From the IMG/VR virus record IMGVR_UViG_3300028412_000004, positions 61,532-125,531 of that record: a stretch of 64,000 bases of DNA; one strand, written 5' to 3'. The DNA comes from a virus. The notes beneath the pieces were generated by a model. The model ran no database searches. It was not told the origin of the DNA and saw nothing but the letters and a program-made list of their open reading frames with translations. The stretch's first letter is position 1. Every line of letters starts with the position of its first letter. The translations under genes were made by a program, and so were the position numbers. Positions 1 through 64,000 of this stretch are shown here, piece by piece.

Positions 1-2
1 GT

Positions 3-284
3 TTCGCAGTAGATCCGGAAGGGGTTAAGAACCGCGTGACAGTCATTATAATTAAACAAGGTAGCAACCTTAACATCGACCAGTATCGTGCAGACTGTGT
101 TGCTGCTGGTAAGGAACTTGTTAAGAACGCTTCTTTCGATGCGCGGGCTTCTGTGCTTGCAGAAGCCTACGCGCAGTATCAACTTTCAGCAATTACAGAT
201 ATCGAAAATATAAAAGGCGCGTCTATAGATGAAGCTCAAAGGCTAGTATTTATCGGACATAACGCTCACTGTATTTTCGGTTGA
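3..284 (+). CDS. Hypothetical head-region protein, 5'-truncated by the window edge
   Basis: The frame of the 36..284 ORF stays open back to base 3 (FAVDPEGVKNRV...). It carries KNAS/KGAS motifs like the neighbouring head genes. Confidence 0.6.
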   Translation, partial: FAVDPEGVKNRVTVIIIKQGSNLNIDQYRADCVAAGKELVKNASFDARASVLAEAYAQYQLSAITDIENIKGASIDEAQRLVFIGHNAHCIFG

Positions 285-331
285 CAGTTTTTATAATCAC
301 CAGCAAAGTTAATCCACAACCAATAAACACC

Positions 332-1453
332 ATGCCAAGAAAATACGAAGACATCACAAAGAGAGTAGCCGACATTCAGACTAAACGAGCTTCGGCTGCT
401 AAGTCTGCTTCGGAGACTCCTGACGCAACCGACCCTACTGAAAAAGGAACGGTTACTCCTCCTAACCACCCTGATGGTGACAGCGCTGCGAAGAAGAATC
501 TTCCAGAAGGCACTGCCAACACTAAGGGCGATACCGCGCTTCCCGCAGGCACGACCACCAACCCATCTGGACACGGTGAGAATGTGCCGGGAGATGTTTG
601 CAGTGGGGATGCTAAGGACGTGCAGGCTACTAAGCCCAACGACCCAATTTCAAAAATCGCCGGTATTCTAGGACGCATTAATAAGCTCCGTGATACTGAT
701 GCCGATGCTAAGCAAGCTGGCGCACCTGCTTCCAAGACAGAACGTGAGTCTGAGGGTTCGCAACTCTCTTACGAGGTTCGCGTCAAGCTCGCCAATGAGA
801 TCTGCGCTTCTGAGGATGGCATGCTATTAGCAGAGCAAATTCTTAAACAAGCGTCCGGACGGGATGCCGCTCTTGAACTGATTAAGTCAGCGCACGAAGA
901 ATACGGTGCGCATCTGCAGCACATCCACCAAGAGGACGAGCAACAAAAGCAGGCGTCGCAAGAAATGGAAGCCTTGAATGGTTACTACGACGAGCTGACC
1001 AAGAATGCTTCTGAGGAGGATATGCAGAAGATCGCCAAGTTTCAGAAAGTTCACTCTGCTGTAATTGACTCGCTCGAATACGACTTCGAGAAACAAGCTT
1101 ACTTCAAATCCGCCATGGATGCCGCAGCCATGGAAGACGCTATGGTCGCAGGTGCTGCTCCTGAAGAAGCAATGATTCCTGAAGGTGGCGAAGAGCCCCT
1201 TTCTCCGGAAGCCATCATTGAACTTCTGGAAGCGCTTGTAGCATCTGGGCAGATGGATGAGGCGACTGCAGCCGCAGTAGCAGCTGAGATTCTCGGAGGT
1301 GGTGAAATGCTGCCTCCTGAAGCAGGTATGGAAGCAATGCCTCCTGAAGCAGGTATGGAAGCAATGCCTCCTGAAGCAGGTATGGAAGCAATGCCTGAGG
1401 AAGTTAAGGCTGCCAACGTAATCCTCGCAGAGCTAGAAGCGGAGAGTAAGTAA
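332..1453 (+). CDS. Probable prohead scaffolding or internal head protein
   Basis: ATG at 332 (MPRKYED) is preferred over the track start at 281. Acidic, low-complexity and helical, rich in KxAS motifs, upstream of the capsid gene. Confidence 0.5.
   Translation: MPRKYEDITKRVADIQTKRASAAKSASETPDATDPTEKGTVTPPNHPDGDSAAKKNLPEGTANTKGDTALPAGTTTNPSGHGENVPGDVCSGDAKDVQATKPNDPISKIAGILGRINKLRDTDADAKQAGAPASKTERESEGSQLSYEVRVKLANEICASEDGMLLAEQILKQASGRDAALELIKSAHEEYGAHLQHIHQEDEQQKQASQEMEALNGYYDELTKNASEEDMQKIAKFQKVHSAVIDSLEYDFEKQAYFKSAMDAAAMEDAMVAGAAPEEAMIPEGGEEPLSPEAIIELLEALVASGQMDEATAAAVAAEILGGGEMLPPEAGMEAMPPEAGMEAMPPEAGMEAMPEEVKAANVILAELEAESK
1311..1398 (+). repeat. Three exact 27-nt tandem repeats encoding (PPEAGMEAM)x3
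   Basis: TGCCTCCTGAAGCAGGTATGGAAGCAA at 1311, 1338 and 1365, then a partial copy. Confidence 0.95.
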
Positions 1454-1488
1454 GCTCCGCTGCATCATCCCCGCACCGATTTATAATC

Positions 1489-1944
1489 ATGGCCAAAAAA
1501 GATACATACAAGAAAGCTGAAGTAGATCCTATTTTACAGGAAACTATGGAAGCGACGCAAGTACTCCTGGAGGACAACCAAAAGCAAGCGCAAGAGATTG
1601 AAGCCCACAAGGCTAGAATCTTAGAGCTTGAAAAGGCTTCCAATGTCTCGGAGGAAAGTAAGATCAACTTGGAAAAGGTAGCAGGCACAGACGGTCCAAA
1701 ACTGGACATGAGCCTGGTCAACAACCTTGTGGATCAATTGGCCGACCTGGGCTTCGTTGAGACGAGCAAAAGTGCTCGCGAGGAGCTTATAAATCACATC
1801 AAGGAAGACCCTTCAACTCACGCGCTGAAGCTCGCTTCACGCGTTATAAAACTTTCTTCTCCAGCCCCGGACTCGGGGTTTGGCGTTGAGAAATCGGCAT
1901 CGGCGCCCGAAACGGAAAATTCAGACTGGCAAGAATGGATCTAA
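1489..1944 (+). CDS. Coiled-coil head-assembly protein (scaffold-like)
   Basis: 151 aa with a heptad-like N-half, several KxAS-type motifs and a WQEWI C-terminus; position in the head cluster. Confidence 0.45.
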   Translation: MAKKDTYKKAEVDPILQETMEATQVLLEDNQKQAQEIEAHKARILELEKASNVSEESKINLEKVAGTDGPKLDMSLVNNLVDQLADLGFVETSKSAREELINHIKEDPSTHALKLASRVIKLSSPAPDSGFGVEKSASAPETENSDWQEWI

Positions 1945-1991
1945 GTTACGCAACCGGTGATTTACACTAACAAAACAACACAGGACTAGTT

Positions 1992-2549
1992 ATGCCAACA
2001 TACGGTACAATACAGAGGGTAAACCCCTCGAAACCACGGCTGGAAGTTCTCAGAGGGTTTAATCCCAATGAGCCTTTTCAGCAGTCGGCTACGCACCCTG
2101 TCCAAGATGATGTTAACATCGCGAGCGGACAACTCATCGTGTTAGTCGGGGAAGAACTTTCCCCTACTGGATACGAATGGATTGTTTGCCCGACTGATTA
2201 CTCTGGAGGCGCGGTATACGTGGCTCAAAAGGATTCAGAAGATGAAGACATTTTATCTGCTGGCAATATGTCCGGGCTCTCATGCGCCGGCCAATACGAA
2301 TTAGAAATGGCTTTCTTTGATGGAGCTGCAACTGACTACACAGAAAGCGTCTACCTGACGCCTTCCGACACAGTTGCAGGTAACGTTATGCCTATAGCAG
2401 CAGCAGCAACCACCAATTTCCCGGCGGCTGCAGAAACTGTAATCGGTCAGATCACCCGCAAGGCTGGCAGCACCGATGGTATCAACTCCAACGTAGCCCC
2501 TACGGACGTCATCACGTGGCGTACAGTGTTCATCCCTCGCACAGCGTAA
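1992..2549 (+). CDS. Probable capsid decoration (cement) protein
   Basis: 185-aa beta-rich protein directly upstream of the major capsid gene, the usual position for decoration proteins. Confidence 0.5.
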   Translation: MPTYGTIQRVNPSKPRLEVLRGFNPNEPFQQSATHPVQDDVNIASGQLIVLVGEELSPTGYEWIVCPTDYSGGAVYVAQKDSEDEDILSAGNMSGLSCAGQYELEMAFFDGAATDYTESVYLTPSDTVAGNVMPIAAAATTNFPAAAETVIGQITRKAGSTDGINSNVAPTDVITWRTVFIPRTA

Positions 2550-2578
2550 GCTAGTGCTACAACACAAGGAATAACATT

Positions 2579-3526
2579 ATGTCACAAGAAGAACCACAAA
2601 TCGAAAACGTGGAAGTACTGAATCGCGAACTTCTAGACTCCATCCGGCAAGCTCCGGACGGCGTCCTTACGAAGCAAGCCTCGGCAGCAACGAATATGAT
2701 CCGCCGCAAAATCCGTGAGAACGGGTTCAGCCGGGTTATTATTCCGCACAAAACCGTGTCCGATGACGACCTCTCGTATCTCCCGAATACCGAGCTCCCT
2801 GTAGTAGTTGAAGAAATGGAACCAGAATCTACTGGTGCAAAATCCATCTCCTTCAACGACTCCGCGGATACTCGTTTCTACCGTAGTGATAAGTTCGTCG
2901 TTATCTTTAACAAGATCACGACAGACGAATACACCAAGAATGTTGATGAGCTGCGTTCCTACAAGGGCGATCTCCGAGGCGTTGTCACCGACAATGCCCT
3001 TAAGGAAATCCAAACCGAAGAGGACCGCGCATTCATCAGCACCGTCGATCGTCTCGTCGGTACTATTGACACTGCTGATGGCGCCACTGGCGGTATTCAA
3101 CACCATGGTATCGCAGGCGGTATTACCCGGTCATCCTACGTTGATTCGATCTCCTTCTTAGAGGACCGCGATCTCATCAACGGTATTTTCCTCATGAACC
3201 GTAAGACCGCGAAAGCGTTCCTTAAGTTCAAGCGGGACGAAATCGGGGGTGACCTGTCTCAGTCATTGTTCACTGATGGTCTAAGCTCTCTCTCCGAGGG
3301 TAAGGTCATGAGTGTGCGTCACATCTTCACCATCAAGGGTGATTTAGTTCCAAACGATGTTGTTTACCAATTCGCGGAACCAAACTACCTTGGACGTGCT
3401 TACATTCTTCAGAATGTAACCATGTATGTAGAGAAGAAGAAGGACATCCTTCGATTCTCCGCCATGGAAAAGATCGGCGTAACCATTGCCAACGTGGCAG
3501 CGGTTAACAAGGTCGACTTCAGCTAA
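2579..3526 (+). CDS. Major capsid protein (HK97/encapsulin-like fold)
   Basis: 315 aa with capsid-like segments (NALKEIQTEEDRAFISTVD, IFLMNRKT, MEKIGVTIANVAAV). Followed by a strong terminator and then neck and tail genes. Confidence 0.8.
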   Translation: MSQEEPQIENVEVLNRELLDSIRQAPDGVLTKQASAATNMIRRKIRENGFSRVIIPHKTVSDDDLSYLPNTELPVVVEEMEPESTGAKSISFNDSADTRFYRSDKFVVIFNKITTDEYTKNVDELRSYKGDLRGVVTDNALKEIQTEEDRAFISTVDRLVGTIDTADGATGGIQHHGIAGGITRSSYVDSISFLEDRDLINGIFLMNRKTAKAFLKFKRDEIGGDLSQSLFTDGLSSLSEGKVMSVRHIFTIKGDLVPNDVVYQFAEPNYLGRAYILQNVTMYVEKKKDILRFSAMEKIGVTIANVAAVNKVDFS

Positions 3527-3549
3527 GCGATAGTCTAAAACCACATTCC

Positions 3550-3586
3550 AAAGGCCGCTCCTTCACCGGGGCGGCCTTTTCATTTT
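3550..3586 (+). terminator. Rho-independent terminator after the capsid gene
   Basis: AAAGGCCGCTCC-ttcacc-GGGGCGGCCTTT stem-loop followed by TCATTTT. Confidence 0.85.
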
Positions 3587-3627
3587 CACACTTGCTCTAG
3601 CGGCTATGTGAGTCGTATTATCTCCCT

Positions 3628-4638
3628 ATGATTACACAGGATGGAAACTTTATCACAGGGTTCGTCAAACAATGCTTTGATGCAGGTCTCTCGGAAGACG
3701 AGACCACTCTTCTTTACGATGCTGCCGTGTGGCGTGAAGACTTGAAGGATCCTGACTTCAACAAAGGCTTCAAACAAGCCAGCGAGGACGGCGGGTTGAA
3801 TCCATTCTCCGTCATGAGCCCTACAGCCAAAGGTGTAGGCGGTGCAGGCGCGGGTGCGGCAATAGGCACTGGTATAGGCGGTTTAATCGCCCTTAGTAAA
3901 GGTAAATTAGGATTAGGCAAGCGTCTGCTAGGGTTCGGTGCTTCTGCCGGCGCGGCTGGTGGTGTTACGGGCGGAATTGTAGGCTCCACCTTGGGAAAAG
4001 GCGGGAAGAAACCCGAAGAATGGGTACCAGACTACCTCGTTCCCGGCATGTCGGACGTTAAGTCGCATACCGGCGGCGGAGGCAACGTCTTTGATAGTAT
4101 GTCTGGTTACGCCGATATAGGCGGAGCTGCAACGGCAGCTGCAACGACATCTGGTAACGCCGTACAACCTGTATTGTATGGACGCCAACTTACGCAAGAG
4201 CTGAGTTCTCTCGAGAAACAAATGGCTTCCTTAGAGGCTGGTATGTCCTCCGGGGAAGGTTTGTCGGGCGCTTTATCTAACCGCCGCATCCAGTCACAGC
4301 TGGACGCTTTAGAGAATAGACGATCCAAGCTTATGCGTGGAATAGGTGACACTTACAATGGAGTCCGCCAAGACCAAGCCAGATCCGCCAAGACGATAGC
4401 CGCAAGACTGGCCGCGGTAGAGGGAGAGATCGAAAGTAGGTCTGGTCGCGCTGGAGATATTGCAGCCTGGCTGGAAGCAACACGTAGTGGTACTCCAGGA
4501 GACCTCCCAGGACGTCTCTGGAACAAGGTGGTCGGAGCTGAACAGACTGCTTCTAATCTCAGTTACGAAATGCAGCGGCTTCAGGAGGAACGTAAAAGAC
4601 TTCTCGCCCTTCAAAGTCGTGTAGGTGGTATGCTCTAA
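3628..4638 (+). CDS. Putative internal virion or ejection protein with glycine zippers
   Basis: Hydrophobic GxxxG-rich segments (GGAGAGAAIGTGIGG; GAAGGVTGGIVG), a coiled-coil C-half and a KQAS motif. Confidence 0.4.
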   Translation: MITQDGNFITGFVKQCFDAGLSEDETTLLYDAAVWREDLKDPDFNKGFKQASEDGGLNPFSVMSPTAKGVGGAGAGAAIGTGIGGLIALSKGKLGLGKRLLGFGASAGAAGGVTGGIVGSTLGKGGKKPEEWVPDYLVPGMSDVKSHTGGGGNVFDSMSGYADIGGAATAAATTSGNAVQPVLYGRQLTQELSSLEKQMASLEAGMSSGEGLSGALSNRRIQSQLDALENRRSKLMRGIGDTYNGVRQDQARSAKTIAARLAAVEGEIESRSGRAGDIAAWLEATRSGTPGDLPGRLWNKVVGAEQTASNLSYEMQRLQEERKRLLALQSRVGGML

Positions 4639-4639
4639 T

Positions 4640-5344
4640 ATGTCATTTAAACAAGGCACATTCACTATACCGCCCAACGCGGTGAATCCAGTAACAGTCC
4701 CGTTCAACTATAATTTCGGGACAGCTCCTGAGCTTGTACTGGTTTCGATAACTTCAACACTGGCAAACCCTGCTGCTATTACCGCGGTGGTAGGGACCAT
4801 CGTTGCAACGGACTTCGAGGTAACTCTGTCCACACCGCCTGTGGTTACTGGTTACAGCATCAACTGGATTGCAGGGTCTCAGGCTGAGGTGGTGAACGCG
4901 TTAAGCGTATCTCGAAAACCAGTCAAGCTCACATATCTCACCGTAGAAGAAATGCGCATGTTTCTACTGGATAACAGCGCAGAGGACAACTCCCTGGACA
5001 TGGACCTGTCTTTCTCGGACGACGAGATTGCTTACTCCATGAGGCGCGCGGCCCGCGAGTATAACTCAACTCCACCGTTCGTTGGACGTGTAGATCCTAA
5101 CAGCCTGCCGATTGATACAAACCTTTTCCTACACGCGACAGCAGAGCAGCTTTACATTTCTGAACTGGCTCGATCGAAGCGTAACGACATGGACTACACC
5201 GCCGGCGGTGTAACTGTTAACATAGAGGCGAAACGCATCAAGCACTTTGAAGGTCTTGTCGCATACCACCGGGAACAGTGGAAGGATACTGCCACCAAGA
5301 TCAAGGTCTCAGCCAATCTGGCAAAAGCGTATCGTAAATTTTAG
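4640..5344 (+). CDS. Head-tail adaptor (neck) protein with an N-terminal beta domain
   Basis: ATG at 4640. The helical C-half (FSDDEIAYSMRRAAREYN...YTAGGVTV) resembles connector proteins; position after the head genes. Confidence 0.6.
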   Translation: MSFKQGTFTIPPNAVNPVTVPFNYNFGTAPELVLVSITSTLANPAAITAVVGTIVATDFEVTLSTPPVVTGYSINWIAGSQAEVVNALSVSRKPVKLTYLTVEEMRMFLLDNSAEDNSLDMDLSFSDDEIAYSMRRAAREYNSTPPFVGRVDPNSLPIDTNLFLHATAEQLYISELARSKRNDMDYTAGGVTVNIEAKRIKHFEGLVAYHREQWKDTATKIKVSANLAKAYRKF

Positions 5345-6175
5345 ATGAGTGTGTTCCGCAACATTACTGTACAGCCCTCCTATGGTAAACGAGCTGTGCT
5401 GCTTACTTGGGACGTTGCGCCAGATTACCAGACCGGCGACTTCTTCATATTCAAATCCCCGGACGGTTCCGGCGGGTGGGAACTTGTAAACTCGACGCCT
5501 GTAAGTGGAACTTCCTACGAGGTCGCAGACTTCGTAATACAGAACTTAAGCACCATCCCACACTTCCGAATTCTTTTAGAGTTTGAAGGGAATAGCTACG
5601 ACAGTCCCACCGTCGGCATCTTCGACGATATGACAAGGCGGGAGTATGCTGCTATGACGCAGATCATGCGTAGGGAATACCTTGGCGTGAGCCGGGGAAA
5701 TGGTATGCGTGTTCTTCACTACACTCCCAAAACTAAAGGAGAGCTTTGCGATAGTTCGGATCCCGACACAGGTCAAATCGTAGGTACCGACTGTCCGCCA
5801 GTTGATCCGGAAGAAGAATGCTTTGGCCAGAGGTATAAGGGAGGCTTCCGCACGCCGTATTACACTTGGTGTCGCTTGGACGAGACAGGCCCTACCATAA
5901 CAATGGATTACAAGGAGGGCCTGGGTGCCGTCGACGAATTCATGTCTCGGGCAAGATTTCTAGCGTTCCCACACCCTCGTAAAAACGACCTTATTGTAAA
6001 CCCGCGTACGGATGATCGCTACGCGGTCTCACCAATCGTAAAGCCCTATAAATTCAGAGGCTTGTTCCCTATTGCTTACGACGTGCAGTTAGAATTACTT
6101 CCTCGCAGCGATGTCCGCTACAGGGTCCCTATCCCGGACCCACTACCTGAATTAACGCCGACCGTATACCTATGA
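5345..6175 (+). CDS. Head-closure / neck protein
   Basis: Synteny between adaptor and tail completion genes; C...C...CFG.xY.GG pattern seen in myophage neck proteins. Confidence 0.55.
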   Translation: MSVFRNITVQPSYGKRAVLLTWDVAPDYQTGDFFIFKSPDGSGGWELVNSTPVSGTSYEVADFVIQNLSTIPHFRILLEFEGNSYDSPTVGIFDDMTRREYAAMTQIMRREYLGVSRGNGMRVLHYTPKTKGELCDSSDPDTGQIVGTDCPPVDPEEECFGQRYKGGFRTPYYTWCRLDETGPTITMDYKEGLGAVDEFMSRARFLAFPHPRKNDLIVNPRTDDRYAVSPIVKPYKFRGLFPIAYDVQLELLPRSDVRYRVPIPDPLPELTPTVYL

Positions 6176-6813
6176 GTGCTAGATTATCAGCTAAAGAATT
6201 TTTCGGAAACTGTGTCGATAAACCTTTGGATATGGTGATGCTTCGTCGTGTATTCCTTTTACACATGCGTATCCATTGGAGCGCTGGTGAAAACCACTAC
6301 CAGGATGATGCTGATTTTTCTTGCTTAGAATATTCCGACGACGCAACGAAGTCTAAGTTGGCTGTGGAACTCACCGACATTCTAAACGAGGATGACACCG
6401 ACAACTTCCCAGGAGTATTCGTCGGATTCAAAGGTGGCTACAAACTGCGTAAGAACATGCTCGACTACTCATCTAATTTGTCTGAGGATAATTCCAAGAC
6501 TTCTAAGAATGTTCAGTGGCGGGGAACATTGGCTATATCACACATACACAAATCCTCCGACACAGCCCTCGCGATGGCTGATTCTAGTTTCGTGTTTCTT
6601 ATGGCTGTGCGCGAGACGTTGATGGATCACTTCCCTATTGGTGTAATGGATTTCGAGGGTGTAACAGACCCGCAAAAATTGGATCCTAAGAAATCCAACA
6701 GCTTTTTCAAGGTTGACCTGTTGGTGAGCGTAGAGTTTACTGCAACCGTAAATATCAGCCTCGAAGGACACAGACTTAAAACCTATGGTATAGAGTTATC
6801 GCCAACCTCCTAA
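6172..6813 (+). CDS. Tail completion / terminator protein
   Basis: 213-aa ORF immediately before the sheath gene; call rests mainly on synteny. Confidence 0.5.
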   Translation: MSARLSAKEFFGNCVDKPLDMVMLRRVFLLHMRIHWSAGENHYQDDADFSCLEYSDDATKSKLAVELTDILNEDDTDNFPGVFVGFKGGYKLRKNMLDYSSNLSEDNSKTSKNVQWRGTLAISHIHKSSDTALAMADSSFVFLMAVRETLMDHFPIGVMDFEGVTDPQKLDPKKSNSFFKVDLLVSVEFTATVNISLEGHRLKTYGIELSPTS

Positions 6814-6855
6814 TCTTCACTTGACCAAACCAAACACCACATACATCCTAATATT

Positions 6856-8937
6856 ATGAGCATCGCAAATTACGTAAGACCTCAGCTGACCATTAAGCAG
6901 CTTTTAGACCGCACTCCGGACACTGTAGGGGATCACTTGAACACCCTTTTAATTGGGGCTGAGTACTTCCTTAACATTTACGACGAGCTGGACATTCCTG
7001 GAGTGACTTTTGCAGCTGAGTCGGCAAGTCAAACTTTGGATTTTACATATTTCGACGAGCTTAAAACCACTCAAGAGTTGGATCACGGCGACTACACAGT
7101 CGACGAGGATTCTATCAGAGTGTTTGCAGAAGACTTGGAGGCTGTCGTAGCCACGTTCCTAGCGGACGGCACGACCGCAGGTAACCAATTCACAGTTCCC
7201 GGAGACTTATCTGTTCTTAATTTGACAGAAGTTGGCGCAGGCGATGTCGCTCCTTATGTGCGTGGGGCCTCTCTGGCCGGAGAGCTTGACGGACGCAATG
7301 TCTCTCTCGGAGACAGCGTGCGTATCACAGACGCTGATGGTGTTAAGCGTGTACGTACAGTTGTAGGATTCGCATCCGCGACGGTCGACGCGCAGGAACT
7401 CAATCAGATCATATTAAGCGGTCCAGCGGTCGGCGCGGGACACCTGCCTGCTGACAAAGTACTTGTTGATATCTTCCTTAAGTGGAGCGGCGAACTTACA
7501 GACTTCTCCCTCGAAGATCCAATCACAGGGGGTGTCACACTTGCCTCCGGACAATCTCTAAATGTTGTCGACAAAACAACTACTACAGTAGTTTTCTCGG
7601 ACAACGTTGGTAAGGTTTACCTAAGCTATCGTGCTCTCGAAGAGCCCGCCTCCGGTGAAGGAATCCTTGAAATAAAATCAGTTACAGACATCTTCAATCA
7701 ACTAGGGAGAATTTCCCTTTACAACGATCTGGCCTTTGCAGCCAATGAGGCTCTCAACGGCTCGCAAGGCAAACCTATCAAAGTACTTAAAGTAGCCTCC
7801 GATGACCTTGATGGCTTTCTTGAAGTTCTTCCGAAGATCGAAACCACGGATATGGTTTATGCCATTGCAGCTATCACGACCAATACGGACGCGATCGAAG
7901 CAGTTGTAAATCACGCAGAGGTAATGTCCAGTGAGGTTAACAAGAAGTTCCGCCGAGTTTACTTCGGCACTGACAGTCCTGGTGATTACCTTAAAGCTAC
8001 GAAGGACACCAGCGGATCCCCGATTCTAGTAACTATCGGAGCAGCTGGAGGTTCCGGGATTATAACACAGGTGACCACCACCAGCGCGGGAATCAACTTC
8101 CTCTCGCTTGGGTTAGTTGATGGAGACTTCCTTATGGTAGGCGGGACCAAGCATATCGTTGAGGAAGTTATCGACGCTACCACACTGCTGCTTAAGACAG
8201 CCACAGCGGCTGTAACCGACGTGAGTGCGGAGATCTGGAAGGCTGACACCCCTAGGAGTCAAATTGAATACGTAGCGGATATTTCAAAAGGTATCGCCAG
8301 CCGGCGCGCCGCTAACATATGGACCGAGGGCGGCACACGCATACTCGGCGGAGAGACTACCTCCATACCTAACAGGTTCCTCGCCGCTGAGATTGCCGGA
8401 CTTCGCTCCGCGCTGTTGCCGCAACAAGGCCTCACACGCACAGAAATCACCGCGATCACCGATGCCCCGGACATGTATATCCGTTACACCCCTACCATGC
8501 TCGACGATCTCGCTGCAGAGGGTGTGTTCATCGTAACGCAGGAAGTAGAGAACGGTGACGTATTCATCAGACACCAGCTCACCACTGACGTATCCAGTGG
8601 AAGCCTCTACTACGAGGACAGCGTCGGAACAAACATCGACAACATCTCCTATATCATTAAGGACACCCTTGATGGCTACATCGGAAGACGCAACGTCAAC
8701 AGGGCGACTTTAGTCGAGATTCGTGGCAATATGTATGAGATACTTAAGAGTCAGACTCTTGCAGATGCAGGCTTCGACAGGTCAATCGGTCCAGCCCTTA
8801 TAGGCTTTGACAATCTTGTGGTAGAAGCTGACGACGTTCTTAAGGACCGTATTAAGGTCTTTGCACGCGGGCTTATACCACTTCCACTCAACAACATCGC
8901 GGCGGCCCTTCAAGGTGCTGTAGATGTGAACATTTAA
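6856..8937 (+). CDS. Contractile tail sheath protein
   Basis: 693 aa with a sheath-type C-terminal domain (LAAEIAGL...QGLT, GVFIVTQ, IRHQLTT, NIDNISY..YIGRRN), followed by a tube-sized gene. Confidence 0.85.
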   Translation: MSIANYVRPQLTIKQLLDRTPDTVGDHLNTLLIGAEYFLNIYDELDIPGVTFAAESASQTLDFTYFDELKTTQELDHGDYTVDEDSIRVFAEDLEAVVATFLADGTTAGNQFTVPGDLSVLNLTEVGAGDVAPYVRGASLAGELDGRNVSLGDSVRITDADGVKRVRTVVGFASATVDAQELNQIILSGPAVGAGHLPADKVLVDIFLKWSGELTDFSLEDPITGGVTLASGQSLNVVDKTTTTVVFSDNVGKVYLSYRALEEPASGEGILEIKSVTDIFNQLGRISLYNDLAFAANEALNGSQGKPIKVLKVASDDLDGFLEVLPKIETTDMVYAIAAITTNTDAIEAVVNHAEVMSSEVNKKFRRVYFGTDSPGDYLKATKDTSGSPILVTIGAAGGSGIITQVTTTSAGINFLSLGLVDGDFLMVGGTKHIVEEVIDATTLLLKTATAAVTDVSAEIWKADTPRSQIEYVADISKGIASRRAANIWTEGGTRILGGETTSIPNRFLAAEIAGLRSALLPQQGLTRTEITAITDAPDMYIRYTPTMLDDLAAEGVFIVTQEVENGDVFIRHQLTTDVSSGSLYYEDSVGTNIDNISYIIKDTLDGYIGRRNVNRATLVEIRGNMYEILKSQTLADAGFDRSIGPALIGFDNLVVEADDVLKDRIKVFARGLIPLPLNNIAAALQGAVDVNI

Positions 8938-8957
8938 CAACTAGAGGATAAAACACT

Positions 8958-9404
8958 ATGACAAAAAATATATACGGATACGAGAGAACTGAAAAATCGG
9001 ACCCTGGTCAGATTGTTAGCTCTGACCACGCTCTTATCGACGTCGGAGGGGTTGTAGGCCTTGTGCAAAGCGTCACCGGCAACTACTCGCACAGAGTTGA
9101 ACCTAAGTTCGAAGCCGGATCCCCCAACCTCTATTGGGTAACGGGGCAAGCCAGCGGAACTATCGAGATAGGACGACTCCTCGGCGCAGGAAATTTCGAA
9201 GGCGGCCTGAGTCTAGGAGACGGGTGTGGTGTAATCTCCCCCATAACCATATCTATGGACGGCGGTTCCTGTGTGAAAGCTGGTGAATCGCAGACGATCG
9301 TATTCAGTGGAGCTGTCGTACAGTCTTACACGCTCGCCTTCAGTGTGGGTAATCTAGAAGTTACAGAAGGTTTGCGCATCATGATCGCCGAACTCGCGAG
9401 ATAA
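8958..9404 (+). CDS. Tail tube protein
   Basis: 148-aa beta protein directly after the sheath gene. Confidence 0.75.
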   Translation: MTKNIYGYERTEKSDPGQIVSSDHALIDVGGVVGLVQSVTGNYSHRVEPKFEAGSPNLYWVTGQASGTIEIGRLLGAGNFEGGLSLGDGCGVISPITISMDGGSCVKAGESQTIVFSGAVVQSYTLAFSVGNLEVTEGLRIMIAELAR

Positions 9405-9436
9405 AAAGACGTCCCTGAGTTAGGACTTGCATCATC

Positions 9437-9472
9437 GCAGCGCTACGGATTATCGTAGCGCTGCATTTGTTT
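9437..9472 (+). terminator. Probable Rho-independent terminator after the tube gene
   Basis: Perfect 11-bp stem GCAGCGCTACG-gattat-CGTAGCGCTGC followed by ATTTGTTT. Confidence 0.75.
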
Positions 9473-9482
9473 ACGCACACAT

Positions 9483-11969
9483 ATGAGTAGAACGTTCAAA
9501 AAAAAGACAGATCCAGAATCCGCGGAGACGCAGGGAGCTGAGATACGTGGGGAAGAAGCCTCTGAGCAGTTGAAGATGAACAGCCTGTACCGGGGTGTGG
9601 TGCAGGGTGTCGATCCTATCAACCTCAGCTACACCGTCAAGGTGGACGACAGAGACTCTGTTGTAGATAATTGTATGTGGGCGGCCGGCATCTTCTCGCA
9701 TATGTTTGGGATGCAGACTTCCTTTATCCCTACGGTAGGTACAGGCGTGATAATCCTCTACGGGGATGAGTCTATGATCATAGGAAGTTACCCGACAACC
9801 CCAGCGGACTTAAATTCCAGCAGCTTCAAAACACACACAGGTACCGGTAAGCTAAAGAAAGACATAAGTGCTTACACCAAGGATTTTGTGAATAAAGGGT
9901 CCCGCGCAGCGCCAGGGGCGACTATTCCCGGTGACATGCTAGAGGGCGAGTTTGATATAGGACATACCACAGGGTGTGGTATAGCCTTCCTGACCAACTT
10001 GGTTAAGATGCGGGCCAGCGACCGCGCTAAGGTTGAAACACATCTCCTGAACGACATGGTGCGTATTGTGAGCGAGACCTACAGGCACCACTCCAGTTTC
10101 GGAGACTTTGAGGTTTACAATGACGGGAGGCTTAATTGCCGCGTCAACGGTACAAGCTATGAACACGAAGCCTGGGGCAGGCTTGAGCCCTCTGATGCGA
10201 AGGTGAAGACAAAGCAAGAATACGCTGATTTGAAAGATATCGACCGTATTAAAGAAACGGGTAGGTGGCGGTTCAGCAACTACCTAGGCTTCTTGGGAGA
10301 CTTCTTACACCAGATCATTACAGACCCCACAGTAGTCATCGGAAAATACGCTACCGAAGCTGCGAGGTCAGGTAAGTCCCGCATGCAATTCATGAACGAC
10401 GGTTCTATACTAGCGCAGTCTGTTGGAGATATCGTCTTGGAAAGAGTTACTCGCATTGTCGCTCCAATTGAAAAGAATCGCAGCGACGACCCCGCAGGAA
10501 ACACCTACGAAGATTTCGAGAAGTTGGAGTCTAAATATCTAAAGATCTGGGAATACGGAGCAGATTTAGAAGACATGTCTAAGACCTGTTACCAGCTGCG
10601 GGAATACGCCAGATACCTTTCTGGATTCCATGCGTATGCCAGGTTCCTTCAACTTGACAAAGATTGGGACGTTCCCACAGAGGCCGAGTCCCCTATACCG
10701 GAGTGGTCTTCTAAGGAGAAAGACCGGGAAGCTGTGCACACGGGTCCTAACAACATTGATGTTTACTCAAGTATTCGAATCATGCGGGACGGCTCTCAAG
10801 TATTTATGGATGGTTACGGTTCCGCTGTGGTGATGTCGCGTGGTATTATACAGATATCAGCCTCCAAGCACATCGAACTGGAGGCGCCCGGTAATATCAA
10901 CATAAGAGCCGGCCAAGACGTCAATATCACTGCACGTAGGAATATCGACATCGTCTCAGTTGTAGGAGGTGTTATAATCAAATCTAGAACATGGCTTAAA
11001 GGACTTTGTGAGTGGGGCTCTATATGGCTTAAATCAGACGCTGACACAAAGACTGGTGCCACGCCGCCAGAACTAGGCGACGCAACTCAAGACCCTGCAC
11101 CAGAGATACTAACACACGGTATTGTGTTGGACGCTCCCAATAGTGGTATCCTTTGCGAGACAGACCACCAGGTCATGTTTAACCTCAGAGGTTATGAGGA
11201 GGCAGAGAAAGGTGCGTTCATCGTAAAGAATGCTGGGGGTGATGTTATGGTGGACGCGCGTAAGGATGTGGTTGTCAAAACACTGGGCGATATAAAAACA
11301 AAGTCTAATAATTTCAACGTGATCTCACGGAAAACTAATATTGGCGCGAACCAGTTCAACGTGGTCGGTAGGGAAGGTGTTCCTTTTCTCCATGTAAGGA
11401 GCGGACTTACGGAGATGCAACGCGTGCGTGCGGAGTCTGTAGATGCTACGCACTACCTATACGGACCCGAGTTTAAATACAATCACTACAGCTCCTTTGG
11501 TAATGCTTCGGAGAGTCCTGGAAACATGGTTTTCACCACACCAGGACAGGAAGTATTCGAGTCTGTGGATGTGGCGGATTTCGTAGCGTGGGAGGGCGAG
11601 GACGTTGATCTGGAGGTCCCAGAGCAAGAATCTGGTTGGAAGCTTCGCGAGGCCGCGGACTACCGATGGGACGTAGACTACGAATTCTTCGAGTCCCTCG
11701 CTCAGCAGACCATCAGACAGCTAAACCCAGCCGACGAGCATTACTTAGATCCGGATGCCTACGGGGACTGGAATGTAGGCGGCATGGTATTAAAAGCTGG
11801 ACTCAGAACGGAAATAAGCACTCCATGGCCCGGAGAATCAGCACAGCATTTCACACACACTGCCGGGGATGCTTTGTATAAGCCGCTGGAGAAGCATTAC
11901 AAAAACCTATCCAATAAACCAACGCCACTCCAACAACAATCCGCATCATGGAAATACCTAAAGAAGTAG
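9483..11969 (+). CDS. Baseplate central spike (gp5/gpV/VgrG-like)
   Basis: N-terminal OB-fold-like segment (GVVQGVDPINLSYTVKV...PTVGTGVIILY) and beta-helix repeats (IELEAPGNINIRAGQDVNITARRNIDIVS). Confidence 0.65.
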   Translation: MSRTFKKKTDPESAETQGAEIRGEEASEQLKMNSLYRGVVQGVDPINLSYTVKVDDRDSVVDNCMWAAGIFSHMFGMQTSFIPTVGTGVIILYGDESMIIGSYPTTPADLNSSSFKTHTGTGKLKKDISAYTKDFVNKGSRAAPGATIPGDMLEGEFDIGHTTGCGIAFLTNLVKMRASDRAKVETHLLNDMVRIVSETYRHHSSFGDFEVYNDGRLNCRVNGTSYEHEAWGRLEPSDAKVKTKQEYADLKDIDRIKETGRWRFSNYLGFLGDFLHQIITDPTVVIGKYATEAARSGKSRMQFMNDGSILAQSVGDIVLERVTRIVAPIEKNRSDDPAGNTYEDFEKLESKYLKIWEYGADLEDMSKTCYQLREYARYLSGFHAYARFLQLDKDWDVPTEAESPIPEWSSKEKDREAVHTGPNNIDVYSSIRIMRDGSQVFMDGYGSAVVMSRGIIQISASKHIELEAPGNINIRAGQDVNITARRNIDIVSVVGGVIIKSRTWLKGLCEWGSIWLKSDADTKTGATPPELGDATQDPAPEILTHGIVLDAPNSGILCETDHQVMFNLRGYEEAEKGAFIVKNAGGDVMVDARKDVVVKTLGDIKTKSNNFNVISRKTNIGANQFNVVGREGVPFLHVRSGLTEMQRVRAESVDATHYLYGPEFKYNHYSSFGNASESPGNMVFTTPGQEVFESVDVADFVAWEGEDVDLEVPEQESGWKLREAADYRWDVDYEFFESLAQQTIRQLNPADEHYLDPDAYGDWNVGGMVLKAGLRTEISTPWPGESAQHFTHTAGDALYKPLEKHYKNLSNKPTPLQQQSASWKYLKK

Positions 11970-12670
11970 CACCACAACCCAGCCCAGACCCTGAGGCTGT
12001 TAAACAGTTCATTAAGGACAACTCCAATAAAAAGGAGGCCCGCGAAGTGAAGCTGGATCTAGATCCTGCAGATTTAGCTCCTGCGAGTAAACACACGCCT
12101 AAGAAACAGGTGGACACTCCACTAGACCCGACTTTCACCAGCGACACTCCGAATGCGAACTCCCAAGACCCTTGGGTATTCACCTCCCCGGACGAGGCTT
12201 CTGTGAGTGTGGAGCAGGAAGAGAAGGACATATTCTTTAAAGCTGTACTTAACGACGATCCTGTAGTTATGGATATTAAGGTTTCTTTAGGGCCGAATCC
12301 TATACCCGTACGCTGCAGATCACTCAGTAACTTTGAGATAGACGTGATCTACGCTGCGATCGACAAGGATCGTTCAGCGGGTAATATAGTTAGCACTGCG
12401 CAGTTTATGACTATGCTGCAGCGCTACTCTATCATGTTACAGGTGTCTTCTTTTAACACGAAGTCTTTGAATGCAGTTTCAGTCACAGGTCTCGAAATCC
12501 CTGAAGCTGTAGAGGAGTTGCAAAGTAAGTATAATGCTTTAGTGCAGGGGGTCGATCAAGCGCGCTGGCAAGTCATACTGACAGCCCTGCGGCTTTTTTC
12601 CATCAAGCTTAAGATCTGCAACGATAATATCCTTAATGAAAATTTTTGGTGTCCCGCAGATACCGATTAA
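11948..12670 (+). CDS. Tail assembly chaperone (gpG-like)
   Basis: First of two overlapping ORFs immediately upstream of the tape measure gene. Confidence 0.6.
   Translation: MEIPKEVAPQPSPDPEAVKQFIKDNSNKKEAREVKLDLDPADLAPASKHTPKKQVDTPLDPTFTSDTPNANSQDPWVFTSPDEASVSVEQEEKDIFFKAVLNDDPVVMDIKVSLGPNPIPVRCRSLSNFEIDVIYAAIDKDRSAGNIVSTAQFMTMLQRYSIMLQVSSFNTKSLNAVSVTGLEIPEAVEELQSKYNALVQGVDQARWQVILTALRLFSIKLKICNDNILNENFWCPADTD
12640..12646 (+). promoter_or_regulatory. Candidate -1 programmed frameshift heptamer A-AAT-TTT
   Basis: X-XXY-YYZ heptamer in the chaperone reading phase. The -1 frame opens exactly here (TGA at 12637-12639) and runs to 13002. Confidence 0.5.
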
Positions 12671-13002
12671 TGCTTCTGGCATATCTGCGGGGCTTATTAC
12701 GCCCAGACTATAAACAAGGCATGCGGTCTAAGGTTAGGGAGGAAGTAATCCTCGCAGCCTTAGATAAAGAACAGCGCGCTAAATACAGCGCGGACCTTAT
12801 AGCGTTGGAAGGCTCAATTTTGTCCAGTCTAAAGCCTGAGGCTACGCGCACGCATTACAGAAAATTGAATGAAGCGGTCTTACAAGTCGCGAACTTGAGA
12901 GAGTTCCTAGAGGCTGAAAACGATAATGTGAGCAACCTTAGCAGCATTGACGCTTCAGTAAAACTATACCATGCTTTAGAAAAAGCAGGAATTTTAAGCT
13001 GA
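12670..13002 (+). CDS. Tail assembly chaperone C-terminal part (gpT-like)
   Basis: Lies in the -1 frame of the upstream chaperone. It could also initiate at the ATG in the TAATG overlap (12670). Confidence 0.55.
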   Translation: MLLAYLRGLLRPDYKQGMRSKVREEVILAALDKEQRAKYSADLIALEGSILSSLKPEATRTHYRKLNEAVLQVANLREFLEAENDNVSNLSSIDASVKLYHALEKAGILS

Positions 13003-13003
13003 T

Positions 13004-16000
13004 ATGGCCGCACCAACACAGGAAAATTTTAAATACGCGCAAGACGCCAACGGGCCTCAAGCGGGTGGGTATAACCCTACCCAGGTTGAGATGCTCCATC
13101 AGGCTCTGCAAGACAACATAAACCGCGACAAGCGTAACTTCTGGTTACAACAAGACCAGCGCTCGCAGTTCCTCTCAGCTATGGTGCTTAAGAACACCCA
13201 CGGAGATACTGCCGCAGAAGCTTTTAACAGCGGAGAGGGTAGAGCTCTTCGCACCACGATAGGCATGGTTATGAATAGCCCTATGCTTGCCGGGTTCAAT
13301 GGAGGTAACATGCTGGACCTCTACAACGGGGTGAATACCGGTATGCTTAACTCGGGAATGTCCTTCGCCTCGATCGACGGCGCCGGCGCCTACTCCTACG
13401 GAGGTACTGGCTACATGCAGGACACAGTCGCTAAAAAAATTACACAGGAAATGCAACGTGAGTTTTTTACAGCTACTGGAGGCAGCCGCCTGGGGCGCAC
13501 CTCAGGCATGGACCGTACAGAGTTAGGGCAGATTTCAGCTTACATAGGTATGCGCGGAGGCTTCAGCGGCCTGGATAGTGTCGGAGATGTGCGAAACTTT
13601 TCTAACAGGAAAGAGATAGAGGCCGAGATGAAAAGCTTAAAAGAATCCGGCGGAGCGGACTCAACCTACATGAAAGAGTTGGAGAGCTTAGCCGGCTTAG
13701 AGCAAGACTTAGGCGGTACAGCATTCAAGCTCAACGACGCAGTTGTTAAAAAGTTTACCGCTAAAATTAGGGAAGGCACTAAAGCTTTGAGTGCTGTAAA
13801 GGACATCCTCGGAGAACGTGGTATCGGTGAGTTGGCCGACGTTGCGGAGAGTCTCACAGGCCTTAGCATCACCAACGTAGAGAATTCCAGAACCATCACA
13901 GAACGATTCCGGCGTATAAAACAGTTTTCTCAGGCTAATGGATTAAATGCCGAAGCCGTGGTGGGTCGGCAAATACAGGTTGGTGTAGGGCTCCAACAGC
14001 TAGGGCTTTCACAGCAAGCTTCGAGAGTCCTTAGCGAAGACGTAGACACAAATTCTCAGGCGGCGTTCAATGCCAACAGAGCTGCTAGAAACAACTTAAT
14101 CGGTCAAGGCCTTTACGTCCCGGAAACCACGCTAGCTGAAACAACTGCCATCAACCAGATGGATGTAGGTGCCATGCTTAAATCGGAGCCGCGTCTGGCG
14201 GCTTTGGCTTATAATATTGAAAACAACGCATTGATGTCCGCGGAGCAAAAGACCAATGCTTACGGAAACTTAGCAAATATAAGCAGCCGGATATCTCCAG
14301 ATCTTTCTGGCGCTTCGCAGAAAGAAGCTCTTACGAAAGAAATCAAGGCTATGGACGAGGCTAACGTCGCAGCAGGTGCTACATCTATAATGGACGCCTT
14401 TGCATCAGCAGGCGGCGATCCTTCGGCAGTTATACGCCGGGTGCAGGGGAGAGAATCGGCCAGCGCTATGGGGGCCGCAGCCTATGGGATCTCGCAGCGA
14501 AGGTTATTAGGCAACAACTTAGATGAAGCTTTACGTAACCGCGCTGTAGGTACACGTCTTCAGAAAGCGGGTATTCTGGACGAAGAGGCGCCCGCATCGG
14601 AGCTGTATCAGACACTTGCGGATTTCAGGACAGACACGCCGAGTGACGTCAGGCAGACCCCGATTAACCGCATGATGCGCGCATTACGTGGAGATTCTCC
14701 TGAGGCTGCTCTCAACAAAGTTATCAACGAATCGGACGTTAGCGCTGCGAGTAAGGTAGGGCTTAAAGAATATCTGAGTAGTGTTGAGGGTGTGAGTATG
14801 GGTGAGAATGGTGACCTCGTCCTCTCTGGAGACGGTCCTGCAAACACATTGAAGGCTATCGAGGATGGTCTAGGGGAAAGGGGCATAGGCAGCAGCGTAG
14901 AATCCACCGAGAGGTTGGCCAAGTCTATGATGCAATTCGACTCGGCAACTTCCGTCAACCGCATGATGCGCGCATTACGTGGAGATTCTCCTGAGGCTGC
15001 TCTCAACAAAGTTATCAACGAAGCAGACGTCAGTGATGCTACTAAAGCAAGGTTCAAAGAATCTCTGCATAGTGTTGTTGGTGTGAGTATGGGCGCGGAC
15101 GGTGACCTGTCTGTAGTCGGCGAAGGTGCTAAAAACGCGTTGTATGCTATCAACGAGATCGCAATGACACGCGAGGGTAACCCCATGCTTAATAATTTCT
15201 TAGGTGAGGAGACTAAGAACAAAAACGCACGCGCGCTCATATACAATTCTCTGAAATCTGGGTCAAGTAATTATGGGAAGACGGGCTTCCTGGAAGCTAT
15301 ATCAGAGGGTTTGTTAAAGGGTACGGACATTACCGCAGGGATGGCTATGGAGCATGCTGTGTTAACAGGTAAAGCCGACAGCTTTGTAAATATAGGAAAC
15401 ACCGGGGAAGATGGTTTATTCACCGACCTTGATGAGTCTCAAATGGACAGACTGGCCAAGATGTCTGGCATGGGTCTGAGTGATTTCAAGGAGAAGATAA
15501 AAACAGACCCAGGGCAGGCCGAGGTTATAACTAGCATGGAAAGTCGAGGGTCTCACCTTGTAGCGGATAAGTTGGGCGATGTTTACGCCGCAGCCTATGG
15601 GGATGAGACGCTCGCCGAGAGTGATCAGGCTCTACGCTCCGCAGCAAAGCTTAAGTCCTATCAGGAGGTTTCCGGAAAAGATACCGCCTACGATTGGGAG
15701 GGTGACGACCTGTCGGAGAAAGGGATGGCACAGCACGGGGCTGATATGAAGGCCAAAGCAGAAAATTTTGCTGAGCGTAGTGAAGATCTCGTTAAAGGGT
15801 CCTATAAAGCTTTGATTGATGGGAACGACGGGTGGGGCTGGTCCAAGGGTAACGCGAGAGATCTTAAAGAGCTTCAGAGCCTGTCTCCCGACACACGGAA
15901 CAGTATGATAGATCTACGCATGGACGTAGCCCGCGAAAAAGGAGATGACGAGCGTGTGGCAGATCTGCAAAAACTAAAACAACAGATGTCTACGGACGGT

Positions 16001-16063
16001 AACGAAGTCTCGCTTTTAACGCAGATACGTGATGTATTGCAACGCATGGAGAATGACAACTAA
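13004..16063 (+). CDS. Tape measure protein
   Basis: 1019 aa, Ala/Gly/Ser-rich and helical with an internal repeat; follows the chaperone pair. Confidence 0.7.
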   Translation: MAAPTQENFKYAQDANGPQAGGYNPTQVEMLHQALQDNINRDKRNFWLQQDQRSQFLSAMVLKNTHGDTAAEAFNSGEGRALRTTIGMVMNSPMLAGFNGGNMLDLYNGVNTGMLNSGMSFASIDGAGAYSYGGTGYMQDTVAKKITQEMQREFFTATGGSRLGRTSGMDRTELGQISAYIGMRGGFSGLDSVGDVRNFSNRKEIEAEMKSLKESGGADSTYMKELESLAGLEQDLGGTAFKLNDAVVKKFTAKIREGTKALSAVKDILGERGIGELADVAESLTGLSITNVENSRTITERFRRIKQFSQANGLNAEAVVGRQIQVGVGLQQLGLSQQASRVLSEDVDTNSQAAFNANRAARNNLIGQGLYVPETTLAETTAINQMDVGAMLKSEPRLAALAYNIENNALMSAEQKTNAYGNLANISSRISPDLSGASQKEALTKEIKAMDEANVAAGATSIMDAFASAGGDPSAVIRRVQGRESASAMGAAAYGISQRRLLGNNLDEALRNRAVGTRLQKAGILDEEAPASELYQTLADFRTDTPSDVRQTPINRMMRALRGDSPEAALNKVINESDVSAASKVGLKEYLSSVEGVSMGENGDLVLSGDGPANTLKAIEDGLGERGIGSSVESTERLAKSMMQFDSATSVNRMMRALRGDSPEAALNKVINEADVSDATKARFKESLHSVVGVSMGADGDLSVVGEGAKNALYAINEIAMTREGNPMLNNFLGEETKNKNARALIYNSLKSGSSNYGKTGFLEAISEGLLKGTDITAGMAMEHAVLTGKADSFVNIGNTGEDGLFTDLDESQMDRLAKMSGMGLSDFKEKIKTDPGQAEVITSMESRGSHLVADKLGDVYAAAYGDETLAESDQALRSAAKLKSYQEVSGKDTAYDWEGDDLSEKGMAQHGADMKAKAENFAERSEDLVKGSYKALIDGNDGWGWSKGNARDLKELQSLSPDTRNSMIDLRMDVAREKGDDERVADLQKLKQQMSTDGNEVSLLTQIRDVLQRMENDN
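14666..15022 (+). repeat. Internal duplication in the tape measure gene: identical 66-nt blocks 291 nt apart
   Basis: AACCGCATGATG...ATCAACGAA at 14666-14731 and 14957-15022 (NRMMRALRGDSPEAALNKVINE); the following sequence is homologous but diverged. Confidence 0.95.
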
Positions 16064-16065
16064 TT

Positions 16066-16512
16066 ATGAGCGACACACTATGGCCATCCCGCGGGTGCGT
16101 TTACAAAGTTGGAGAAGGTTCCAGCGGTCTGTATAAGTTGGGGTCGCTTGGCACCTCGCAAACTAAAAACCCCATACTGTTGCGCGCCGTTAATTTATCG
16201 GACTCAGACGTTATAGGACCAGTGACTACTATAAACGCAGATTTTAAAGTTCTCTACGTATTCGGAGAGGCTTTCGGTAACGCCAGTATACAGGGTGAGG
16301 TACTGCTTGGTAAAACAGACGCATCCGAAGACAGGCTCGCAGAGTTAATCGGATGGTTTAATAAAAACCGTGTGAGCGTGCTGAAAAGGCCTGTATCATT
16401 ATCTGTGAAAAACGAAGGTTACTCCTTATACGTCCACGGACTTGTAATAGGAGACACAGACCCGGAGCTGAATATACAGCGTTTCGCTATTAACGGATTA
16501 GTAACAAGGTGA
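16066..16512 (+). CDS. Baseplate / tail-tube initiator-like protein
   Basis: 148-aa beta-rich ORF directly after the tape measure gene. Confidence 0.45.
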   Translation: MSDTLWPSRGCVYKVGEGSSGLYKLGSLGTSQTKNPILLRAVNLSDSDVIGPVTTINADFKVLYVFGEAFGNASIQGEVLLGKTDASEDRLAELIGWFNKNRVSVLKRPVSLSVKNEGYSLYVHGLVIGDTDPELNIQRFAINGLVTR

Positions 16513-16516
16513 CATT

Positions 16517-17239
16517 ATGTTAAACGAAATAGTTCATAGACTCACTAACAAGGCATCAGCCTTCGTAGCAGGATTTCCAAAACAGTCTCTATTCCGACCC
16601 AGCATTGCTGATGAGTTTGAGACGGACATCAGAGACGCGTTGCGCGTAAACGACGATGACTACTACCTGCGCAGCTATATACAACTCCTGCACGCTTACC
16701 CAGATCTCTTAACAGCCCTGGGGGAGCGTCAAAGAACCTTCGATCCTGGGAGAGGTGCGTCGGCAGAAGGATCGATCAGCGGGGCTACACTGGTTGCTCA
16801 AGGTGATACAGAGCCTAAACTTTACAGAAAGTATAGCGAGTGGCCTGTAGTATTTTCGATAACTTACAGCTACCTAAGCGCCGAATTACTGCAAACAGAT
16901 TACTACGACGCGAAGGTGCCTTATACGATTGATGCTGGTGGTAACCTGGAGGTGCAGTGGCCCACCTGGAGCGGAGTCCGGGGCGGTGTTGTTGCTATGA
17001 CAGTTGGGCCTGGTATAAATCCTGGAGCGTCTTTCACCATTACACAGAACCCTGCTGAGTTCCCTAGCGAAAAACTGGTGTCCGAGCTGCTTCTGAAAAG
17101 AAACCTTGTAGTAGTTCTACGTAAGGCAGGGCTGCTGAACCACTTCCACCTTGCAGAGACTGATGATGAGCGTATAGCTGTCGTAGTGACCGCCCTATGT
17201 ATCTACAATAAATTAGAATACAGGTCTTTAACAACTTAG
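16517..17239 (+). CDS. Hypothetical baseplate-region protein
   Basis: Tightly packed ORF in the baseplate block. Confidence 0.5.
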   Translation: MLNEIVHRLTNKASAFVAGFPKQSLFRPSIADEFETDIRDALRVNDDDYYLRSYIQLLHAYPDLLTALGERQRTFDPGRGASAEGSISGATLVAQGDTEPKLYRKYSEWPVVFSITYSYLSAELLQTDYYDAKVPYTIDAGGNLEVQWPTWSGVRGGVVAMTVGPGINPGASFTITQNPAEFPSEKLVSELLLKRNLVVVLRKAGLLNHFHLAETDDERIAVVVTALCIYNKLEYRSLTT

Positions 17240-17249
17240 AATCTAAGCA

Positions 17250-18701
17250 ATGCCATACGTAGATGTCAGAAGACCAAATGCAGAGGTAAAGCTTCCAAGC
17301 GGTAAGGAGTTTGTCCCAGACAGTGTACGCATTGTGTATGCTGTCGACAGCTTCCCATACGCCACCGTGTCTATGCACGAGAAGCGGGGAGGGACCACTA
17401 GGGTTGACGATGTAAAATCGTCGGAGGCTGCTGGACCAGCGGGAGAATTGCAGAAAGTAATGTTTCAAGCTCGTTTTACGCCTGACGCCTCTTTGAGGCT
17501 CTTCGACGGGCACAGCGAGCTTGAGTTCGCAGGCTATGTGTCAGACCCTAGAGCAAACATGTCTCCCGGTAGTGTAGGTAATACGGTAACCATCGGGCAT
17601 GAGTCCTCGCTGATTAATGCGTTACGTTTGAGCTCCCTCCCAGAGATAAAGGGAGACTACCGCCTTAAGTTAGAAAGTGTTACGGGGGATCTCGCAGAAC
17701 GGTTCACCAAAGTAACAGATACCATCGTATCAAATTATGAGAGTGATCCAACCCAGTATTTAATAGAGCAATCCGGCGATAGTGGTGTTCTGTCTCAAAT
17801 ACACGAAACCAATAAGAAAATACTCCCGTTGTGGAAGACGCTACTAAAGAACAGTGTAGGGGGTGTAGGTTGGCCTGAGATCACAACACCCCCCACAACC
17901 GGTACGCAGTTGTCGCAGTTCAATCTAGGAGTTAACGATGCTATACGAAACACACTTAAACAAGGGACAGGTGGTTTTATGGGTACTATCCGAAGTCTCA
18001 CATCCGAGTTTCAACTAGCATTCGTACCTAGTAAATACGTGGGCTCTCTAGGAAAATTTATCAACTGGACGTCGATACTCGCAGAAGAATCTAATTTAGG
18101 ACCTTTAGATTTTACTCATGGTGAGTTCTCAGGAGGGTCACCCAGAATACTGCCAGTCTCTAATGTTATAGTATCCTTGACCGCAAATAGCTTCTACCGG
18201 GATTCGGTTGTGCCTTCTGTAGGCAAGGTTGCTAGTGTTAAAAACATAGCTATGTGGCCGGAAAAATTTCAGGGTGGTAACATCATTCCACTATCCGCCC
18301 CCAGGTGGTTTCCAACCATGCTAGACGTATCTAAGAACGACTTTCAGGAGCAGCCCAACCAAACTCTAGCGAACTACGAATCAAAGTTTAAAAAGGCGGT
18401 CGAACTTCGTAGCAAAATAGAGGATGAAGTTTATAGGGTTTTACTGCTGCGCTACGCCCGTAATTACTACAATTATGCTTCTCTGAGGGAATCGACTGCG
18501 AGTGTTACAATACCTATGGATCTCTCGATCGAGGTGGGTAAAAGATACGAGCTGAAGACCCAAGAAGGTGTCATAGGCAGCGGGTTCCTGCAAAGAGTCA
18601 CACACAACATGCATACTGGCGGTAATAACTCCAGCGCTGCTACAACTAGCTTGCTCTTCAGCCACGTAGAGTTTACTGGTTTTGAACTACCCGACAAATA
18701 A
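17250..18701 (+). CDS. Baseplate hub protein (gp27 / late control D-like)
   Basis: 483 aa ending in a hub-type beta-barrel (ASVTIPMDLSIEVGKRY...GFLQRVTHNM). Confidence 0.55.
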   Translation: MPYVDVRRPNAEVKLPSGKEFVPDSVRIVYAVDSFPYATVSMHEKRGGTTRVDDVKSSEAAGPAGELQKVMFQARFTPDASLRLFDGHSELEFAGYVSDPRANMSPGSVGNTVTIGHESSLINALRLSSLPEIKGDYRLKLESVTGDLAERFTKVTDTIVSNYESDPTQYLIEQSGDSGVLSQIHETNKKILPLWKTLLKNSVGGVGWPEITTPPTTGTQLSQFNLGVNDAIRNTLKQGTGGFMGTIRSLTSEFQLAFVPSKYVGSLGKFINWTSILAEESNLGPLDFTHGEFSGGSPRILPVSNVIVSLTANSFYRDSVVPSVGKVASVKNIAMWPEKFQGGNIIPLSAPRWFPTMLDVSKNDFQEQPNQTLANYESKFKKAVELRSKIEDEVYRVLLLRYARNYYNYASLRESTASVTIPMDLSIEVGKRYELKTQEGVIGSGFLQRVTHNMHTGGNNSSAATTSLLFSHVEFTGFELPDK

Positions 18702-18706
18702 ACTGT

Positions 18707-21700
18707 ATGGCCGATCGTGAAGATAGAGATAAGATACGCTCCGACGAGGACTGTGAAAAAGAATTCCAGCCCCCTGTGGATGATTTGTGTCTGCCGGCAG
18801 AGTCGGAACGCAGACCAGTTCCGTGTGAAGAATCTGACGAAGACTGTGTTGACGGCTTCAAGTTCCCCGAGGCTGTTATACCAGCAGAGCCTACCGACTT
18901 CGACACACCGGTCCCTCTCACACTTCGTAACATTGAGATCACACTGAATTGTCTCGAAGAGCTCAGCGATACAGTGGGAGTCTACCCCACCAACGTCGAC
19001 GACATCTTCTACTGGGAGACACTACCGGGAGTCAGTCCTGCACAGCTCACCTATATTGCTGCGTTGAGTCAGGCGGCTAGGAACAGTGTAATGGGGGCCA
19101 CCAATGCCACGATCGAAACCGCGCTGGACGTGTCCGCGGAGCAGGCAGAATATTTCAGCACTACATTCGATGCCGCTGTAGCGACCGCAGCTTCCAAAGG
19201 AGGTTACGGGACTTCGGTAACGACACCTGTCGGCTTGTTTACCGACAGCGTAGATTGGAGAACTATTCCTCGCATTACAGAATCTAAACTGGATTACATC
19301 AGCAAACTGCTTCCAGCTACGCAAGAGTCTGCTATCCTGATGTCGCCGACAGACTTGGAAGAGACTTTCAAACTCAGCACAACGCAAGCCACGTATTTCA
19401 GAGCATTTATAGATGCTAAGCTGAGTGACCTGAACGCTATAGCTTACGTGCAAACGGAGCTGAGTCTTCGCTGTTATTGGCAGAATGAGTTCCAAGATGC
19501 GGACTGCCCTGCTGCGAAATTAATAACTTCTCTAGGTGTCACTAGTTACGAGATAGTAGCAGGCGATTCTAGATTCCACTCATACAACAGCCAAGAGGAA
19601 GCGAACGCGCTGGCCTACACTGCCGCACTCGCCGAGCTAGAGTGTTGGTACGGTAACGATGCATTACAAGTAGACTGTGGTGACGAGGGGTTCCCAGACC
19701 TAGTTCCGGGTAATATTCACGTAGATAGTGTAGGAGGTGATATTGACAACACGGTGACGACATCAACCGGCCCAGGGCTGGATACCACAATACAGGTGGG
19801 CGTTGTTACAGTAGAAGCGCTCGACACAAGGTTCGCGTCACGTAGCGGCGCCGTCACAGCAACGGATGCAGCACGTGTTTACGCCATATCATTACTGGAA
19901 TGCCGCTATAGGAACGCATTAAGGTCGGCAACGTGTGCAGTCAATACAGGGCCTGACGAAGCCCCTATCACAATAGACCTTCAACCAGGGACGCCTTATG
20001 GTAATTTAGGACAAGTTGTAAACGTACTCCCGGACTACACTGTTTCTGAGATTTCTCAAATTGACGCTGACGGACTCGCGGCAACTCTGGCGGGGTCCCT
20101 CCTCGACTGCTACTACTCGAACCCCGAAGTAACTGCAACGTGTGGCAATATACCTATAGGTCCCGAGGAAGCGCCAGTTATATATATCCCAAACGAAACT
20201 GTTACTGTAGACAGGCACGGAGCGCTGGCCTACTCAAACACCATACCAGCCAACACAACCCGCTCATACATAAGTAAGCAAGAAGCAGAAGATCAGGCTG
20301 ACGCACTCGCAGCGGCGACTCTGTATTGCATGTATTGTTCTAAGGAGATAGATCCGCTTTGTGATAGCACCCCATCGTCACTCTCTTTAACTCTGGGTAT
20401 GGTAGAAGGTGCACTATGTGGCCCTGATCCAGCTTCTATACAAGAAGAAGCTAAAGCACTCGCACGCATTCCTGTAGTGGAGGGAGATCTATGTGAGTAC
20501 GGCAACGATGAAGTAGTTGGAGCGTGTGTTGCTGGCGCTGGTATAGATGCGTCGCGTTTCCCTGAAGGTACAGCAGGGGTGGCTACCGGAGTATACCCAC
20601 CTCTCGGGGAAACCGTCGTAATACCTGCTAACACTATAGTTGTAGCGGATGCAGCAATAAACGCAGCAGCAGCTAAGGCGAATGCGAACGCTCAGGCTGA
20701 AGCGCTCGCCCTAGCTGTAATGGATTGTTTCTACACAAATAACGATGTTACGCTCGAATGTGCTCAACCTGTCGTAAACGACAATTTCACACTACATACT
20801 AGTTCGGCAAAATATCCTGAAGGAGGTCCTGACGCCTCTCCTTTCGGAACCATATTTATTAAGAAAGACACCACCTTCTCCTACGTGAGCCAATCCGCCG
20901 CCCAAGATCAGGCAGCCGCTTTGGCGTTCAGTATGCAGGTGTGTTTATACGGGAATAATCAAGTGACGATTTACTGCGACACCCCTATAGACGAATACGG
21001 ACCAGGCTTCGACGACAGATCAAACATTGCCGGCAACGCCCCAACGCCTGTATTAGAGGATACAGTGGTTACTTTAGATGGTGTGCAATCCTACCAGCTG
21101 GCTAGTGTAATAGGGGCGGCGCGGTTAAAATGTTTATTTGAAAACGAGGTTGCATACACCCACACGTGTGGGAGTATGATTGGTAACAATATTGTATCAG
21201 TCGAGGTGGCCGGTTCTGCGGGCAAATACCCAGATAGCGAGTCGCCGGGTACAGTAAACGTAGCGGTAGGTACTGTACTTTCTTCTTTAAGTATAGCAGA
21301 CGCAGACGATCGTGCTGAGGTGTTAGGCCGATCTCATGTAAATTGTCAGTATACAAACCTAGCTTTCACGCTGGATTGTTTTGATACATACATGGGTGGA
21401 GATGGCAGCTCATACGACGCTACCGCTATGGCACCAGGGGCGAAAGGTACAGTAACCGTGGCGGCTGGCGCTGTTGTCGCTCCTACTATAGGCGGTGCGC
21501 AGGACGATACTGTATCTTTAGCAGCTTCACAGTTGCTATGTATTTACGTAGGTAAGGCGTCGGTGACGGGACGTTGTGATAGTAGTTCTGATATTGTTAT
21601 ACATGAGATAACTATACCACCAGGTATAATTTTATCCGCGGAAGGTGCCGACGACGCTGAAGCCCAAGCCCAAATCCTGGCGGACGCAATTACAATTTGC

Positions 21701-22168
21701 GGAGGTAGCAGCACCTCCACGAGCACCTCCACTGGCACCTCCACCGATCCTCCTCCGTCCGGTTCCAGTAAAGATACTGCGATTGTTTTAGCGCCGTGGT
21801 TGGGGGAGGGCGGCTACACAGCTCTCTTCGTGGAAGAGCAACCTGAGGTTGTATTCAGCGACCACTTCGATGCGAAGATAGAAAAAAGAGTTTCCAGGTT
21901 TAAACTAGACTCTAGATTTTTCGATGTTTGTGAAAGGAACACGGTGAAAGTGGTAGGTGTCGTACCTAATAGACCGGGAGTGGTTGGTGTTGAGGTGGAC
22001 CTTGAAACCAACGAACTTATTGTGCGCGTGGGATGGTTCTCCAGTATAACGCGAGTGACTGGTCGTATAGCTGGTGTGCGGAAAGGGTTTGACCGCCTAA
22101 GATTCCCAACTAAAACTAGGGAAGACTTCGAATTAAACGAAGATTGGCTTAACCGAGATAAAAGATAA
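18707..22168 (+). CDS. Cys-rich repetitive tail fibre or adhesin (DUF5977-like repeats) with a chaperone-like C-terminal domain
   Basis: About 11 modules bounded by C-x-Y-x-N...C, containing SQ(E/I)(E/D)A(N/D) elements. A Ser/Thr linker precedes a C-terminal domain (YTALFVEEQPEVVFSD...IAGVRKGFDRLRF). Confidence 0.6.
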   Translation: MADREDRDKIRSDEDCEKEFQPPVDDLCLPAESERRPVPCEESDEDCVDGFKFPEAVIPAEPTDFDTPVPLTLRNIEITLNCLEELSDTVGVYPTNVDDIFYWETLPGVSPAQLTYIAALSQAARNSVMGATNATIETALDVSAEQAEYFSTTFDAAVATAASKGGYGTSVTTPVGLFTDSVDWRTIPRITESKLDYISKLLPATQESAILMSPTDLEETFKLSTTQATYFRAFIDAKLSDLNAIAYVQTELSLRCYWQNEFQDADCPAAKLITSLGVTSYEIVAGDSRFHSYNSQEEANALAYTAALAELECWYGNDALQVDCGDEGFPDLVPGNIHVDSVGGDIDNTVTTSTGPGLDTTIQVGVVTVEALDTRFASRSGAVTATDAARVYAISLLECRYRNALRSATCAVNTGPDEAPITIDLQPGTPYGNLGQVVNVLPDYTVSEISQIDADGLAATLAGSLLDCYYSNPEVTATCGNIPIGPEEAPVIYIPNETVTVDRHGALAYSNTIPANTTRSYISKQEAEDQADALAAATLYCMYCSKEIDPLCDSTPSSLSLTLGMVEGALCGPDPASIQEEAKALARIPVVEGDLCEYGNDEVVGACVAGAGIDASRFPEGTAGVATGVYPPLGETVVIPANTIVVADAAINAAAAKANANAQAEALALAVMDCFYTNNDVTLECAQPVVNDNFTLHTSSAKYPEGGPDASPFGTIFIKKDTTFSYVSQSAAQDQAAALAFSMQVCLYGNNQVTIYCDTPIDEYGPGFDDRSNIAGNAPTPVLEDTVVTLDGVQSYQLASVIGAARLKCLFENEVAYTHTCGSMIGNNIVSVEVAGSAGKYPDSESPGTVNVAVGTVLSSLSIADADDRAEVLGRSHVNCQYTNLAFTLDCFDTYMGGDGSSYDATAMAPGAKGTVTVAAGAVVAPTIGGAQDDTVSLAASQLLCIYVGKASVTGRCDSSSDIVIHEITIPPGIILSAEGADDAEAQAQILADAITICGGSSTSTSTSTGTSTDPPPSGSSKDTAIVLAPWLGEGGYTALFVEEQPEVVFSDHFDAKIEKRVSRFKLDSRFFDVCERNTVKVVGVVPNRPGVVGVEVDLETNELIVRVGWFSSITRVTGRIAGVRKGFDRLRFPTKTREDFELNEDWLNRDKR

Positions 22169-22998
22169 TGCCTAGTTACTCATCACAGGGATCCTCTAAA
22201 AGCGGCAGTTCCAGCTCCAGTTCGAGCGGCAGTTCCAGCTCCAGTTCGAGCGGCAGTTCCAGTTCAAGTGGTAGCACTAGCTCAAGTGGTAGTGTTAGCG
22301 GCAGCGTGAGCGGCAGCGGCAGCGTGAGCGGCAGCGTGAGCGGCAGCGGCAGCGTGAGCGGCAGCGGCAGCGTGAGCGGCAGCGTGAGCGGCAGCGGCAG
22401 CGTGAGCGGCAGCGGCAGCGTGAGCGGCAGCGGCAGCGGCAGCGTTTCCGGATCTGGATCTGGTAGCGCAGAGTGTAGCTGTCTGGCACAAACCGACGTA
22501 TACACTGAAGGCGGTAATAATGGAGAAGGTTCTGGGGCCAGAAGCTACAGGACGGCTATTAGTGGTAGTTGGTCAAATCGTACGGGGAACGTGTTCAGCG
22601 ATACTGCAGCCGGTTATCAAGAAGTGTCAGTTAATTTTTCGGTGTGTGACGTAGAATCCGCGAGATTCTCTATAGTCATGGACCCGGACCTCCCCGGCCA
22701 GGTCGCTAGCATCACATGTTCGGTAAATGGTACAACACTCTCTGCCCTTGATCTATCTATAAACGGAGATGCGTACACAGCCACGCCGGCCACAGTGGAC
22801 ATAGATTTCAACTCCAGTCAAATAGATATCTTCTCTCCTAGACGTCTCTCCGTCTATTCCAGCGGCAGCGCTACGGATACAACTAATTTTATGAATAATG
22901 ACAGCTGTGCGGCTGCTATTGAAGTAACCGTAACCTGTAATAATGACGGCGGGTTTAACGCTTTAGTGTTAACGTATGAAGGAGTCACTACGTTATAG
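22168..22998 (+). CDS. Ser/Gly-repeat protein with a beta-sandwich C-terminal domain (putative fibre or surface protein)
   Basis: The first ~100 aa are almost only S, G and V; start overlaps the upstream stop (TAATG). Confidence 0.6.
   Translation: MPSYSSQGSSKSGSSSSSSSGSSSSSSSGSSSSSGSTSSSGSVSGSVSGSGSVSGSVSGSGSVSGSGSVSGSVSGSGSVSGSGSVSGSGSGSVSGSGSGSAECSCLAQTDVYTEGGNNGEGSGARSYRTAISGSWSNRTGNVFSDTAAGYQEVSVNFSVCDVESARFSIVMDPDLPGQVASITCSVNGTTLSALDLSINGDAYTATPATVDIDFNSSQIDIFSPRRLSVYSSGSATDTTNFMNNDSCAAAIEVTVTCNNDGGFNALVLTYEGVTTL
22201..22444 (+). repeat. In-frame tandem repeat array (two exact plus one diverged 24-nt unit, then AGCGGC/AGCGTG hexamer mosaic)
   Basis: AGCGGCAGTTCCAGCTCCAGTTCG at 22201 and 22225; hexamer array from about 22297 to 22444. 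Confidence 0.95.
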
Positions 22999-23020
22999 AT
23001 TTAAACTCGAATGTGTGATT

Positions 23021-24085
23021 ATGTTAAAAGACCATTTCAGCAAAACCGTTATATTAACTACCAAAGGTCGTGAGGATAGAGCAGAGCAAGCTCTGTCTAA
23101 GATGCGGCGGCAGGGGCTTATAGAGAGTCCTGACGACATTGAACTAGTCTACGGGATTATGGGTAGCGACCTACCGCCTCCAGCATGGTGGCGCGCCGGA
23201 GGCGGTGCGTGGGGTTGTCTTTCGTCACACATAAGAATACTGCAGGATGCTTGGCAGCTGGGCGTCCCTGAGATACTTATTTTAGAGGATGACGTATGCT
23301 GGGTGCCTGAAGCCTTAGATATCCTAGACAGCAGCATGCCCTACGCTCCGGATAACTGGGGACAAATGTACCTAGGAGGACAACACAGAAAAAGACCTCA
23401 AGTAGTGTCGGACTTTTGGCTGGCGGCGCAGAGTGTTAATAGAACGCACGCTTACGCTGTCAGCAGGAAGACTATACCGCGTATGTTACAGCACATCCAA
23501 TACGCCCCGGACTACATCAACAGCCCGTGGCCGAGGCATATTGATCACCAATTAGAGGTGGCACATCAACGCGGTGATTGGAACATCATAGCCCCAAACT
23601 ACTGGATTGCAGGACAAGATGAAAATCACTCTGCGATAAATGGACGGCACCATTTTAAACAGTGGTGGGACTGGTATGAGCCCTCTGCCCCGGGAGAATC
23701 TCCGTTTGTAGTCATCCCCAAGGACTTTAATTACGACCCTCACATAACTATGCTGCACGAGGGTTATGAAGAGGATCTTAAAGAAAAAGTTTCCAACAGC
23801 TTGCACCGAGCGGCGGTGTTTTTAGCTATGAAAACTGTGGCGCAGCAAGCGTGGGGTTTACGGAGGATGCCTGCTATACGCGTGGAAGACAAAGACATGC
23901 TGGCGGTGCGTGAAACTTGCTGGAGCTCTGGGATCGTTGATATAGAGGATATGACACAAAGTAAATTCCAAGAGTTCTTAAAACCAGATACTTTTAGATT
24001 CAAACCATTGTCTACTACCGCCCCAGAAGAGACGGATACCTCCGCAGAGGTTCCGGAACCAGCAGTGCTAGACGACAGATTGTAA
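23021..24085 (+). CDS. Glycosyltransferase, GT25-like
   Basis: GCLSSHIRI...ILILEDDV, WGQMYLGG, THAYAVS and IDHQL match family-25 motifs. ATG at 23021 is preferred over 22976. Confidence 0.8.
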   Translation: MLKDHFSKTVILTTKGREDRAEQALSKMRRQGLIESPDDIELVYGIMGSDLPPPAWWRAGGGAWGCLSSHIRILQDAWQLGVPEILILEDDVCWVPEALDILDSSMPYAPDNWGQMYLGGQHRKRPQVVSDFWLAAQSVNRTHAYAVSRKTIPRMLQHIQYAPDYINSPWPRHIDHQLEVAHQRGDWNIIAPNYWIAGQDENHSAINGRHHFKQWWDWYEPSAPGESPFVVIPKDFNYDPHITMLHEGYEEDLKEKVSNSLHRAAVFLAMKTVAQQAWGLRRMPAIRVEDKDMLAVRETCWSSGIVDIEDMTQSKFQEFLKPDTFRFKPLSTTAPEETDTSAEVPEPAVLDDRL

Positions 24086-24104
24086 AACCTTAAGCCTGAC
24101 AGAC

Positions 24105-26516
24105 ATGCCACTTAATTTTAAACCTTTAGAGTTGCAAAAAACTGATATCTTCATCGAAACCGGAACACATGTAGGAAACACTATAGCGAAGATAAAAGAC
24201 GACTACAGTGAGATACACACTGTGGAAATAGTGCCGGAGTGTTACGAAGCTGTAAGGAAGAAATATACAACTGACCCCCACATAAATTTTCACTTAGATG
24301 ATTCCCCAACAGGACTTACCAAAATACTAAAGAATGTAACAACACCAGTTACATTCTGGCTAGACGCGCATGTCCAAGATATGTCCCAGCCCGCCGGGAC
24401 AGGGGCTCCTTTATTGGAGGAGTTGGAAGTTATTAAAAATCACGTTGTGAAAACACACATGCTATTAATAGACGACGTGCGCCTTTTCAAAAAGTATGGG
24501 ACTACGGTGGAAAAGGTTAAGAGTAAAATACTGGAGATTAACAAAGACTACACATTCGAATTCGGTCGAGGTTACATTGCTAATGACGTGTTAATAGCAA
24601 GAGTAGGAGGTGCTAAAACCAAAGAGAACAATACCACAATGTTGAGTGAAGCTTTAAGAATATTAAAGGATACCGGTCACCCGACTCGCAGCGTTGTGCA
24701 TGTAGGCATGCATAACGCTACGGAAGTTGACGCCTACAAACGTGCCGGATTTTCGGATATTGTATACATAGAAGCTGACGAAGCACTTTGTGTCGCGCAG
24801 GCAGGGCGGAAAGATATAGAGGTCATCAACGCAGTGGTTAGCGACGTGGAAGGGGAGGTCTCGTTTTATAAAGCTTCGAACCGGGGTGTATCCTCGTCTA
24901 TTTTAAAACCAACCGCGCACCTGGATAACTTTCGTAATGTAAAGTTCGACGCCCCGGTAAAGCTCAGAGCAGAAACACTGGATCAGGCGCTTCAACGCTC
25001 CGGCAACTATAACGCGGATACAATAGACTTACTGGTATTAGACATCCAGGGAGCAGAGCTTCTCGCACTTAAATCATTTTCAGATCTACACAAGGTAGCT
25101 GTGGTGAAGGTAGACGTGCATACGAAAAGCTTCTACAAAGGCGCCACCACAATAAATTCGCTGTTAAATTTCTTCACCAAAAATAATTTCAGAATGGTTA
25201 AATATAGCAGATCTAAATACGGATCGGCTATATTTGTGAACTCCGCGCGACGGCAAGTGCGGGATTACACTTTTGCAGTGCCTGTTAACGAGCCCTACTA
25301 CGCCGGGTCGCACGGGGGCTTGATGGATCAAATCCTTGCAATGTTTGAGAATAGGTTGTACGCCGAGACAGCTCTGAACACTCGTGTAGCCTTTAGGGTG
25401 ACTGTCAACGACCACTGTCCAGGTTCTCTATTGGATTTCTTCGAGCCTATACCTCGTGTAACTTATTTCAACGATGAGGCGCCTTACAGTGAGCCCTTCG
25501 CACACAATAGGTCCCCCAGGTGGTTGTCTAGGTATCCCAACGCTAGTATAATTGCACGCACTCAAGATCTTAAAGTCAAACCTAAGATCGAACAACATGT
25601 TATAGACATACTGAACAACAACCCTAACCTACTAGCGGTACATGTCCGAAAAACAGATAGAGGCTGGCGACACCGCCTCTCACTAAATACAAAAGAAGTC
25701 TACAGAAGATGCGACGAGCATACCGGCCCTATATACTTAGCGACGTGCTCTCCCGCGATACAGCGTAGTATGGCGGAACGATACGGAGGGCGTCTCGTCA
25801 GTTTTGGTCCTGTCGAGAATAAAGGTGGTCGTAGGTGTACCAGCCTAGAACACGCGGTCGTAGACCTCGCCGTATGCTTAGAAGCGCCTGAATCGCTACC
25901 AGATCCTTGCAGCGGGTGGTGTTACTTTACAAGAGCATTCAGGGAGGCGGGCAACTCCCTTTTAAAGACTTCTAAAAGTCTGGCACTTAAAAAGGAGGTT
26001 AAGATAATTAGTTTCTATTCTGAGCCAGAGGAGTTCTCGACTTATTACACCAAGCACAGCCAGCGCTTCGTCGAAAATTGTCGTCAACTCGGGTTGGATT
26101 GTTTTGTAGAACACTTGGAGGGACACGGCGATTACTGTAAAAATACGCTTCTTAAACCTAAATTTATAAAAGAATGTTTATTGAAATTTAAAACGCCTGT
26201 TTTGTGGTTAGACGTAGACTCTACTCTAGAAACTAGACCTGACTTCAACAGCTTCAGAGATAGTGACTTTGCAGCCGTCAGACAGCGCAGTAAGTTGGGA
26301 CTGCATGCTTACTGTTTGTATTTTAACGATACGGCAAAGTCACACGAGATACTGGATAGGTGGATTGCTAAATGCGCTGCGTGCGAGGACCCGCTCACGG
26401 CAGATCACCAGCATCTGGCGTGGTCGGTAGAAAAGAAAGACATACACTTTATGAAAACAGCCCCAAAATTAGTGTTCTCACCTAAGTCCGAGATTGTAAG
26501 TAAGAAATGGACGTAA
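24105..26516 (+). CDS. Four-domain glycan-modifying enzyme: SAM methyltransferase + FkbM-type methyltransferase + O-fucosyltransferase/NodZ-like GT-B + GT-A transferase
   Basis: IFIETGT/FWLDAH/LIDDVRLF; VVHVG/SSSIL/IDLLVLDIQGAEL; AVHVRKTD/IYLAT/AVVDLAVC; KPKFIKECL..PVLWLDVD (DxD). Confidence 0.7.
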   Translation: MPLNFKPLELQKTDIFIETGTHVGNTIAKIKDDYSEIHTVEIVPECYEAVRKKYTTDPHINFHLDDSPTGLTKILKNVTTPVTFWLDAHVQDMSQPAGTGAPLLEELEVIKNHVVKTHMLLIDDVRLFKKYGTTVEKVKSKILEINKDYTFEFGRGYIANDVLIARVGGAKTKENNTTMLSEALRILKDTGHPTRSVVHVGMHNATEVDAYKRAGFSDIVYIEADEALCVAQAGRKDIEVINAVVSDVEGEVSFYKASNRGVSSSILKPTAHLDNFRNVKFDAPVKLRAETLDQALQRSGNYNADTIDLLVLDIQGAELLALKSFSDLHKVAVVKVDVHTKSFYKGATTINSLLNFFTKNNFRMVKYSRSKYGSAIFVNSARRQVRDYTFAVPVNEPYYAGSHGGLMDQILAMFENRLYAETALNTRVAFRVTVNDHCPGSLLDFFEPIPRVTYFNDEAPYSEPFAHNRSPRWLSRYPNASIIARTQDLKVKPKIEQHVIDILNNNPNLLAVHVRKTDRGWRHRLSLNTKEVYRRCDEHTGPIYLATCSPAIQRSMAERYGGRLVSFGPVENKGGRRCTSLEHAVVDLAVCLEAPESLPDPCSGWCYFTRAFREAGNSLLKTSKSLALKKEVKIISFYSEPEEFSTYYTKHSQRFVENCRQLGLDCFVEHLEGHGDYCKNTLLKPKFIKECLLKFKTPVLWLDVDSTLETRPDFNSFRDSDFAAVRQRSKLGLHAYCLYFNDTAKSHEILDRWIAKCAACEDPLTADHQHLAWSVEKKDIHFMKTAPKLVFSPKSEIVSKKWT

Positions 26517-26597
26517 TCAAAAATAATAATTGCTACCCTGAATGAATCAAGAGACTCTGTAGCATCTTCCCATTAAACCCACACTAGCGCTACTACA

Positions 26598-27959
26598 ATG
26601 CTGCACGCCGCTTTAAAAATATTCAAGGATACTGGACACCCGACTCGCAGCGTTGTGCATGTGGGTATGGGGCGTATGGACGAGTTATCACACTACAAAA
26701 AAACAGGATTCTCCAACGTCCTGTTCGTAGAAGCTGACGAAGTGCTTTGTGTCGCGCAGGCAGGTCGGAAAGATGTGGAAATCATCAACGCTGTAATCAG
26801 TGACGTTGCCGAAGAGGTCTCGTTTTATAGAGCTTCGAACCGGGGCCTGTCCTCATCTATCCTAAAGCCAGAAAAGCATATAAAACACTTCCCAGGTGTA
26901 AAGTTCGCCGCCCCGGTAAAGCTCAGAGCAGAAACACTGGATCAGGCGCTTCAACGCTCTAATAACTATAACTCGGATACCATAGACTTACTGGTATTAG
27001 ACATCCAGGGAGCAGAGCTTCTCGCGCTTAAATCATTTTCAGATCTGCACAAGGTAGCTGTGGTGCAGTTGGAAGTAAACTTTGTGGAGCTGTACAAGGG
27101 TGGCGCTAAAATGAACGAAACACTAGAATTCTTCTACAAAAACAATTTTAGACTGGTTAAATTCAATAGCACTAGGCATGGGTACGGGGATGCAATTTTT
27201 GTAAACTCCTCCAGGTGGCAGGTGGCGGATTACACTTTTGTGGTTCATACTGCTGAGCCTTTTTGTACACGTGTAGAGGGTGGTATGGTGGACCAACTAG
27301 GGCACATATTTAAAGGACGTCTATTTGCTGAGACAAGCGCAGGCGTCTATTTAGAGACTAGCTTAAGAAGCCTCCACACTCCCGGTCGCGGAGGTATCTT
27401 TGACTTCTTTGAGCCTATAGCTCGTGTAAATTTCAGCAAGCAGCCGAGGAAAGACGCGTGTATGTTTAAACAGCATGAGCCTTGGTGTAATGCGAAGAAT
27501 CACTGGAGCATAACAGCGCGCGCTGGGGATCTTAAAGTAAAACCTAAGATCGAACAACATGTTATAGCCATACTGAATAACAATCCGAACCTGTTAGCGG
27601 TACATGTCCGCAGGGGTGATAAAGGTTGGGAAAACCCGCTCGCGGTTTCTATGGAGGAAGTCCTTCACAGGTGCGACGCTCATGACGGTCCTATCTATCT
27701 CGCAACGGATACCCCCGAAGTCCAGCAAGACATGATACAACGTTACGGGGAAAGACTCATTTATTTCGACACCGTGCGCCCCTCGTCTTCGTGGAGGAAG
27801 ACAAGCCTAGAACACGCGGTTGTAGACCTCGCCGTATGTGTAGAAGCTCCCGAAGTGTTGCCAGACACGTGCAGTGGTTGGTATCACTTGATTACAGCTT
27901 TCAGAGAAGTAGGAGCTTCCCTGCTGCGTACTTCAAAAAAGCACACCCCAAGCGCGTGA
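26598..27959 (+). CDS. FkbM-type methyltransferase fused to a fucosyltransferase-like domain (paralog of the middle of the preceding gene)
   Basis: LVLDIQGAEL, EVNFVELYKG, GYGDAIF; AVHVRRGD, IYLATD, AVVDLAVC. Shares nucleotide-identical blocks with 24639-25975. Confidence 0.75.
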   Translation: MLHAALKIFKDTGHPTRSVVHVGMGRMDELSHYKKTGFSNVLFVEADEVLCVAQAGRKDVEIINAVISDVAEEVSFYRASNRGLSSSILKPEKHIKHFPGVKFAAPVKLRAETLDQALQRSNNYNSDTIDLLVLDIQGAELLALKSFSDLHKVAVVQLEVNFVELYKGGAKMNETLEFFYKNNFRLVKFNSTRHGYGDAIFVNSSRWQVADYTFVVHTAEPFCTRVEGGMVDQLGHIFKGRLFAETSAGVYLETSLRSLHTPGRGGIFDFFEPIARVNFSKQPRKDACMFKQHEPWCNAKNHWSITARAGDLKVKPKIEQHVIAILNNNPNLLAVHVRRGDKGWENPLAVSMEEVLHRCDAHDGPIYLATDTPEVQQDMIQRYGERLIYFDTVRPSSSWRKTSLEHAVVDLAVCVEAPEVLPDTCSGWYHLITAFREVGASLLRTSKKHTPSA

Positions 27960-27968
27960 ATAGAAACC

Positions 27969-28511
27969 ATGCATAAGAAACCTATGTCACCACAAACAGC
28001 TTGCAATAAGGCCAAGACCGCATTCCCGGAAGACCCTGACGAAGCTCTAGGTCCTATAGTCCGGATGCAGTGGCTCATGATCAAATCCCGCAGAAAAGGT
28101 CTAAGTGAGGAGGAGTTCCGGGAATACGTTGACATAGTGGACAAGAACTCCGAAGAGATATCGAAGTGGCACGAACGCTGGTTGTGCTCAGTGTTTGACA
28201 CCTACGCTGAGAATGGTGAAGCTGTTTTTCTCGTGTTTAGTGTGATGCGTATGATGGAAAAGATGGCGTGTCCGCGTAAGAGTATTTCTGATCAATTTGT
28301 ACGTTCCGTAAGTCTGAACAACATGGACATACACACAGCACTGGCGTATAGGATAAAAAAACTTCAGAAAGGGCACCCTTACATGTCTAAACTTACAACC
28401 AGTATGCTTAAACAAATCGAAGCAGATAAAGGATCTGTATTGGGCCGAGTTTCTCTTCTAAGGAAGCCTGGTGAGTCTGTTGTAGACGGTATGAATCGTA
28501 TACTAAAATGA
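27969..28511 (+). CDS. Hypothetical protein of the glycan cassette
   Basis: 180-aa helical ORF. Its RWLCSVFDTYAE segment recalls uncharacterised proteins of polysaccharide loci (recollection, not verified). Confidence 0.5.
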   Translation: MHKKPMSPQTACNKAKTAFPEDPDEALGPIVRMQWLMIKSRRKGLSEEEFREYVDIVDKNSEEISKWHERWLCSVFDTYAENGEAVFLVFSVMRMMEKMACPRKSISDQFVRSVSLNNMDIHTALAYRIKKLQKGHPYMSKLTTSMLKQIEADKGSVLGRVSLLRKPGESVVDGMNRILK

Positions 28512-29098
28512 TTGATCTGACTAGAAATTGGGTGTTCCTGCATCCTTCCAAGACGGGCGGCTCCTCTGTAGAAGTAGCTTTGATGGAAAGTGCCTTAAAC
28601 ACTGGATCTGAGGTGGAATCAGTCTTCGGTCCTCTTTTCGCGGTGTGGGGTCCCGATGGTAAGCAGCACTGGTCCTACGAGAAGATGGTATGCCATTTTC
28701 ACTTTACCGCACATTGGAAGAAGTTTGCGACAGTCCGCCACCCTTACACACGTGTGCTATCTGAGTTTCGCTATCAGCTCTCCGGTAACAGACGCAAGGA
28801 TGGTAACCAGGAGTGCTACGCCTCCGCTGATATTAACGCAGCTATAAAGTCTAAGACTTTGTGGCGCTGCGCGTGGCCCTGGCACGGTATGTCGCAATTT
28901 GCATACCTTAGCGACGACGTTGAGTTAATACGGTTCGAGAACCTTACGGAGGATTTTAAAAAAGTGACAGGGCTGGACAACCTCAAACATGTGCTGAAAT
29001 CGCCTGAGGTTGAGCTTGACGAGCTGGACGATGAGTCTAAATCTATCATTCAGAAGAAATTTCCTTTGGATTTTCTGAAACTAAACTACGATCCATAA
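28508..29098 (+). CDS. Sulfotransferase (Sulfotransfer_2-like)
   Basis: PAPS-binding motifs FLHPSKTGGSS (5'-PSB) and VRHPYTRVLSEF (3'-PB), plus IRFENL. Confidence 0.85.
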   Translation: MIDLTRNWVFLHPSKTGGSSVEVALMESALNTGSEVESVFGPLFAVWGPDGKQHWSYEKMVCHFHFTAHWKKFATVRHPYTRVLSEFRYQLSGNRRKDGNQECYASADINAAIKSKTLWRCAWPWHGMSQFAYLSDDVELIRFENLTEDFKKVTGLDNLKHVLKSPEVELDELDDESKSIIQKKFPLDFLKLNYDP

Positions 29099-29101
29099 TA
29101 T

Positions 29102-29482
29102 ATGCAGGAGAACGTCATATTATTTTTATCAGGGTTGATTTGTGTGGGCTGGGTGCTGGAGCTGTGGTTCAAGGACGCTCCGCCGACCTGGTTAATCAAG
29201 TCATTGGCTGTAGCAACATTTACGTCGAGGCAGACGCCGCAATACTCGAATGAGGATGAGTGGTTGATCTACGCCAATTTGAACCTGGGACTGCTCGGAG
29301 GGCTGCTTACTTGCAGACAATGCCTCAGCCAGCACGTGTCCTTCTGGGGCGCGCTATTCTTACAAGTGTTCCTGGATTCTGCGGACGTATACACACGGTG
29401 TGGGTTATTCTTAACCTGCGCGCTAGGTTGGCCTTATCTGTTAAACATCATGTCCAGTATATTAGAAAAAAATGAGTACTAG
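29102..29482 (+). CDS. Small membrane protein with CxxC (DUF1360-like)
   Basis: About three hydrophobic segments and a GLLTCRQCLSQHVSFW motif. Confidence 0.5.
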   Translation: MQENVILFLSGLICVGWVLELWFKDAPPTWLIKSLAVATFTSRQTPQYSNEDEWLIYANLNLGLLGGLLTCRQCLSQHVSFWGALFLQVFLDSADVYTRCGLFLTCALGWPYLLNIMSSILEKNEY

Positions 29483-29837
29483 AAACTTGCATCTGTTCCG
29501 TATGGTGGACGGTAAAAAAACACCAGTAATTATAACCGTGGACAAAGACATGATTATTCTGTCCGAGCGCGAAGACGGTGCGTCCAACCAAGGCATTATT
29601 ATGGGGGACCGGTTCGATGAGGAAGGTAATAAGATAGGGCTCGCGATACAGCCAGGGGAGTCGGAAGTTCTCAGATTCTTTACACCGGGATACAAATGTA
29701 CGACCGCGGGGTGTCAAAAGCTCCATGATGAGTATCAACGGAAAGTAGATACTGCTAAAGCCGCTAATTGTAAAAACTGCGAGTTAGGGGCCTTGATAAG
29801 AGAATACGCCCCTAGGGTGCGAGAGATCCTAAAGTAA
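29472..29837 (+). CDS. Hypothetical protein with Cx4C and CxxC
   Basis: 121-aa ORF with CTTAGC and CKNC near the C-terminus. Confidence 0.55.
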   Translation: MSTRNLHLFRMVDGKKTPVIITVDKDMIILSEREDGASNQGIIMGDRFDEEGNKIGLAIQPGESEVLRFFTPGYKCTTAGCQKLHDEYQRKVDTAKAANCKNCELGALIREYAPRVREILK

Positions 29838-30010
29838 TGGAATTACCTGGATTAGATGCGGATCTGCAGCGTAAGCTGGCTGTAGAGATCTCTAGACCCG
29901 GTTGCAGATCCTGCGCCAAGTCTAAAACTATCCGAAAGTATAAAAAAATCCAGGACGCTCGAAATGCATCCCCACAAAACAACCTTGATAAGAAGCGTAA
30001 TCACAGGTAG
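29837..30010 (+). CDS. 57-aa basic CxxC protein (not in the ORF track)
   Basis: ATG overlaps the upstream TAA. MELPGLDADLQRKLAVEISRPGCRSCAKSKTIRKY... fills the gap before the sigma gene. Confidence 0.55.
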   Translation: MELPGLDADLQRKLAVEISRPGCRSCAKSKTIRKYKKIQDARNASPQNNLDKKRNHR

Positions 30011-30019
30011 CTATAGTAT

Positions 30020-30739
30020 GTGGATACCAATGAACCCTTAGAACCTTACGACCGCTGGAAGCAAGATCCCTCTCCTGGAAACCTCAAGGTTGCTGTGGAT
30101 AGTCTCTCTCCGACGATCGACAATGTCCTGCGCAGTATAGGAGCTGCGGGTGATCCGTATCTAAAAACAAAGGCCAGAGTTCTGGCGTCTGGTGCGGTAA
30201 AGTCCTACGATCCGCAGTATGGGGCCAATATGCACACCTGGGTGTCCCGCCAGCTTTTACCTCTACGACGCATGAAGCGCCGAAACCAATCCGTTGTCGA
30301 TATTCCTGAGAGTATCCAACTGGACGCCTTTAAACTTATGAAGGCTGAGAATAAATTCTTAGATGAGAACGACCGGGAGCCTGATCTTATTGAGCTCTCT
30401 GATATCACAAACCTCCCGAAGAAACGCATAGAGAAGGTGAGGGCGCTGCAGATGCCCACGCCCGCTGAGGGGGCTTATGTCGATGATTCAGGAGCTGCGG
30501 TAGGCCTTCCGGGAGGTAATTCCGACTACTTATCTGAGGCGATGGATTACGTCTACCACGACCTAGATTATACAGACCGTAAGATCATGGAGTATAAATC
30601 AGGTTATGGCGGCTCCAGAATACTCCCATCGATCGAAATTGCTAAGAGGTTAAAACTGACACCGTCGCAACTCACCCGACGCAGCGCTAAACTAGGGTAT
30701 AAAGTGCAGGAAATCGAGAACGCACTATCCAGCACATGA
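30020..30739 (+). CDS. RNA polymerase sigma-70-family factor (probable late sigma)
   Basis: GTG start. Region 2 (AVKSYDPQYGANMHTWV...LRR), region 3 (DREPDLIELSDITNLPKKRIE) and region 4 HTH (SIEIAKRLKLTPSQL). Confidence 0.8.
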   Translation: MDTNEPLEPYDRWKQDPSPGNLKVAVDSLSPTIDNVLRSIGAAGDPYLKTKARVLASGAVKSYDPQYGANMHTWVSRQLLPLRRMKRRNQSVVDIPESIQLDAFKLMKAENKFLDENDREPDLIELSDITNLPKKRIEKVRALQMPTPAEGAYVDDSGAAVGLPGGNSDYLSEAMDYVYHDLDYTDRKIMEYKSGYGGSRILPSIEIAKRLKLTPSQLTRRSAKLGYKVQEIENALSST

Positions 30740-31089
30740 AATACGAAGCTACAATTTATTTTGACAAAGACTCCAAGATCAAAGGTCTTAAGGATGAAGC
30801 AAATTACGCGGCTGGCGCTGTGTCAATACTGCCCCCGTTTTCTGACGAGGCAGCCACACTGGAATTTGAAGATTTAGAGGCAGAATTAGATGCAGCTGAC
30901 GCCGCTATCACATCGTCTAACTTTAACTCACATCCTGAGAGAATAAACTTAGTTCATGCTGCGGCCATGCTTCGAGACGCAGAGTATGCTACAGCATCTC
31001 GCAGGTTTGTGAAGGCCTTAGGAGTGCAGGGCTCTTTCAGGCATCTATACGAGGTAGGTAAATCTCACATCGATACGAACGGAATATAA
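30736..31089 (+). CDS. Hypothetical protein
   Basis: ORF coupled by ATGA overlap within the baseplate block. Confidence 0.55.
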   Translation: MKYEATIYFDKDSKIKGLKDEANYAAGAVSILPPFSDEAATLEFEDLEAELDAADAAITSSNFNSHPERINLVHAAAMLRDAEYATASRRFVKALGVQGSFRHLYEVGKSHIDTNGI

Positions 31090-31091
31090 AC

Positions 31092-31493
31092 ATGAAAAAA
31101 AGTATCCGCATAGACTTTACAGGAAACGCTCCAAAGCTGGATTTCAACAGACCTGTGGAAGGTTTCGAAAACACCATTCAACGCGCACTGGTTAACATAG
31201 GCACGCATCGTAATGATCTAAACTTATTCGAGAATAAAGGCACAGATTTATTGCGGAGGGGTGTAGAGGGTTCCTTAATCTCCATCCAAGCTGCGCAACA
31301 CCAATCCAATTTCGCGGCTATTGAGACCTTGCTGTTCATGCGAGAGGAGGCTGCAAATACACTCGACGCAGGTGAGGGCCTGAGCAAAATAGGATTAGAA
31401 CCCGCCTCACCTCTAGAAAATGGGCGGTTGAACATAAACGCAATATTCACCTCTGACACAGGAGAGGTGGTTGGCGCTGCCGGCAACATATAA
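31092..31493 (+). CDS. Baseplate wedge subunit (gp25/gpW-like)
   Basis: 133 aa (IQRALVNIGT...KGTDL), directly before the baseplate J-like gene. Confidence 0.55.
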   Translation: MKKSIRIDFTGNAPKLDFNRPVEGFENTIQRALVNIGTHRNDLNLFENKGTDLLRRGVEGSLISIQAAQHQSNFAAIETLLFMREEAANTLDAGEGLSKIGLEPASPLENGRLNINAIFTSDTGEVVGAAGNI

Positions 31494-31494
31494 T

Positions 31495-33234
31495 ATGAAT
31501 TACCCAGACATCTTAGACATTTACTTCCCCGAAATCGGAGAGATTGATAAATCTCGGGTATTGGACACTCGTGCGCGTGTGGTTGCTTACCTAGCCCGCG
31601 GTTGGCCAGACGTGGACATGAGTCCTGGATCCGTCTTCGGAGATACCTACATAGACCCTGCGGCTTACCTCTTCGCAGCGCTGGAGACGGCTATGGGGCG
31701 TTACATGAGCGACCTAGACTTAGAGAACGTCGCACAAGGTATAATCTACAACTGCGACTTTGTAGAAAAATACTTGGGTAATTTTGTAGATTCCCACAAC
31801 CAATACTTAAAGGCCTCCGGAGTGGTGCGGCTTGTGTTTAACACAGATAAGGCCTACACGCTGGATCGCGGAATCCGTTTCAGGACGAGCGAAACGGACA
31901 TCACGAACAACTTCAGCATAAGGCTCCCTTTCCCGGGAGACTGTGAAATACTCCCTACGGATGGTGCGGTAGTCGTTGGAGAAAATTCACAAACTCTTAA
32001 GAAGGTAGGAGCGAACACTTTCGTCGTGGATGTGCCAGTCGTAGGCGACATGAACTCACCGCTACTGTCTGGAGCCTTACTAGCCACCAACCAACTTGTC
32101 CAGGAGTTGGTGTCTGTTACAGCTCTTTACGATTTCTTCGACGCATCCGAGGCCCTTTCTCTACGTGTATTGGCGCAGCGATCGCGACAGACATATTACT
32201 CTAAAGGACTGACAAGCAGAGGCAACGCCGCAAGCCTCATACGTAAAGAGTTCCCAGGCGTCACAGGCGTGTCACCTGTATTATCTGGGGATGATATTAT
32301 GCTGCGTACAGCTGCTAATTTATTCGGGGTATTCGACGGCGGTGTGGACCTCTACGTCAAATCACAAGGGTTCACTTTCAAAGAGACTGCTGTCATCAAA
32401 CTAATTTACTCTCCCTACGACGCGAGCGCTCCTGGTGTGGATGAAAGTTTCAAAGGGATATTGGAGCTGCCTGAGATACCGTATGTGGTAGACTCCGTCA
32501 AATGGGTCGGTGATACCAATGTAGCACTGTCCTACGATTTCATCATGTCTTCCTCCGACATTTCCAGAGCGCCTATGCTCTCTGCCGCATACTCTATGTT
32601 AGACAAGACCTACATTAACGTGCAGATGCCAACAGACATCGATGGTGATGTTATAACTACACAAGTCGATGGAGATGGTAAAGAATACGCCGAGTTTGAA
32701 ATAACTTACCGTGCGGATCCTCTGCTGAAAGGTATCGCTGCTTTTGTGCAGGGTCCTGATGTCGCGCCGGTTGGTGTAGATGTGCTGGTAAAAGGTTTTG
32801 TACCTATCGTCATAAGCAATATGACGGTCGTGTATAGAAAGGATGCGGGAAGGTCTTTCAACCGCAGAAAAGCTAGAGAAGAGATACTGGAGTATCTTCG
32901 AACATTGGCTTACCCAGATACTATCACACTGAGTAAGTTGGCAGACTCGATGTTCTACGCAGGAGCCGCTGATGTTAAAGACGTGCTTATCACGGCCGAG
33001 ATCCGGTGGTCCTTAGGAACTCGGGTCAGCAGTGTAGCGGTAACTGGTACAGATCTCATCGAGCAGGACACCGTGGTAGTACCACCGCAGGCTATAACTA
33101 CCTTGTCCGGGTTGAAGGCTACTCAAATAGACCCTGATCTAGGATTTGCTACAGAAAGCTTTAAAGCGGGTAGTGTTAGAAACTTCTGCTACGTTATAGA
33201 TCCTGAAAACATTAACTTCAGTGAAGAACTTTAA
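31495..33234 (+). CDS. Baseplate J / gp6-like wedge protein
   Basis: DMSPGSVFGD, ASGVVRLVF, GGVDLYVK and a C-terminal gpJ-like region; ATG at 31495. Confidence 0.7.
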   Translation: MNYPDILDIYFPEIGEIDKSRVLDTRARVVAYLARGWPDVDMSPGSVFGDTYIDPAAYLFAALETAMGRYMSDLDLENVAQGIIYNCDFVEKYLGNFVDSHNQYLKASGVVRLVFNTDKAYTLDRGIRFRTSETDITNNFSIRLPFPGDCEILPTDGAVVVGENSQTLKKVGANTFVVDVPVVGDMNSPLLSGALLATNQLVQELVSVTALYDFFDASEALSLRVLAQRSRQTYYSKGLTSRGNAASLIRKEFPGVTGVSPVLSGDDIMLRTAANLFGVFDGGVDLYVKSQGFTFKETAVIKLIYSPYDASAPGVDESFKGILELPEIPYVVDSVKWVGDTNVALSYDFIMSSSDISRAPMLSAAYSMLDKTYINVQMPTDIDGDVITTQVDGDGKEYAEFEITYRADPLLKGIAAFVQGPDVAPVGVDVLVKGFVPIVISNMTVVYRKDAGRSFNRRKAREEILEYLRTLAYPDTITLSKLADSMFYAGAADVKDVLITAEIRWSLGTRVSSVAVTGTDLIEQDTVVVPPQAITTLSGLKATQIDPDLGFATESFKAGSVRNFCYVIDPENINFSEEL

Positions 33235-34547
33235 TGGCCACACAACTCAACAACAAGCATGAGATAAGACCCCGGCTGGGCTCTTTCTGGTATGACCAGA
33301 TGGATACCGAGCAGGCAAAGGGTATTACTGCCATGCAACACCTTGTGGACCATTCCCGAGCGCAGAATCAACTGCAGGCTTCTGGGGATTGGGCACTGAA
33401 TGCAGAATACGCCCGAGAGAATGATATTACACTACACTACGATCCGAGAGACGTTGTGAAGGTAGGAAGCATGTGGGAGATAACTCTATCGGATGATATC
33501 TACGCATCTGCCGTAATGACGGCCGACGGTCGCACGATGTTGCGCGGGATAGGTTTCGACGCGAACAACACCACAATCAGCTTCCACGACCACCCAGACA
33601 CACTTTTCAAAAACAACTCAATCCTACTAGTGTCCGCTGAGGTTGGTAGAAGGAACCTGCTGTCCTATACCATGCAGCTGGACGACATAAAAGGACCTGT
33701 CGATTATGTAAGGGACTACTACAGAGGCAGTCAGTCCCCATTAAAATTTGAACGTGCGCTCGCCCAGGCAGCTGGTTTAAAAATCACACCTCAGGACGGG
33801 TTCCTATTGCGAGCCACTACGACTGACGAGGGCATTTGTTACGAGTTCGACTACGGCTCTATCTGTGTATCTTACGCACACGACTTTTTATTAGCACATA
33901 CCTACTACTACGCGCACACCATAATAGGCGACCAGGTTAAAGTGTTTGCGTCGAACATAAGTGACGGCGCTTCCGCGGCTGATGGTTACGACCTGTATGA
34001 TAACTTAGTGGATTGGAGTGACGGACTCTTACTGGACAGCATTTGCCCTATAAAGGAAGTCACCGTTCCTTTCGGAGATGTCGGCTTCACTACCGTAGTG
34101 TCTGGAAGCTCTGTACATTTAAAGTTTGATGCTTCCGACACGGCGCAGCCTAATAATTTACTTACCCCTACCACCGCTGTAGACGATAAATTTCACGGGT
34201 GGTTATGGAACAGTGAGAAACGCTCAGGGTTGTATCTAAACTCCTTGCTGCCGGCTCCTTTTTCAACAGCCGGACAAACAGGGTCTGTAAACCTGCTGCA
34301 GTTGATGTTCCAACATCTGCTAGGGCGGCGTGGTTTAGTAATCGACCTTAGAACCGAGAGTATAGGAGAAGAATACCACAACCGTGCTTTGAAGTTCATT
34401 TACCGAGAAAAGCCTATGGGAGTTATCCCTATCGTACGAGGGTTTGCAGCAAACTACCCAGACCCGAGCAACACCGAGTTCGTCTCAGCGGGTTACGGCT
34501 GGCAGGACTCAGGACAGTGGATAGACACCTCTAACTGGATTGATTAA
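33234..34547 (+). CDS. Baseplate wedge protein (gp7/gpI-like)
   Basis: Follows the J-like gene; LGSFW at the N-terminus and REKPMG near the C-terminus. Confidence 0.45.
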   Translation: MATQLNNKHEIRPRLGSFWYDQMDTEQAKGITAMQHLVDHSRAQNQLQASGDWALNAEYARENDITLHYDPRDVVKVGSMWEITLSDDIYASAVMTADGRTMLRGIGFDANNTTISFHDHPDTLFKNNSILLVSAEVGRRNLLSYTMQLDDIKGPVDYVRDYYRGSQSPLKFERALAQAAGLKITPQDGFLLRATTTDEGICYEFDYGSICVSYAHDFLLAHTYYYAHTIIGDQVKVFASNISDGASAADGYDLYDNLVDWSDGLLLDSICPIKEVTVPFGDVGFTTVVSGSSVHLKFDASDTAQPNNLLTPTTAVDDKFHGWLWNSEKRSGLYLNSLLPAPFSTAGQTGSVNLLQLMFQHLLGRRGLVIDLRTESIGEEYHNRALKFIYREKPMGVIPIVRGFAANYPDPSNTEFVSAGYGWQDSGQWIDTSNWID

Positions 34548-34549
34548 TT

Positions 34550-34942
34550 ATGAGCATCACACTAACAAGAGCAGCAGTCTCAGAAGAAACATTAGGCGGG
34601 CGTCATGTCTGGCCTCTTAAGGTTACAGCAGTTTCCGACACCTCCGGACTACCTTCGGATATCTTTGTGTATCACGCCGACGCCGGCGGGGACCTGCTTA
34701 ACGGAGATATGTTCGAGTGCGTGGCCAGCGTGTCGCAGCTGGATGATCTAGGCACGGAACCTGACTTCATAAGCGATCCAGTGGTTCCTTACTACCGCGG
34801 TGACTTCCTAGAGTTCAACTGCCGATCTGCGCGTGACCTAGAGCTGCTGTGGTCTAAGATACAAGAGGAAGTACAGTCCCTTCACAATAACTTCACCTCC
34901 TGGGAAAGAATACAGGACGCGACTACCGTTGAAATAACATGA
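34550..34942 (+). CDS. Hypothetical tail or baseplate protein
   Basis: Tightly packed 130-aa ORF. Confidence 0.55.
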   Translation: MSITLTRAAVSEETLGGRHVWPLKVTAVSDTSGLPSDIFVYHADAGGDLLNGDMFECVASVSQLDDLGTEPDFISDPVVPYYRGDFLEFNCRSARDLELLWSKIQEEVQSLHNNFTSWERIQDATTVEIT

Positions 34943-35493
34943 GCTTCGATAAAGTAAAATTCTCCTACCCCGGGTTAATGCCAGTGGGATCCCCCAAGCA
35001 AGCCTCCTCGGTTAAGCTAAACGACGATGGAAGCTGCAACATACTTATCCACTCTCAGACAATGGATCCAGGAGTAGTCACTACCTTTGGGTGGAGGGAC
35101 TCTGGGGATTGGGAGGATGACGCGCAGTGGGTTGATGAGCTTAACGGTGTTGTAATTGTACACATCAACGATGTTATAATAACCATGGCGGGAGTGCGCG
35201 GGGCGGACCTTTACGTCGCCGGAGGTACTCAAGTAGTTCGGGAGCCTGCTGTGGTGGATTTGGACTCCCCGCAATTCTTCGTCGACTCTTCCGCAGAGCC
35301 CATCACCTACAACGGCACGACCTTGAAGCTGGCAGATATCCCGAGTGAAGGCTCTGATGTACACAATTACTTTCTCAGACTACCTGCGGGATTCTTTAAC
35401 CCGGGAACAAGTCGCTTGTTCGTTACAGTTAATGGGGTTGTTAGAGCCCTCACTTTAAACCGTACAATACTGAAGAGTTTCGAAGGCTACTAG
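34939..35493 (+). CDS. Hypothetical beta-rich virion protein
   Basis: 184-aa ORF. Its GWRDSGDWEDDAQWVD echoes GWQDSGQWIDTSNWID at the end of the 33234 gene. Confidence 0.55.
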   Translation: MSFDKVKFSYPGLMPVGSPKQASSVKLNDDGSCNILIHSQTMDPGVVTTFGWRDSGDWEDDAQWVDELNGVVIVHINDVIITMAGVRGADLYVAGGTQVVREPAVVDLDSPQFFVDSSAEPITYNGTTLKLADIPSEGSDVHNYFLRLPAGFFNPGTSRLFVTVNGVVRALTLNRTILKSFEGY

Positions 35494-35497
35494 CCTG

Positions 35498-38026
35498 CTA
35501 GCCTAGTGCTTCCAGTTTGGCGGCTAGATCGCCCACATTGATAGGTGCGATGCGTACGTTGTCTTGGTAGAAATTATTGAGTAGCTCGGTAACGCCTTGC
35601 GGATCCATCTCGAAATAACCCTCGCGCTCCACAAGACCTTCGACCAGCGTGCTGAGCTCTAAGAATAAATCGCGGATCTGGCCTTTCTTCGCGATGTCTT
35701 TGTGGTAGAAATAAACTTTCTGTTTGGCGAGATCGTGCGCGAAGTAGGTGCTTACATCATCCACTGAGATACTGCGTAGTATACTTTCCAGTGTCTCGTA
35801 AGGCAGCTCGGTCTGAGGCCAAGCCACTAGGTCAAAAGTCCTACGAATAAGAGCAGCACCCTCCCGAACCAACTCACTCTCGTATAGGACGCTGCTGCTG
35901 AACTTTACAGGAGTTTCCTCCTTTAAGAGGTTGCTGACTACTTTAACGAGGATTGTGTGGAGAATTTTACCCAGCGTGCTGTAGAATTTAGGATCAAACC
36001 TACCGAAGGAATAGCCCGCGTCTGAGAGTATAAAAGCGGAGGCCTCGCAGTTACTGCGGCGGCTACGGTCGAGGCCTATAGCCATTACAGGATACCCCGC
36101 TACACCAGTGATATCTAACTTACCTCGGGTATTGTTGTTGAGTTGGATGGGTTTAATTTGACCAAGCCCTTTGAATACAGATAGCAGCAACTTTTCATTC
36201 TCCGGGGTGTTGCGGATGAACACAGGGGACACCTTCCTTCCGGAGCGGTAGCGGGCGACCATAGCAACAGCCTGACTAAAAAGATCGCAAATCGGTTCTG
36301 GAAGGTTCTCATACATTTCCTCCTCGGTGCGCTCCCCGAAATCGAAGAACTTAAATGTAGGGGTTGTGGGGTGGGGTGTGTGTTGCGCATAGTTACAGTT
36401 GTTCTGGGTGATAGTGAAGCCACGGCCTGTAAACACCTCACGCATACCATCCCACCCAAGGGTGGACACTCCAGACTCTACTTTAAGGTCAGCGACCTGT
36501 GTGCGGAAATTGGGAAGCAGCGATCGTGCCGCAGAGTGATCGATAAAAGTAGGTATACTAGTCTGCCCGGAGTTAGCACGAGGGTAGAGTATATCCGCCT
36601 GCTTGAGCGCGGCGTCTAGCTTCTTAATGGATTCCAAATCAGAGCTGTGCAGCATGAAGGGTATCTCTCGATCCGTCATCAAAATGTGCCCTGTGTGATA
36701 CATAGCGTCTACCTCGGGGAAGACTATGTTACTCTTGAATTTCAGTGTGAAATTGGAGACTGTAGTCTGTCCGCCCTCGTTACCAGTTTCGATAGCAGTA
36801 TAACCCTGGAGGGTGGACATTATAATCTTTCGACCTTGTGCGACTACAACACCCTCCGGCATGAGCTGTTCCATATCCCGCAGAGCGAAAGCCATACCCT
36901 CTTGCTTCAAAGCTTTGATCAGATTCTGACGAGAGTCACCTGTTACATTGACGTTGCGTATGATAGCTTTTGTATCTTTACCGACGCGACCTACGGATTT
37001 AATCTTCGAGATGACCAGATCCAACACAAAAGCATCAAAAGGCTGTCTAACTCTAGAGGACACAGTAATAGGTTCCCCAGCAGGTAATACAAACACCTCG
37101 GTGTTTTCTTTAACCAACGCAGCCGGCACCGCTAGGTCGAACACACAACGTCCGTCGGCTTTGTAGATATACTGAAGCTGTTCTGGCAGCCAGCCAGATG
37201 TGTGTGAATGTTGTGGGAGGTAAGTGATATCACAGCCAGTCACCCCAGGAGCAAAGCTTTTATGTTGTCCGTTAAAACTCAGAGCTTCCATAGCACCTGG
37301 GATAAGAAACATCTGCTGCGTGGGACTCACATCCAGCAATCCGAAGGTGGCATACTTAGCCGGGGTTATGGAGCGTGCGCCGTTAATAGCACCGCTGGCG
37401 TCCTCGCTGTATTTCAAGTAGGAGACGGTGTGGTGGTTGCTGTAGTAGGGGTAGAGCACTCCGTTACTAGGTGGGATGGGGTTGATTTCCATATCCAGCA
37501 GGATTCCGTTCACATCCGACATCTGTTTGTGGTTTAGTATGCTGACGTAGTATGGGGTGTCGTAAACGTTTACTCCTGTGTCTAGGAACCTAGATAAGAA
37601 GCCTTGCTGAATAGCAGTTCGGTCCCCTGGGGAATTCATACCATCGCAGGATATAATCTCGAAGAGCATACGCCGCTGTCGCACCTCTTCCGCCAAATCG
37701 ATAGTGACTCCTGGTGTCAGGAAGTTTGACAACCTGTCAGGGAATAGTGCCGACAGCTTATCTATAGCAGCGGTGTAAAGTTGAGGACCTCTAATGTCGC
37801 GCTCCTTAAGGATCGTCAGCGCTGTCAGATCCACAATAGAACCTGCACGGAAAGAGGACCCAGAGCGCAGGGACAGGAAGCCTCCCTCAAGCAACCACAA
37901 CCACCCCTCCCCTGGGACTTGAACCTGGTAGTGCTCATCCTCTGTGATACGGGTACTGAGTTGCAGGGCCCCGACTAACTCGTAGGGGCTCACTATTTTC
38001 TCAAGGGTTTCTAGATTCTTAGACAT
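35498..38026 (-). CDS. Large hypothetical protein, possibly degenerate primase/DUF927-related
   Basis: 842-aa ORF inverted relative to its neighbours; only weak resemblance (GSIVDLTA; STLGWDG...F) to primase-associated domains. Confidence 0.45.
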   Translation of the reverse strand: MSKNLETLEKIVSPYELVGALQLSTRITEDEHYQVQVPGEGWLWLLEGGFLSLRSGSSFRAGSIVDLTALTILKERDIRGPQLYTAAIDKLSALFPDRLSNFLTPGVTIDLAEEVRQRRMLFEIISCDGMNSPGDRTAIQQGFLSRFLDTGVNVYDTPYYVSILNHKQMSDVNGILLDMEINPIPPSNGVLYPYYSNHHTVSYLKYSEDASGAINGARSITPAKYATFGLLDVSPTQQMFLIPGAMEALSFNGQHKSFAPGVTGCDITYLPQHSHTSGWLPEQLQYIYKADGRCVFDLAVPAALVKENTEVFVLPAGEPITVSSRVRQPFDAFVLDLVISKIKSVGRVGKDTKAIIRNVNVTGDSRQNLIKALKQEGMAFALRDMEQLMPEGVVVAQGRKIIMSTLQGYTAIETGNEGGQTTVSNFTLKFKSNIVFPEVDAMYHTGHILMTDREIPFMLHSSDLESIKKLDAALKQADILYPRANSGQTSIPTFIDHSAARSLLPNFRTQVADLKVESGVSTLGWDGMREVFTGRGFTITQNNCNYAQHTPHPTTPTFKFFDFGERTEEEMYENLPEPICDLFSQAVAMVARYRSGRKVSPVFIRNTPENEKLLLSVFKGLGQIKPIQLNNNTRGKLDITGVAGYPVMAIGLDRSRRSNCEASAFILSDAGYSFGRFDPKFYSTLGKILHTILVKVVSNLLKEETPVKFSSSVLYESELVREGAALIRRTFDLVAWPQTELPYETLESILRSISVDDVSTYFAHDLAKQKVYFYHKDIAKKGQIRDLFLELSTLVEGLVEREGYFEMDPQGVTELLNNFYQDNVRIAPINVGDLAAKLEALG

Positions 38027-38221
38027 GCAAAAAGCACCCGTTTCAGGTTATATAGAATTAGCAGACAGTCTAGTCTATTCATGAGTGAAGCGATATGGCA
38101 AGCCCATAGCAAATCCTCGAACTGTCCTAAACATTAGAATCTTCGGATTCCATTTTTTACCTATGCGATACCAGTCTCCTACAGACTTGACTATACCGAC
38201 TAAAAAGATGATTCTACCACT

Positions 38222-46285: not shown

Positions 46286-48859
46286 ATGCATATTACAGAA
46301 ATTGAGCTAAAGGACTGGGGACCACACAAACACATACACGAGCACCTGTCAGATCCCGTCGTTGGGTTGCTAGGTCCCAATGGTAGTGGTAAGACTAATG
46401 TGTTGGAGGCGATCGAGTTTGCCTTCACTGGTTTGCTAAAAGAAAATCAAGAGACCTATGTCAGACACTTCGGAGAAGAGTTCGGAGCCAACAACGCTTC
46501 AGTGCGTATTTCATTCGTAAAGAACGGTATGCACGGGAATATATTTCGACAGGTAGGTAAAAGCAATAAACGAAAAATCACATGGGATAATCGCACAGAG
46601 AGATCTGATAAAGGTTGTAACGCGTTGATGGCTGAGATATTTGAAGCCGACCGGGAGGCTGTGGCCAACGCTGTCTTCATCAACCAGGGAAGTCTGGATA
46701 AGATGTTGTTCGGTAAACCTTCCGAGCGCTACGAACTCTTTGTCAAACTCATCCTTTTGGGTTACTTGGAAAAACGCTCGAAGCTGGTCGAATCTAAATA
46801 CATGGCTCTGTCTAATGGGTTGCAGGACTTCAGCATCCTAGCGGACGACCTAAATAGACAGGAGAGTGAGATTAATAACACCATCGCGGCTTTAGAAGGA
46901 GAGACCGCTCAGACAATCAACTGGAGCGAAGACATTAAGAAGTGGACTGCCTTCAAAGACTGTGAAGCGGACCTGTTGGAAACCGCCGGACAGGTGTCCC
47001 AACTTCGCGCGGATGTTTCTCAAACAGAGCGAAGCTTAAAACAATCGCTCAGCGAATTGGGTGAGTCTATTACTCTGGATACCCTGGAGGAGTCTGTGGA
47101 GGAGCTGCAGGTGCGGAAGGACGCTCTCAACAAAGAGCTGCTGGCAGTGCAAGATATGCGCCGTATTATGCAGGAGCATGCTTCTGCTTCCGAAGATGTC
47201 GCACGTTGTGATAAGCACCTTAATGAAACAGATGAGAGTCTGAAAGATGTTGTTGGTAAAATTGGAGACGACTCCTCTTCTAACAAAAAGAAACTGCTGG
47301 ATCTGGTAAAATCGCATACAGCGGTGGAGAGTGTGTTAGATTCTAAATCACAGGAGGCTCACACGCTCAGAGATACTCTGGAAAAAGCGGAAGCGGTCGA
47401 ACTGCCATTAACAGAGTGTGAAGTGGAGCAACTGCACAAGCGTCTGGAGACTCTTTCCGCGGAACTGGCAGAAGCTCGTATCCGTGCGAACCTGCTTGCA
47501 GAAGCTTCAAAGAGCGGGTTCGACTCCAAGGATAATTGCTGTCCTGTTTGTAAAAGTGCTGTTGGTGAGGATCTGTTGAGCGAGGACAACGTGTCCAAAG
47601 CCCACGACGAACACATGCGTAAAAAATCAGACGCGGATAAAATTTCTGCTGAGATTAGCGAGTACAACACCGCGGTCAAAAACAAGCACACTAGCGTAGA
47701 CAACGCCAGCAAAGATCTTACAAAGGTCACTAAAGAGATTCTAGCAGCTATCAAGGAGCAGAAGGAACTGGACACACGCCCGTCCGAAACTGCTGAAGAG
47801 TTACAGGAAAGAATCACAACCCTGGAGGGTCTCGAGCGTAGAAAGATTGTTCTGGAATCCGAGCTAGCAAACGCTGATCGCAACAAGCGTGTGGCGCAGA
47901 GTAAGCTGGACGCAATAAACCCAATCGATGTGGAGAAGTCTGGGCAAGTCTCAGAGGAAGCGGAAATCGCTCTACGGGAGGAGGTTGATAAAATAACCGC
48001 TAAACGGGACCTGCATAAGACCCAAGTCGGAAACATAAAACCAGTCAGCGACCTCCTTAAAAACAAGCGTGGAGCACTTGAGCACCAACAGAGCCTCCTA
48101 GTTAATCTAAGAAGTGAGTTAACCTCAGCGGTAGATGCTATACCAGCCAGAGTTCTTAAGATAGCAGAAAAACACCACAAAGTTATTCTCAAGGATATTA
48201 AAACCGAACATGTTGCCGAGTCCTCTAAAGATGAGGTGTTGTTGGTAACTCAAGACCTAGAGGATAAGCAAAATGCGTGGAACTCTCTACAGGGTAGCTT
48301 AAAACAGGCTCTACAAACTAAGGCTAGTATAACTGCGCGTCGTAAAGAAATGGAAGCATCTATGGAGGCAGATAAAAATAAGCGGAAGCTTATAGATAGC
48401 CTGAAGACCGTAAAGGAAATGCTTGGAAAGAACGGCATCATCACTGAGATTATCAATGATCGATACGCTCGCATCATCGAGCTCACACAAGACCACCTCA
48501 CGCGTCTGGACTCATCGTTCATGATTGAGCAGGACCCGGATAACCCAGTGTCTGTTAGGTTTTGGCGAGTGGATGATGATTCCGAATATGTCATGGCTCA
48601 GAATAAATTGTCTGGCGGACAGCGCGTCCGTTACACAGTCGCGTTTCTTCTAGCTGTACAACAGCTCATCATACCAGAGGTTGGCTTCCTCGTACTCGAC
48701 GAACCTTCAGTGCACGTAGACGAACCTGGGGTTGAGAGTATTAAAGAATTGTTGCTTAGCTTGGGAGACCAGTTAAGCAGCGCAGAGTCCCAGGTCATCG
48801 TATGCGACCATAACAAAGCTCTCGAACCAGCGTTCGGCGAAACCATACGCATTAAATAA
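46286..48859 (+). CDS. sbcC: Rad50/SbcC-like ATPase
   Basis: GPNGSGKT Walker A, long coiled coil with CPVC zinc hook, LSGGQ signature and LDEPS Walker B. Confidence 0.92.
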   Translation: MHITEIELKDWGPHKHIHEHLSDPVVGLLGPNGSGKTNVLEAIEFAFTGLLKENQETYVRHFGEEFGANNASVRISFVKNGMHGNIFRQVGKSNKRKITWDNRTERSDKGCNALMAEIFEADREAVANAVFINQGSLDKMLFGKPSERYELFVKLILLGYLEKRSKLVESKYMALSNGLQDFSILADDLNRQESEINNTIAALEGETAQTINWSEDIKKWTAFKDCEADLLETAGQVSQLRADVSQTERSLKQSLSELGESITLDTLEESVEELQVRKDALNKELLAVQDMRRIMQEHASASEDVARCDKHLNETDESLKDVVGKIGDDSSSNKKKLLDLVKSHTAVESVLDSKSQEAHTLRDTLEKAEAVELPLTECEVEQLHKRLETLSAELAEARIRANLLAEASKSGFDSKDNCCPVCKSAVGEDLLSEDNVSKAHDEHMRKKSDADKISAEISEYNTAVKNKHTSVDNASKDLTKVTKEILAAIKEQKELDTRPSETAEELQERITTLEGLERRKIVLESELANADRNKRVAQSKLDAINPIDVEKSGQVSEEAEIALREEVDKITAKRDLHKTQVGNIKPVSDLLKNKRGALEHQQSLLVNLRSELTSAVDAIPARVLKIAEKHHKVILKDIKTEHVAESSKDEVLLVTQDLEDKQNAWNSLQGSLKQALQTKASITARRKEMEASMEADKNKRKLIDSLKTVKEMLGKNGIITEIINDRYARIIELTQDHLTRLDSSFMIEQDPDNPVSVRFWRVDDDSEYVMAQNKLSGGQRVRYTVAFLLAVQQLIIPEVGFLVLDEPSVHVDEPGVESIKELLLSLGDQLSSAESQVIVCDHNKALEPAFGETIRIK

Positions 48860-48906
48860 ATCATCAGCTAGGAGGTCCGACCCCTCCTGCACAACCCACA
48901 CACAAT

Positions 48907-49044
48907 ATGCACGTAATAATACCAGGTTACGAATATCAACTACAGAATTTCGAAGCGGATCAAGACGATGGTGCGCTTCTATTCCAGAATCTTTATTTTA
49001 TCCGTCAGGGGGTAAGCGCCTATTCTAAGAATATTATTAGTTGA
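48907..49044 (+). CDS. 45-aa small ORF, possibly a truncated remnant
   Basis: MHVIIPGYEYQLQNFEAD... fills the intergenic gap after sbcC. Confidence 0.3.
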   Translation: MHVIIPGYEYQLQNFEADQDDGALLFQNLYFIRQGVSAYSKNIIS

Positions 49045-49074
49045 CTACGAGGTTGTGGGATACATTTTAAACCC

Positions 49075-49578
49075 ATGCTGCTCTGTGTTAAAATTAAGCT
49101 TAAGAAGCCTTTTCTCGGAAACTGTCGCACCACTGATAAAATCAGGCGCTTCGACAGATCTAAAGCGTTCAAACACAATATCCAGGTGGATATGCTGCGT
49201 TGGAATTGGACAATTGAAGAAGCAATATCAGCGTTGGAGTTGGATCTGGATCCCTCATCCATCAGGGTTAACCCGACATACTCGGCCCCTAAAATAGAAC
49301 TATTCGTGCGCCGATGGCGTGACGGTAAATCAGGTAAACAAAGAGAGGAAATGTTCGAGGCTATAAAAGCTGGAGCTGTTCTATCTTTCGAGGTGTTGGT
49401 GATAAATAATAAAGAGCCTGAAGGTAGTAATGCCGACGACACTTTCAAGAAACCTACAATAAAAGACCTCTATAAAATTCTCACCCTTGTGGGTGAGATT
49501 CTAGGACTCAGCCCTTGGGGCAGTAAATTCGGCTACGGTCGTTTTGAAGTGCTTTCCATTGAGCCTGTAAAAAAGTAA
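49075..49578 (+). CDS. Stand-alone RAMP-fold (Cas7/Csm3- or Cas6-like) protein
   Basis: N-terminal VKIKLKKPFLG strand, EAIKAGAVLSFEV, and a C-terminal glycine loop GLSPWGSKFGYGRFEV. Confidence 0.55.
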   Translation: MLLCVKIKLKKPFLGNCRTTDKIRRFDRSKAFKHNIQVDMLRWNWTIEEAISALELDLDPSSIRVNPTYSAPKIELFVRRWRDGKSGKQREEMFEAIKAGAVLSFEVLVINNKEPEGSNADDTFKKPTIKDLYKILTLVGEILGLSPWGSKFGYGRFEVLSIEPVKK

Positions 49579-49628
49579 ACAGCCTCTCGGGGATTCCCGT
49601 GCTGTGCTGTCTTCAGTTATAAAGTATT

Positions 49629-51125
49629 ATGAGTAATATACCGCTACCCGGGTTCGGGACTAAGCCGGTGAGCGTCCTGTGGGATGACACCATTCTATCT
49701 ATAGTAAATCCTTTTTCTGCGTTAGAAAAGACGATGTGCATCTACGAAAAGCGCATGGTTGCCAACGAAGAATCACCATGGATTAGAGACATAAAACGAA
49801 CTAGGAGAGATCTGTTTAATGTGATCTCTGAAAGTTCTCCCAGGGTACTTCAGACCTATCACGGACTCCTCGAGCATGTGAAAGAGGTCTGTGCCCAACA
49901 CGGAGTCCCGTGCAAAGTTTACGACAAGCGTTTAGAATTTGCTAAACCACAGTATTCCCTTATGCACGGTTTCCGGTTCAGTCAGGAGGAGCTGCTTATA
50001 CAAGGGTTGGTGCAGAATAAGAGCGGCTTGATAGGCGCGCCGACGAGGTTTGGTAAGACAGCGCTACTGATTAACACAGCGCGAGCATACCCAGGCCTGG
50101 TGACTGTCATCACACAACCGGGAGCCGATCTCACCTCTCAGATGTATGAGGCCGTCAAAAAATGCTTCCCCCATCGAAAAGTGGCTAAGATAGGCGCTGG
50201 ATCCAAACAGAAGTTCTGCGAAGATTTGAACGTGGTGTCTATGGACTCGCTCGACAAGTGTGACTTTGGTCGTACGGAGTTGATCCTGATTGATGAACCT
50301 CATGCCTTGGTTACAGACAAAAGGCTTGGCTTTATTAACCAGTTCACCAAAGCACGTAGGATAGGTTTCGGCGCTACGTTGAAAGGTCGTTTCGACGGTC
50401 GTGATAAATTAATCGAGGCGGTGGTAGGGCCGGTGCTCGCCGAGCGTACATACACAGAAGCTGTAGCGGAAGGTGCGATCTGTCCGCTTGTAGTGTTCTG
50501 TTTGAGAATAAACATACCTTGGAGCGAAACATGTGGAACGCGCGACGCGGCTTACAATCGGTATCTGTTTAAGAGCTCCGAGATGGCTGCTCTTACTGCC
50601 AGAATCTGTCATGAGGTGTTTCCAAAGGATTGGCAGACTCTGGTATTCATTAAGCACGAGAAACAGGCTGAGCTCTACAAAGAAGCAATGGGAAAGGACG
50701 GCACAATCGCAATGGCGAAGCGGCTGACCAAGAAAGAGAGAGATCACCTCTTTGAGTTAATGCAGGCAGATAAGGTGAAGCGTTGCCTAGCCTCCAACAT
50801 TTACGCGCAAGGGGTGACCTTCAGCCAGATTAGGGCTATTATAAATTGCGAGGGCGGAGGCGATAATACGACCGCCATCCAAAAACCTGGACGCCTGGCT
50901 GAGATCATCGAAGGTAAGAAAATCGGGGTGATTGTAGACTACCTCTTCGACTGCCCGGAAGTAGCCCTCAAAGAGTTAACCAGAGATGATTATGATAACC
51001 GGGAGTGGTTGAATATTGTGCGTGACAGTCGTAACCGCATTAAAGCCTATAAGGCTAAAGGTTATGAAATTGTTGAGTGTGAAAATACAACCGAGTTAGC
51101 GGAAGAAATTAATAAGCGAGTGTGA
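49629..51125 (+). CDS. Superfamily 2 DNA helicase (UvsW-like)
   Basis: APTRFGKT, LIDEPH, FGAT and QKPGR helicase motifs. Confidence 0.85.
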   Translation: MSNIPLPGFGTKPVSVLWDDTILSIVNPFSALEKTMCIYEKRMVANEESPWIRDIKRTRRDLFNVISESSPRVLQTYHGLLEHVKEVCAQHGVPCKVYDKRLEFAKPQYSLMHGFRFSQEELLIQGLVQNKSGLIGAPTRFGKTALLINTARAYPGLVTVITQPGADLTSQMYEAVKKCFPHRKVAKIGAGSKQKFCEDLNVVSMDSLDKCDFGRTELILIDEPHALVTDKRLGFINQFTKARRIGFGATLKGRFDGRDKLIEAVVGPVLAERTYTEAVAEGAICPLVVFCLRINIPWSETCGTRDAAYNRYLFKSSEMAALTARICHEVFPKDWQTLVFIKHEKQAELYKEAMGKDGTIAMAKRLTKKERDHLFELMQADKVKRCLASNIYAQGVTFSQIRAIINCEGGGDNTTAIQKPGRLAEIIEGKKIGVIVDYLFDCPEVALKELTRDDYDNREWLNIVRDSRNRIKAYKAKGYEIVECENTTELAEEINKRV

Positions 51126-51129
51126 TAGT

Positions 51130-51780
51130 ATGGATAATTTAACAGATACAGAGTTAGTTTACATAGGTAGACAGGTTAGAGATACATTCGTCGAGATTGT
51201 TTTCGAAGAGCGTAAGGCTAAGCATAAAAGTCCCAAAAGACCTAACATAAGTGGAATGCTTAACACGCCTGAGTTCTTAAAAAAGATAGGGCGTATTGTT
51301 GCGCAACACGAGCAGGATCCTGTTCGGTTTGCAGCAACCGTAAGAAGAGTTTTACTTAGGAATAATAATAAATTCTACTTCAACATGTACGGCTCGCCTG
51401 CTACGGTGGCGCGTGCTCTGAAGGAAGCTGAATACGAGTTCGAAGTAGTTAACACACACTTCAAGCGAGGGGCGACTTCCGATGACGTAGCAACTAAGGA
51501 ACTACCTGCAGAGTTAGAGTTAGTAAGCCGTATCTCTGTTTTGAAAACGTTCCTTTATCTCAGGAATAAAACGACAGATTTGTCGGACGAAAATATAAAA
51601 GTAATGTCCAGTTCCTTGATGGATTTAGACTCGCTGGCTTGTCTGATTCTTTCTAGAGGAGAGAGCGAATCAATACGGGAGCTACACTACACTAGTGCTA
51701 GCTACGAACTATCCACACGCCCAGACATATTAGCCGCTGTGAAGAAATTAAAACTTAACTGGAAAGGATTACTAGACTGA
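51130..51780 (+). CDS. Hypothetical protein
   Basis: 216-aa ORF between the SF2 helicase and DnaB. Confidence 0.6.
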   Translation: MDNLTDTELVYIGRQVRDTFVEIVFEERKAKHKSPKRPNISGMLNTPEFLKKIGRIVAQHEQDPVRFAATVRRVLLRNNNKFYFNMYGSPATVARALKEAEYEFEVVNTHFKRGATSDDVATKELPAELELVSRISVLKTFLYLRNKTTDLSDENIKVMSSSLMDLDSLACLILSRGESESIRELHYTSASYELSTRPDILAAVKKLKLNWKGLLD

Positions 51781-52036
51781 CATGACACCTGAGATAAAGA
51801 AAATTATAGAGAATCAAGGAGCTACTTGTCTGGGCGAAGGTACTCCTGTAGTCATGCATAACGGAAGTATTAAGAAAGTTGAGGATGTTGTGTGCGGCGA
51901 CTTACTAATGGGTCCTGACAGCAAGCCTAGAAGAGTGATTAGCCGCTGTGAAGAAATTAAAACTTAACTGGAAAGGATTACTAGACTGACATGACACCTG
52001 AGATAAAGAAAATTATAGAGAATCAAGGAGCTACTT
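51729..52036 (+). repeat. 99-bp direct repeat flanking a 111-bp exact copy of the dnaB intein 5' end
   Basis: 51729-51827 equals 51938-52036; 51827-51937 equals 52723-52833. Confidence 0.95.
51782..51967 (+). pseudogene. Chimeric mini-ORF: DnaB residues 1-15 fused in frame to intein residues 1-37
   Basis: MTPEIKKIIENQGAT + CLGEG...PRRV + ISRCEEIKT, created by the duplication. Confidence 0.6.
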
Positions 52037-54291
52037 TCGAGCAGCTACTTCTGTGCTTGATTTATTTTAATAGAGAATTCTACGATAAACATTGTAAGTA
52101 TCTGTGCAAAGCTATTACACCTCCTCAAGAAATGTCTTCTGGTAAAGGCGGGGTTTTTAAATCTGAGGGCGAGGTTAGATTTATTGATGACTTCACAGTG
52201 CCTCAACACAACGCGCTGTTCCATGTGATCGACACGTACTACAGGCAGATAAGCACCTCCAGGCTGAAGACGTCTCCTATTAACGCAGACGTATTTAAAA
52301 TTCTCTTAAGGAACTGTGCCATCGAATCTGATAAAGGAATTAACGAGGACGAGCTTGAAGAAGTATCCGCAATGATGGCGGACATTGTAGAAATGCAGGA
52401 GAATGATATTCTCCTCGCGCTAGTTGCAGAAGGATTTTCATACTGGTTCAAACGCCAACGCGTAGCGCGGCTAACAAATGAAGTGGGGCTGCGCGACGAC
52501 TGGAACCCGGACGATATTCAGAATGAACTTACACACTTCAACCGGGTAGTTGTTGGAAGCACTGACGATATTAAAACCCAATACTTCGGGGAGGGTATTG
52601 ATACGATTCGTAGAATTGTCGATCGCTACCCTACCGGTATTCAATCAGTCGACACTATGCTAGGTGGAGGAGTAGCCAAGAAAGAGCACATGCTTGTAAT
52701 CGCCCCAACTGGTTGTGGTAAATGTCTGGGCGAAGGTACTCCTGTAGTCATGCATAACGGAAGTATTAAGAAAGTTGAGGATGTTGTGTGCGGCGACTTA
52801 CTAATGGGTCCTGACAGCAAGCCTAGAAGAGTGGCTTCGTTGGTTAAAGGTCGTGAGATGTTATACGATGTAAACCAGACAGAAGCAGATGATTACGTGG
52901 TGAACGAGTCACATATCCTGAGCCTTAAAACAAATGTGTCGGACGATGTTTGCAACATCTCTGTTGTGGAATATTTGCAGAAATCCGACGCAGATAGAAA
53001 ATCGTTTAAAGGCTGGATGCCAGAGGGCGGGGTAGAATTTGAAGCTGTTGAGCGTGCATCACGGCTTCAACCTTATAAATTAGGTGCATGGCTGGGATTA
53101 ATACAGAAGAACGATTTCTTTAACCTAACACTAGATGGGAATATCCTGCGAGACAAATACATCCCGGAGGTGTTCCTAAAGGCCGCTAGAAGCGTCCGAT
53201 TAGAGGTTCTGGCCGGGCTGTTAGATGCCGGTGGTTCTTATAACCAACAAGGTGTTTACGAGATCGACTTAGAAGGTAGTAGACTCGTAAGCGATATTAA
53301 ACGACTGGCCAGGTCTTGCGGGTTCTGTGTGACACAGAGTGCGTCTGGAGAACTCAACGGGTCTCAACACACTCGGTTTAGGATAACAGGCCTTGTGAGT
53401 GATATTCCGTGTATGCTACCAGGTAAGGTGGTAACAGCTGGCACCTGTCAGCGTTCTCACATGTGGGATATTACTGTAACTCCGAAAGGTGTAGGCGATT
53501 ACTACGGTTTCACCCTGGAAGGTCCTGATAGATTGTTTCTGTTGGGGGATTACACCGTCACGCATAACACAGTCATGGCGACGCAGCTTGGGTCCAGCTT
53601 TGGGTTGTCTAAACTAAAAGGGATGATTATCACAACCGAGGAGGATGCGGAAGCTCTCGAGCTGCGTATCATATCTGCGCGCTGCGGTATACCCTTCAAG
53701 ATGATCAAGGACGGGCTCGACCGCAGCAAGCTCACACCAGATCAATGCAACCGCGTAGACGAGCTTAGGGCGAACCTAGACGGGTATCTGTTCATAAGGG
53801 AGTGGTCTGTCAACAGTGACGCTAAGAGCTTCACAGAGGAATTGAGAGCAATCTGCGAGAATTTCGTAGACGAGCATGGAACTCTGGACTTCATCATATT
53901 CGACTGGATTGGAGGTGCTTTAACCAAAGACATCTCTAATAATCCGAACATGGTGAGAATCATTTACCAACTCGCCGCGGACTTTATGGCAGACTATGCT
54001 AAAGAGGCTAATATCGCAACCATATCATTCGCGCAAGCGCATCCTACACAATCACTTAACAAACTCAAAGTAGACAATACGACGATATCAGAATGTAAGA
54101 CAATGGGTAACAAAGCCTCATACATGGTGGGTATAACTGCAATGTTTGCTGGGGAAGAAGAAGACGCCACGTTCTCGGACGATCAGTGGTTGTACTTCTC
54201 TAAAGGACGAAAGATCAAAAACATGAAAATACCTATAACCCGTAAATTCGACTTCCAGAAGTTCGAAGACCGGGGAAGGGTGAGGCGGTAG
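51991..54291 (+). CDS. dnaB: Replicative DnaB-like helicase with intein
   Basis: Walker A APTGCGK|T split by the intein, IIFDWIG Walker B, SFAQ, KGR arginine finger. Confidence 0.88.
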   Translation: MTPEIKKIIENQGATFEQLLLCLIYFNREFYDKHCKYLCKAITPPQEMSSGKGGVFKSEGEVRFIDDFTVPQHNALFHVIDTYYRQISTSRLKTSPINADVFKILLRNCAIESDKGINEDELEEVSAMMADIVEMQENDILLALVAEGFSYWFKRQRVARLTNEVGLRDDWNPDDIQNELTHFNRVVVGSTDDIKTQYFGEGIDTIRRIVDRYPTGIQSVDTMLGGGVAKKEHMLVIAPTGCGKCLGEGTPVVMHNGSIKKVEDVVCGDLLMGPDSKPRRVASLVKGREMLYDVNQTEADDYVVNESHILSLKTNVSDDVCNISVVEYLQKSDADRKSFKGWMPEGGVEFEAVERASRLQPYKLGAWLGLIQKNDFFNLTLDGNILRDKYIPEVFLKAARSVRLEVLAGLLDAGGSYNQQGVYEIDLEGSRLVSDIKRLARSCGFCVTQSASGELNGSQHTRFRITGLVSDIPCMLPGKVVTAGTCQRSHMWDITVTPKGVGDYYGFTLEGPDRLFLLGDYTVTHNTVMATQLGSSFGLSKLKGMIITTEEDAEALELRIISARCGIPFKMIKDGLDRSKLTPDQCNRVDELRANLDGYLFIREWSVNSDAKSFTEELRAICENFVDEHGTLDFIIFDWIGGALTKDISNNPNMVRIIYQLAADFMADYAKEANIATISFAQAHPTQSLNKLKVDNTTISECKTMGNKASYMVGITAMFAGEEEDATFSDDQWLYFSKGRKIKNMKIPITRKFDFQKFEDRGRVRR
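52723..53568 (+). mobile_element. Intein (282 aa) in the DnaB P-loop with a degenerate LAGLIDADG domain
   Basis: CLGEGTPV...NESH...YYGFTL..THN, +1 Thr. Endonuclease motifs are eroded (PYKLGAWLG lacking DG; LAGLLDAGG). Confidence 0.92.
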
Positions 54292-54321
54292 TTTAGTCGA
54301 AGCCTCCGGCATTAATCGAAT

Positions 54322-55695
54322 ATGAGTAATAAATTCTTACCTTTAAGGTATGATGATACCTATGTCCTTATAGGAGATATGTTAGCCACACTCATATTCG
54401 AAGCCATCGATTATGAGACAAGGGGGCTACCTGAAGTAGGAAAGCTCGTGGAGCAAGAAAACGAGTTCCACAAGCTGGAAATAAATCCAACAGTCAGCGA
54501 TATGACCTACGGATGGATTCCAACGTCAGCCAGAGTTCTGGTCGGAAAATACTTCAAAAAAGAAAGTATTAGAACAGTAGAGAGAAAATTAAATGCATTA
54601 ACCCGAGAAAAATTCCTACTAAAACGCGCCGGGGTGAGGTGTGGTAGCGAAGGAGGAAGACCCCCCAGTTTGTATAGAATTAACATCAGAAAATACATGC
54701 AAGATTTGGCGGATTTAGAGCCGAGTGTCAAACACCAAACGTGGTGTAAACTTGGTTTATTAAGTCCTTCAGACCTGCTTAAAAAAGAGGGTACTTCACG
54801 ACAAATTGACGCTAACACTTCACGACAAATTGTCGGGACTTCACGACAAATTGTCGCGACTTCACGACAAATTGACGCTTCGCATATATATAAAAAGAAG
54901 AGAAGAAGAGAAGAAGGCTTTTCTCTCTCTTTTTCTAAAGCTTCTGAAACGCAGAAAACAGAGAACTTATCTCCAGAGAATGATGCTTTAAAACTCTCGT
55001 TCAGAAAACTTAACCCTGAATGGAACCCGGCAGTCTGGAACCCAACAACGAGAGCTAAGTTCGACAGGATATCCGACAGATACCCGGAACTCCAAGAGTG
55101 GATTTTCATGCTGAAAAACATGGAGTTTTATTTTAGGCGGGAATTTATTAAAAAAGACTTGCCAAGCACTTTGGAGTTGATCAACTTCAACCTCGTCAAG
55201 TCGAAGAAAGCCATTTTGGAATACTTCGAGTTGGAACGAAAAGAGCTAAAAGCTAGAAAATTAATAGAAGAAGAAAGTAATGAAAACGGAGATTATGGCG
55301 TATGGACGCAACTTAGAGGTTTAGCAAAAATCCAGATAAAGAAATCGATAGTAAGGCATGAAGGAGACGTTGAATTTTACACTCTGAACAAAGGTACCGT
55401 AGACTCGAAGAGCATACTGTTGGAACTGATTGCAGAGGAGAAATTATCAATAGACGAAAACTTCAGAAAAATACTTATTAGCGGCGTCAAAATAGAACTG
55501 GAAAGATCTAAAAACCTGTTGCGTCTTTGCCGGAAGAAATCACTAGAAGAATTAAAAATTTATGGGCTGCGGTCTGAGGATTTAGATTTTGCGGAAACCT
55601 ACCTTTACGAGGCTGGTGAAAGTGTTTATCGCTGTATTCTAGCTGCCCAAAGTATTCCAGAGCCGAGAAACAAAAAAATGAGATGTGAGATATGA
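54322..55695 (+). CDS. Replication initiator-like protein (N-terminal HTH, internal iteron-coded repeats)
   Basis: HTH-like SIRTVERKLNAL, (TSRQI)x4 encoded by DNA repeats, A-rich composition; lies between dnaB and primase. Confidence 0.6.
   Translation: MSNKFLPLRYDDTYVLIGDMLATLIFEAIDYETRGLPEVGKLVEQENEFHKLEINPTVSDMTYGWIPTSARVLVGKYFKKESIRTVERKLNALTREKFLLKRAGVRCGSEGGRPPSLYRINIRKYMQDLADLEPSVKHQTWCKLGLLSPSDLLKKEGTSRQIDANTSRQIVGTSRQIVATSRQIDASHIYKKKRRREEGFSLSFSKASETQKTENLSPENDALKLSFRKLNPEWNPAVWNPTTRAKFDRISDRYPELQEWIFMLKNMEFYFRREFIKKDLPSTLELINFNLVKSKKAILEYFELERKELKARKLIEEESNENGDYGVWTQLRGLAKIQIKKSIVRHEGDVEFYTLNKGTVDSKSILLELIAEEKLSIDENFRKILISGVKIELERSKNLLRLCRKKSLEELKIYGLRSEDLDFAETYLYEAGESVYRCILAAQSIPEPRNKKMRCEI
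54793..54938. promoter_or_regulatory. Putative replication origin: four 16-bp iterons plus an AT/purine-rich unwinding tract
   Basis: ACTTCACGACAAATTG at 54793, 54817, 54838 and 54859 (spacing 24, 21, 21), followed by CATATATATAAAAAGAAGAGAAGAAGAGAAG and a pyrimidine run. Confidence 0.6.
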
Positions 55696-55698
55696 GAT

Positions 55699-56961
55699 AT
55701 GAGTGACAACACGTTTGTAGGAACATCAGGAGAGGTAACATCCCAAGAAATACCAAAGAAAATAATGGACCTCGCTGTGGCGCTTTCAAAACGCCACGGA
55801 GACATTTACATAAGCCGGGAATCTGGTGGTATTCACTTGAACATGGCGTCACCGGCACGCTTAGAGATAGACGGGCCGGCAGAGCTAAACAAACGCCACC
55901 TGGCTTTAAACGCTGAGAAATACTTAGGTTTAGGAAAGTGGGCTAAGTTAAAAGGAACATACAACGCAGAGTATACTGCGAATTGTATGAAGTCGAACAA
56001 GGCTTACAGCGTTGAAGAATTGCTGAAGACGCCGACTCTTGCGAAGCGTGGTATTTCCACAGATGGGGAAACCAAAGTACAGGTCAGTGTGTCTGATAAG
56101 AACCTTGTGGATGATGGTTCCGGAAATATGATTCCGGAGCACCCAGGCAAGGTGTTGGCGTTTAAAGATGTGCATGGGTACTGCCCTGGTATCGAATTCC
56201 TAAAAGGGCGTCATTACGACTTGGATGCTTTGACGCGTCAGTTCCGCTGCGGTTACTGTATTCAGGAGTTGGAAGAAAGCCGTGCAGCTGGTCGCTTTTA
56301 CAAGAGGCTGCCTGATGGTTTCAAAGACACCCCGCAAGGTCGTGTTATATTCTTCGTAGATATGATGGGTATACAGAAAGGATGGCAGGCTCGTATAATA
56401 GAGCGAATCCGTGATGAAAGTTTTCACGAGGTGTGGCATCCATACCGTATGGAGTGGACAACTATTAGAGTTAAGCTAGGTAAAGAGTGGAGAACACTTC
56501 CAAAGTTCGCTAACCCAGAGCGCTACGAGTGGAACCCTTCTAAATATAAAACTGCTTTAGGAGCTCAACGTAACTCTATGTTGATGGGGTTAGACGCTGC
56601 TATACGTTGGAATATGGAGCGTGGTCGTATTCAGAACTCTGTATGCATTCTGTCAGAAGGGCCACTAGACGCTGGAAGATTCATGGAGCCTGGTTTGGCG
56701 CTGCTTGGTAAGTTCCTGTCGGAGAACCAAGCTTTAATTATAGCCAAGCATTTCAGAGAGGTTCTGTTTGTGGGAGATAATGACACGGCTGGCCAAAAGA
56801 CCCGTAGACGTATCAAAAGTCTACTCGGTACGAAAGTGAAGCTGCGTGATGTGGAGATTCCCAGTAATTGGGTTAGTCCTATAACCAACAAACAACCGAA
56901 GGACCCAGGCGATCTGAGTTACGAGATGGCTCGTGACTTAGTGGACCCCTACTTATTATGA
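55699..56961 (+). CDS. DNA primase (TOPRIM)
   Basis: ILSEGPLD, VGDND..G and KDPGDL motifs; GWQAR basic strand. Confidence 0.8.
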   Translation: MSDNTFVGTSGEVTSQEIPKKIMDLAVALSKRHGDIYISRESGGIHLNMASPARLEIDGPAELNKRHLALNAEKYLGLGKWAKLKGTYNAEYTANCMKSNKAYSVEELLKTPTLAKRGISTDGETKVQVSVSDKNLVDDGSGNMIPEHPGKVLAFKDVHGYCPGIEFLKGRHYDLDALTRQFRCGYCIQELEESRAAGRFYKRLPDGFKDTPQGRVIFFVDMMGIQKGWQARIIERIRDESFHEVWHPYRMEWTTIRVKLGKEWRTLPKFANPERYEWNPSKYKTALGAQRNSMLMGLDAAIRWNMERGRIQNSVCILSEGPLDAGRFMEPGLALLGKFLSENQALIIAKHFREVLFVGDNDTAGQKTRRRIKSLLGTKVKLRDVEIPSNWVSPITNKQPKDPGDLSYEMARDLVDPYLL

Positions 56962-57179
56962 ATACTTCACAAGGAATACAACTTGCCGAGGAGGCTTTTA
57001 ATTCACTCAACAAGTATAGTTGTGAGACTTTGAACGCTCGGTGGAAGGGTATTGAATTACAGCACACCAAGACAGCCTCAGAATCCACAGACCCGGATAA
57101 GATTCAGTACTTCGAGAATCTAGCGCTTCCTTATAGGAACGCGCGGGAGCACTTAGAAAAGTTAATAATGAAAGAATAG
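56958..57179 (+). CDS. Small hypothetical protein
   Basis: 73-aa ORF coupled between primase and polymerase. Confidence 0.55.
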   Translation: MNTSQGIQLAEEAFNSLNKYSCETLNARWKGIELQHTKTASESTDPDKIQYFENLALPYRNAREHLEKLIMKE

Positions 57180-57180
57180 A

Positions 57181-59623
57181 ATGAATGAAATGAAATTTAA
57201 TGTCCCTGTGTTGGACGAGTCTGCTATATCAGCAGAGCTTAAGAAAATGCAAACTTCTGGAGAAGCAGAAGTTGTGGAGAGTCCTGATGAGAACTCTCCT
57301 AAGAACGTCAGAAAGACTCGTCGCTACGGTAACCGGCTTTACGTGGCCGGCGAGGGGTCCAGAGATGCCCGCGTCATGTTAATAGCTACTTCACTCCTTG
57401 AGGAGGAGGCTGTTGAAGAACGTACGTTGACTTACGGCAAGTCCATTAAAGAGCAGGCGCGTTACCTAAAAGGCCCTACAGGTGCAATCCTGTCAGACCT
57501 TATGGGTGCGCACGGACTGGAGCTTAAGCATTGCTACTACACTGCCTTGTGTAAGTGGCTCCTCCCCCGACCCAACCGTCTTAAACCTAAAAAAGAAGAT
57601 CTAGCCTGGGGACGCGAAGCTCTTATAAATGAGATACGGGAAATTAACCCGGATGTCATTATATGTTTCGGCAAACCTGTGTTTGACCTGTTGACCGGTC
57701 TCAAACTTAAAATGAGTGACGTAGCCGGCGCGTGGTTTAATCTAGACTTACCAAAGTCAATCGAGCACCAGGTTATGCAGGAGGTTGAGGTTCCTACAAC
57801 GGAGTACGATGAGAACAATAATGCTATACTAGTTAAGGAGATGCAGATGGTTACCACCAGCGTCACTAAACTTAAAAGGCTTAATGCGCGAGTTTACCCG
57901 ATGGAGGATATCACCAAACTGCTGACCAAACCGGAGACTGTTCTTAAGTTCAAAAAGGACTTCATCGAGGTTAAACGTACTCTGGATAAAGTAGACGGTA
58001 TACACGTTGATGAGTATGAGCAGAAGTATGAGGTTATCCGCGATGTTGACGCCTTGCAGGAGTTGATAGCCCGCTTAGCGCGGGATAATAGAACAATCTT
58101 GTCGGTAGACTGTGAATGGCATGGTAATACGCCGATCGACGGTAAGCTCAGATCTTTACAGATCGCGTGGGCTCCTGGAGAGGCAGCTTACATCCGGTTT
58201 ATGGATGATGCGCTCAACTACACCTTCGATGTTCCTTATAAAGTAGCAGGGGCTGTTTTAGGACAACATCTAGATAATGAGGATGTGAGATACGTCGGTC
58301 ATCATCTGGCGGCCGATTTACCTTGGATGTACTACACACTCGGACTCAACTGGTATAAGAAAGCATTCTTAGACACAGAGTTTGCAGAGCAGTGCGTAGA
58401 TGAGCACCAGGAGCTTGGACTAGAACGTCTTGGTATGCATTACACAGATCTCGGGCGTTACGACATCGATCTAACACTATGGGTTAAGAAGAATGCACAC
58501 CTCGTCAAAGATGGTTACGGGTTCATACCCGACGAGATTCTTATACCTTACGCCACTAAAGACGTTGATGTTTGTATAAGGGCTTACCCGCAGATTCTTA
58601 AAAAGATGAGGCAGGATCCTGGTGACAGATTGTTGGCATACTACTACAATATATTCCACCCTTTCGTCACAGATGTGTTCACAAACTTCGCTATAAACGG
58701 ACTTCCTATGGATATCCAGAGGATGGACGAGTTACGCGATGTTTTCCATTATGCTCGTAAAGAAATGAGTAAGGACTTCCGAGAGAAGATGGCTGCCGAG
58801 AGTAATAAAATGCTTGAGGAATATCTTAAGGAAGTAACTGAGCTGGAGGAGCCTGAGCTAACTGTGATGGATATGGAGGAGCGTATTATGAGTGGAGATC
58901 CTGACGCCGCATTCTCTATATTTAAAGAGGCTGTGGGTGTACAGAAATTGAAAGATGCGCAGCCGTTCTACGATCACTTTGTCGTGGCAGCTGATTTCAA
59001 TATAAGATCTCCGGATCAGATGCGTAGGTGGTTGTTTAAGGTTAAAGGTTACACGCCTATCAAATCTACCAACAATAAAGAAAAGGGATTCCCGTCTATG
59101 CCTTGGGAGAAGGTTGCGGACTTGCCGGAGGATCGTCGTAAGGATTATAAACCATCCACCGACAAGCAGTCTTTAGAGATTCTCAAAGCACAACACCAAG
59201 ACCCGACACTAGACTATCTACTTAAGCTTAATGCTGTGGGAAACCTGTGTAAGGCTTTCCTAAAAGAGGCTGATGTAGATGAAGAAGGAGAGACCATCAG
59301 AGAGAATGGCCTTCACTTCTGGTTAGCGTCCGATGGTAAGGTTCATGGTCAGACGAGTACGACGGAAACGGGTCGTCCAAGAAGTTGGAAGCCAAATACG
59401 TTAAACTGGCCAGGCTGGATCAACGATAAGATAGCCACCGGAGTCGGGGATATTATGATTAAGAGACGTGAACAGGGGTGTCTCCCAACACGGTTTAACC
59501 ACTACCTCAGTAAGGACGGGGAAAAGTTCGAAGCTAAGATACCTAGCATTCGTTCCTGCGTTAAAGCGCCGGACGGTTGGTGTCTCGTGGAGAGTGATTA
59601 TCAGACCGCAGAAATACGAGGGT
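57181..59623 (+). CDS. polA: Family A DNA polymerase exon 1 (UDG-like domain, 3'-5' exonuclease, thumb, motif A)
   Basis: GEGSRDARVM..., SVDCEW, GHHLAAD, YATKD, TETGRPRS and VESDYQTAEIRG, which stops mid motif A. Confidence 0.9.
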
Positions 59624-61135
59624 GATTTTGTCGTTGACAAACTACCCAATTTAAAGAAAATTAATACTATGGAATTAGAGAAGAAACAATGTCAGTGCTG
59701 CAGTAACACGTTCGTCCCTAAAAGACGCACGCGTCGCTACTGTTATGATTGCGATGTTAAAACTCGCGAGAAAGCAGCACGTGCTTCTAAGGTGAAAACT
59801 AAGAAGTGTGTACATTGCTCTTCAGAGTTTTCAACGACTCGAGCTACTCAGAAGTTCTGCTCAAAATCTTGCACTGTAAGCTTCCATACAAGGAGGTCTT
59901 TCGCAGACAAGAAGATACTTACTGAGTGCGTCGAGTGTGGGACAGAGTTCGTCCCTATAAGTAAAACAAATAAAACTTGCTCGACTAAGTGTTCAAGAGC
60001 GAGGTCATACAAAAGGAGCAAGGAAGTGAAAGTACCTAAACCTTGTGTTGTTTGTGCAACTGAGTTCCTCCCAAGGCGTGTACTAGACGTATGCTGCTCT
60101 AAGGAGTGTTCCAACAAGCGAGCACGCAAGGCTCAGGACAAGGAGATCACGTGTATAGACTGTGAGGACGTTTTTACACATAGCACTACTGGGACGCCAA
60201 AGAGGTGTCCCAGCTGTAGAGTTAAACCTAAGATGATGTCTCTCAAACCCTGCGAAGGGTGTGGGAAGCATTTCAAACACAACCGCACCGACTACACCCG
60301 GTTCTGCAGTTTAACCTGCGCTACCTTAGGTATACATGCGGAGGGTCTAGCGAACGGTCTAAACAAGGATGTGATACAGGGTATAATGGTAGAGTTCATT
60401 AAGAACGCCAGACACACACCCACGATCGAAGAAGCTTCTGAAGCTGCCGGCGTTGGAGAGAACTACCACTCCCAGGTTTTAAATCTGACCGTGGAAGATC
60501 TGTTCGAGTTAGCAGGGAGAAAGAACAAGAGCCTGTTTCCTAGTAAGTTCGAAGAGCGGGTATACTACAGCATGCTGGATCTTGGGTTTACGAATACTGA
60601 CATCAATCGTCAGAAGTCTTACCCAGGTTTAAAAGGCCCGTCGGGAAGATGGCCTGTTAGATTCGACTTCTATATTAATAGTTTGAACCTCCTGGTCGAA
60701 GCCGACGGGGAGCAACACACCATGGACAAACATCTAATGTTTGACTGTGAAAGCACAAAAGCCTGCGACGCGTTGAAAGACGCGTATGCCGATGAGCACG
60801 GTATCAAGCTGGTTAGAATTCCATACCACCCCACATTTAAGGGTGTCTTTAAATTGGTGAGTCAACTACTCAGCCCCTATATACAGCAATGAATATAGCA
60901 AAGTTCTTTAATTCAGGGGACACCTCCTCGGAGGCAATCCTGAGCCAAGCCGCGGACAATCATGTCCCGGAAGGTGCAACGACTATCCCCGTCGGGGGAG
61001 TAGAGCTAAGCGGCTCGAAATGGGAACCACCCCACGTGGGTGAAGATATAGTCTGGTCTGCAAATATAATACATAAATTGCAGCAGGTGCTTACAGGCAC
61101 CGGGCTTGGGTTTGCGCCCCAAGTTGAACATAACG
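59624..61135 (+). mobile_element. Group I self-splicing intron (IA-like) in polA motif A
   Basis: Core elements P AATTCAGGGGA (60910), Q GCAATCCTGAGC (60934), R GTGCAACGACTA (60974) and S AAGATATAGTCT (61043); P3 GTTCTT/GGGAAC; two hairpins between P7 and P3'; P8 and P9 hairpins. Exon 1 ends in T and the intron ends in G; splicing gives EIRG-L-AFISGD. Confidence 0.92.
59669..60892 (+). CDS. Intron-encoded endonuclease: six zinc ribbons, HTH-like segment, Vsr/DUF559-like nuclease domain
   Basis: Six CxxC...Cxx(x)C repeats and RFDFYINSLNLLVEADGEQH...KLVRIPY. ATG at 59669 has an A-rich leader. Confidence 0.8.
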   Translation: MELEKKQCQCCSNTFVPKRRTRRYCYDCDVKTREKAARASKVKTKKCVHCSSEFSTTRATQKFCSKSCTVSFHTRRSFADKKILTECVECGTEFVPISKTNKTCSTKCSRARSYKRSKEVKVPKPCVVCATEFLPRRVLDVCCSKECSNKRARKAQDKEITCIDCEDVFTHSTTGTPKRCPSCRVKPKMMSLKPCEGCGKHFKHNRTDYTRFCSLTCATLGIHAEGLANGLNKDVIQGIMVEFIKNARHTPTIEEASEAAGVGENYHSQVLNLTVEDLFELAGRKNKSLFPSKFEERVYYSMLDLGFTNTDINRQKSYPGLKGPSGRWPVRFDFYINSLNLLVEADGEQHTMDKHLMFDCESTKACDALKDAYADEHGIKLVRIPYHPTFKGVFKLVSQLLSPYIQQ

Positions 61136-62658
61136 TAGCCTTCATCTCAGGAGATGAAGACCTAATTGACCTGGTGACGAAGCCAGATCCTTGTTTTGTA
61201 AAAGTCAAACCCAGCGCCGCCCCGGAAGACGACGCTGTGTGTCGGGTGAAATATCCGAAATACTTGGTAAACTACTCATTCGAAGAAGAAGCTTCTAAGT
61301 TCCTGATGGCTTACGGTAAAGAGGGTGAATTGGTTAAGACATTCACTGAAGAAGACCTACAACGCAATGAGGATGGAACGTGGGCCCATTACAAGCATGA
61401 CCTGCATTGGTCTCTGGCTGAGATGGTGCATAAGGTTCCTCGTGAGAAGCTTCACAACAAGCGAGATAGAGGTGCGGCGAAGGTAGGGAACTTTTCGTGT
61501 TTTCCTGCTCACACCCGTATAACCACTAATAAAGGAGAAAAAGATATTGTTAATGTAACGCTTGTCGATCTCCTGTGGGACGGTCTAGCGTGGGTTTCTC
61601 ACGAAGGTGTACAATATCAAGGAGAACGATATACAATCGAGTATGCAGGCTTTCGAGCCACACCCGACCACGTTGTGTGGCTTGAAGATGGGCGAGAGTC
61701 TTGCTTTGGTGATGCCGCTCTTGAAGACGCGGACATCGCTCGCAGCCACTCGGGTTGCGTGGTGTTACAACAACGACACACAAGCTCGAGTCAGGAGGAT
61801 CAAATTGAGCATCAACGCCAGTTATACAAGCGTGTTGATGAAGAAGGGTCTGTTGGAATAAGAGCTCGTAGCGCGTTCAAGCACTTCAAACTGAAGGTGG
61901 AAAAAGTCTACGACATCATCAACGCCGGCCCTCGGCACCGCTTCACCGCCGAAGGATATCTAGTATCCAACAGTGCATATGGGGCCGTCGGCGCGACGCT
62001 AGAGAGAAAGATCGAATCCGACACCGGAGTCAAACCAGCCGAAGGGACTGGAGAGGCTCTACTACAGGCCTTGGCAGAACGTCAACCTAGAGCCACCGCA
62101 TACTTACTGTCTATGGAAGATATTCCGGAGACCCCAGGTTACATTACAGCAGCATCAGGACGCACACGCCACTTCCACTTACACGACCAAAAGTTGTATG
62201 GGATTAAATCCCGCACGCACCAAGGTATGTTGTCGGCTATGGGACGCGAGTGCAGAAATTTCCCTATGCAAGAGAGTGTTGCTTCTACAGCAGCGCGCGC
62301 TGGCGTATGGCTTCTGGAGTTTGGTCGCAAGAACGGATTACAGGGAAGTCCTATGACAATCCTGTATGACGCCGTAGTAACCAACTGCCCGGAAGAAGAA
62401 AGAGAGATATGGAGCAAAGCACACGACGTGTTCATGTTCCTAAAGAATGGTTGGAGCTACCACGGACGAATATTGACATACCCGATCGACACAGAGTTGA
62501 ATCAGGCATGGTCATGGAAACCCAGTAAGGAAAGGCTGGCCCAACTACAAGACCCTAACTTCAAACCCACGCCCGAAAGGTTTCAACACCTGCTGAAAGG
62601 GCTGGACGCAATGATAGAAGTATACAGCGCGGCGCCAAATCTGGCACTGCGTGACTAA
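61136..62658 (+). CDS. polA: Family A DNA polymerase exon 2 (motifs B and C) with mini-intein
   Basis: AFISGD, DLH, AKVGNFS|SAYG, RECRNFPMQESVA and ILYDAV (motif C). Confidence 0.9.
61498..61971 (+). mobile_element. Mini-intein (158 aa) in PolA motif B
   Basis: CFPAHT...ATPDH...VYDIINAGPRHRFTAEGYLVSN, +1 Ser; no endonuclease motifs. Confidence 0.9.
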
Positions 62659-62708
62659 TTTGGCTAAGATGCCAGAAATAAAAACAAAACAAAATAACAA
62701 AGAAATAT

Positions 62709-64000
62709 ATGAGCAATAAATCATTCCGAATTCAAGGAGGATCCCAAGGACAAGAGTCCGTAGCAAGCGGTTCAGCTAATTACCTGAGCATGTTCCAAAA
62801 AGATGTGAACTATGTTTATCCCTCTGGGAAGAACATTCTACGTGGTCGCATACTGCCGGCGCGTGACACAAGCTTCACAGAATCAGACGATGCCTACAAA
62901 GGTAGCGTAGTTCCATACCGAGACCTCGCGTGCGGTATTCTAGACAAGGAGACTCTAACGCCTGCTTTCACACCGTGGTATGTTTTTGTGCGTGCCTACA
63001 AGTTCTTCGGCACATCGGGGGATTCTTTTATCTCCCCACAAACTCTGAAGCAAGCGACGGATAATCCGATGGACTGGGAGGACCCTGTCCGGGATTGTTT
63101 CAATTACGCGCAAAACCATAGTGATCCGTCAATCAAAGCGTTGACGGCTAAGCCTACGGATAAGATGGGAAGTTCTGTCATACCTCTAGCGAGCGACATA
63201 GCTCTCATTAATATGTACTTACAGGACCCGAAGGATAATGTCTGGAAGGTGGCTATCGTACCAGTGACCAAGACTGCTATCAACGACCTGAAGGATAAGT
63301 TGAGCAGACCAACACCTATGTCTCTAGGTGAAGCTTACGATCCTAACTTCCCTGACTATCTTTACGGGGATATTACGGACGCGGCTCGCGGCTTGCTTGT
63401 ATCAACAGCTCAAATCACTACGTCTACTGGTAACAAGTTCAATGGTTTCACCATCGGTACTGGTGCTGGACGAGATTTGTCAGGTGTTCAAGCGTTCCCA
63501 GTGGATGAACAGACTCTGTACAATCGCTACGATCTTCAGAGTGCGGACACTCTCCGCATTCTGTCTTACCAGGAGCTGGTTGAATTCATGGTCTCTGACG
63601 GGGCTATCCCGCTTGAGGTGATTAAGGCAGCTTGTTCTGAGAAGGCGAACGTGCCCTCCAAAGGTGCGATTACACAGAAGACAGCGGCGGGTCCCGCCAA
63701 TCCTCCGGCGCAACAAGCGCCCGCTGGATCACTAGGACCCTCCACACCTCAGCAAGCGGCCACAACTCCGCCAGCTACACCAACCACACCTCCACCGGTA
63801 ATACCTGCGGCTCCTAAAAAGGAGCCTGTGTTCCCGCCAGAGGGTTGGACGCAACATCCTGATAATGCCCAGTATTATTACAAAGGCAGTGAAGTTGTGA
63901 CTGAAGAGGATCTCCGCAAGCGGGCAGCAGCGCGTCCGGCAGTAGCTGTACCACCTGCAGCCCCTGCTGCGACACCCGCTTCGACTCCGTCTCAAGCAGC
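62709..64000 (+). CDS. Putative ssDNA-binding protein (gp32-like) with a Pro/Ala-rich tail, 3'-truncated
   Basis: Open frame from ATG 62709 to the window end (absent from the track because it has no stop). RGRILPA near the N-terminus, a low-complexity tail, and position after the polymerase. Confidence 0.55.
   Translation, partial: MSNKSFRIQGGSQGQESVASGSANYLSMFQKDVNYVYPSGKNILRGRILPARDTSFTESDDAYKGSVVPYRDLACGILDKETLTPAFTPWYVFVRAYKFFGTSGDSFISPQTLKQATDNPMDWEDPVRDCFNYAQNHSDPSIKALTAKPTDKMGSSVIPLASDIALINMYLQDPKDNVWKVAIVPVTKTAINDLKDKLSRPTPMSLGEAYDPNFPDYLYGDITDAARGLLVSTAQITTSTGNKFNGFTIGTGAGRDLSGVQAFPVDEQTLYNRYDLQSADTLRILSYQELVEFMVSDGAIPLEVIKAACSEKANVPSKGAITQKTAAGPANPPAQQAPAGSLGPSTPQQAATTPPATPTTPPPVIPAAPKKEPVFPPEGWTQHPDNAQYYYKGSEVVTEEDLRKRAAARPAVAVPPAAPAATPASTPSQA

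Follow-up and report, generated by a model that had tools for sequence, protein, structure and literature searches.

Gene organization of the locus

The window analyzed here is a stretch of 64,000 nucleotides (positions 61,532 to 125,531 of the IMG/VR record IMGVR_UViG_3300028412_000004) from an uncultured lake phage, the hosts of which are probably PVC bacteria of lakes; the record comprises 125.5 kb and is only 66% complete. Seven genes, hereafter designated P0001–P0007, lie tightly packed on the + strand with baseplate genes on both sides, and neighbours overlap by up to 4 nt or are separated by up to 81 nt, the widest gap lying directly before P0005. The original prediction had described a fibre with a Ser/Thr linker, a protein with about 100 residues of Ser/Gly repeats, a GT25 enzyme, two fusion enzymes, and a sulfotransferase, all co-directional and closely spaced, and we found all of these elements on the + strand, as follows (positions are those of the window):

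18707–22168, + strand: P0001, fibre-like protein, 1153 aa
about 19409–21577, + strand: 11 stalk repeats of P0001, each ending in C-x-[YFW]-x-N-x6-C
about 21701–21769, + strand: Ser/Thr-rich linker of P0001 (about aa 999–1021), putative O-glycan acceptor
about 21773–22165, + strand: C-terminal end domain of P0001, ~130 aa, beta-sandwich
22168–22998, + strand: P0002, Ser/Gly protein, 276 aa
22168–22473, + strand: Ser/Gly/Val tract of P0002 (N-terminal 102 residues), putative main acceptor
23021–24085, + strand: P0003, GT25-like glycosyltransferase, 354 aa counted from M16
24105–26516, + strand: P0004, four-module enzyme, 803 aa
24105–24629, + strand: N-terminal Methyltransf_24-like domain of P0004, 30% identical to a cyanophage 'methyltransferase'
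about 24687–25211, + strand: FkbM methyltransferase domain of P0004 (aa 195–369; PF05050, 38.7 bits, cut-off 22.7)
25260–25979, + strand: fucosyltransferase-superfamily domain of P0004 (aa 386–625; HVRKTD)
25980–26513, + strand: possible GT-A domain of P0004 (aa 626–803; WLDVDS)
26598–27959, + strand: P0005, 453 aa, with an FkbM methyltransferase domain (aa 18–191; PF05050, 40.4 bits, cut-off 22.7) and a fucosyltransferase-superfamily domain (aa 206–453; HVRRGD)
27969–28511, + strand: P0006, soluble orphan, 180 aa
28508–29098, + strand: P0007, PAPS-type sulfotransferase, 196 aa

The stop codon of P0001 and the start codon of P0002 overlap in a shared TAATG, and the start of P0007 overlaps the stop of P0006; judging from the sequence, translation is coupled, or nearly so, along the cassette. 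No promoter or terminator signal above chance was detected within the cassette. The gene upstream shows weak VgrG-type matches, and the orthologues of the downstream genes in related phages match baseplate-wedge PHROGs, which indirectly supports a baseplate setting. None of the P0001–P0007 products contains a membrane segment or signal peptide, the maximum 19-residue hydropathy being 0.7–1.6.

Phage enzymes of this kind could counter restriction by hypermodifying bases of the phage DNA or a metabolite linked to a nucleotide, DNA glucosylation being the best-known role of phage glycosyltransferases (PMC12619734). Yet the cassette contains none of the families employed in DNA glycosylation and no gene for a base-hydroxymethylase or the like, and it resides in the baseplate/fibre block, not among replication genes. 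As such a function would also leave the association with Ser tracts (see below) unexplained, we regard it as highly improbable.

Ser-rich tracts in P0001 and P0002

P0001 is composed of an acidic N-terminus, the 11 Cys-pair stalk repeats, the Ser/Thr linker, and the C-terminal beta-sandwich end domain, and it matches DUF5977 with 29.4 bits (Pfam cut-off 25; 1.2e-6). A tandem DNA repeat lies in the linker region at 21710–21744. The AF2 model has a pLDDT of 75, with a core above 90, and a fold search with the end domain gave H-type lectins and tailspike/fibre tip domains, although the best Z score of 6.6 is at background level. In 32 of 80 viral loci anchored on the GT25-like gene, this end domain is kept, each time directly after a Ser tract.

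The first 102 residues of P0002 include 59 Ser, 25 Gly, and 10 Val, and are encoded by tandem repeats with a period of 24/30, while its 174-aa C-terminal domain gave no match in 320 loci or in Pfam. Positional orthologues of P0002 beginning with the same M(P)SYGSSKSSGS type of sequence occur in three related loci, L001, L072, and L058, where the same neighbours flank the fibre, the protein with a Ser/Gly N-terminus, and the GT25-like gene. From their position and shape, P0001 and P0002 would be virion components. Across the whole 125.5-kb record, they are the only real ORFs with Ser/Thr-rich tracts, so that the arrangement goes beyond chance.

GT25-like glycosyltransferase P0003

Since homologues align from residue 16, the likely start of P0003 is at 23021 and not at 22976. 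The protein matches Glyco_transf_25 (PF01755) with an E value of 7.3e-7 and 29.7 bits (cut-off 24) over 44 residues only, and also phrog_854; a homologue search yielded 1957 representatives at E<=1e-3. Among 30 aligned homologues, E89-D90-D91 is invariant and constitutes an acidic DxD-like motif of the GT-A type. The family profile aligned with solved GT25 proteins at 2e-14 to 2e-4, the nearest being human procollagen galactosyltransferase 1 (COLGALT1; 2e-14) and mimivirus R655 (9.5e-13). We therefore designate P0003 a putative initiating polypeptide O-glycosyltransferase, for which the gene neighbourhood points to Ser-rich polypeptides as the acceptor. The best-known bacterial GT25 members act on lipooligosaccharide, not on protein, which counts against a protein acceptor.

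Co-occurrence of the GT25-like gene with Ser-rich ORFs

A Ser-rich ORF, defined as containing at least 45% Ser in 40 aa, was found in 63 of the 80 viral contigs that carry the GT25-like gene. Almost always it lay just upstream: 56 of these ORFs end within the first kb before the GT25-like gene and 10 within the second, on its strand, whereas each of the remaining 1-kb bins, to 10 kb, contains 0–2. When the glycosyltransferases were dereplicated at 50% identity, the association was retained in 15 of 17 clusters, and at 70% in 22 of 32. By the same criterion, Ser-rich ORFs were found in only 4 of 79 FkbM-anchored (Fisher p 3e-23) and 6 of 80 sulfotransferase-anchored viral loci (3e-21), p values that overstate the number of events because the loci are phylogenetically non-independent. 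Masking of the Ser tracts resolved the 68 Ser-rich ORFs located upstream into 24 unrelated families, and therefore the GT25-like enzyme tracks the tract rather than one protein. In bacterial assemblies, the GT25-like family is almost restricted to Verrucomicrobiota and Planctomycetota; 21 of 80 loci there have a Ser-rich ORF upstream, and Ser-rich ORFs of 1666–1967 aa are also found just downstream.

These results bear on whether the enzymes instead work at the cytoplasmic face on envelope glycans of the host, remodelling its LPS, capsule, or S-layer glycan, the Ser tracts being plain flexible linkers. Such remodelling would serve superinfection exclusion or keep progeny off debris, and the enzymes would adjoin the fibre as both track the same receptor. 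Indeed, LPS, O-antigen, and Nod-factor pathways typically employ enzymes of the GT25, GT11/GT23-like, FkbM, and sulfotransferase families, related methyltransferases are accessory genes in cyanophages, the enzyme set following the GT25-like gene varies between relatives as in O-antigen clusters, and lipid-linked intermediates are reachable by soluble enzymes. It is, however, left unexplained why the GT25-like gene lies directly behind the Ser tracts of 24 unrelated proteins, against a background of 5–8%, and why the same pairing recurs with giant Ser-rich proteins in bacterial chromosomes. Moreover, the cassette lacks a flippase, a polymerase, a priming transferase, and any membrane protein; none of P0001–P0007 is a bactoprenol-linked transferase of the O-antigen/LPS conversion type (Gtr or Wzx/Wzy-dependent), and neither a GT2 match nor an integrase-linked Gtr-type conversion module is found in the 66%-complete record. 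We thus consider a host-envelope target quite unlikely. The earlier proposal that the Ser tracts are glycosyltransferase acceptors, with activity directed at the virion and not the host, is strongly favoured by comparative genomics, namely the 24 families, the low controls, and the missing membrane and signal parts.

Enzymes downstream of the GT25-like gene

P0004 is built of four modules, each of which other phage contigs encode separately, and P0005 is a paralogue of its middle part (60% identity). The N-terminal module is matched to Methyltransf_24 through the P0004 homologue in locus L250 (7e-4). In the FkbM domains of both proteins, the SSS and DIQGAE motifs are invariant in the alignment. 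The fucosyltransferase-like domains, which would belong to the GT11/GT23/GT65/GT68 superfamily, gave no direct Pfam match, either at full length or isolated, and the usual first motif GRFGNQ is replaced by GG(L/M)(M/V)DQ. They carry an HxR(R/K)xD nucleotide-sugar motif, in which H, R, and D are invariant, followed by (A/S)(S/T)D. Full-length homologues of P0005 (P0011, P0018, and P0023) carry PF05050 together with PF01531 (GT11), the P0004 homologue in L257 matches O-FucT at 3.6e-5, below the cut-off, and hhalign of this region against GT11-type relatives gave 81% probability. The family profile, whose alignment includes canonical GT11-type sequences, groups with FUT8 (1e-8), POFUT2, and NodZ. 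Comparable results were obtained with Foldseek for the P0004 domain, although from a low-confidence model (mean pLDDT 59): FUT8, POFUT1, POFUT2, and NodZ account for all 40 matches listed, at a probability of 1.00 and an E value of 3e-4 for the best.

The C-terminal region of P0004 (aa 626–803), for which a GT-A domain had been claimed, showed no Pfam match. Its language-model (Atlas) neighbours are Nucleotid_trans/GT34 clusters (0.95–0.97), in which 11–82% of members carry the annotation, and W-x-DVD is conserved in three sequences; strands and helices alternate in a low-confidence model. The neighbours and the motif make the GT-A assignment a lead only.

P0006 showed no family, no relative, and no usable Atlas match. 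Neither this orphan nor the N-terminal methyltransferase-like domain of P0004 had been noticed in the original prediction.

P0007 matches Sulfotransfer_2 (PF03567; 24.4 bits, cut-off 22) and phrog_3347, and contains PSKTGGSS and RHPYTRVLSEF. In four homologues, K15, G18, R77, P79, and S85 are invariant within conserved HPSKTGG and RxP...S motifs, which we take to be the 5'-phosphosulfate and 3'-phosphate binding motifs of sulfotransferases.

The enzymes encoded behind the GT25-like gene differ among the syntenic relatives and include GT2, GT32, pyruvyl/methyl-transferase, and acyltransferase: L001 has a second GT25-like gene and a sulfotransferase-GT32 fusion, and L072 has a GT2, a sulfotransferase, and a pyruvyl/methyl-transferase. 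P0004–P0006 are absent from every syntenic relative found. Hence a divided function has to be weighed, in which the GT25-like enzyme glycosylates the Ser tracts while P0004–P0007 are a separately acquired accessory island at a permissive site, acting on a different substrate, be it a polysaccharide of the host, a small molecule, or some other protein of the phage. Besides this absence, the occurrence of each P0004–P0006 module as a gene on its own in phage loci of unrelated context and the 81-nt gap before P0005 fit such an origin, as does the finding that the FkbM and sulfotransferase families at large have no link to Ser-rich ORFs in phages. Nevertheless, every syntenic relative has a second transferase and a decorating enzyme at the same position, which thus reads as one variable glycan-building slot. 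A sulfotransferase occurs there in two of them, as a clear orthologue of P0007 in L072 (6e-43) and a weaker homologue in L001; furthermore, the genes of the cassette all point the same way, lie no more than 81 nt apart, and are uninterrupted by terminator or promoter signals above chance. On balance, an independent island seems unlikely. The same evidence leaves the methylated, sulfated glycan on the fibres, as originally envisaged, in a weaker position than glycosylation itself: the missing family-level link, the absence of P0004–P0006 from relatives, and the sharing of the sulfotransferase with only two of the syntenic relatives, L001 and L072, all weaken it.

Proposed glycosylation module

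Collectively, we favour, as reasonably probable, a module that acts late and in the cytoplasm to O-glycosylate appendage proteins of the phage itself; the phage probably decorates its own fibre with sugars, because the GT25-like gene adjoins Ser-rich proteins in most phages having it. In this scheme, which we infer from the sequences, P0003, a GT-A-type enzyme with the E-D-D motif and presumably a UDP-hexose donor, would place the first sugar on Ser/Thr hydroxyls in disordered tracts encoded by its two immediate upstream neighbours: in P0001 the hinge that leads into the end domain, and in P0002 the Ser/Gly tract of 102 residues. Elongation and capping of the glycan would next fall to P0004 and P0005, through their fucosyltransferase-superfamily domains with a presumed GDP-deoxyhexose donor and three SAM methyltransferase domains, to which P0004 may add a GT-A activity; P0007 would add sulfate from host PAPS. 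Adjacency and the analogous, non-orthologous enzymes in relatives suggest that the methyl, fucosyl-like, and sulfo enzymes act on the P0003-primed glycan. Acceptor, donors, sequence of steps, the sharing of one glycan by the accessory enzymes, and the presence of P0001 and P0002 in the virion are all inferred. The distal fibre would acquire a mucin-like coat, acidic and in part methylated, which, if true, might stiffen and protect the linker and alter what the fibre sticks to.

Comparison with known systems

The original prediction drew its parallel with giant eukaryotic viruses; this overlooks a closer precedent, the virion glycosylation of mycobacteriophages (Che8/Corndog/Myrna type; Freeman et al. 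2023, Cell Host Microbe 31:1216). As summarized in PMC12619734, soluble phage-encoded glycosyltransferases among or beside structural genes glycosylate the phage's own virion proteins in the cytoplasm. Similarly, the soluble glycosyltransferases here, devoid of membrane segments, lie between a VgrG-like gene and baseplate-wedge genes. The mycobacteriophage acceptors are the C-termini of capsid and tail-tube subunits, whereas only the poly-Ser/Gly or Ser/Thr tracts of P0001 and P0002 are putative acceptors here; a GT25-like initiator, a sulfotransferase, and fucosyltransferase-like domains further distinguish the present module. The hosts there are actinobacteria, here probably lake PVC bacteria, and the glycan chemistry has been shown there, whereas the present module is predicted from its genes. 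Mycobacteriophage virion glycosylation includes a methyltransferase in some cases.

COLGALT1 (GLT25D1) and R655, the solved proteins nearest to the P0003 family in the profile comparison (PDB 9evj, 8zgc, 9crz; PMC9546862), have a repetitive structural protein as their known or proposed substrate, and R655 is virus-encoded. Their identity to P0003 is low, with the match mainly around the E-D-D motif, and their acceptor is hydroxylysine in collagen repeats, whereas Ser/Thr is proposed here; neither collagen nor lysyl hydroxylase is present in this case.

The placement of an acceptor gene beside glycosyltransferases, comparing architecture alone, resembles cellular systems. In the Gram-positive Ser-rich repeat glycoproteins Fap1/GspB with GtfA/GtfB, and in the autotransporter heptosyltransferase pairs TibC-TibA and Aah-AIDA-I, the gene for a Ser-rich or repeat acceptor adjoins dedicated cytoplasmic glycosyltransferases acting before surface-fibre assembly. 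These differ in using GT4/GT8 or BAHT enzymes and SecA2/Y2 or autotransporter export, and in being cellular, not viral.

Rhizobial Nod-factor decoration employs the fucosyltransferase NodZ, the FkbM-type 2-O-methyltransferase NoeI, and the sulfotransferase NoeE. Although their acceptor is a lipo-chitooligosaccharide and their genes are separate, not fused as in P0004 and P0005, this trio comprises the chemistries predicted for P0004, P0005, and P0007, that is, GT23-type fucosyl transfer, FkbM-type sugar O-methylation, and PAPS-dependent sulfation, and NodZ is among both the structural and the profile matches of the P0004/P0005 fucosyltransferase-like domain, a likeness at the family level.

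Genomic setting of the cassette

The 125.5-kb linear record, of which the window forms the right-hand 64 kb, is 66% complete according to CheckV; a longer version of the phage exists, since identical copies of two of its proteins are found in the protein collection on a 161,295-base contig. The seven genes under study (P0001–P0007) all lie on the + strand, with intergenic distances ranging from a 4-nt overlap to an 81-nt gap, and no membrane segment or signal peptide was found in any of their products. The sole membrane-type protein near the cassette is encoded by the first gene past the sulfotransferase (29102–29482) and has an N-terminal segment that is strongly hydrophobic (19-residue hydropathy, 2.2). 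Scans for sigma-70 promoters and terminators gave results at chance level; where a phage uses its own polymerase, such scans are uninformative.

On the upstream side, gene 9483–11969 showed weak VgrG-type matches. The genes downstream gave no matches of their own in PHROG, Pfam, and profile searches; in the contigs of syntenic relatives, orthologues of 31471–33234 (in L072 and L058) match phrog_6, baseplate wedge (3e-6 and 4.5e-4, respectively), and the orthologue of 31092–31493 (in L058) matches phrog_43 (0.002). These upstream and downstream matches therefore place the fibre and the cassette within a baseplate block, as claimed in the original prediction, whose listing of the genes and Ser-rich tracts was likewise confirmed. 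Almost no matches were obtained when 20 flanking proteins were scanned against PHROG and Pfam, and the profiles of the gp25-like and J-like genes had no solved relative. No match was returned by megablast of 18000–30000 against 50,697 GenBank phage records, by tblastn of the baseplate neighbour, the fibre end domain, and P0003 against the same records, or by scanning viral contigs with single proteins, and the baseplate neighbour matched only itself in a set of 5.8 billion proteins. Sequence searches of the PDB with P0001, P0003, P0004, and P0007, each alone, were empty or at chance level.

Two Ser-rich proteins precede the enzyme genes

The two putative acceptor proteins are encoded as follows.

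18707–22168, + strand: P0001, a fibre-like protein of 1153 aa in three parts (repeats, S/T tract, and C-terminal domain)
22168–22998, + strand: P0002, a Ser/Gly-rich protein whose ATG start overlaps the P0001 stop in TAATG

P0001 has 31 cysteines and 11 repeats of about 60–70 residues, each ending with a helix and then C-x-[YFW]-x-N-x6-C. The repeats are matched above the Pfam cut-off by DUF5977, which one survey counts as a stalk domain in the fibrillar adhesins of bacteria (PMC8286594). The S/T tract is short (residues ~999–1021), is encoded by a 12-nt tandem repeat, and is followed by the C-terminal domain of ~130 residues. An AlphaFold model predicts this end domain to be a beta-sandwich with a terminal helix (pLDDT 75, core >90). 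Foldseek gave no match to the model at E ≤ 1e-3, and the top rows from an exhaustive aligner (VIA wide search) were H-type lectins and tailspike/pyocin-fibre tip domains with Z 5–6.6, equal to background. Because the best Z of 6.6 falls within the stated background, a lectin or receptor-binding fold is not claimed, and the likeness of the model to lectins and fibre tips may serve only as a hint, that is, a thematic pointer.

The opening 102 residues of P0002 comprise 59 Ser, 25 Gly, and 10 Val, and the remaining 174 residues have no relative among the fetched loci or in Pfam. No real ORF other than P0001 and P0002 has an S/T-rich tract anywhere in the 125.5-kb record. Pfam searches with isolated domains (P0004 N and C, P0006, P0002 C, and the fibre end) gave no match.

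Assignment of the enzymes

P0003 was assigned as a GT25-like transferase by matches to PF01755, above cut-off, and to phrog_854. Its longest ORF begins at 22976, overlapping P0002; since hundreds of homologues align from residue 16, the true start is probably the ATG at 23021, 22 nt past the P0002 stop. P0004 (803 aa) and P0005 (453 aa) each contain one FkbM methyltransferase domain above cut-off, and the region behind it carries HVRKTD or HVRRGD. Full-length P0005 homologues in the protein collection contain PF05050 together with PF01531 (GT11); a profile of P0005 homologues and the two window copies matched FUT8 (1e-8), POFUT2 (7e-5), and NodZ (5e-3), while a phage-type-only profile matched the GT11-type copies with 81% probability around the motif. 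A stand-alone phage homologue (in locus L257) showed an O-FucT match of 3.6e-5, below cut-off. When P0004 residues 386–803 were modelled with AlphaFold from five input sequences including no canonical fucosyltransferase, giving a low-confidence structure (pLDDT 59), all 40 of the 40 matches listed by Foldseek were FUT8, POFUT1, POFUT2, or NodZ (best E 3e-4). These domains of P0004 and P0005 do not conserve the usual first motif and have no direct Pfam match; they are filed here as divergent members of the fucosyltransferase superfamily.

The first 175 residues of P0004 resemble cyanophage "methyltransferases" (30% identity, 1e-13), which were the only matches of P0004 in tblastn searches of the GenBank phage records, and also 11 stand-alone phage proteins of ~170 aa, one of which matches Methyltransf_24 at 7e-4. 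This stand-alone family is widespread in phages (e.g., L164 9473–9985, L240 10584–11102, and L250 14553–15080 among the fetched loci), is often found directly beside FkbM methyltransferase genes, and has a weak Methyltransf_24 match without a Pfam family of its own. The originally predicted GT-A domain remains a lead, because its basis is two homologues of the last 178 residues of P0004 having a common W-x-DVD motif and language-model neighbours carrying Nucleotid_trans or GT34, whereas Pfam searching of the isolated domain was negative. All four modules of P0004 occur as separate genes in other phages. P0005 is paralogous (60% identity) to the FkbM and fucosyltransferase-like middle of P0004 (24642–26000 vs 26598–27959), which suggests that a tandem duplication took place within the cassette and that one of the copies acquired two further modules by fusion.

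No match was found for P0006 in Pfam (full-length or isolated domain) or PHROG. P0007 is a sulfotransferase matching PF03567 above cut-off and phrog_3347, and retains both cofactor motifs. No phage-encoded supply of GDP-sugar or PAPS was found in the 66%-complete record; the host, or else the third of the genome that is missing from the record, must supply the donor sugars, SAM, and PAPS. DNA hypermodification, considered as another role for such genes, was rejected on gene content and location.

Ser tracts are paired with the GT25-like gene across viruses

The P0003 family comprises 1957 representatives at E ≤ 1e-3, and E-D-D is invariant in a 30-sequence alignment, which retrieved 244 IMG/VR contigs; 80 loci were taken with 10-kb flanks. 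With a Ser-rich ORF defined as one of at least 100 aa, not nested in a longer ORF, and with at least 45% Ser in some 40-residue window, such ORFs were present in 63 of the 80 loci. Their ends were concentrated in the first (56) and second (10) kilobase upstream of the transferase on the same strand; the remaining 1-kb bins, which extended to 10 kb in both directions, held 0–2 each. The pairing persisted after clustering of the transferases, in 15 of 17 clusters at 50% identity and 22 of 32 at 70%.

Control sets from the same collection, scored identically, were anchored on FkbM (1.3 Mb) and sulfotransferase (1.2 Mb) genes. They contained Ser-rich ORFs in 4 of 79 and 6 of 80 loci, respectively, and three of those six carry a GT25-like gene too. 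The differences from the GT25-anchored set correspond to Fisher p-values of 3e-23 (FkbM) and 3e-21 (sulfotransferase), which overstate the number of events because the loci are not independent. Thus, the predicted co-occurrence of Ser-repeat genes with such cassettes across phages was borne out for the GT25-like gene (63/80 vs 4/79 and 6/80), but the link did not extend to the FkbM and sulfotransferase families. A linkage of these two families themselves to Ser-rich ORFs was accordingly dropped.

Once the Ser tracts were masked, the 68 upstream Ser-rich ORFs fell into 24 families without detectable mutual similarity. The recurring part of P0001 is limited to its C-terminal ~150 residues, found in 32 of the 80 GT25-anchored loci, always directly after a Ser tract and 0.1–2.7 kb upstream of the transferase.

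A conserved core and a variable, putative decoration slot

The contigs of the syntenic relatives, L001 (50 kb), L072 (200 kb), and L058/L060, have in common with this phage the Cys-repeat fibre, the GT25-like gene, and the flanking genes, namely, 148-aa and 483-aa genes upstream and sigma factor and wedge genes downstream. In each relative, a protein opening with an M(P)SYGSSKSSGS-type Ser/Gly tract, as in P0002, is encoded between fibre and transferase. Its size varies greatly, since the L072 counterpart (7193–9853) is far larger than P0002, with 886 aa, 26% Ser, 23% Gly, and 29 cysteines. The genes after the transferase differ, and no counterparts of P0004, P0005, and P0006 were found in the syntenic relatives.

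Genes following the GT25-like gene in this phage and its syntenic relatives
This window: P0004, P0005, P0006, and sulfotransferase P0007
L001: second GT25-like gene; sulfotransferase fused to a Caps_synth/GT32 domain
L072: GT2; orthologous sulfotransferase (6e-43); pyruvyl-transferase/Methyltransf_24 protein
L058: longer GT fusion; 202-aa protein

The picture suggested by these gene orders is a conserved core (fibre, Ser/Gly protein, and GT25-like enzyme) followed by a variable decoration slot.

Cellular relatives of the GT25-like family

Among cells (one genome per species, bacteria and archaea), the GT25-like family occurs almost only in Verrucomicrobiota and Planctomycetota. An upstream Ser-rich ORF was found in 21 of 80 bacterial-assembly loci, and several loci encode, directly downstream, proteins of 1666–1967 aa with Ser/Gly/Pro-rich starts; this pairing on bacterial chromosomes may be the cellular counterpart of the phage module. 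Large proteins with such starts beside the GT25-like gene are seen, for example, at L086 7330–13026, L091 7057–12957, and L139 7774–12771. In a quick FastTree phylogeny of catalytic domains with midpoint rooting, P0003 groups with the L001 sequence (support 0.98) in a clade where 54 of the 60 tips are viral; enclosing it is a larger clade of 93 tips, among them 37 bacterial-assembly sequences. The cellular distribution, bacterial pairing, and tree thus provide a host lead for the phage and indicate that such pairing also exists outside phage fibres.

Of the GT25-like genes in bacterial assemblies, the closest (47% identity) is in L081, a 35.8-kb Verrucomicrobiales MAG contig, where it lies with a 1208-aa fibre homologue and a Ser-rich ORF (1834–7011). 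L081 looks like a phage contig binned into the MAG or a prophage, and some other "bacterial" loci are probably likewise phage contigs binned with a genome.

Proposed glycosylation of the Ser tracts

We consider it quite probable that the Ser tracts of P0001 and P0002 are acceptors for the adjacent GT25-like enzyme, which would catalyze the core step; this reading is well supported because of the position of the tracts, the controls, and the recurrence across unrelated carrier proteins. The full chain, in which one glycan on the putative virion proteins would be methylated, extended by the fucosyl-like enzymes, and sulfated, is somewhat favored. Of the original proposal of Ser-rich acceptors served by neighbouring enzymes, the GT25-like step is supported by position, controls, and 24 carrier families, but the accessory families lack a family-wide link to Ser tracts.

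More tentatively, Verrucomicrobiota/Planctomycetota and their phages could share a dedicated system of poly-Ser O-glycosylation. The GT25-like initiator would recognise disordered Ser tracts whatever protein carries them, and a rapidly swapped decoration slot, adding fucosyl-like, methyl, and sulfate groups here and pyruvate, acyl, GT2, or GT32 products in relatives, would diversify the glycan like an O-antigen locus. On this view, the receptor-binding fibres of tailed phages would be covered by sulfated mucin-like coats that differ between strains and may mimic the giant Ser-rich surface proteins of the hosts.

If correct, virion glycosylation would be widespread in uncultured aquatic phages, as judged from the 244 IMG/VR contigs with this enzyme family, rather than a mycobacteriophage oddity; its acceptors would follow a logic of their own, based on poly-Ser tracts, and its chemistry would include additions such as sulfation. 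A sugar coat on the fibres would bear on the recognition of hosts, on how sticky the particles are and how stable in water, and on the interpretation of fibre sequences. The position of a GT25-like gene immediately after a Ser tract offers a simple predictive rule, and the confinement of cellular homologues to PVC bacteria is a lead to the hosts of a phage group without a cultured member.

Comparison with known systems

The best solved relatives of the P0003 family profile are human procollagen galactosyltransferase 1 (2e-14) and mimivirus R655 (9.5e-13), the latter a proposed collagen glycosyltransferase (PMC9546862), so GT25 enzymes that act on proteins do exist. Full-text literature searches turned up no account of phages that pair poly-Ser tracts with GT25-like genes and sulfotransferases. 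According to the account of Freeman et al. 2023 given in PMC12619734, virion glycosylation by phage-encoded transferases is established in mycobacteriophages, with the glycans at the C-termini of capsid and tail-tube subunits. The system proposed here differs from that of the mycobacteriophages in the type of acceptor, in the family of the initiating enzyme, and in the added sulfotransferase.

Follow-up and report, generated by a model that had tools for sequence, protein, structure and literature searches.

The window analysed here, a stretch of 64,000 nucleotides, is the 3' half of a 125.5-kb IMG/VR virus record that is estimated to be 66% complete. Several lake-water metagenomes contain near-identical DNA, and contigs from four further lake metagenomes include the intron described below and span both of its splice sites. 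A tblastn search with exon 1 of the DNA polymerase gene (polA) against isolated phages returned only relatives of ~24% identity (T5-like and Vibrio phages), and a polymerase this distant from those of the closest isolated phages places the virus in an uncultured lineage. At the locus, two polA exons flank an intervening sequence with an open reading frame of its own (Table 1). Exon 1 matches the Pfam families UDG, DNA_pol_A_exo1 and DNA_pol_A as well as PHROG 17 (DNA polymerase) and ends within motif A, at ...ESDYQTAEIRG plus the first base of a leucine codon; its unspliced frame (ORF 57181-59625) stops immediately past the junction (T|GA), right after this peptide. The last base of exon 1 is T59623, the intron extends from G59624 to G61135, and exon 2 begins with T61136. 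When T59623 was joined in silico to T61136, the polymerase frame was restored and the product, translated as CLVESDYQTAEIRGLAFISGDEDLIDLVT, read DYQTAEIRG-L-AFISGDEDL across the junction GGGT|TAGCC. The joined motif A is collinear with that of uninterrupted polymerases (EADYQTAEMRGLAYISGDAELI in locus L005 and ESDYSAAESFALAIISGDADLM in locus L008), and we infer that splicing takes place at this junction. No intron-less or ORF-less joint was found among the DNA contigs matching the window and, as the contigs examined contained no intron-less allele of the window phage, the intron is described here as putatively mobile. Pattern scans of IMG/VR DNA returned random matches only for the 14-mer TTTGTCGTTGACAA and none for a core pattern. 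Separately, exon 2 contains a candidate mini-intein at 61498-61971, which was blank in PDB and NCBIfam sequence searches and was modelled by AF2, from two sequences, with a pLDDT of 38.

Table 1 Positions of the polA exons, the intron and its predicted RNA elements in the window
Feature	Position	Strand	Remark
polA exon 1	57181..59623	+	UDG-like domain, 3'-5' exonuclease, N-terminal part of family A polymerase
P1 5' strand, exon GGGU	59620..59623	+	U59623 wobble-pairs with G60873
Group I intron, subgroup IA, 1512 nt	59624..61135	+	Rfam, restored frame, covariation of P1-P9.2
P1a 5' strand GUUGAC (weak)	59633..59638	+	Pairs with GUCAAC 60861-60866
Sigma-70-like motif TTGACA-16-GAAAAT	59634..59661	+	Inside P1 5' strand; ends 7 nt before ATG
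P1b 5' strand CCAAUUUAAAG	59646..59656	+	Pairs with 60847-60857; closes ORF-bearing loop
Possible P1c UAUGGAAUU, including start codon	59668..59676	+	9-bp duplex with AAUUCCAUA at 60817-60825
Putative homing endonuclease gene, 407 aa	59669..60892	+	Between 5' splice site and guide GCCC
P1b 3' strand CUUUAAAUUGG	60847..60857	+	Within V-F-K-L-V codons
Internal guide sequence GCCC (P1 3' strand)	60873..60876	+	Covaries with exon
P2 hairpin	60877-82 CTATAT with 60893-98 ATATAG	+	Compensatory changes in 5/6 pairs
Ribozyme core and periphery	60903..61123	+	Helices P3-P9.2
P3	60903-08 with 61022-27	+	
P4	60913-18 with 60938-43	+	
P5	60923-26 with 60931-34	+	
P6	60944-45 with 60974-75	+	
P6a	60950-52 with 60968-70	+	
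P7	60981-85 with 61049-53	+	
P7.1	60986-89 with 60996-99	+	Compensatory changes
P7.2	61003-07 with 61012-16	+	Compensatory changes
P8	61028-32 with 61038-42	+	
P9	61058-63 with 61078-83	+	
P9.1	61086-90 with 61097-101	+	
P9.2	61105-10 with 61118-23	+	
omega-G	61135	+	Last intron base; G in 5/5 aligned introns
polA exon 2	61136..62658	+	Remainder of motif A to C-terminus; Pfam DNA_pol_A; collinear with L005

The Infernal covariance search proposed in an initial annotation of this DNA matched Rfam RF00028 at 60837-61070 over the full model length with 60.7 bits (E 6.5e-13), above the gathering score of 50 bits, and this was the sole Rfam match within the window. Together with the restored frame and the collinear relatives, the match upholds the group I intron that the same annotation had placed in motif A of polA. 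Its statement that the whole core lies in the last ~265 nt agrees with the 263 nt measured from guide G60873 to the omega-G, a compact unit that concludes the intron on its 3' side, 1.25 kb downstream of the 5' splice site. The 3' segments of five introns were aligned and a structure was written from P2 to P9.2, including the P3/P7 pseudoknot. The core structure comprises 63 pairs, with standard pairs in 95.9% of cells and 32 pairs changed on both sides among the five sequences; none of 500 shuffles was as good, and structures slid by 1-3 columns reached at most 13 compensated pairs. The P2 hairpin that had been proposed earlier is likewise confirmed by compensation in most of its pairs. The position of P7.1 and P7.2, between the 5' strand of P7 and the 3' strand of P3, assigns the intron to subgroup IA, the usual phage type. 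Inspection for P10 revealed nothing beyond 3 bp.

Both the guide GCCC and the pairing of its G with the last exon base, as first annotated, are borne out by covariation of exon and guide among the relatives. L003, L004, L008 and the window share the combination GGGU/GCCC; L002, whose exon encodes VA, not RG, has GCGU/GCGC, L005 has UGGU/GCCA and phage 0305phi8-36 has GGUGAU/GUCACC in its recA intron, which makes four different combinations. In the window, the pairing of P1 with the exon comprises 4 bp only. Rfam's own P1, a local hairpin at 60841-60877 (GGGTGTCTT.../CAGCCCC) in which a copy of GGGU pairs with the guide, was rejected as not conserved, given that its GGT is a Gly codon that appears as GGA in L002 and GGC in L004. 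The true P1 of the predicted structure is the long-range pairing of exon and guide.

Upstream of the guide, this pairing is continued by helices that connect the two ends of the ORF-bearing segment. Of the two P1b strands, the 5' one belongs to the non-coding leader and the 3' one is part of the ORF. Compensatory changes occur at four P1b positions among the window, L002, L003 and L004, one position reading, for example, U-A, A-U and C-G among the sequences, and the helix measures 11 bp in the window and 12-14 bp in the other three loci. In L005 and L008 the sequence at the place of P1b is unrelated, yet closing helices of 9-11 bp are present. RNAduplex comparison of the 5' and 3' segments gave z-scores of -5 to -9 with 0/300 shuffles as good in five loci and a weaker result in L004 (z -2.4; 9/300 shuffles as good). 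P1a is invariant in L002 and L003, carries one compensatory change in L008 (GUAGAC/GUCUA) and is disrupted in L004, where four of six pairs are left; it is a weak candidate helix. At the level of predicted RNA structure, these comparisons show that long-range helices prolong P1 and enclose a loop of ~1.2 kb containing the homing endonuclease gene.

The coordinates of the 407-aa ORF and the covarying closing helix thereby agree with the initial proposal that the ORF occupies the P1 loop and that its last codons run over the guide and P2. Its stop codon TGA (60890-92) falls in the P2 loop, so that the guide, P2 and the 3' strands of the P1 extension share sequence with its last codons; the ORFs of the relatives end within P3/J3-4. 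To complete an ORF that terminates within the guide and P2, ribosomes must unwind P1 and P2, and a single RNA should not be able to undergo translation and fold into the ribozyme at the same time. ORFs that overlap core sequences are reported to be under tight control (Hausner et al. 2014, PMC3984707). Two elements near the start codon were considered in this regard. AUG pairings comparable to the possible P1c were found in L003, L005 and L008 at non-homologous 3' partner sites and were absent in L002 and L004, and the pairing is not significant alone. Start-codon sequestration was consequently dropped as a conserved feature, being present in only 4/6 loci; that it controls endonuclease expression in the window intron is put forward as a hypothesis. 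The sigma-70-like motif has 10/12 consensus matches, and sites of this kind are common, 11 having been found against 6.5 expected. Both hexamers and their spacing are kept in L002-L004 as TTGACA-16-GA(A/C)AAT, ending 5-7 nt before the ATG, a conservation that is confounded by the pairing of P1a and P1b. Hypothetically, the motif might serve as an internal promoter, and TTGACA-16-GAnAAT might drive a leaderless endonuclease mRNA unable to form the loop-closing helices.

The protein encoded in the loop begins with six C4 zinc modules (residues ~8-217; pattern CxxC...Cxx(x)C), which are followed by a helical HTH-like linker (~233-305) and a Vsr/EDxHD-like nuclease domain (~290-400). Five full-length homologues of 50-60% identity each lie between a UDG-PolA exon 1 and an exon 2. 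All 24 zinc-module cysteines are invariant in six homologues, as are E295, E296, R331, D333, E344, D346, H350, D367, K370 and R383. The AF2 model has a mean pLDDT of 75.8 (~80-90 over residues 240-400) and displays a hairpin-plus-helix unit for most modules, the helical linker and an alpha/beta C-terminal domain. This domain is predicted to have a Vsr-like fold, with Foldseek probabilities of 0.99 and 0.98 for the Vsr structures 1cw0 and 1vsr and of 0.98 (TM 0.64) for the catalytic domain of I-Bth0305I (3r3p). Polydactyl C2H2 arrays had the lowest Foldseek E-values; with their TM of 0.1-0.2, nothing more can be read from these matches than a chain of small zinc units at the N-terminus.

Sequence searches were less informative. 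The sole Pfam match of the endonuclease was DUF7255 at 18.1 bits, under the cut-off of 27; the DUF559/Vsr families (PF04480, PF03852) were not matched, and NCBIfam gave no match. One relative (P0041) scored 20.2 bits against DUF559, for which the cut-off is 20.6. Matches to PHROGs were obtained with 9084 ('homing endonuclease') and with 559 and 1271 ('HNH endonuclease'). The six zinc modules and the Vsr-like domain of the first description are supported by the invariant cysteines and the Foldseek matches; its alternative label of DUF559 has no Pfam match in the window protein. Neither 3R3P nor Vsr was found by phmmer and profile searches against PDB sequences, which gave a marginal match to the FCS finger of PHC1 (2l8e, E 0.087); F-C-S occurs in modules 2 and 6, and Pfam zf-FCS was not matched. 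With hhalign, the nuclease domain did not align to I-Bth0305I (probability 0.6%), and only a 14-column HTH-like stretch was aligned (TIEEASEAAGVGEN vs SIRELAKELGIGKD). By eye, the corresponding segments of the two proteins read FEERVY/PERRVK, RFDFY/NVDFY, VEADGEQH/IEVNGVYWH and D..K...G.K/R.V.I, and the composite motif of I-Bth0305I consists of E170, D196, N208, H213 and D222, joined by an acidic residue at the position of Vsr Phe62. As the hhalign comparison was not significant, membership in the EDxHD/Vsr-like family is founded on the predicted fold and these motifs, and is likely but not proven.

The recA (UvsX-like) intron of Bacillus phage 0305phi8-36 encodes I-Bth0305I, the prototype of the EDxHD/Vsr-like homing endonucleases (PMC2677866, PMC3239194; PDB 3R3P). 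Like the window intron, it is of group I, interrupts a phage gene for DNA metabolism and has a Vsr-like ORF in the P1 loop, and a long-range duplex links its 5' end with the sequence ahead of the guide. The C-termini encoded over the same RNA elements, immediately before the stop codon, resemble each other, reading ...THISNGM in I-Bth0305I and ...APLISNGxSKAL in the window family. The two introns differ in host site, recA as opposed to motif A of polA, and in their proteins: I-Bth0305I has 266 aa and two N-terminal NUMOD/HTH motifs, whereas the window protein has 407 aa, six C4 zinc modules and one HTH-like segment, a distance from the E-x-D strand to the His that is one residue shorter and a longer loop before the last Asp. 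The I-Bth0305I ORF has been said to interrupt P5 (Taylor et al. 2011, PMC3239194). In the genome of 0305phi8-36, the gene is on the minus strand at 162049-161249 and the Rfam core match is at 161274-161026; these coordinates put the ORF 5' of the entire core, overlapping the guide GUCACC and P2, and the P1-loop layout is accordingly that of the family prototype.

The initial annotation regarded this insertion geometry as uncommon, a view that is weakened by several precedents. Besides phage 0305phi8-36, Vsr-like ORFs of recA introns have been placed in the P1 loop (Dassa et al. 2009, PMC2677866), P1 is a listed site of homing endonuclease genes in nuclear rDNA introns (PMC3679873, PMC8395846), and the order of ORF followed by whole core recurs in L005, in L008 and twice in L012, loci that were fetched via the nuclease domain. 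In most other relatives no intron lies nearby. The Physarum intron Ppo.L1925 (I-PpoI) and the myxomycete S1389 introns also carry a sense-orientation endonuclease gene as an extension of P1; in contrast to the window intron, they are of the IC1/IE type, reside in rRNA genes, encode His-Cys box enzymes and are expressed in eukaryotes. Phage polA group I introns with HNH enzymes are known from SPO1 (I-HmuI), Bastille (I-BasI) and a T7-like phage (PMC3984707, PMC3239194). They resemble the window intron in that they are of the subgroup IA type, split a family A polymerase within a conserved block and carry a homing endonuclease gene, and they differ in having HNH nicking nucleases and other insertion sites. 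E. coli Vsr (1CW0, 1VSR) is the best structural match to the C-terminal domain and shares the Asp/His/Asp logic of the active site, but it is a mismatch-repair nickase with a structural zinc site within the nuclease domain and without an N-terminal zinc array.

We consider it highly probable that an uncultured lake-water phage here carries a mobile intron of subgroup IA, inserted into motif A of polA and with an endonuclease gene in its P1 loop. By analogy with group I introns in general, the pre-mRNA would self-splice with guanosine and restore DYQTAEIRGLAFISGD. The endonuclease, with E296, D333, E344/D346, H350 and D367 as proposed catalytic residues, would bind DNA through its six zinc modules and HTH-like linker. 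During co-infection it would cut polA alleles that lack the intron, close to the insertion site, and the intron would be copied in by repair. The start-region pairing or an internal promoter may time endonuclease expression.

The cmscan placement of P1 at 60841-60877, in which a local GGGUG copies the real junction GGGU|G, would also suit a ribozyme that uses the pseudo-exon GGGU (60842-60845) as a 5' splice site or decoy, with the ORF upstream of the intron. This seems to us extremely improbable. The GGU of the pseudo-exon is the Gly codon that has a different third base in L002 and L004, so that its pairing lacks conservation. A 5' splice site at this place would deprive polA of exon 1 and fuse exon 2 to the ORF in the wrong frame, and the guide of L002 covaries with the distant exon. 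We give scarcely any credence, either, to polA being a split gene with a dead relic of a ribozyme, its C-terminal half translated separately from ATG 60889. This codon does share bases with the endonuclease stop (ATGA), and the 95 codons that it starts run through the core and on into exon 2. Upstream of it the frame stays open as far back as 60853, and a gene caller made a similar call beside P0006. The open frame is nevertheless missing in L002, L003, L005 and L008, and we attribute the 95-codon frame, which is in the frame of exon 2, to chance; moreover, the 32 compensated pairs indicate that RNA pairs are conserved rather than codons, and the split would fall inside motif A.

An intron that splices but encodes an RNA-binding maturase or a domesticated DNA-binding protein in place of a homing nuclease is also very unlikely in our judgement. 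In its favour, no intron-less allele was found among the contigs, the L008 copy is degenerate, and some eukaryotic proteins bind RNA through zinc fingers of the FCS type. Against this, the proposed catalytic residues E296, D333, E344, D346, H350 and D367 are invariant at 50-60% identity, and the related I-Bth0305I is an active homing endonuclease (PMC3239194).

Under the preferred reading of a mobile intron with a homing endonuclease gene, the locus is a resolved case of a group I ribozyme that tolerates a 1.2-kb gene in P1, where covarying long-range helices bring the distant 5' splice site to the guide and an ORF running into the guide and P2 predicts a conflict of translation and splicing. 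To our knowledge, only one member of the EDxHD homing endonuclease family has been characterised. The window protein would extend this little-studied family to a new target, motif A of polA, and to a new DNA-binding architecture of six zinc modules. Apart from that, the intron is an ordinary phage mobile element.

The initial annotation also described the nuclease architecture as apparently uncommon. It is not covered by Pfam or NCBIfam, and a literature search found no description of a Vsr-like homing endonuclease with tandem zinc modules; on the other hand, it is abundant in metagenomes and partly represented in PHROGs. No new close relatives emerged from a metagenome scan with the endonuclease profile. 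Among 1.84 billion cluster representatives, 12,625 matched in a profile search with E<=1e-3, and 778 with E<=1e-10. The six-module array, fused to a Vsr-like cleavage domain, might read DNA module by module and vary in length, which would make the protein in effect a natural polydactyl zinc-finger nuclease. We regard this as unlikely on the present comparisons; if the modules did read DNA modularly, the family could interest nuclease engineers. With relatives that have one to six or more modules and varied nucleases, gain, loss or exchange of modules could have retargeted the intron-endonuclease unit between two polA sites, TTETG|R (L005, L008) and the motif A of the window. In many of the best matches listed, the nuclease is preceded by one to five zinc modules, as judged by which part of the profile they match, and some relatives join the array to other nucleases (HNH_3 or a TnsA-like domain); its occurrence in many proteins and with different nucleases points to a widespread, promiscuous module.

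The polymerase gene that is interrupted in motif A by the group I intron also carries a candidate mini-intein in motif B. A counterpart of this element, sharing 38% identity, was found at 5099-5530 of the related locus L008, and the polA of another related locus, L005, lacks the candidate mini-intein and reads uninterrupted NFSSSYGG there. Judged from its sequence, the window polA is a candidate for a polymerase gene holding two unlike self-splicing elements, in which the mini-intein would accompany the intron.

Features identified in the window and in related loci
Feature	Location	Description
Sigma-70-like motif, TTGACA-16-GAAAAT	window 59634-59661	within P1 5' strand of intron
Open frame, 95 codons	window 60853-61135	crosses ribozyme core and shares the reading frame of exon 2
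Near-palindrome, 26 nt, AGCCTTCATCTCAGGAGATGAAGACC	window 61137-61162	very start of exon 2, adjoins insertion site
Candidate mini-intein, 158 aa	window 61498-61971	interrupts polA motif B: KVGNFS / C...TPDH...VYDIINAGPRHRFTAEGYLVSN / SAYG
Related intron	L005 3788-5133	polA site TTETG/R, upstream of motif A; endonuclease gene 5' of core
Second group I intron of L005 polA	L005 5995-6987	site RECRNFP/MQESV; HNH-type ORF 3' of ribozyme core
Related intron	L008 3819-4507	polA site TTETG/R, upstream of motif A; endonuclease gene 5' of core
Two tandem units	L012 3242-6497	each: zinc-module and Vsr-like endonuclease ORF, then complete group I core

At the second polA insertion site, occupied in L005 and L008, the L008 intron core closely resembles that of the window, with exon GGGU and guide GCCC identical in both. 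The L008 endonuclease gene is degenerate: its ORF is short, and what is left of the nuclease lies in a different frame. The likeness of the cores together with this degeneration suggests that the intron-endonuclease unit moved between polA sites and that the endonuclease decayed afterwards. At the locus of the related protein P0006, an IS605 OrfB/TnpB-like gene lies directly upstream of the related UDG-PolA gene.

Published placements of the ORF of I-Bth0305I, encoded in the recA intron of Bacillus phage 0305phi8-36, are in conflict, one report assigning it to the P1 loop (PMC2677866) and another to P5 (PMC3239194). In the phage record (NC_009760 161026-162049; L216) the ORF lies 5' of the entire Rfam core match, and the record therefore supports the P1 placement.

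Within the window intron, the sigma-70-like motif may act as an internal promoter for a leaderless endonuclease mRNA. Three loci with related introns (L002-L004) retain both of its hexamers and a 5-7 nt spacing to the ATG, a conservation that is confounded by RNA pairing. The 95-codon frame has an ATG at 60889 that overlaps the endonuclease stop (ATGA); the frame is probably due to chance because it is not retained in four relatives. Neither L002 nor L003 retains the near-palindrome of exon 2.

On visual inspection, the L012 tandem units appear to lie in a tape-measure gene. One lake-metagenome contig (run X5) matches only a short stretch of the window core (60910-60950), with dissimilar flanks on both sides, and is probably a related intron from another phage.
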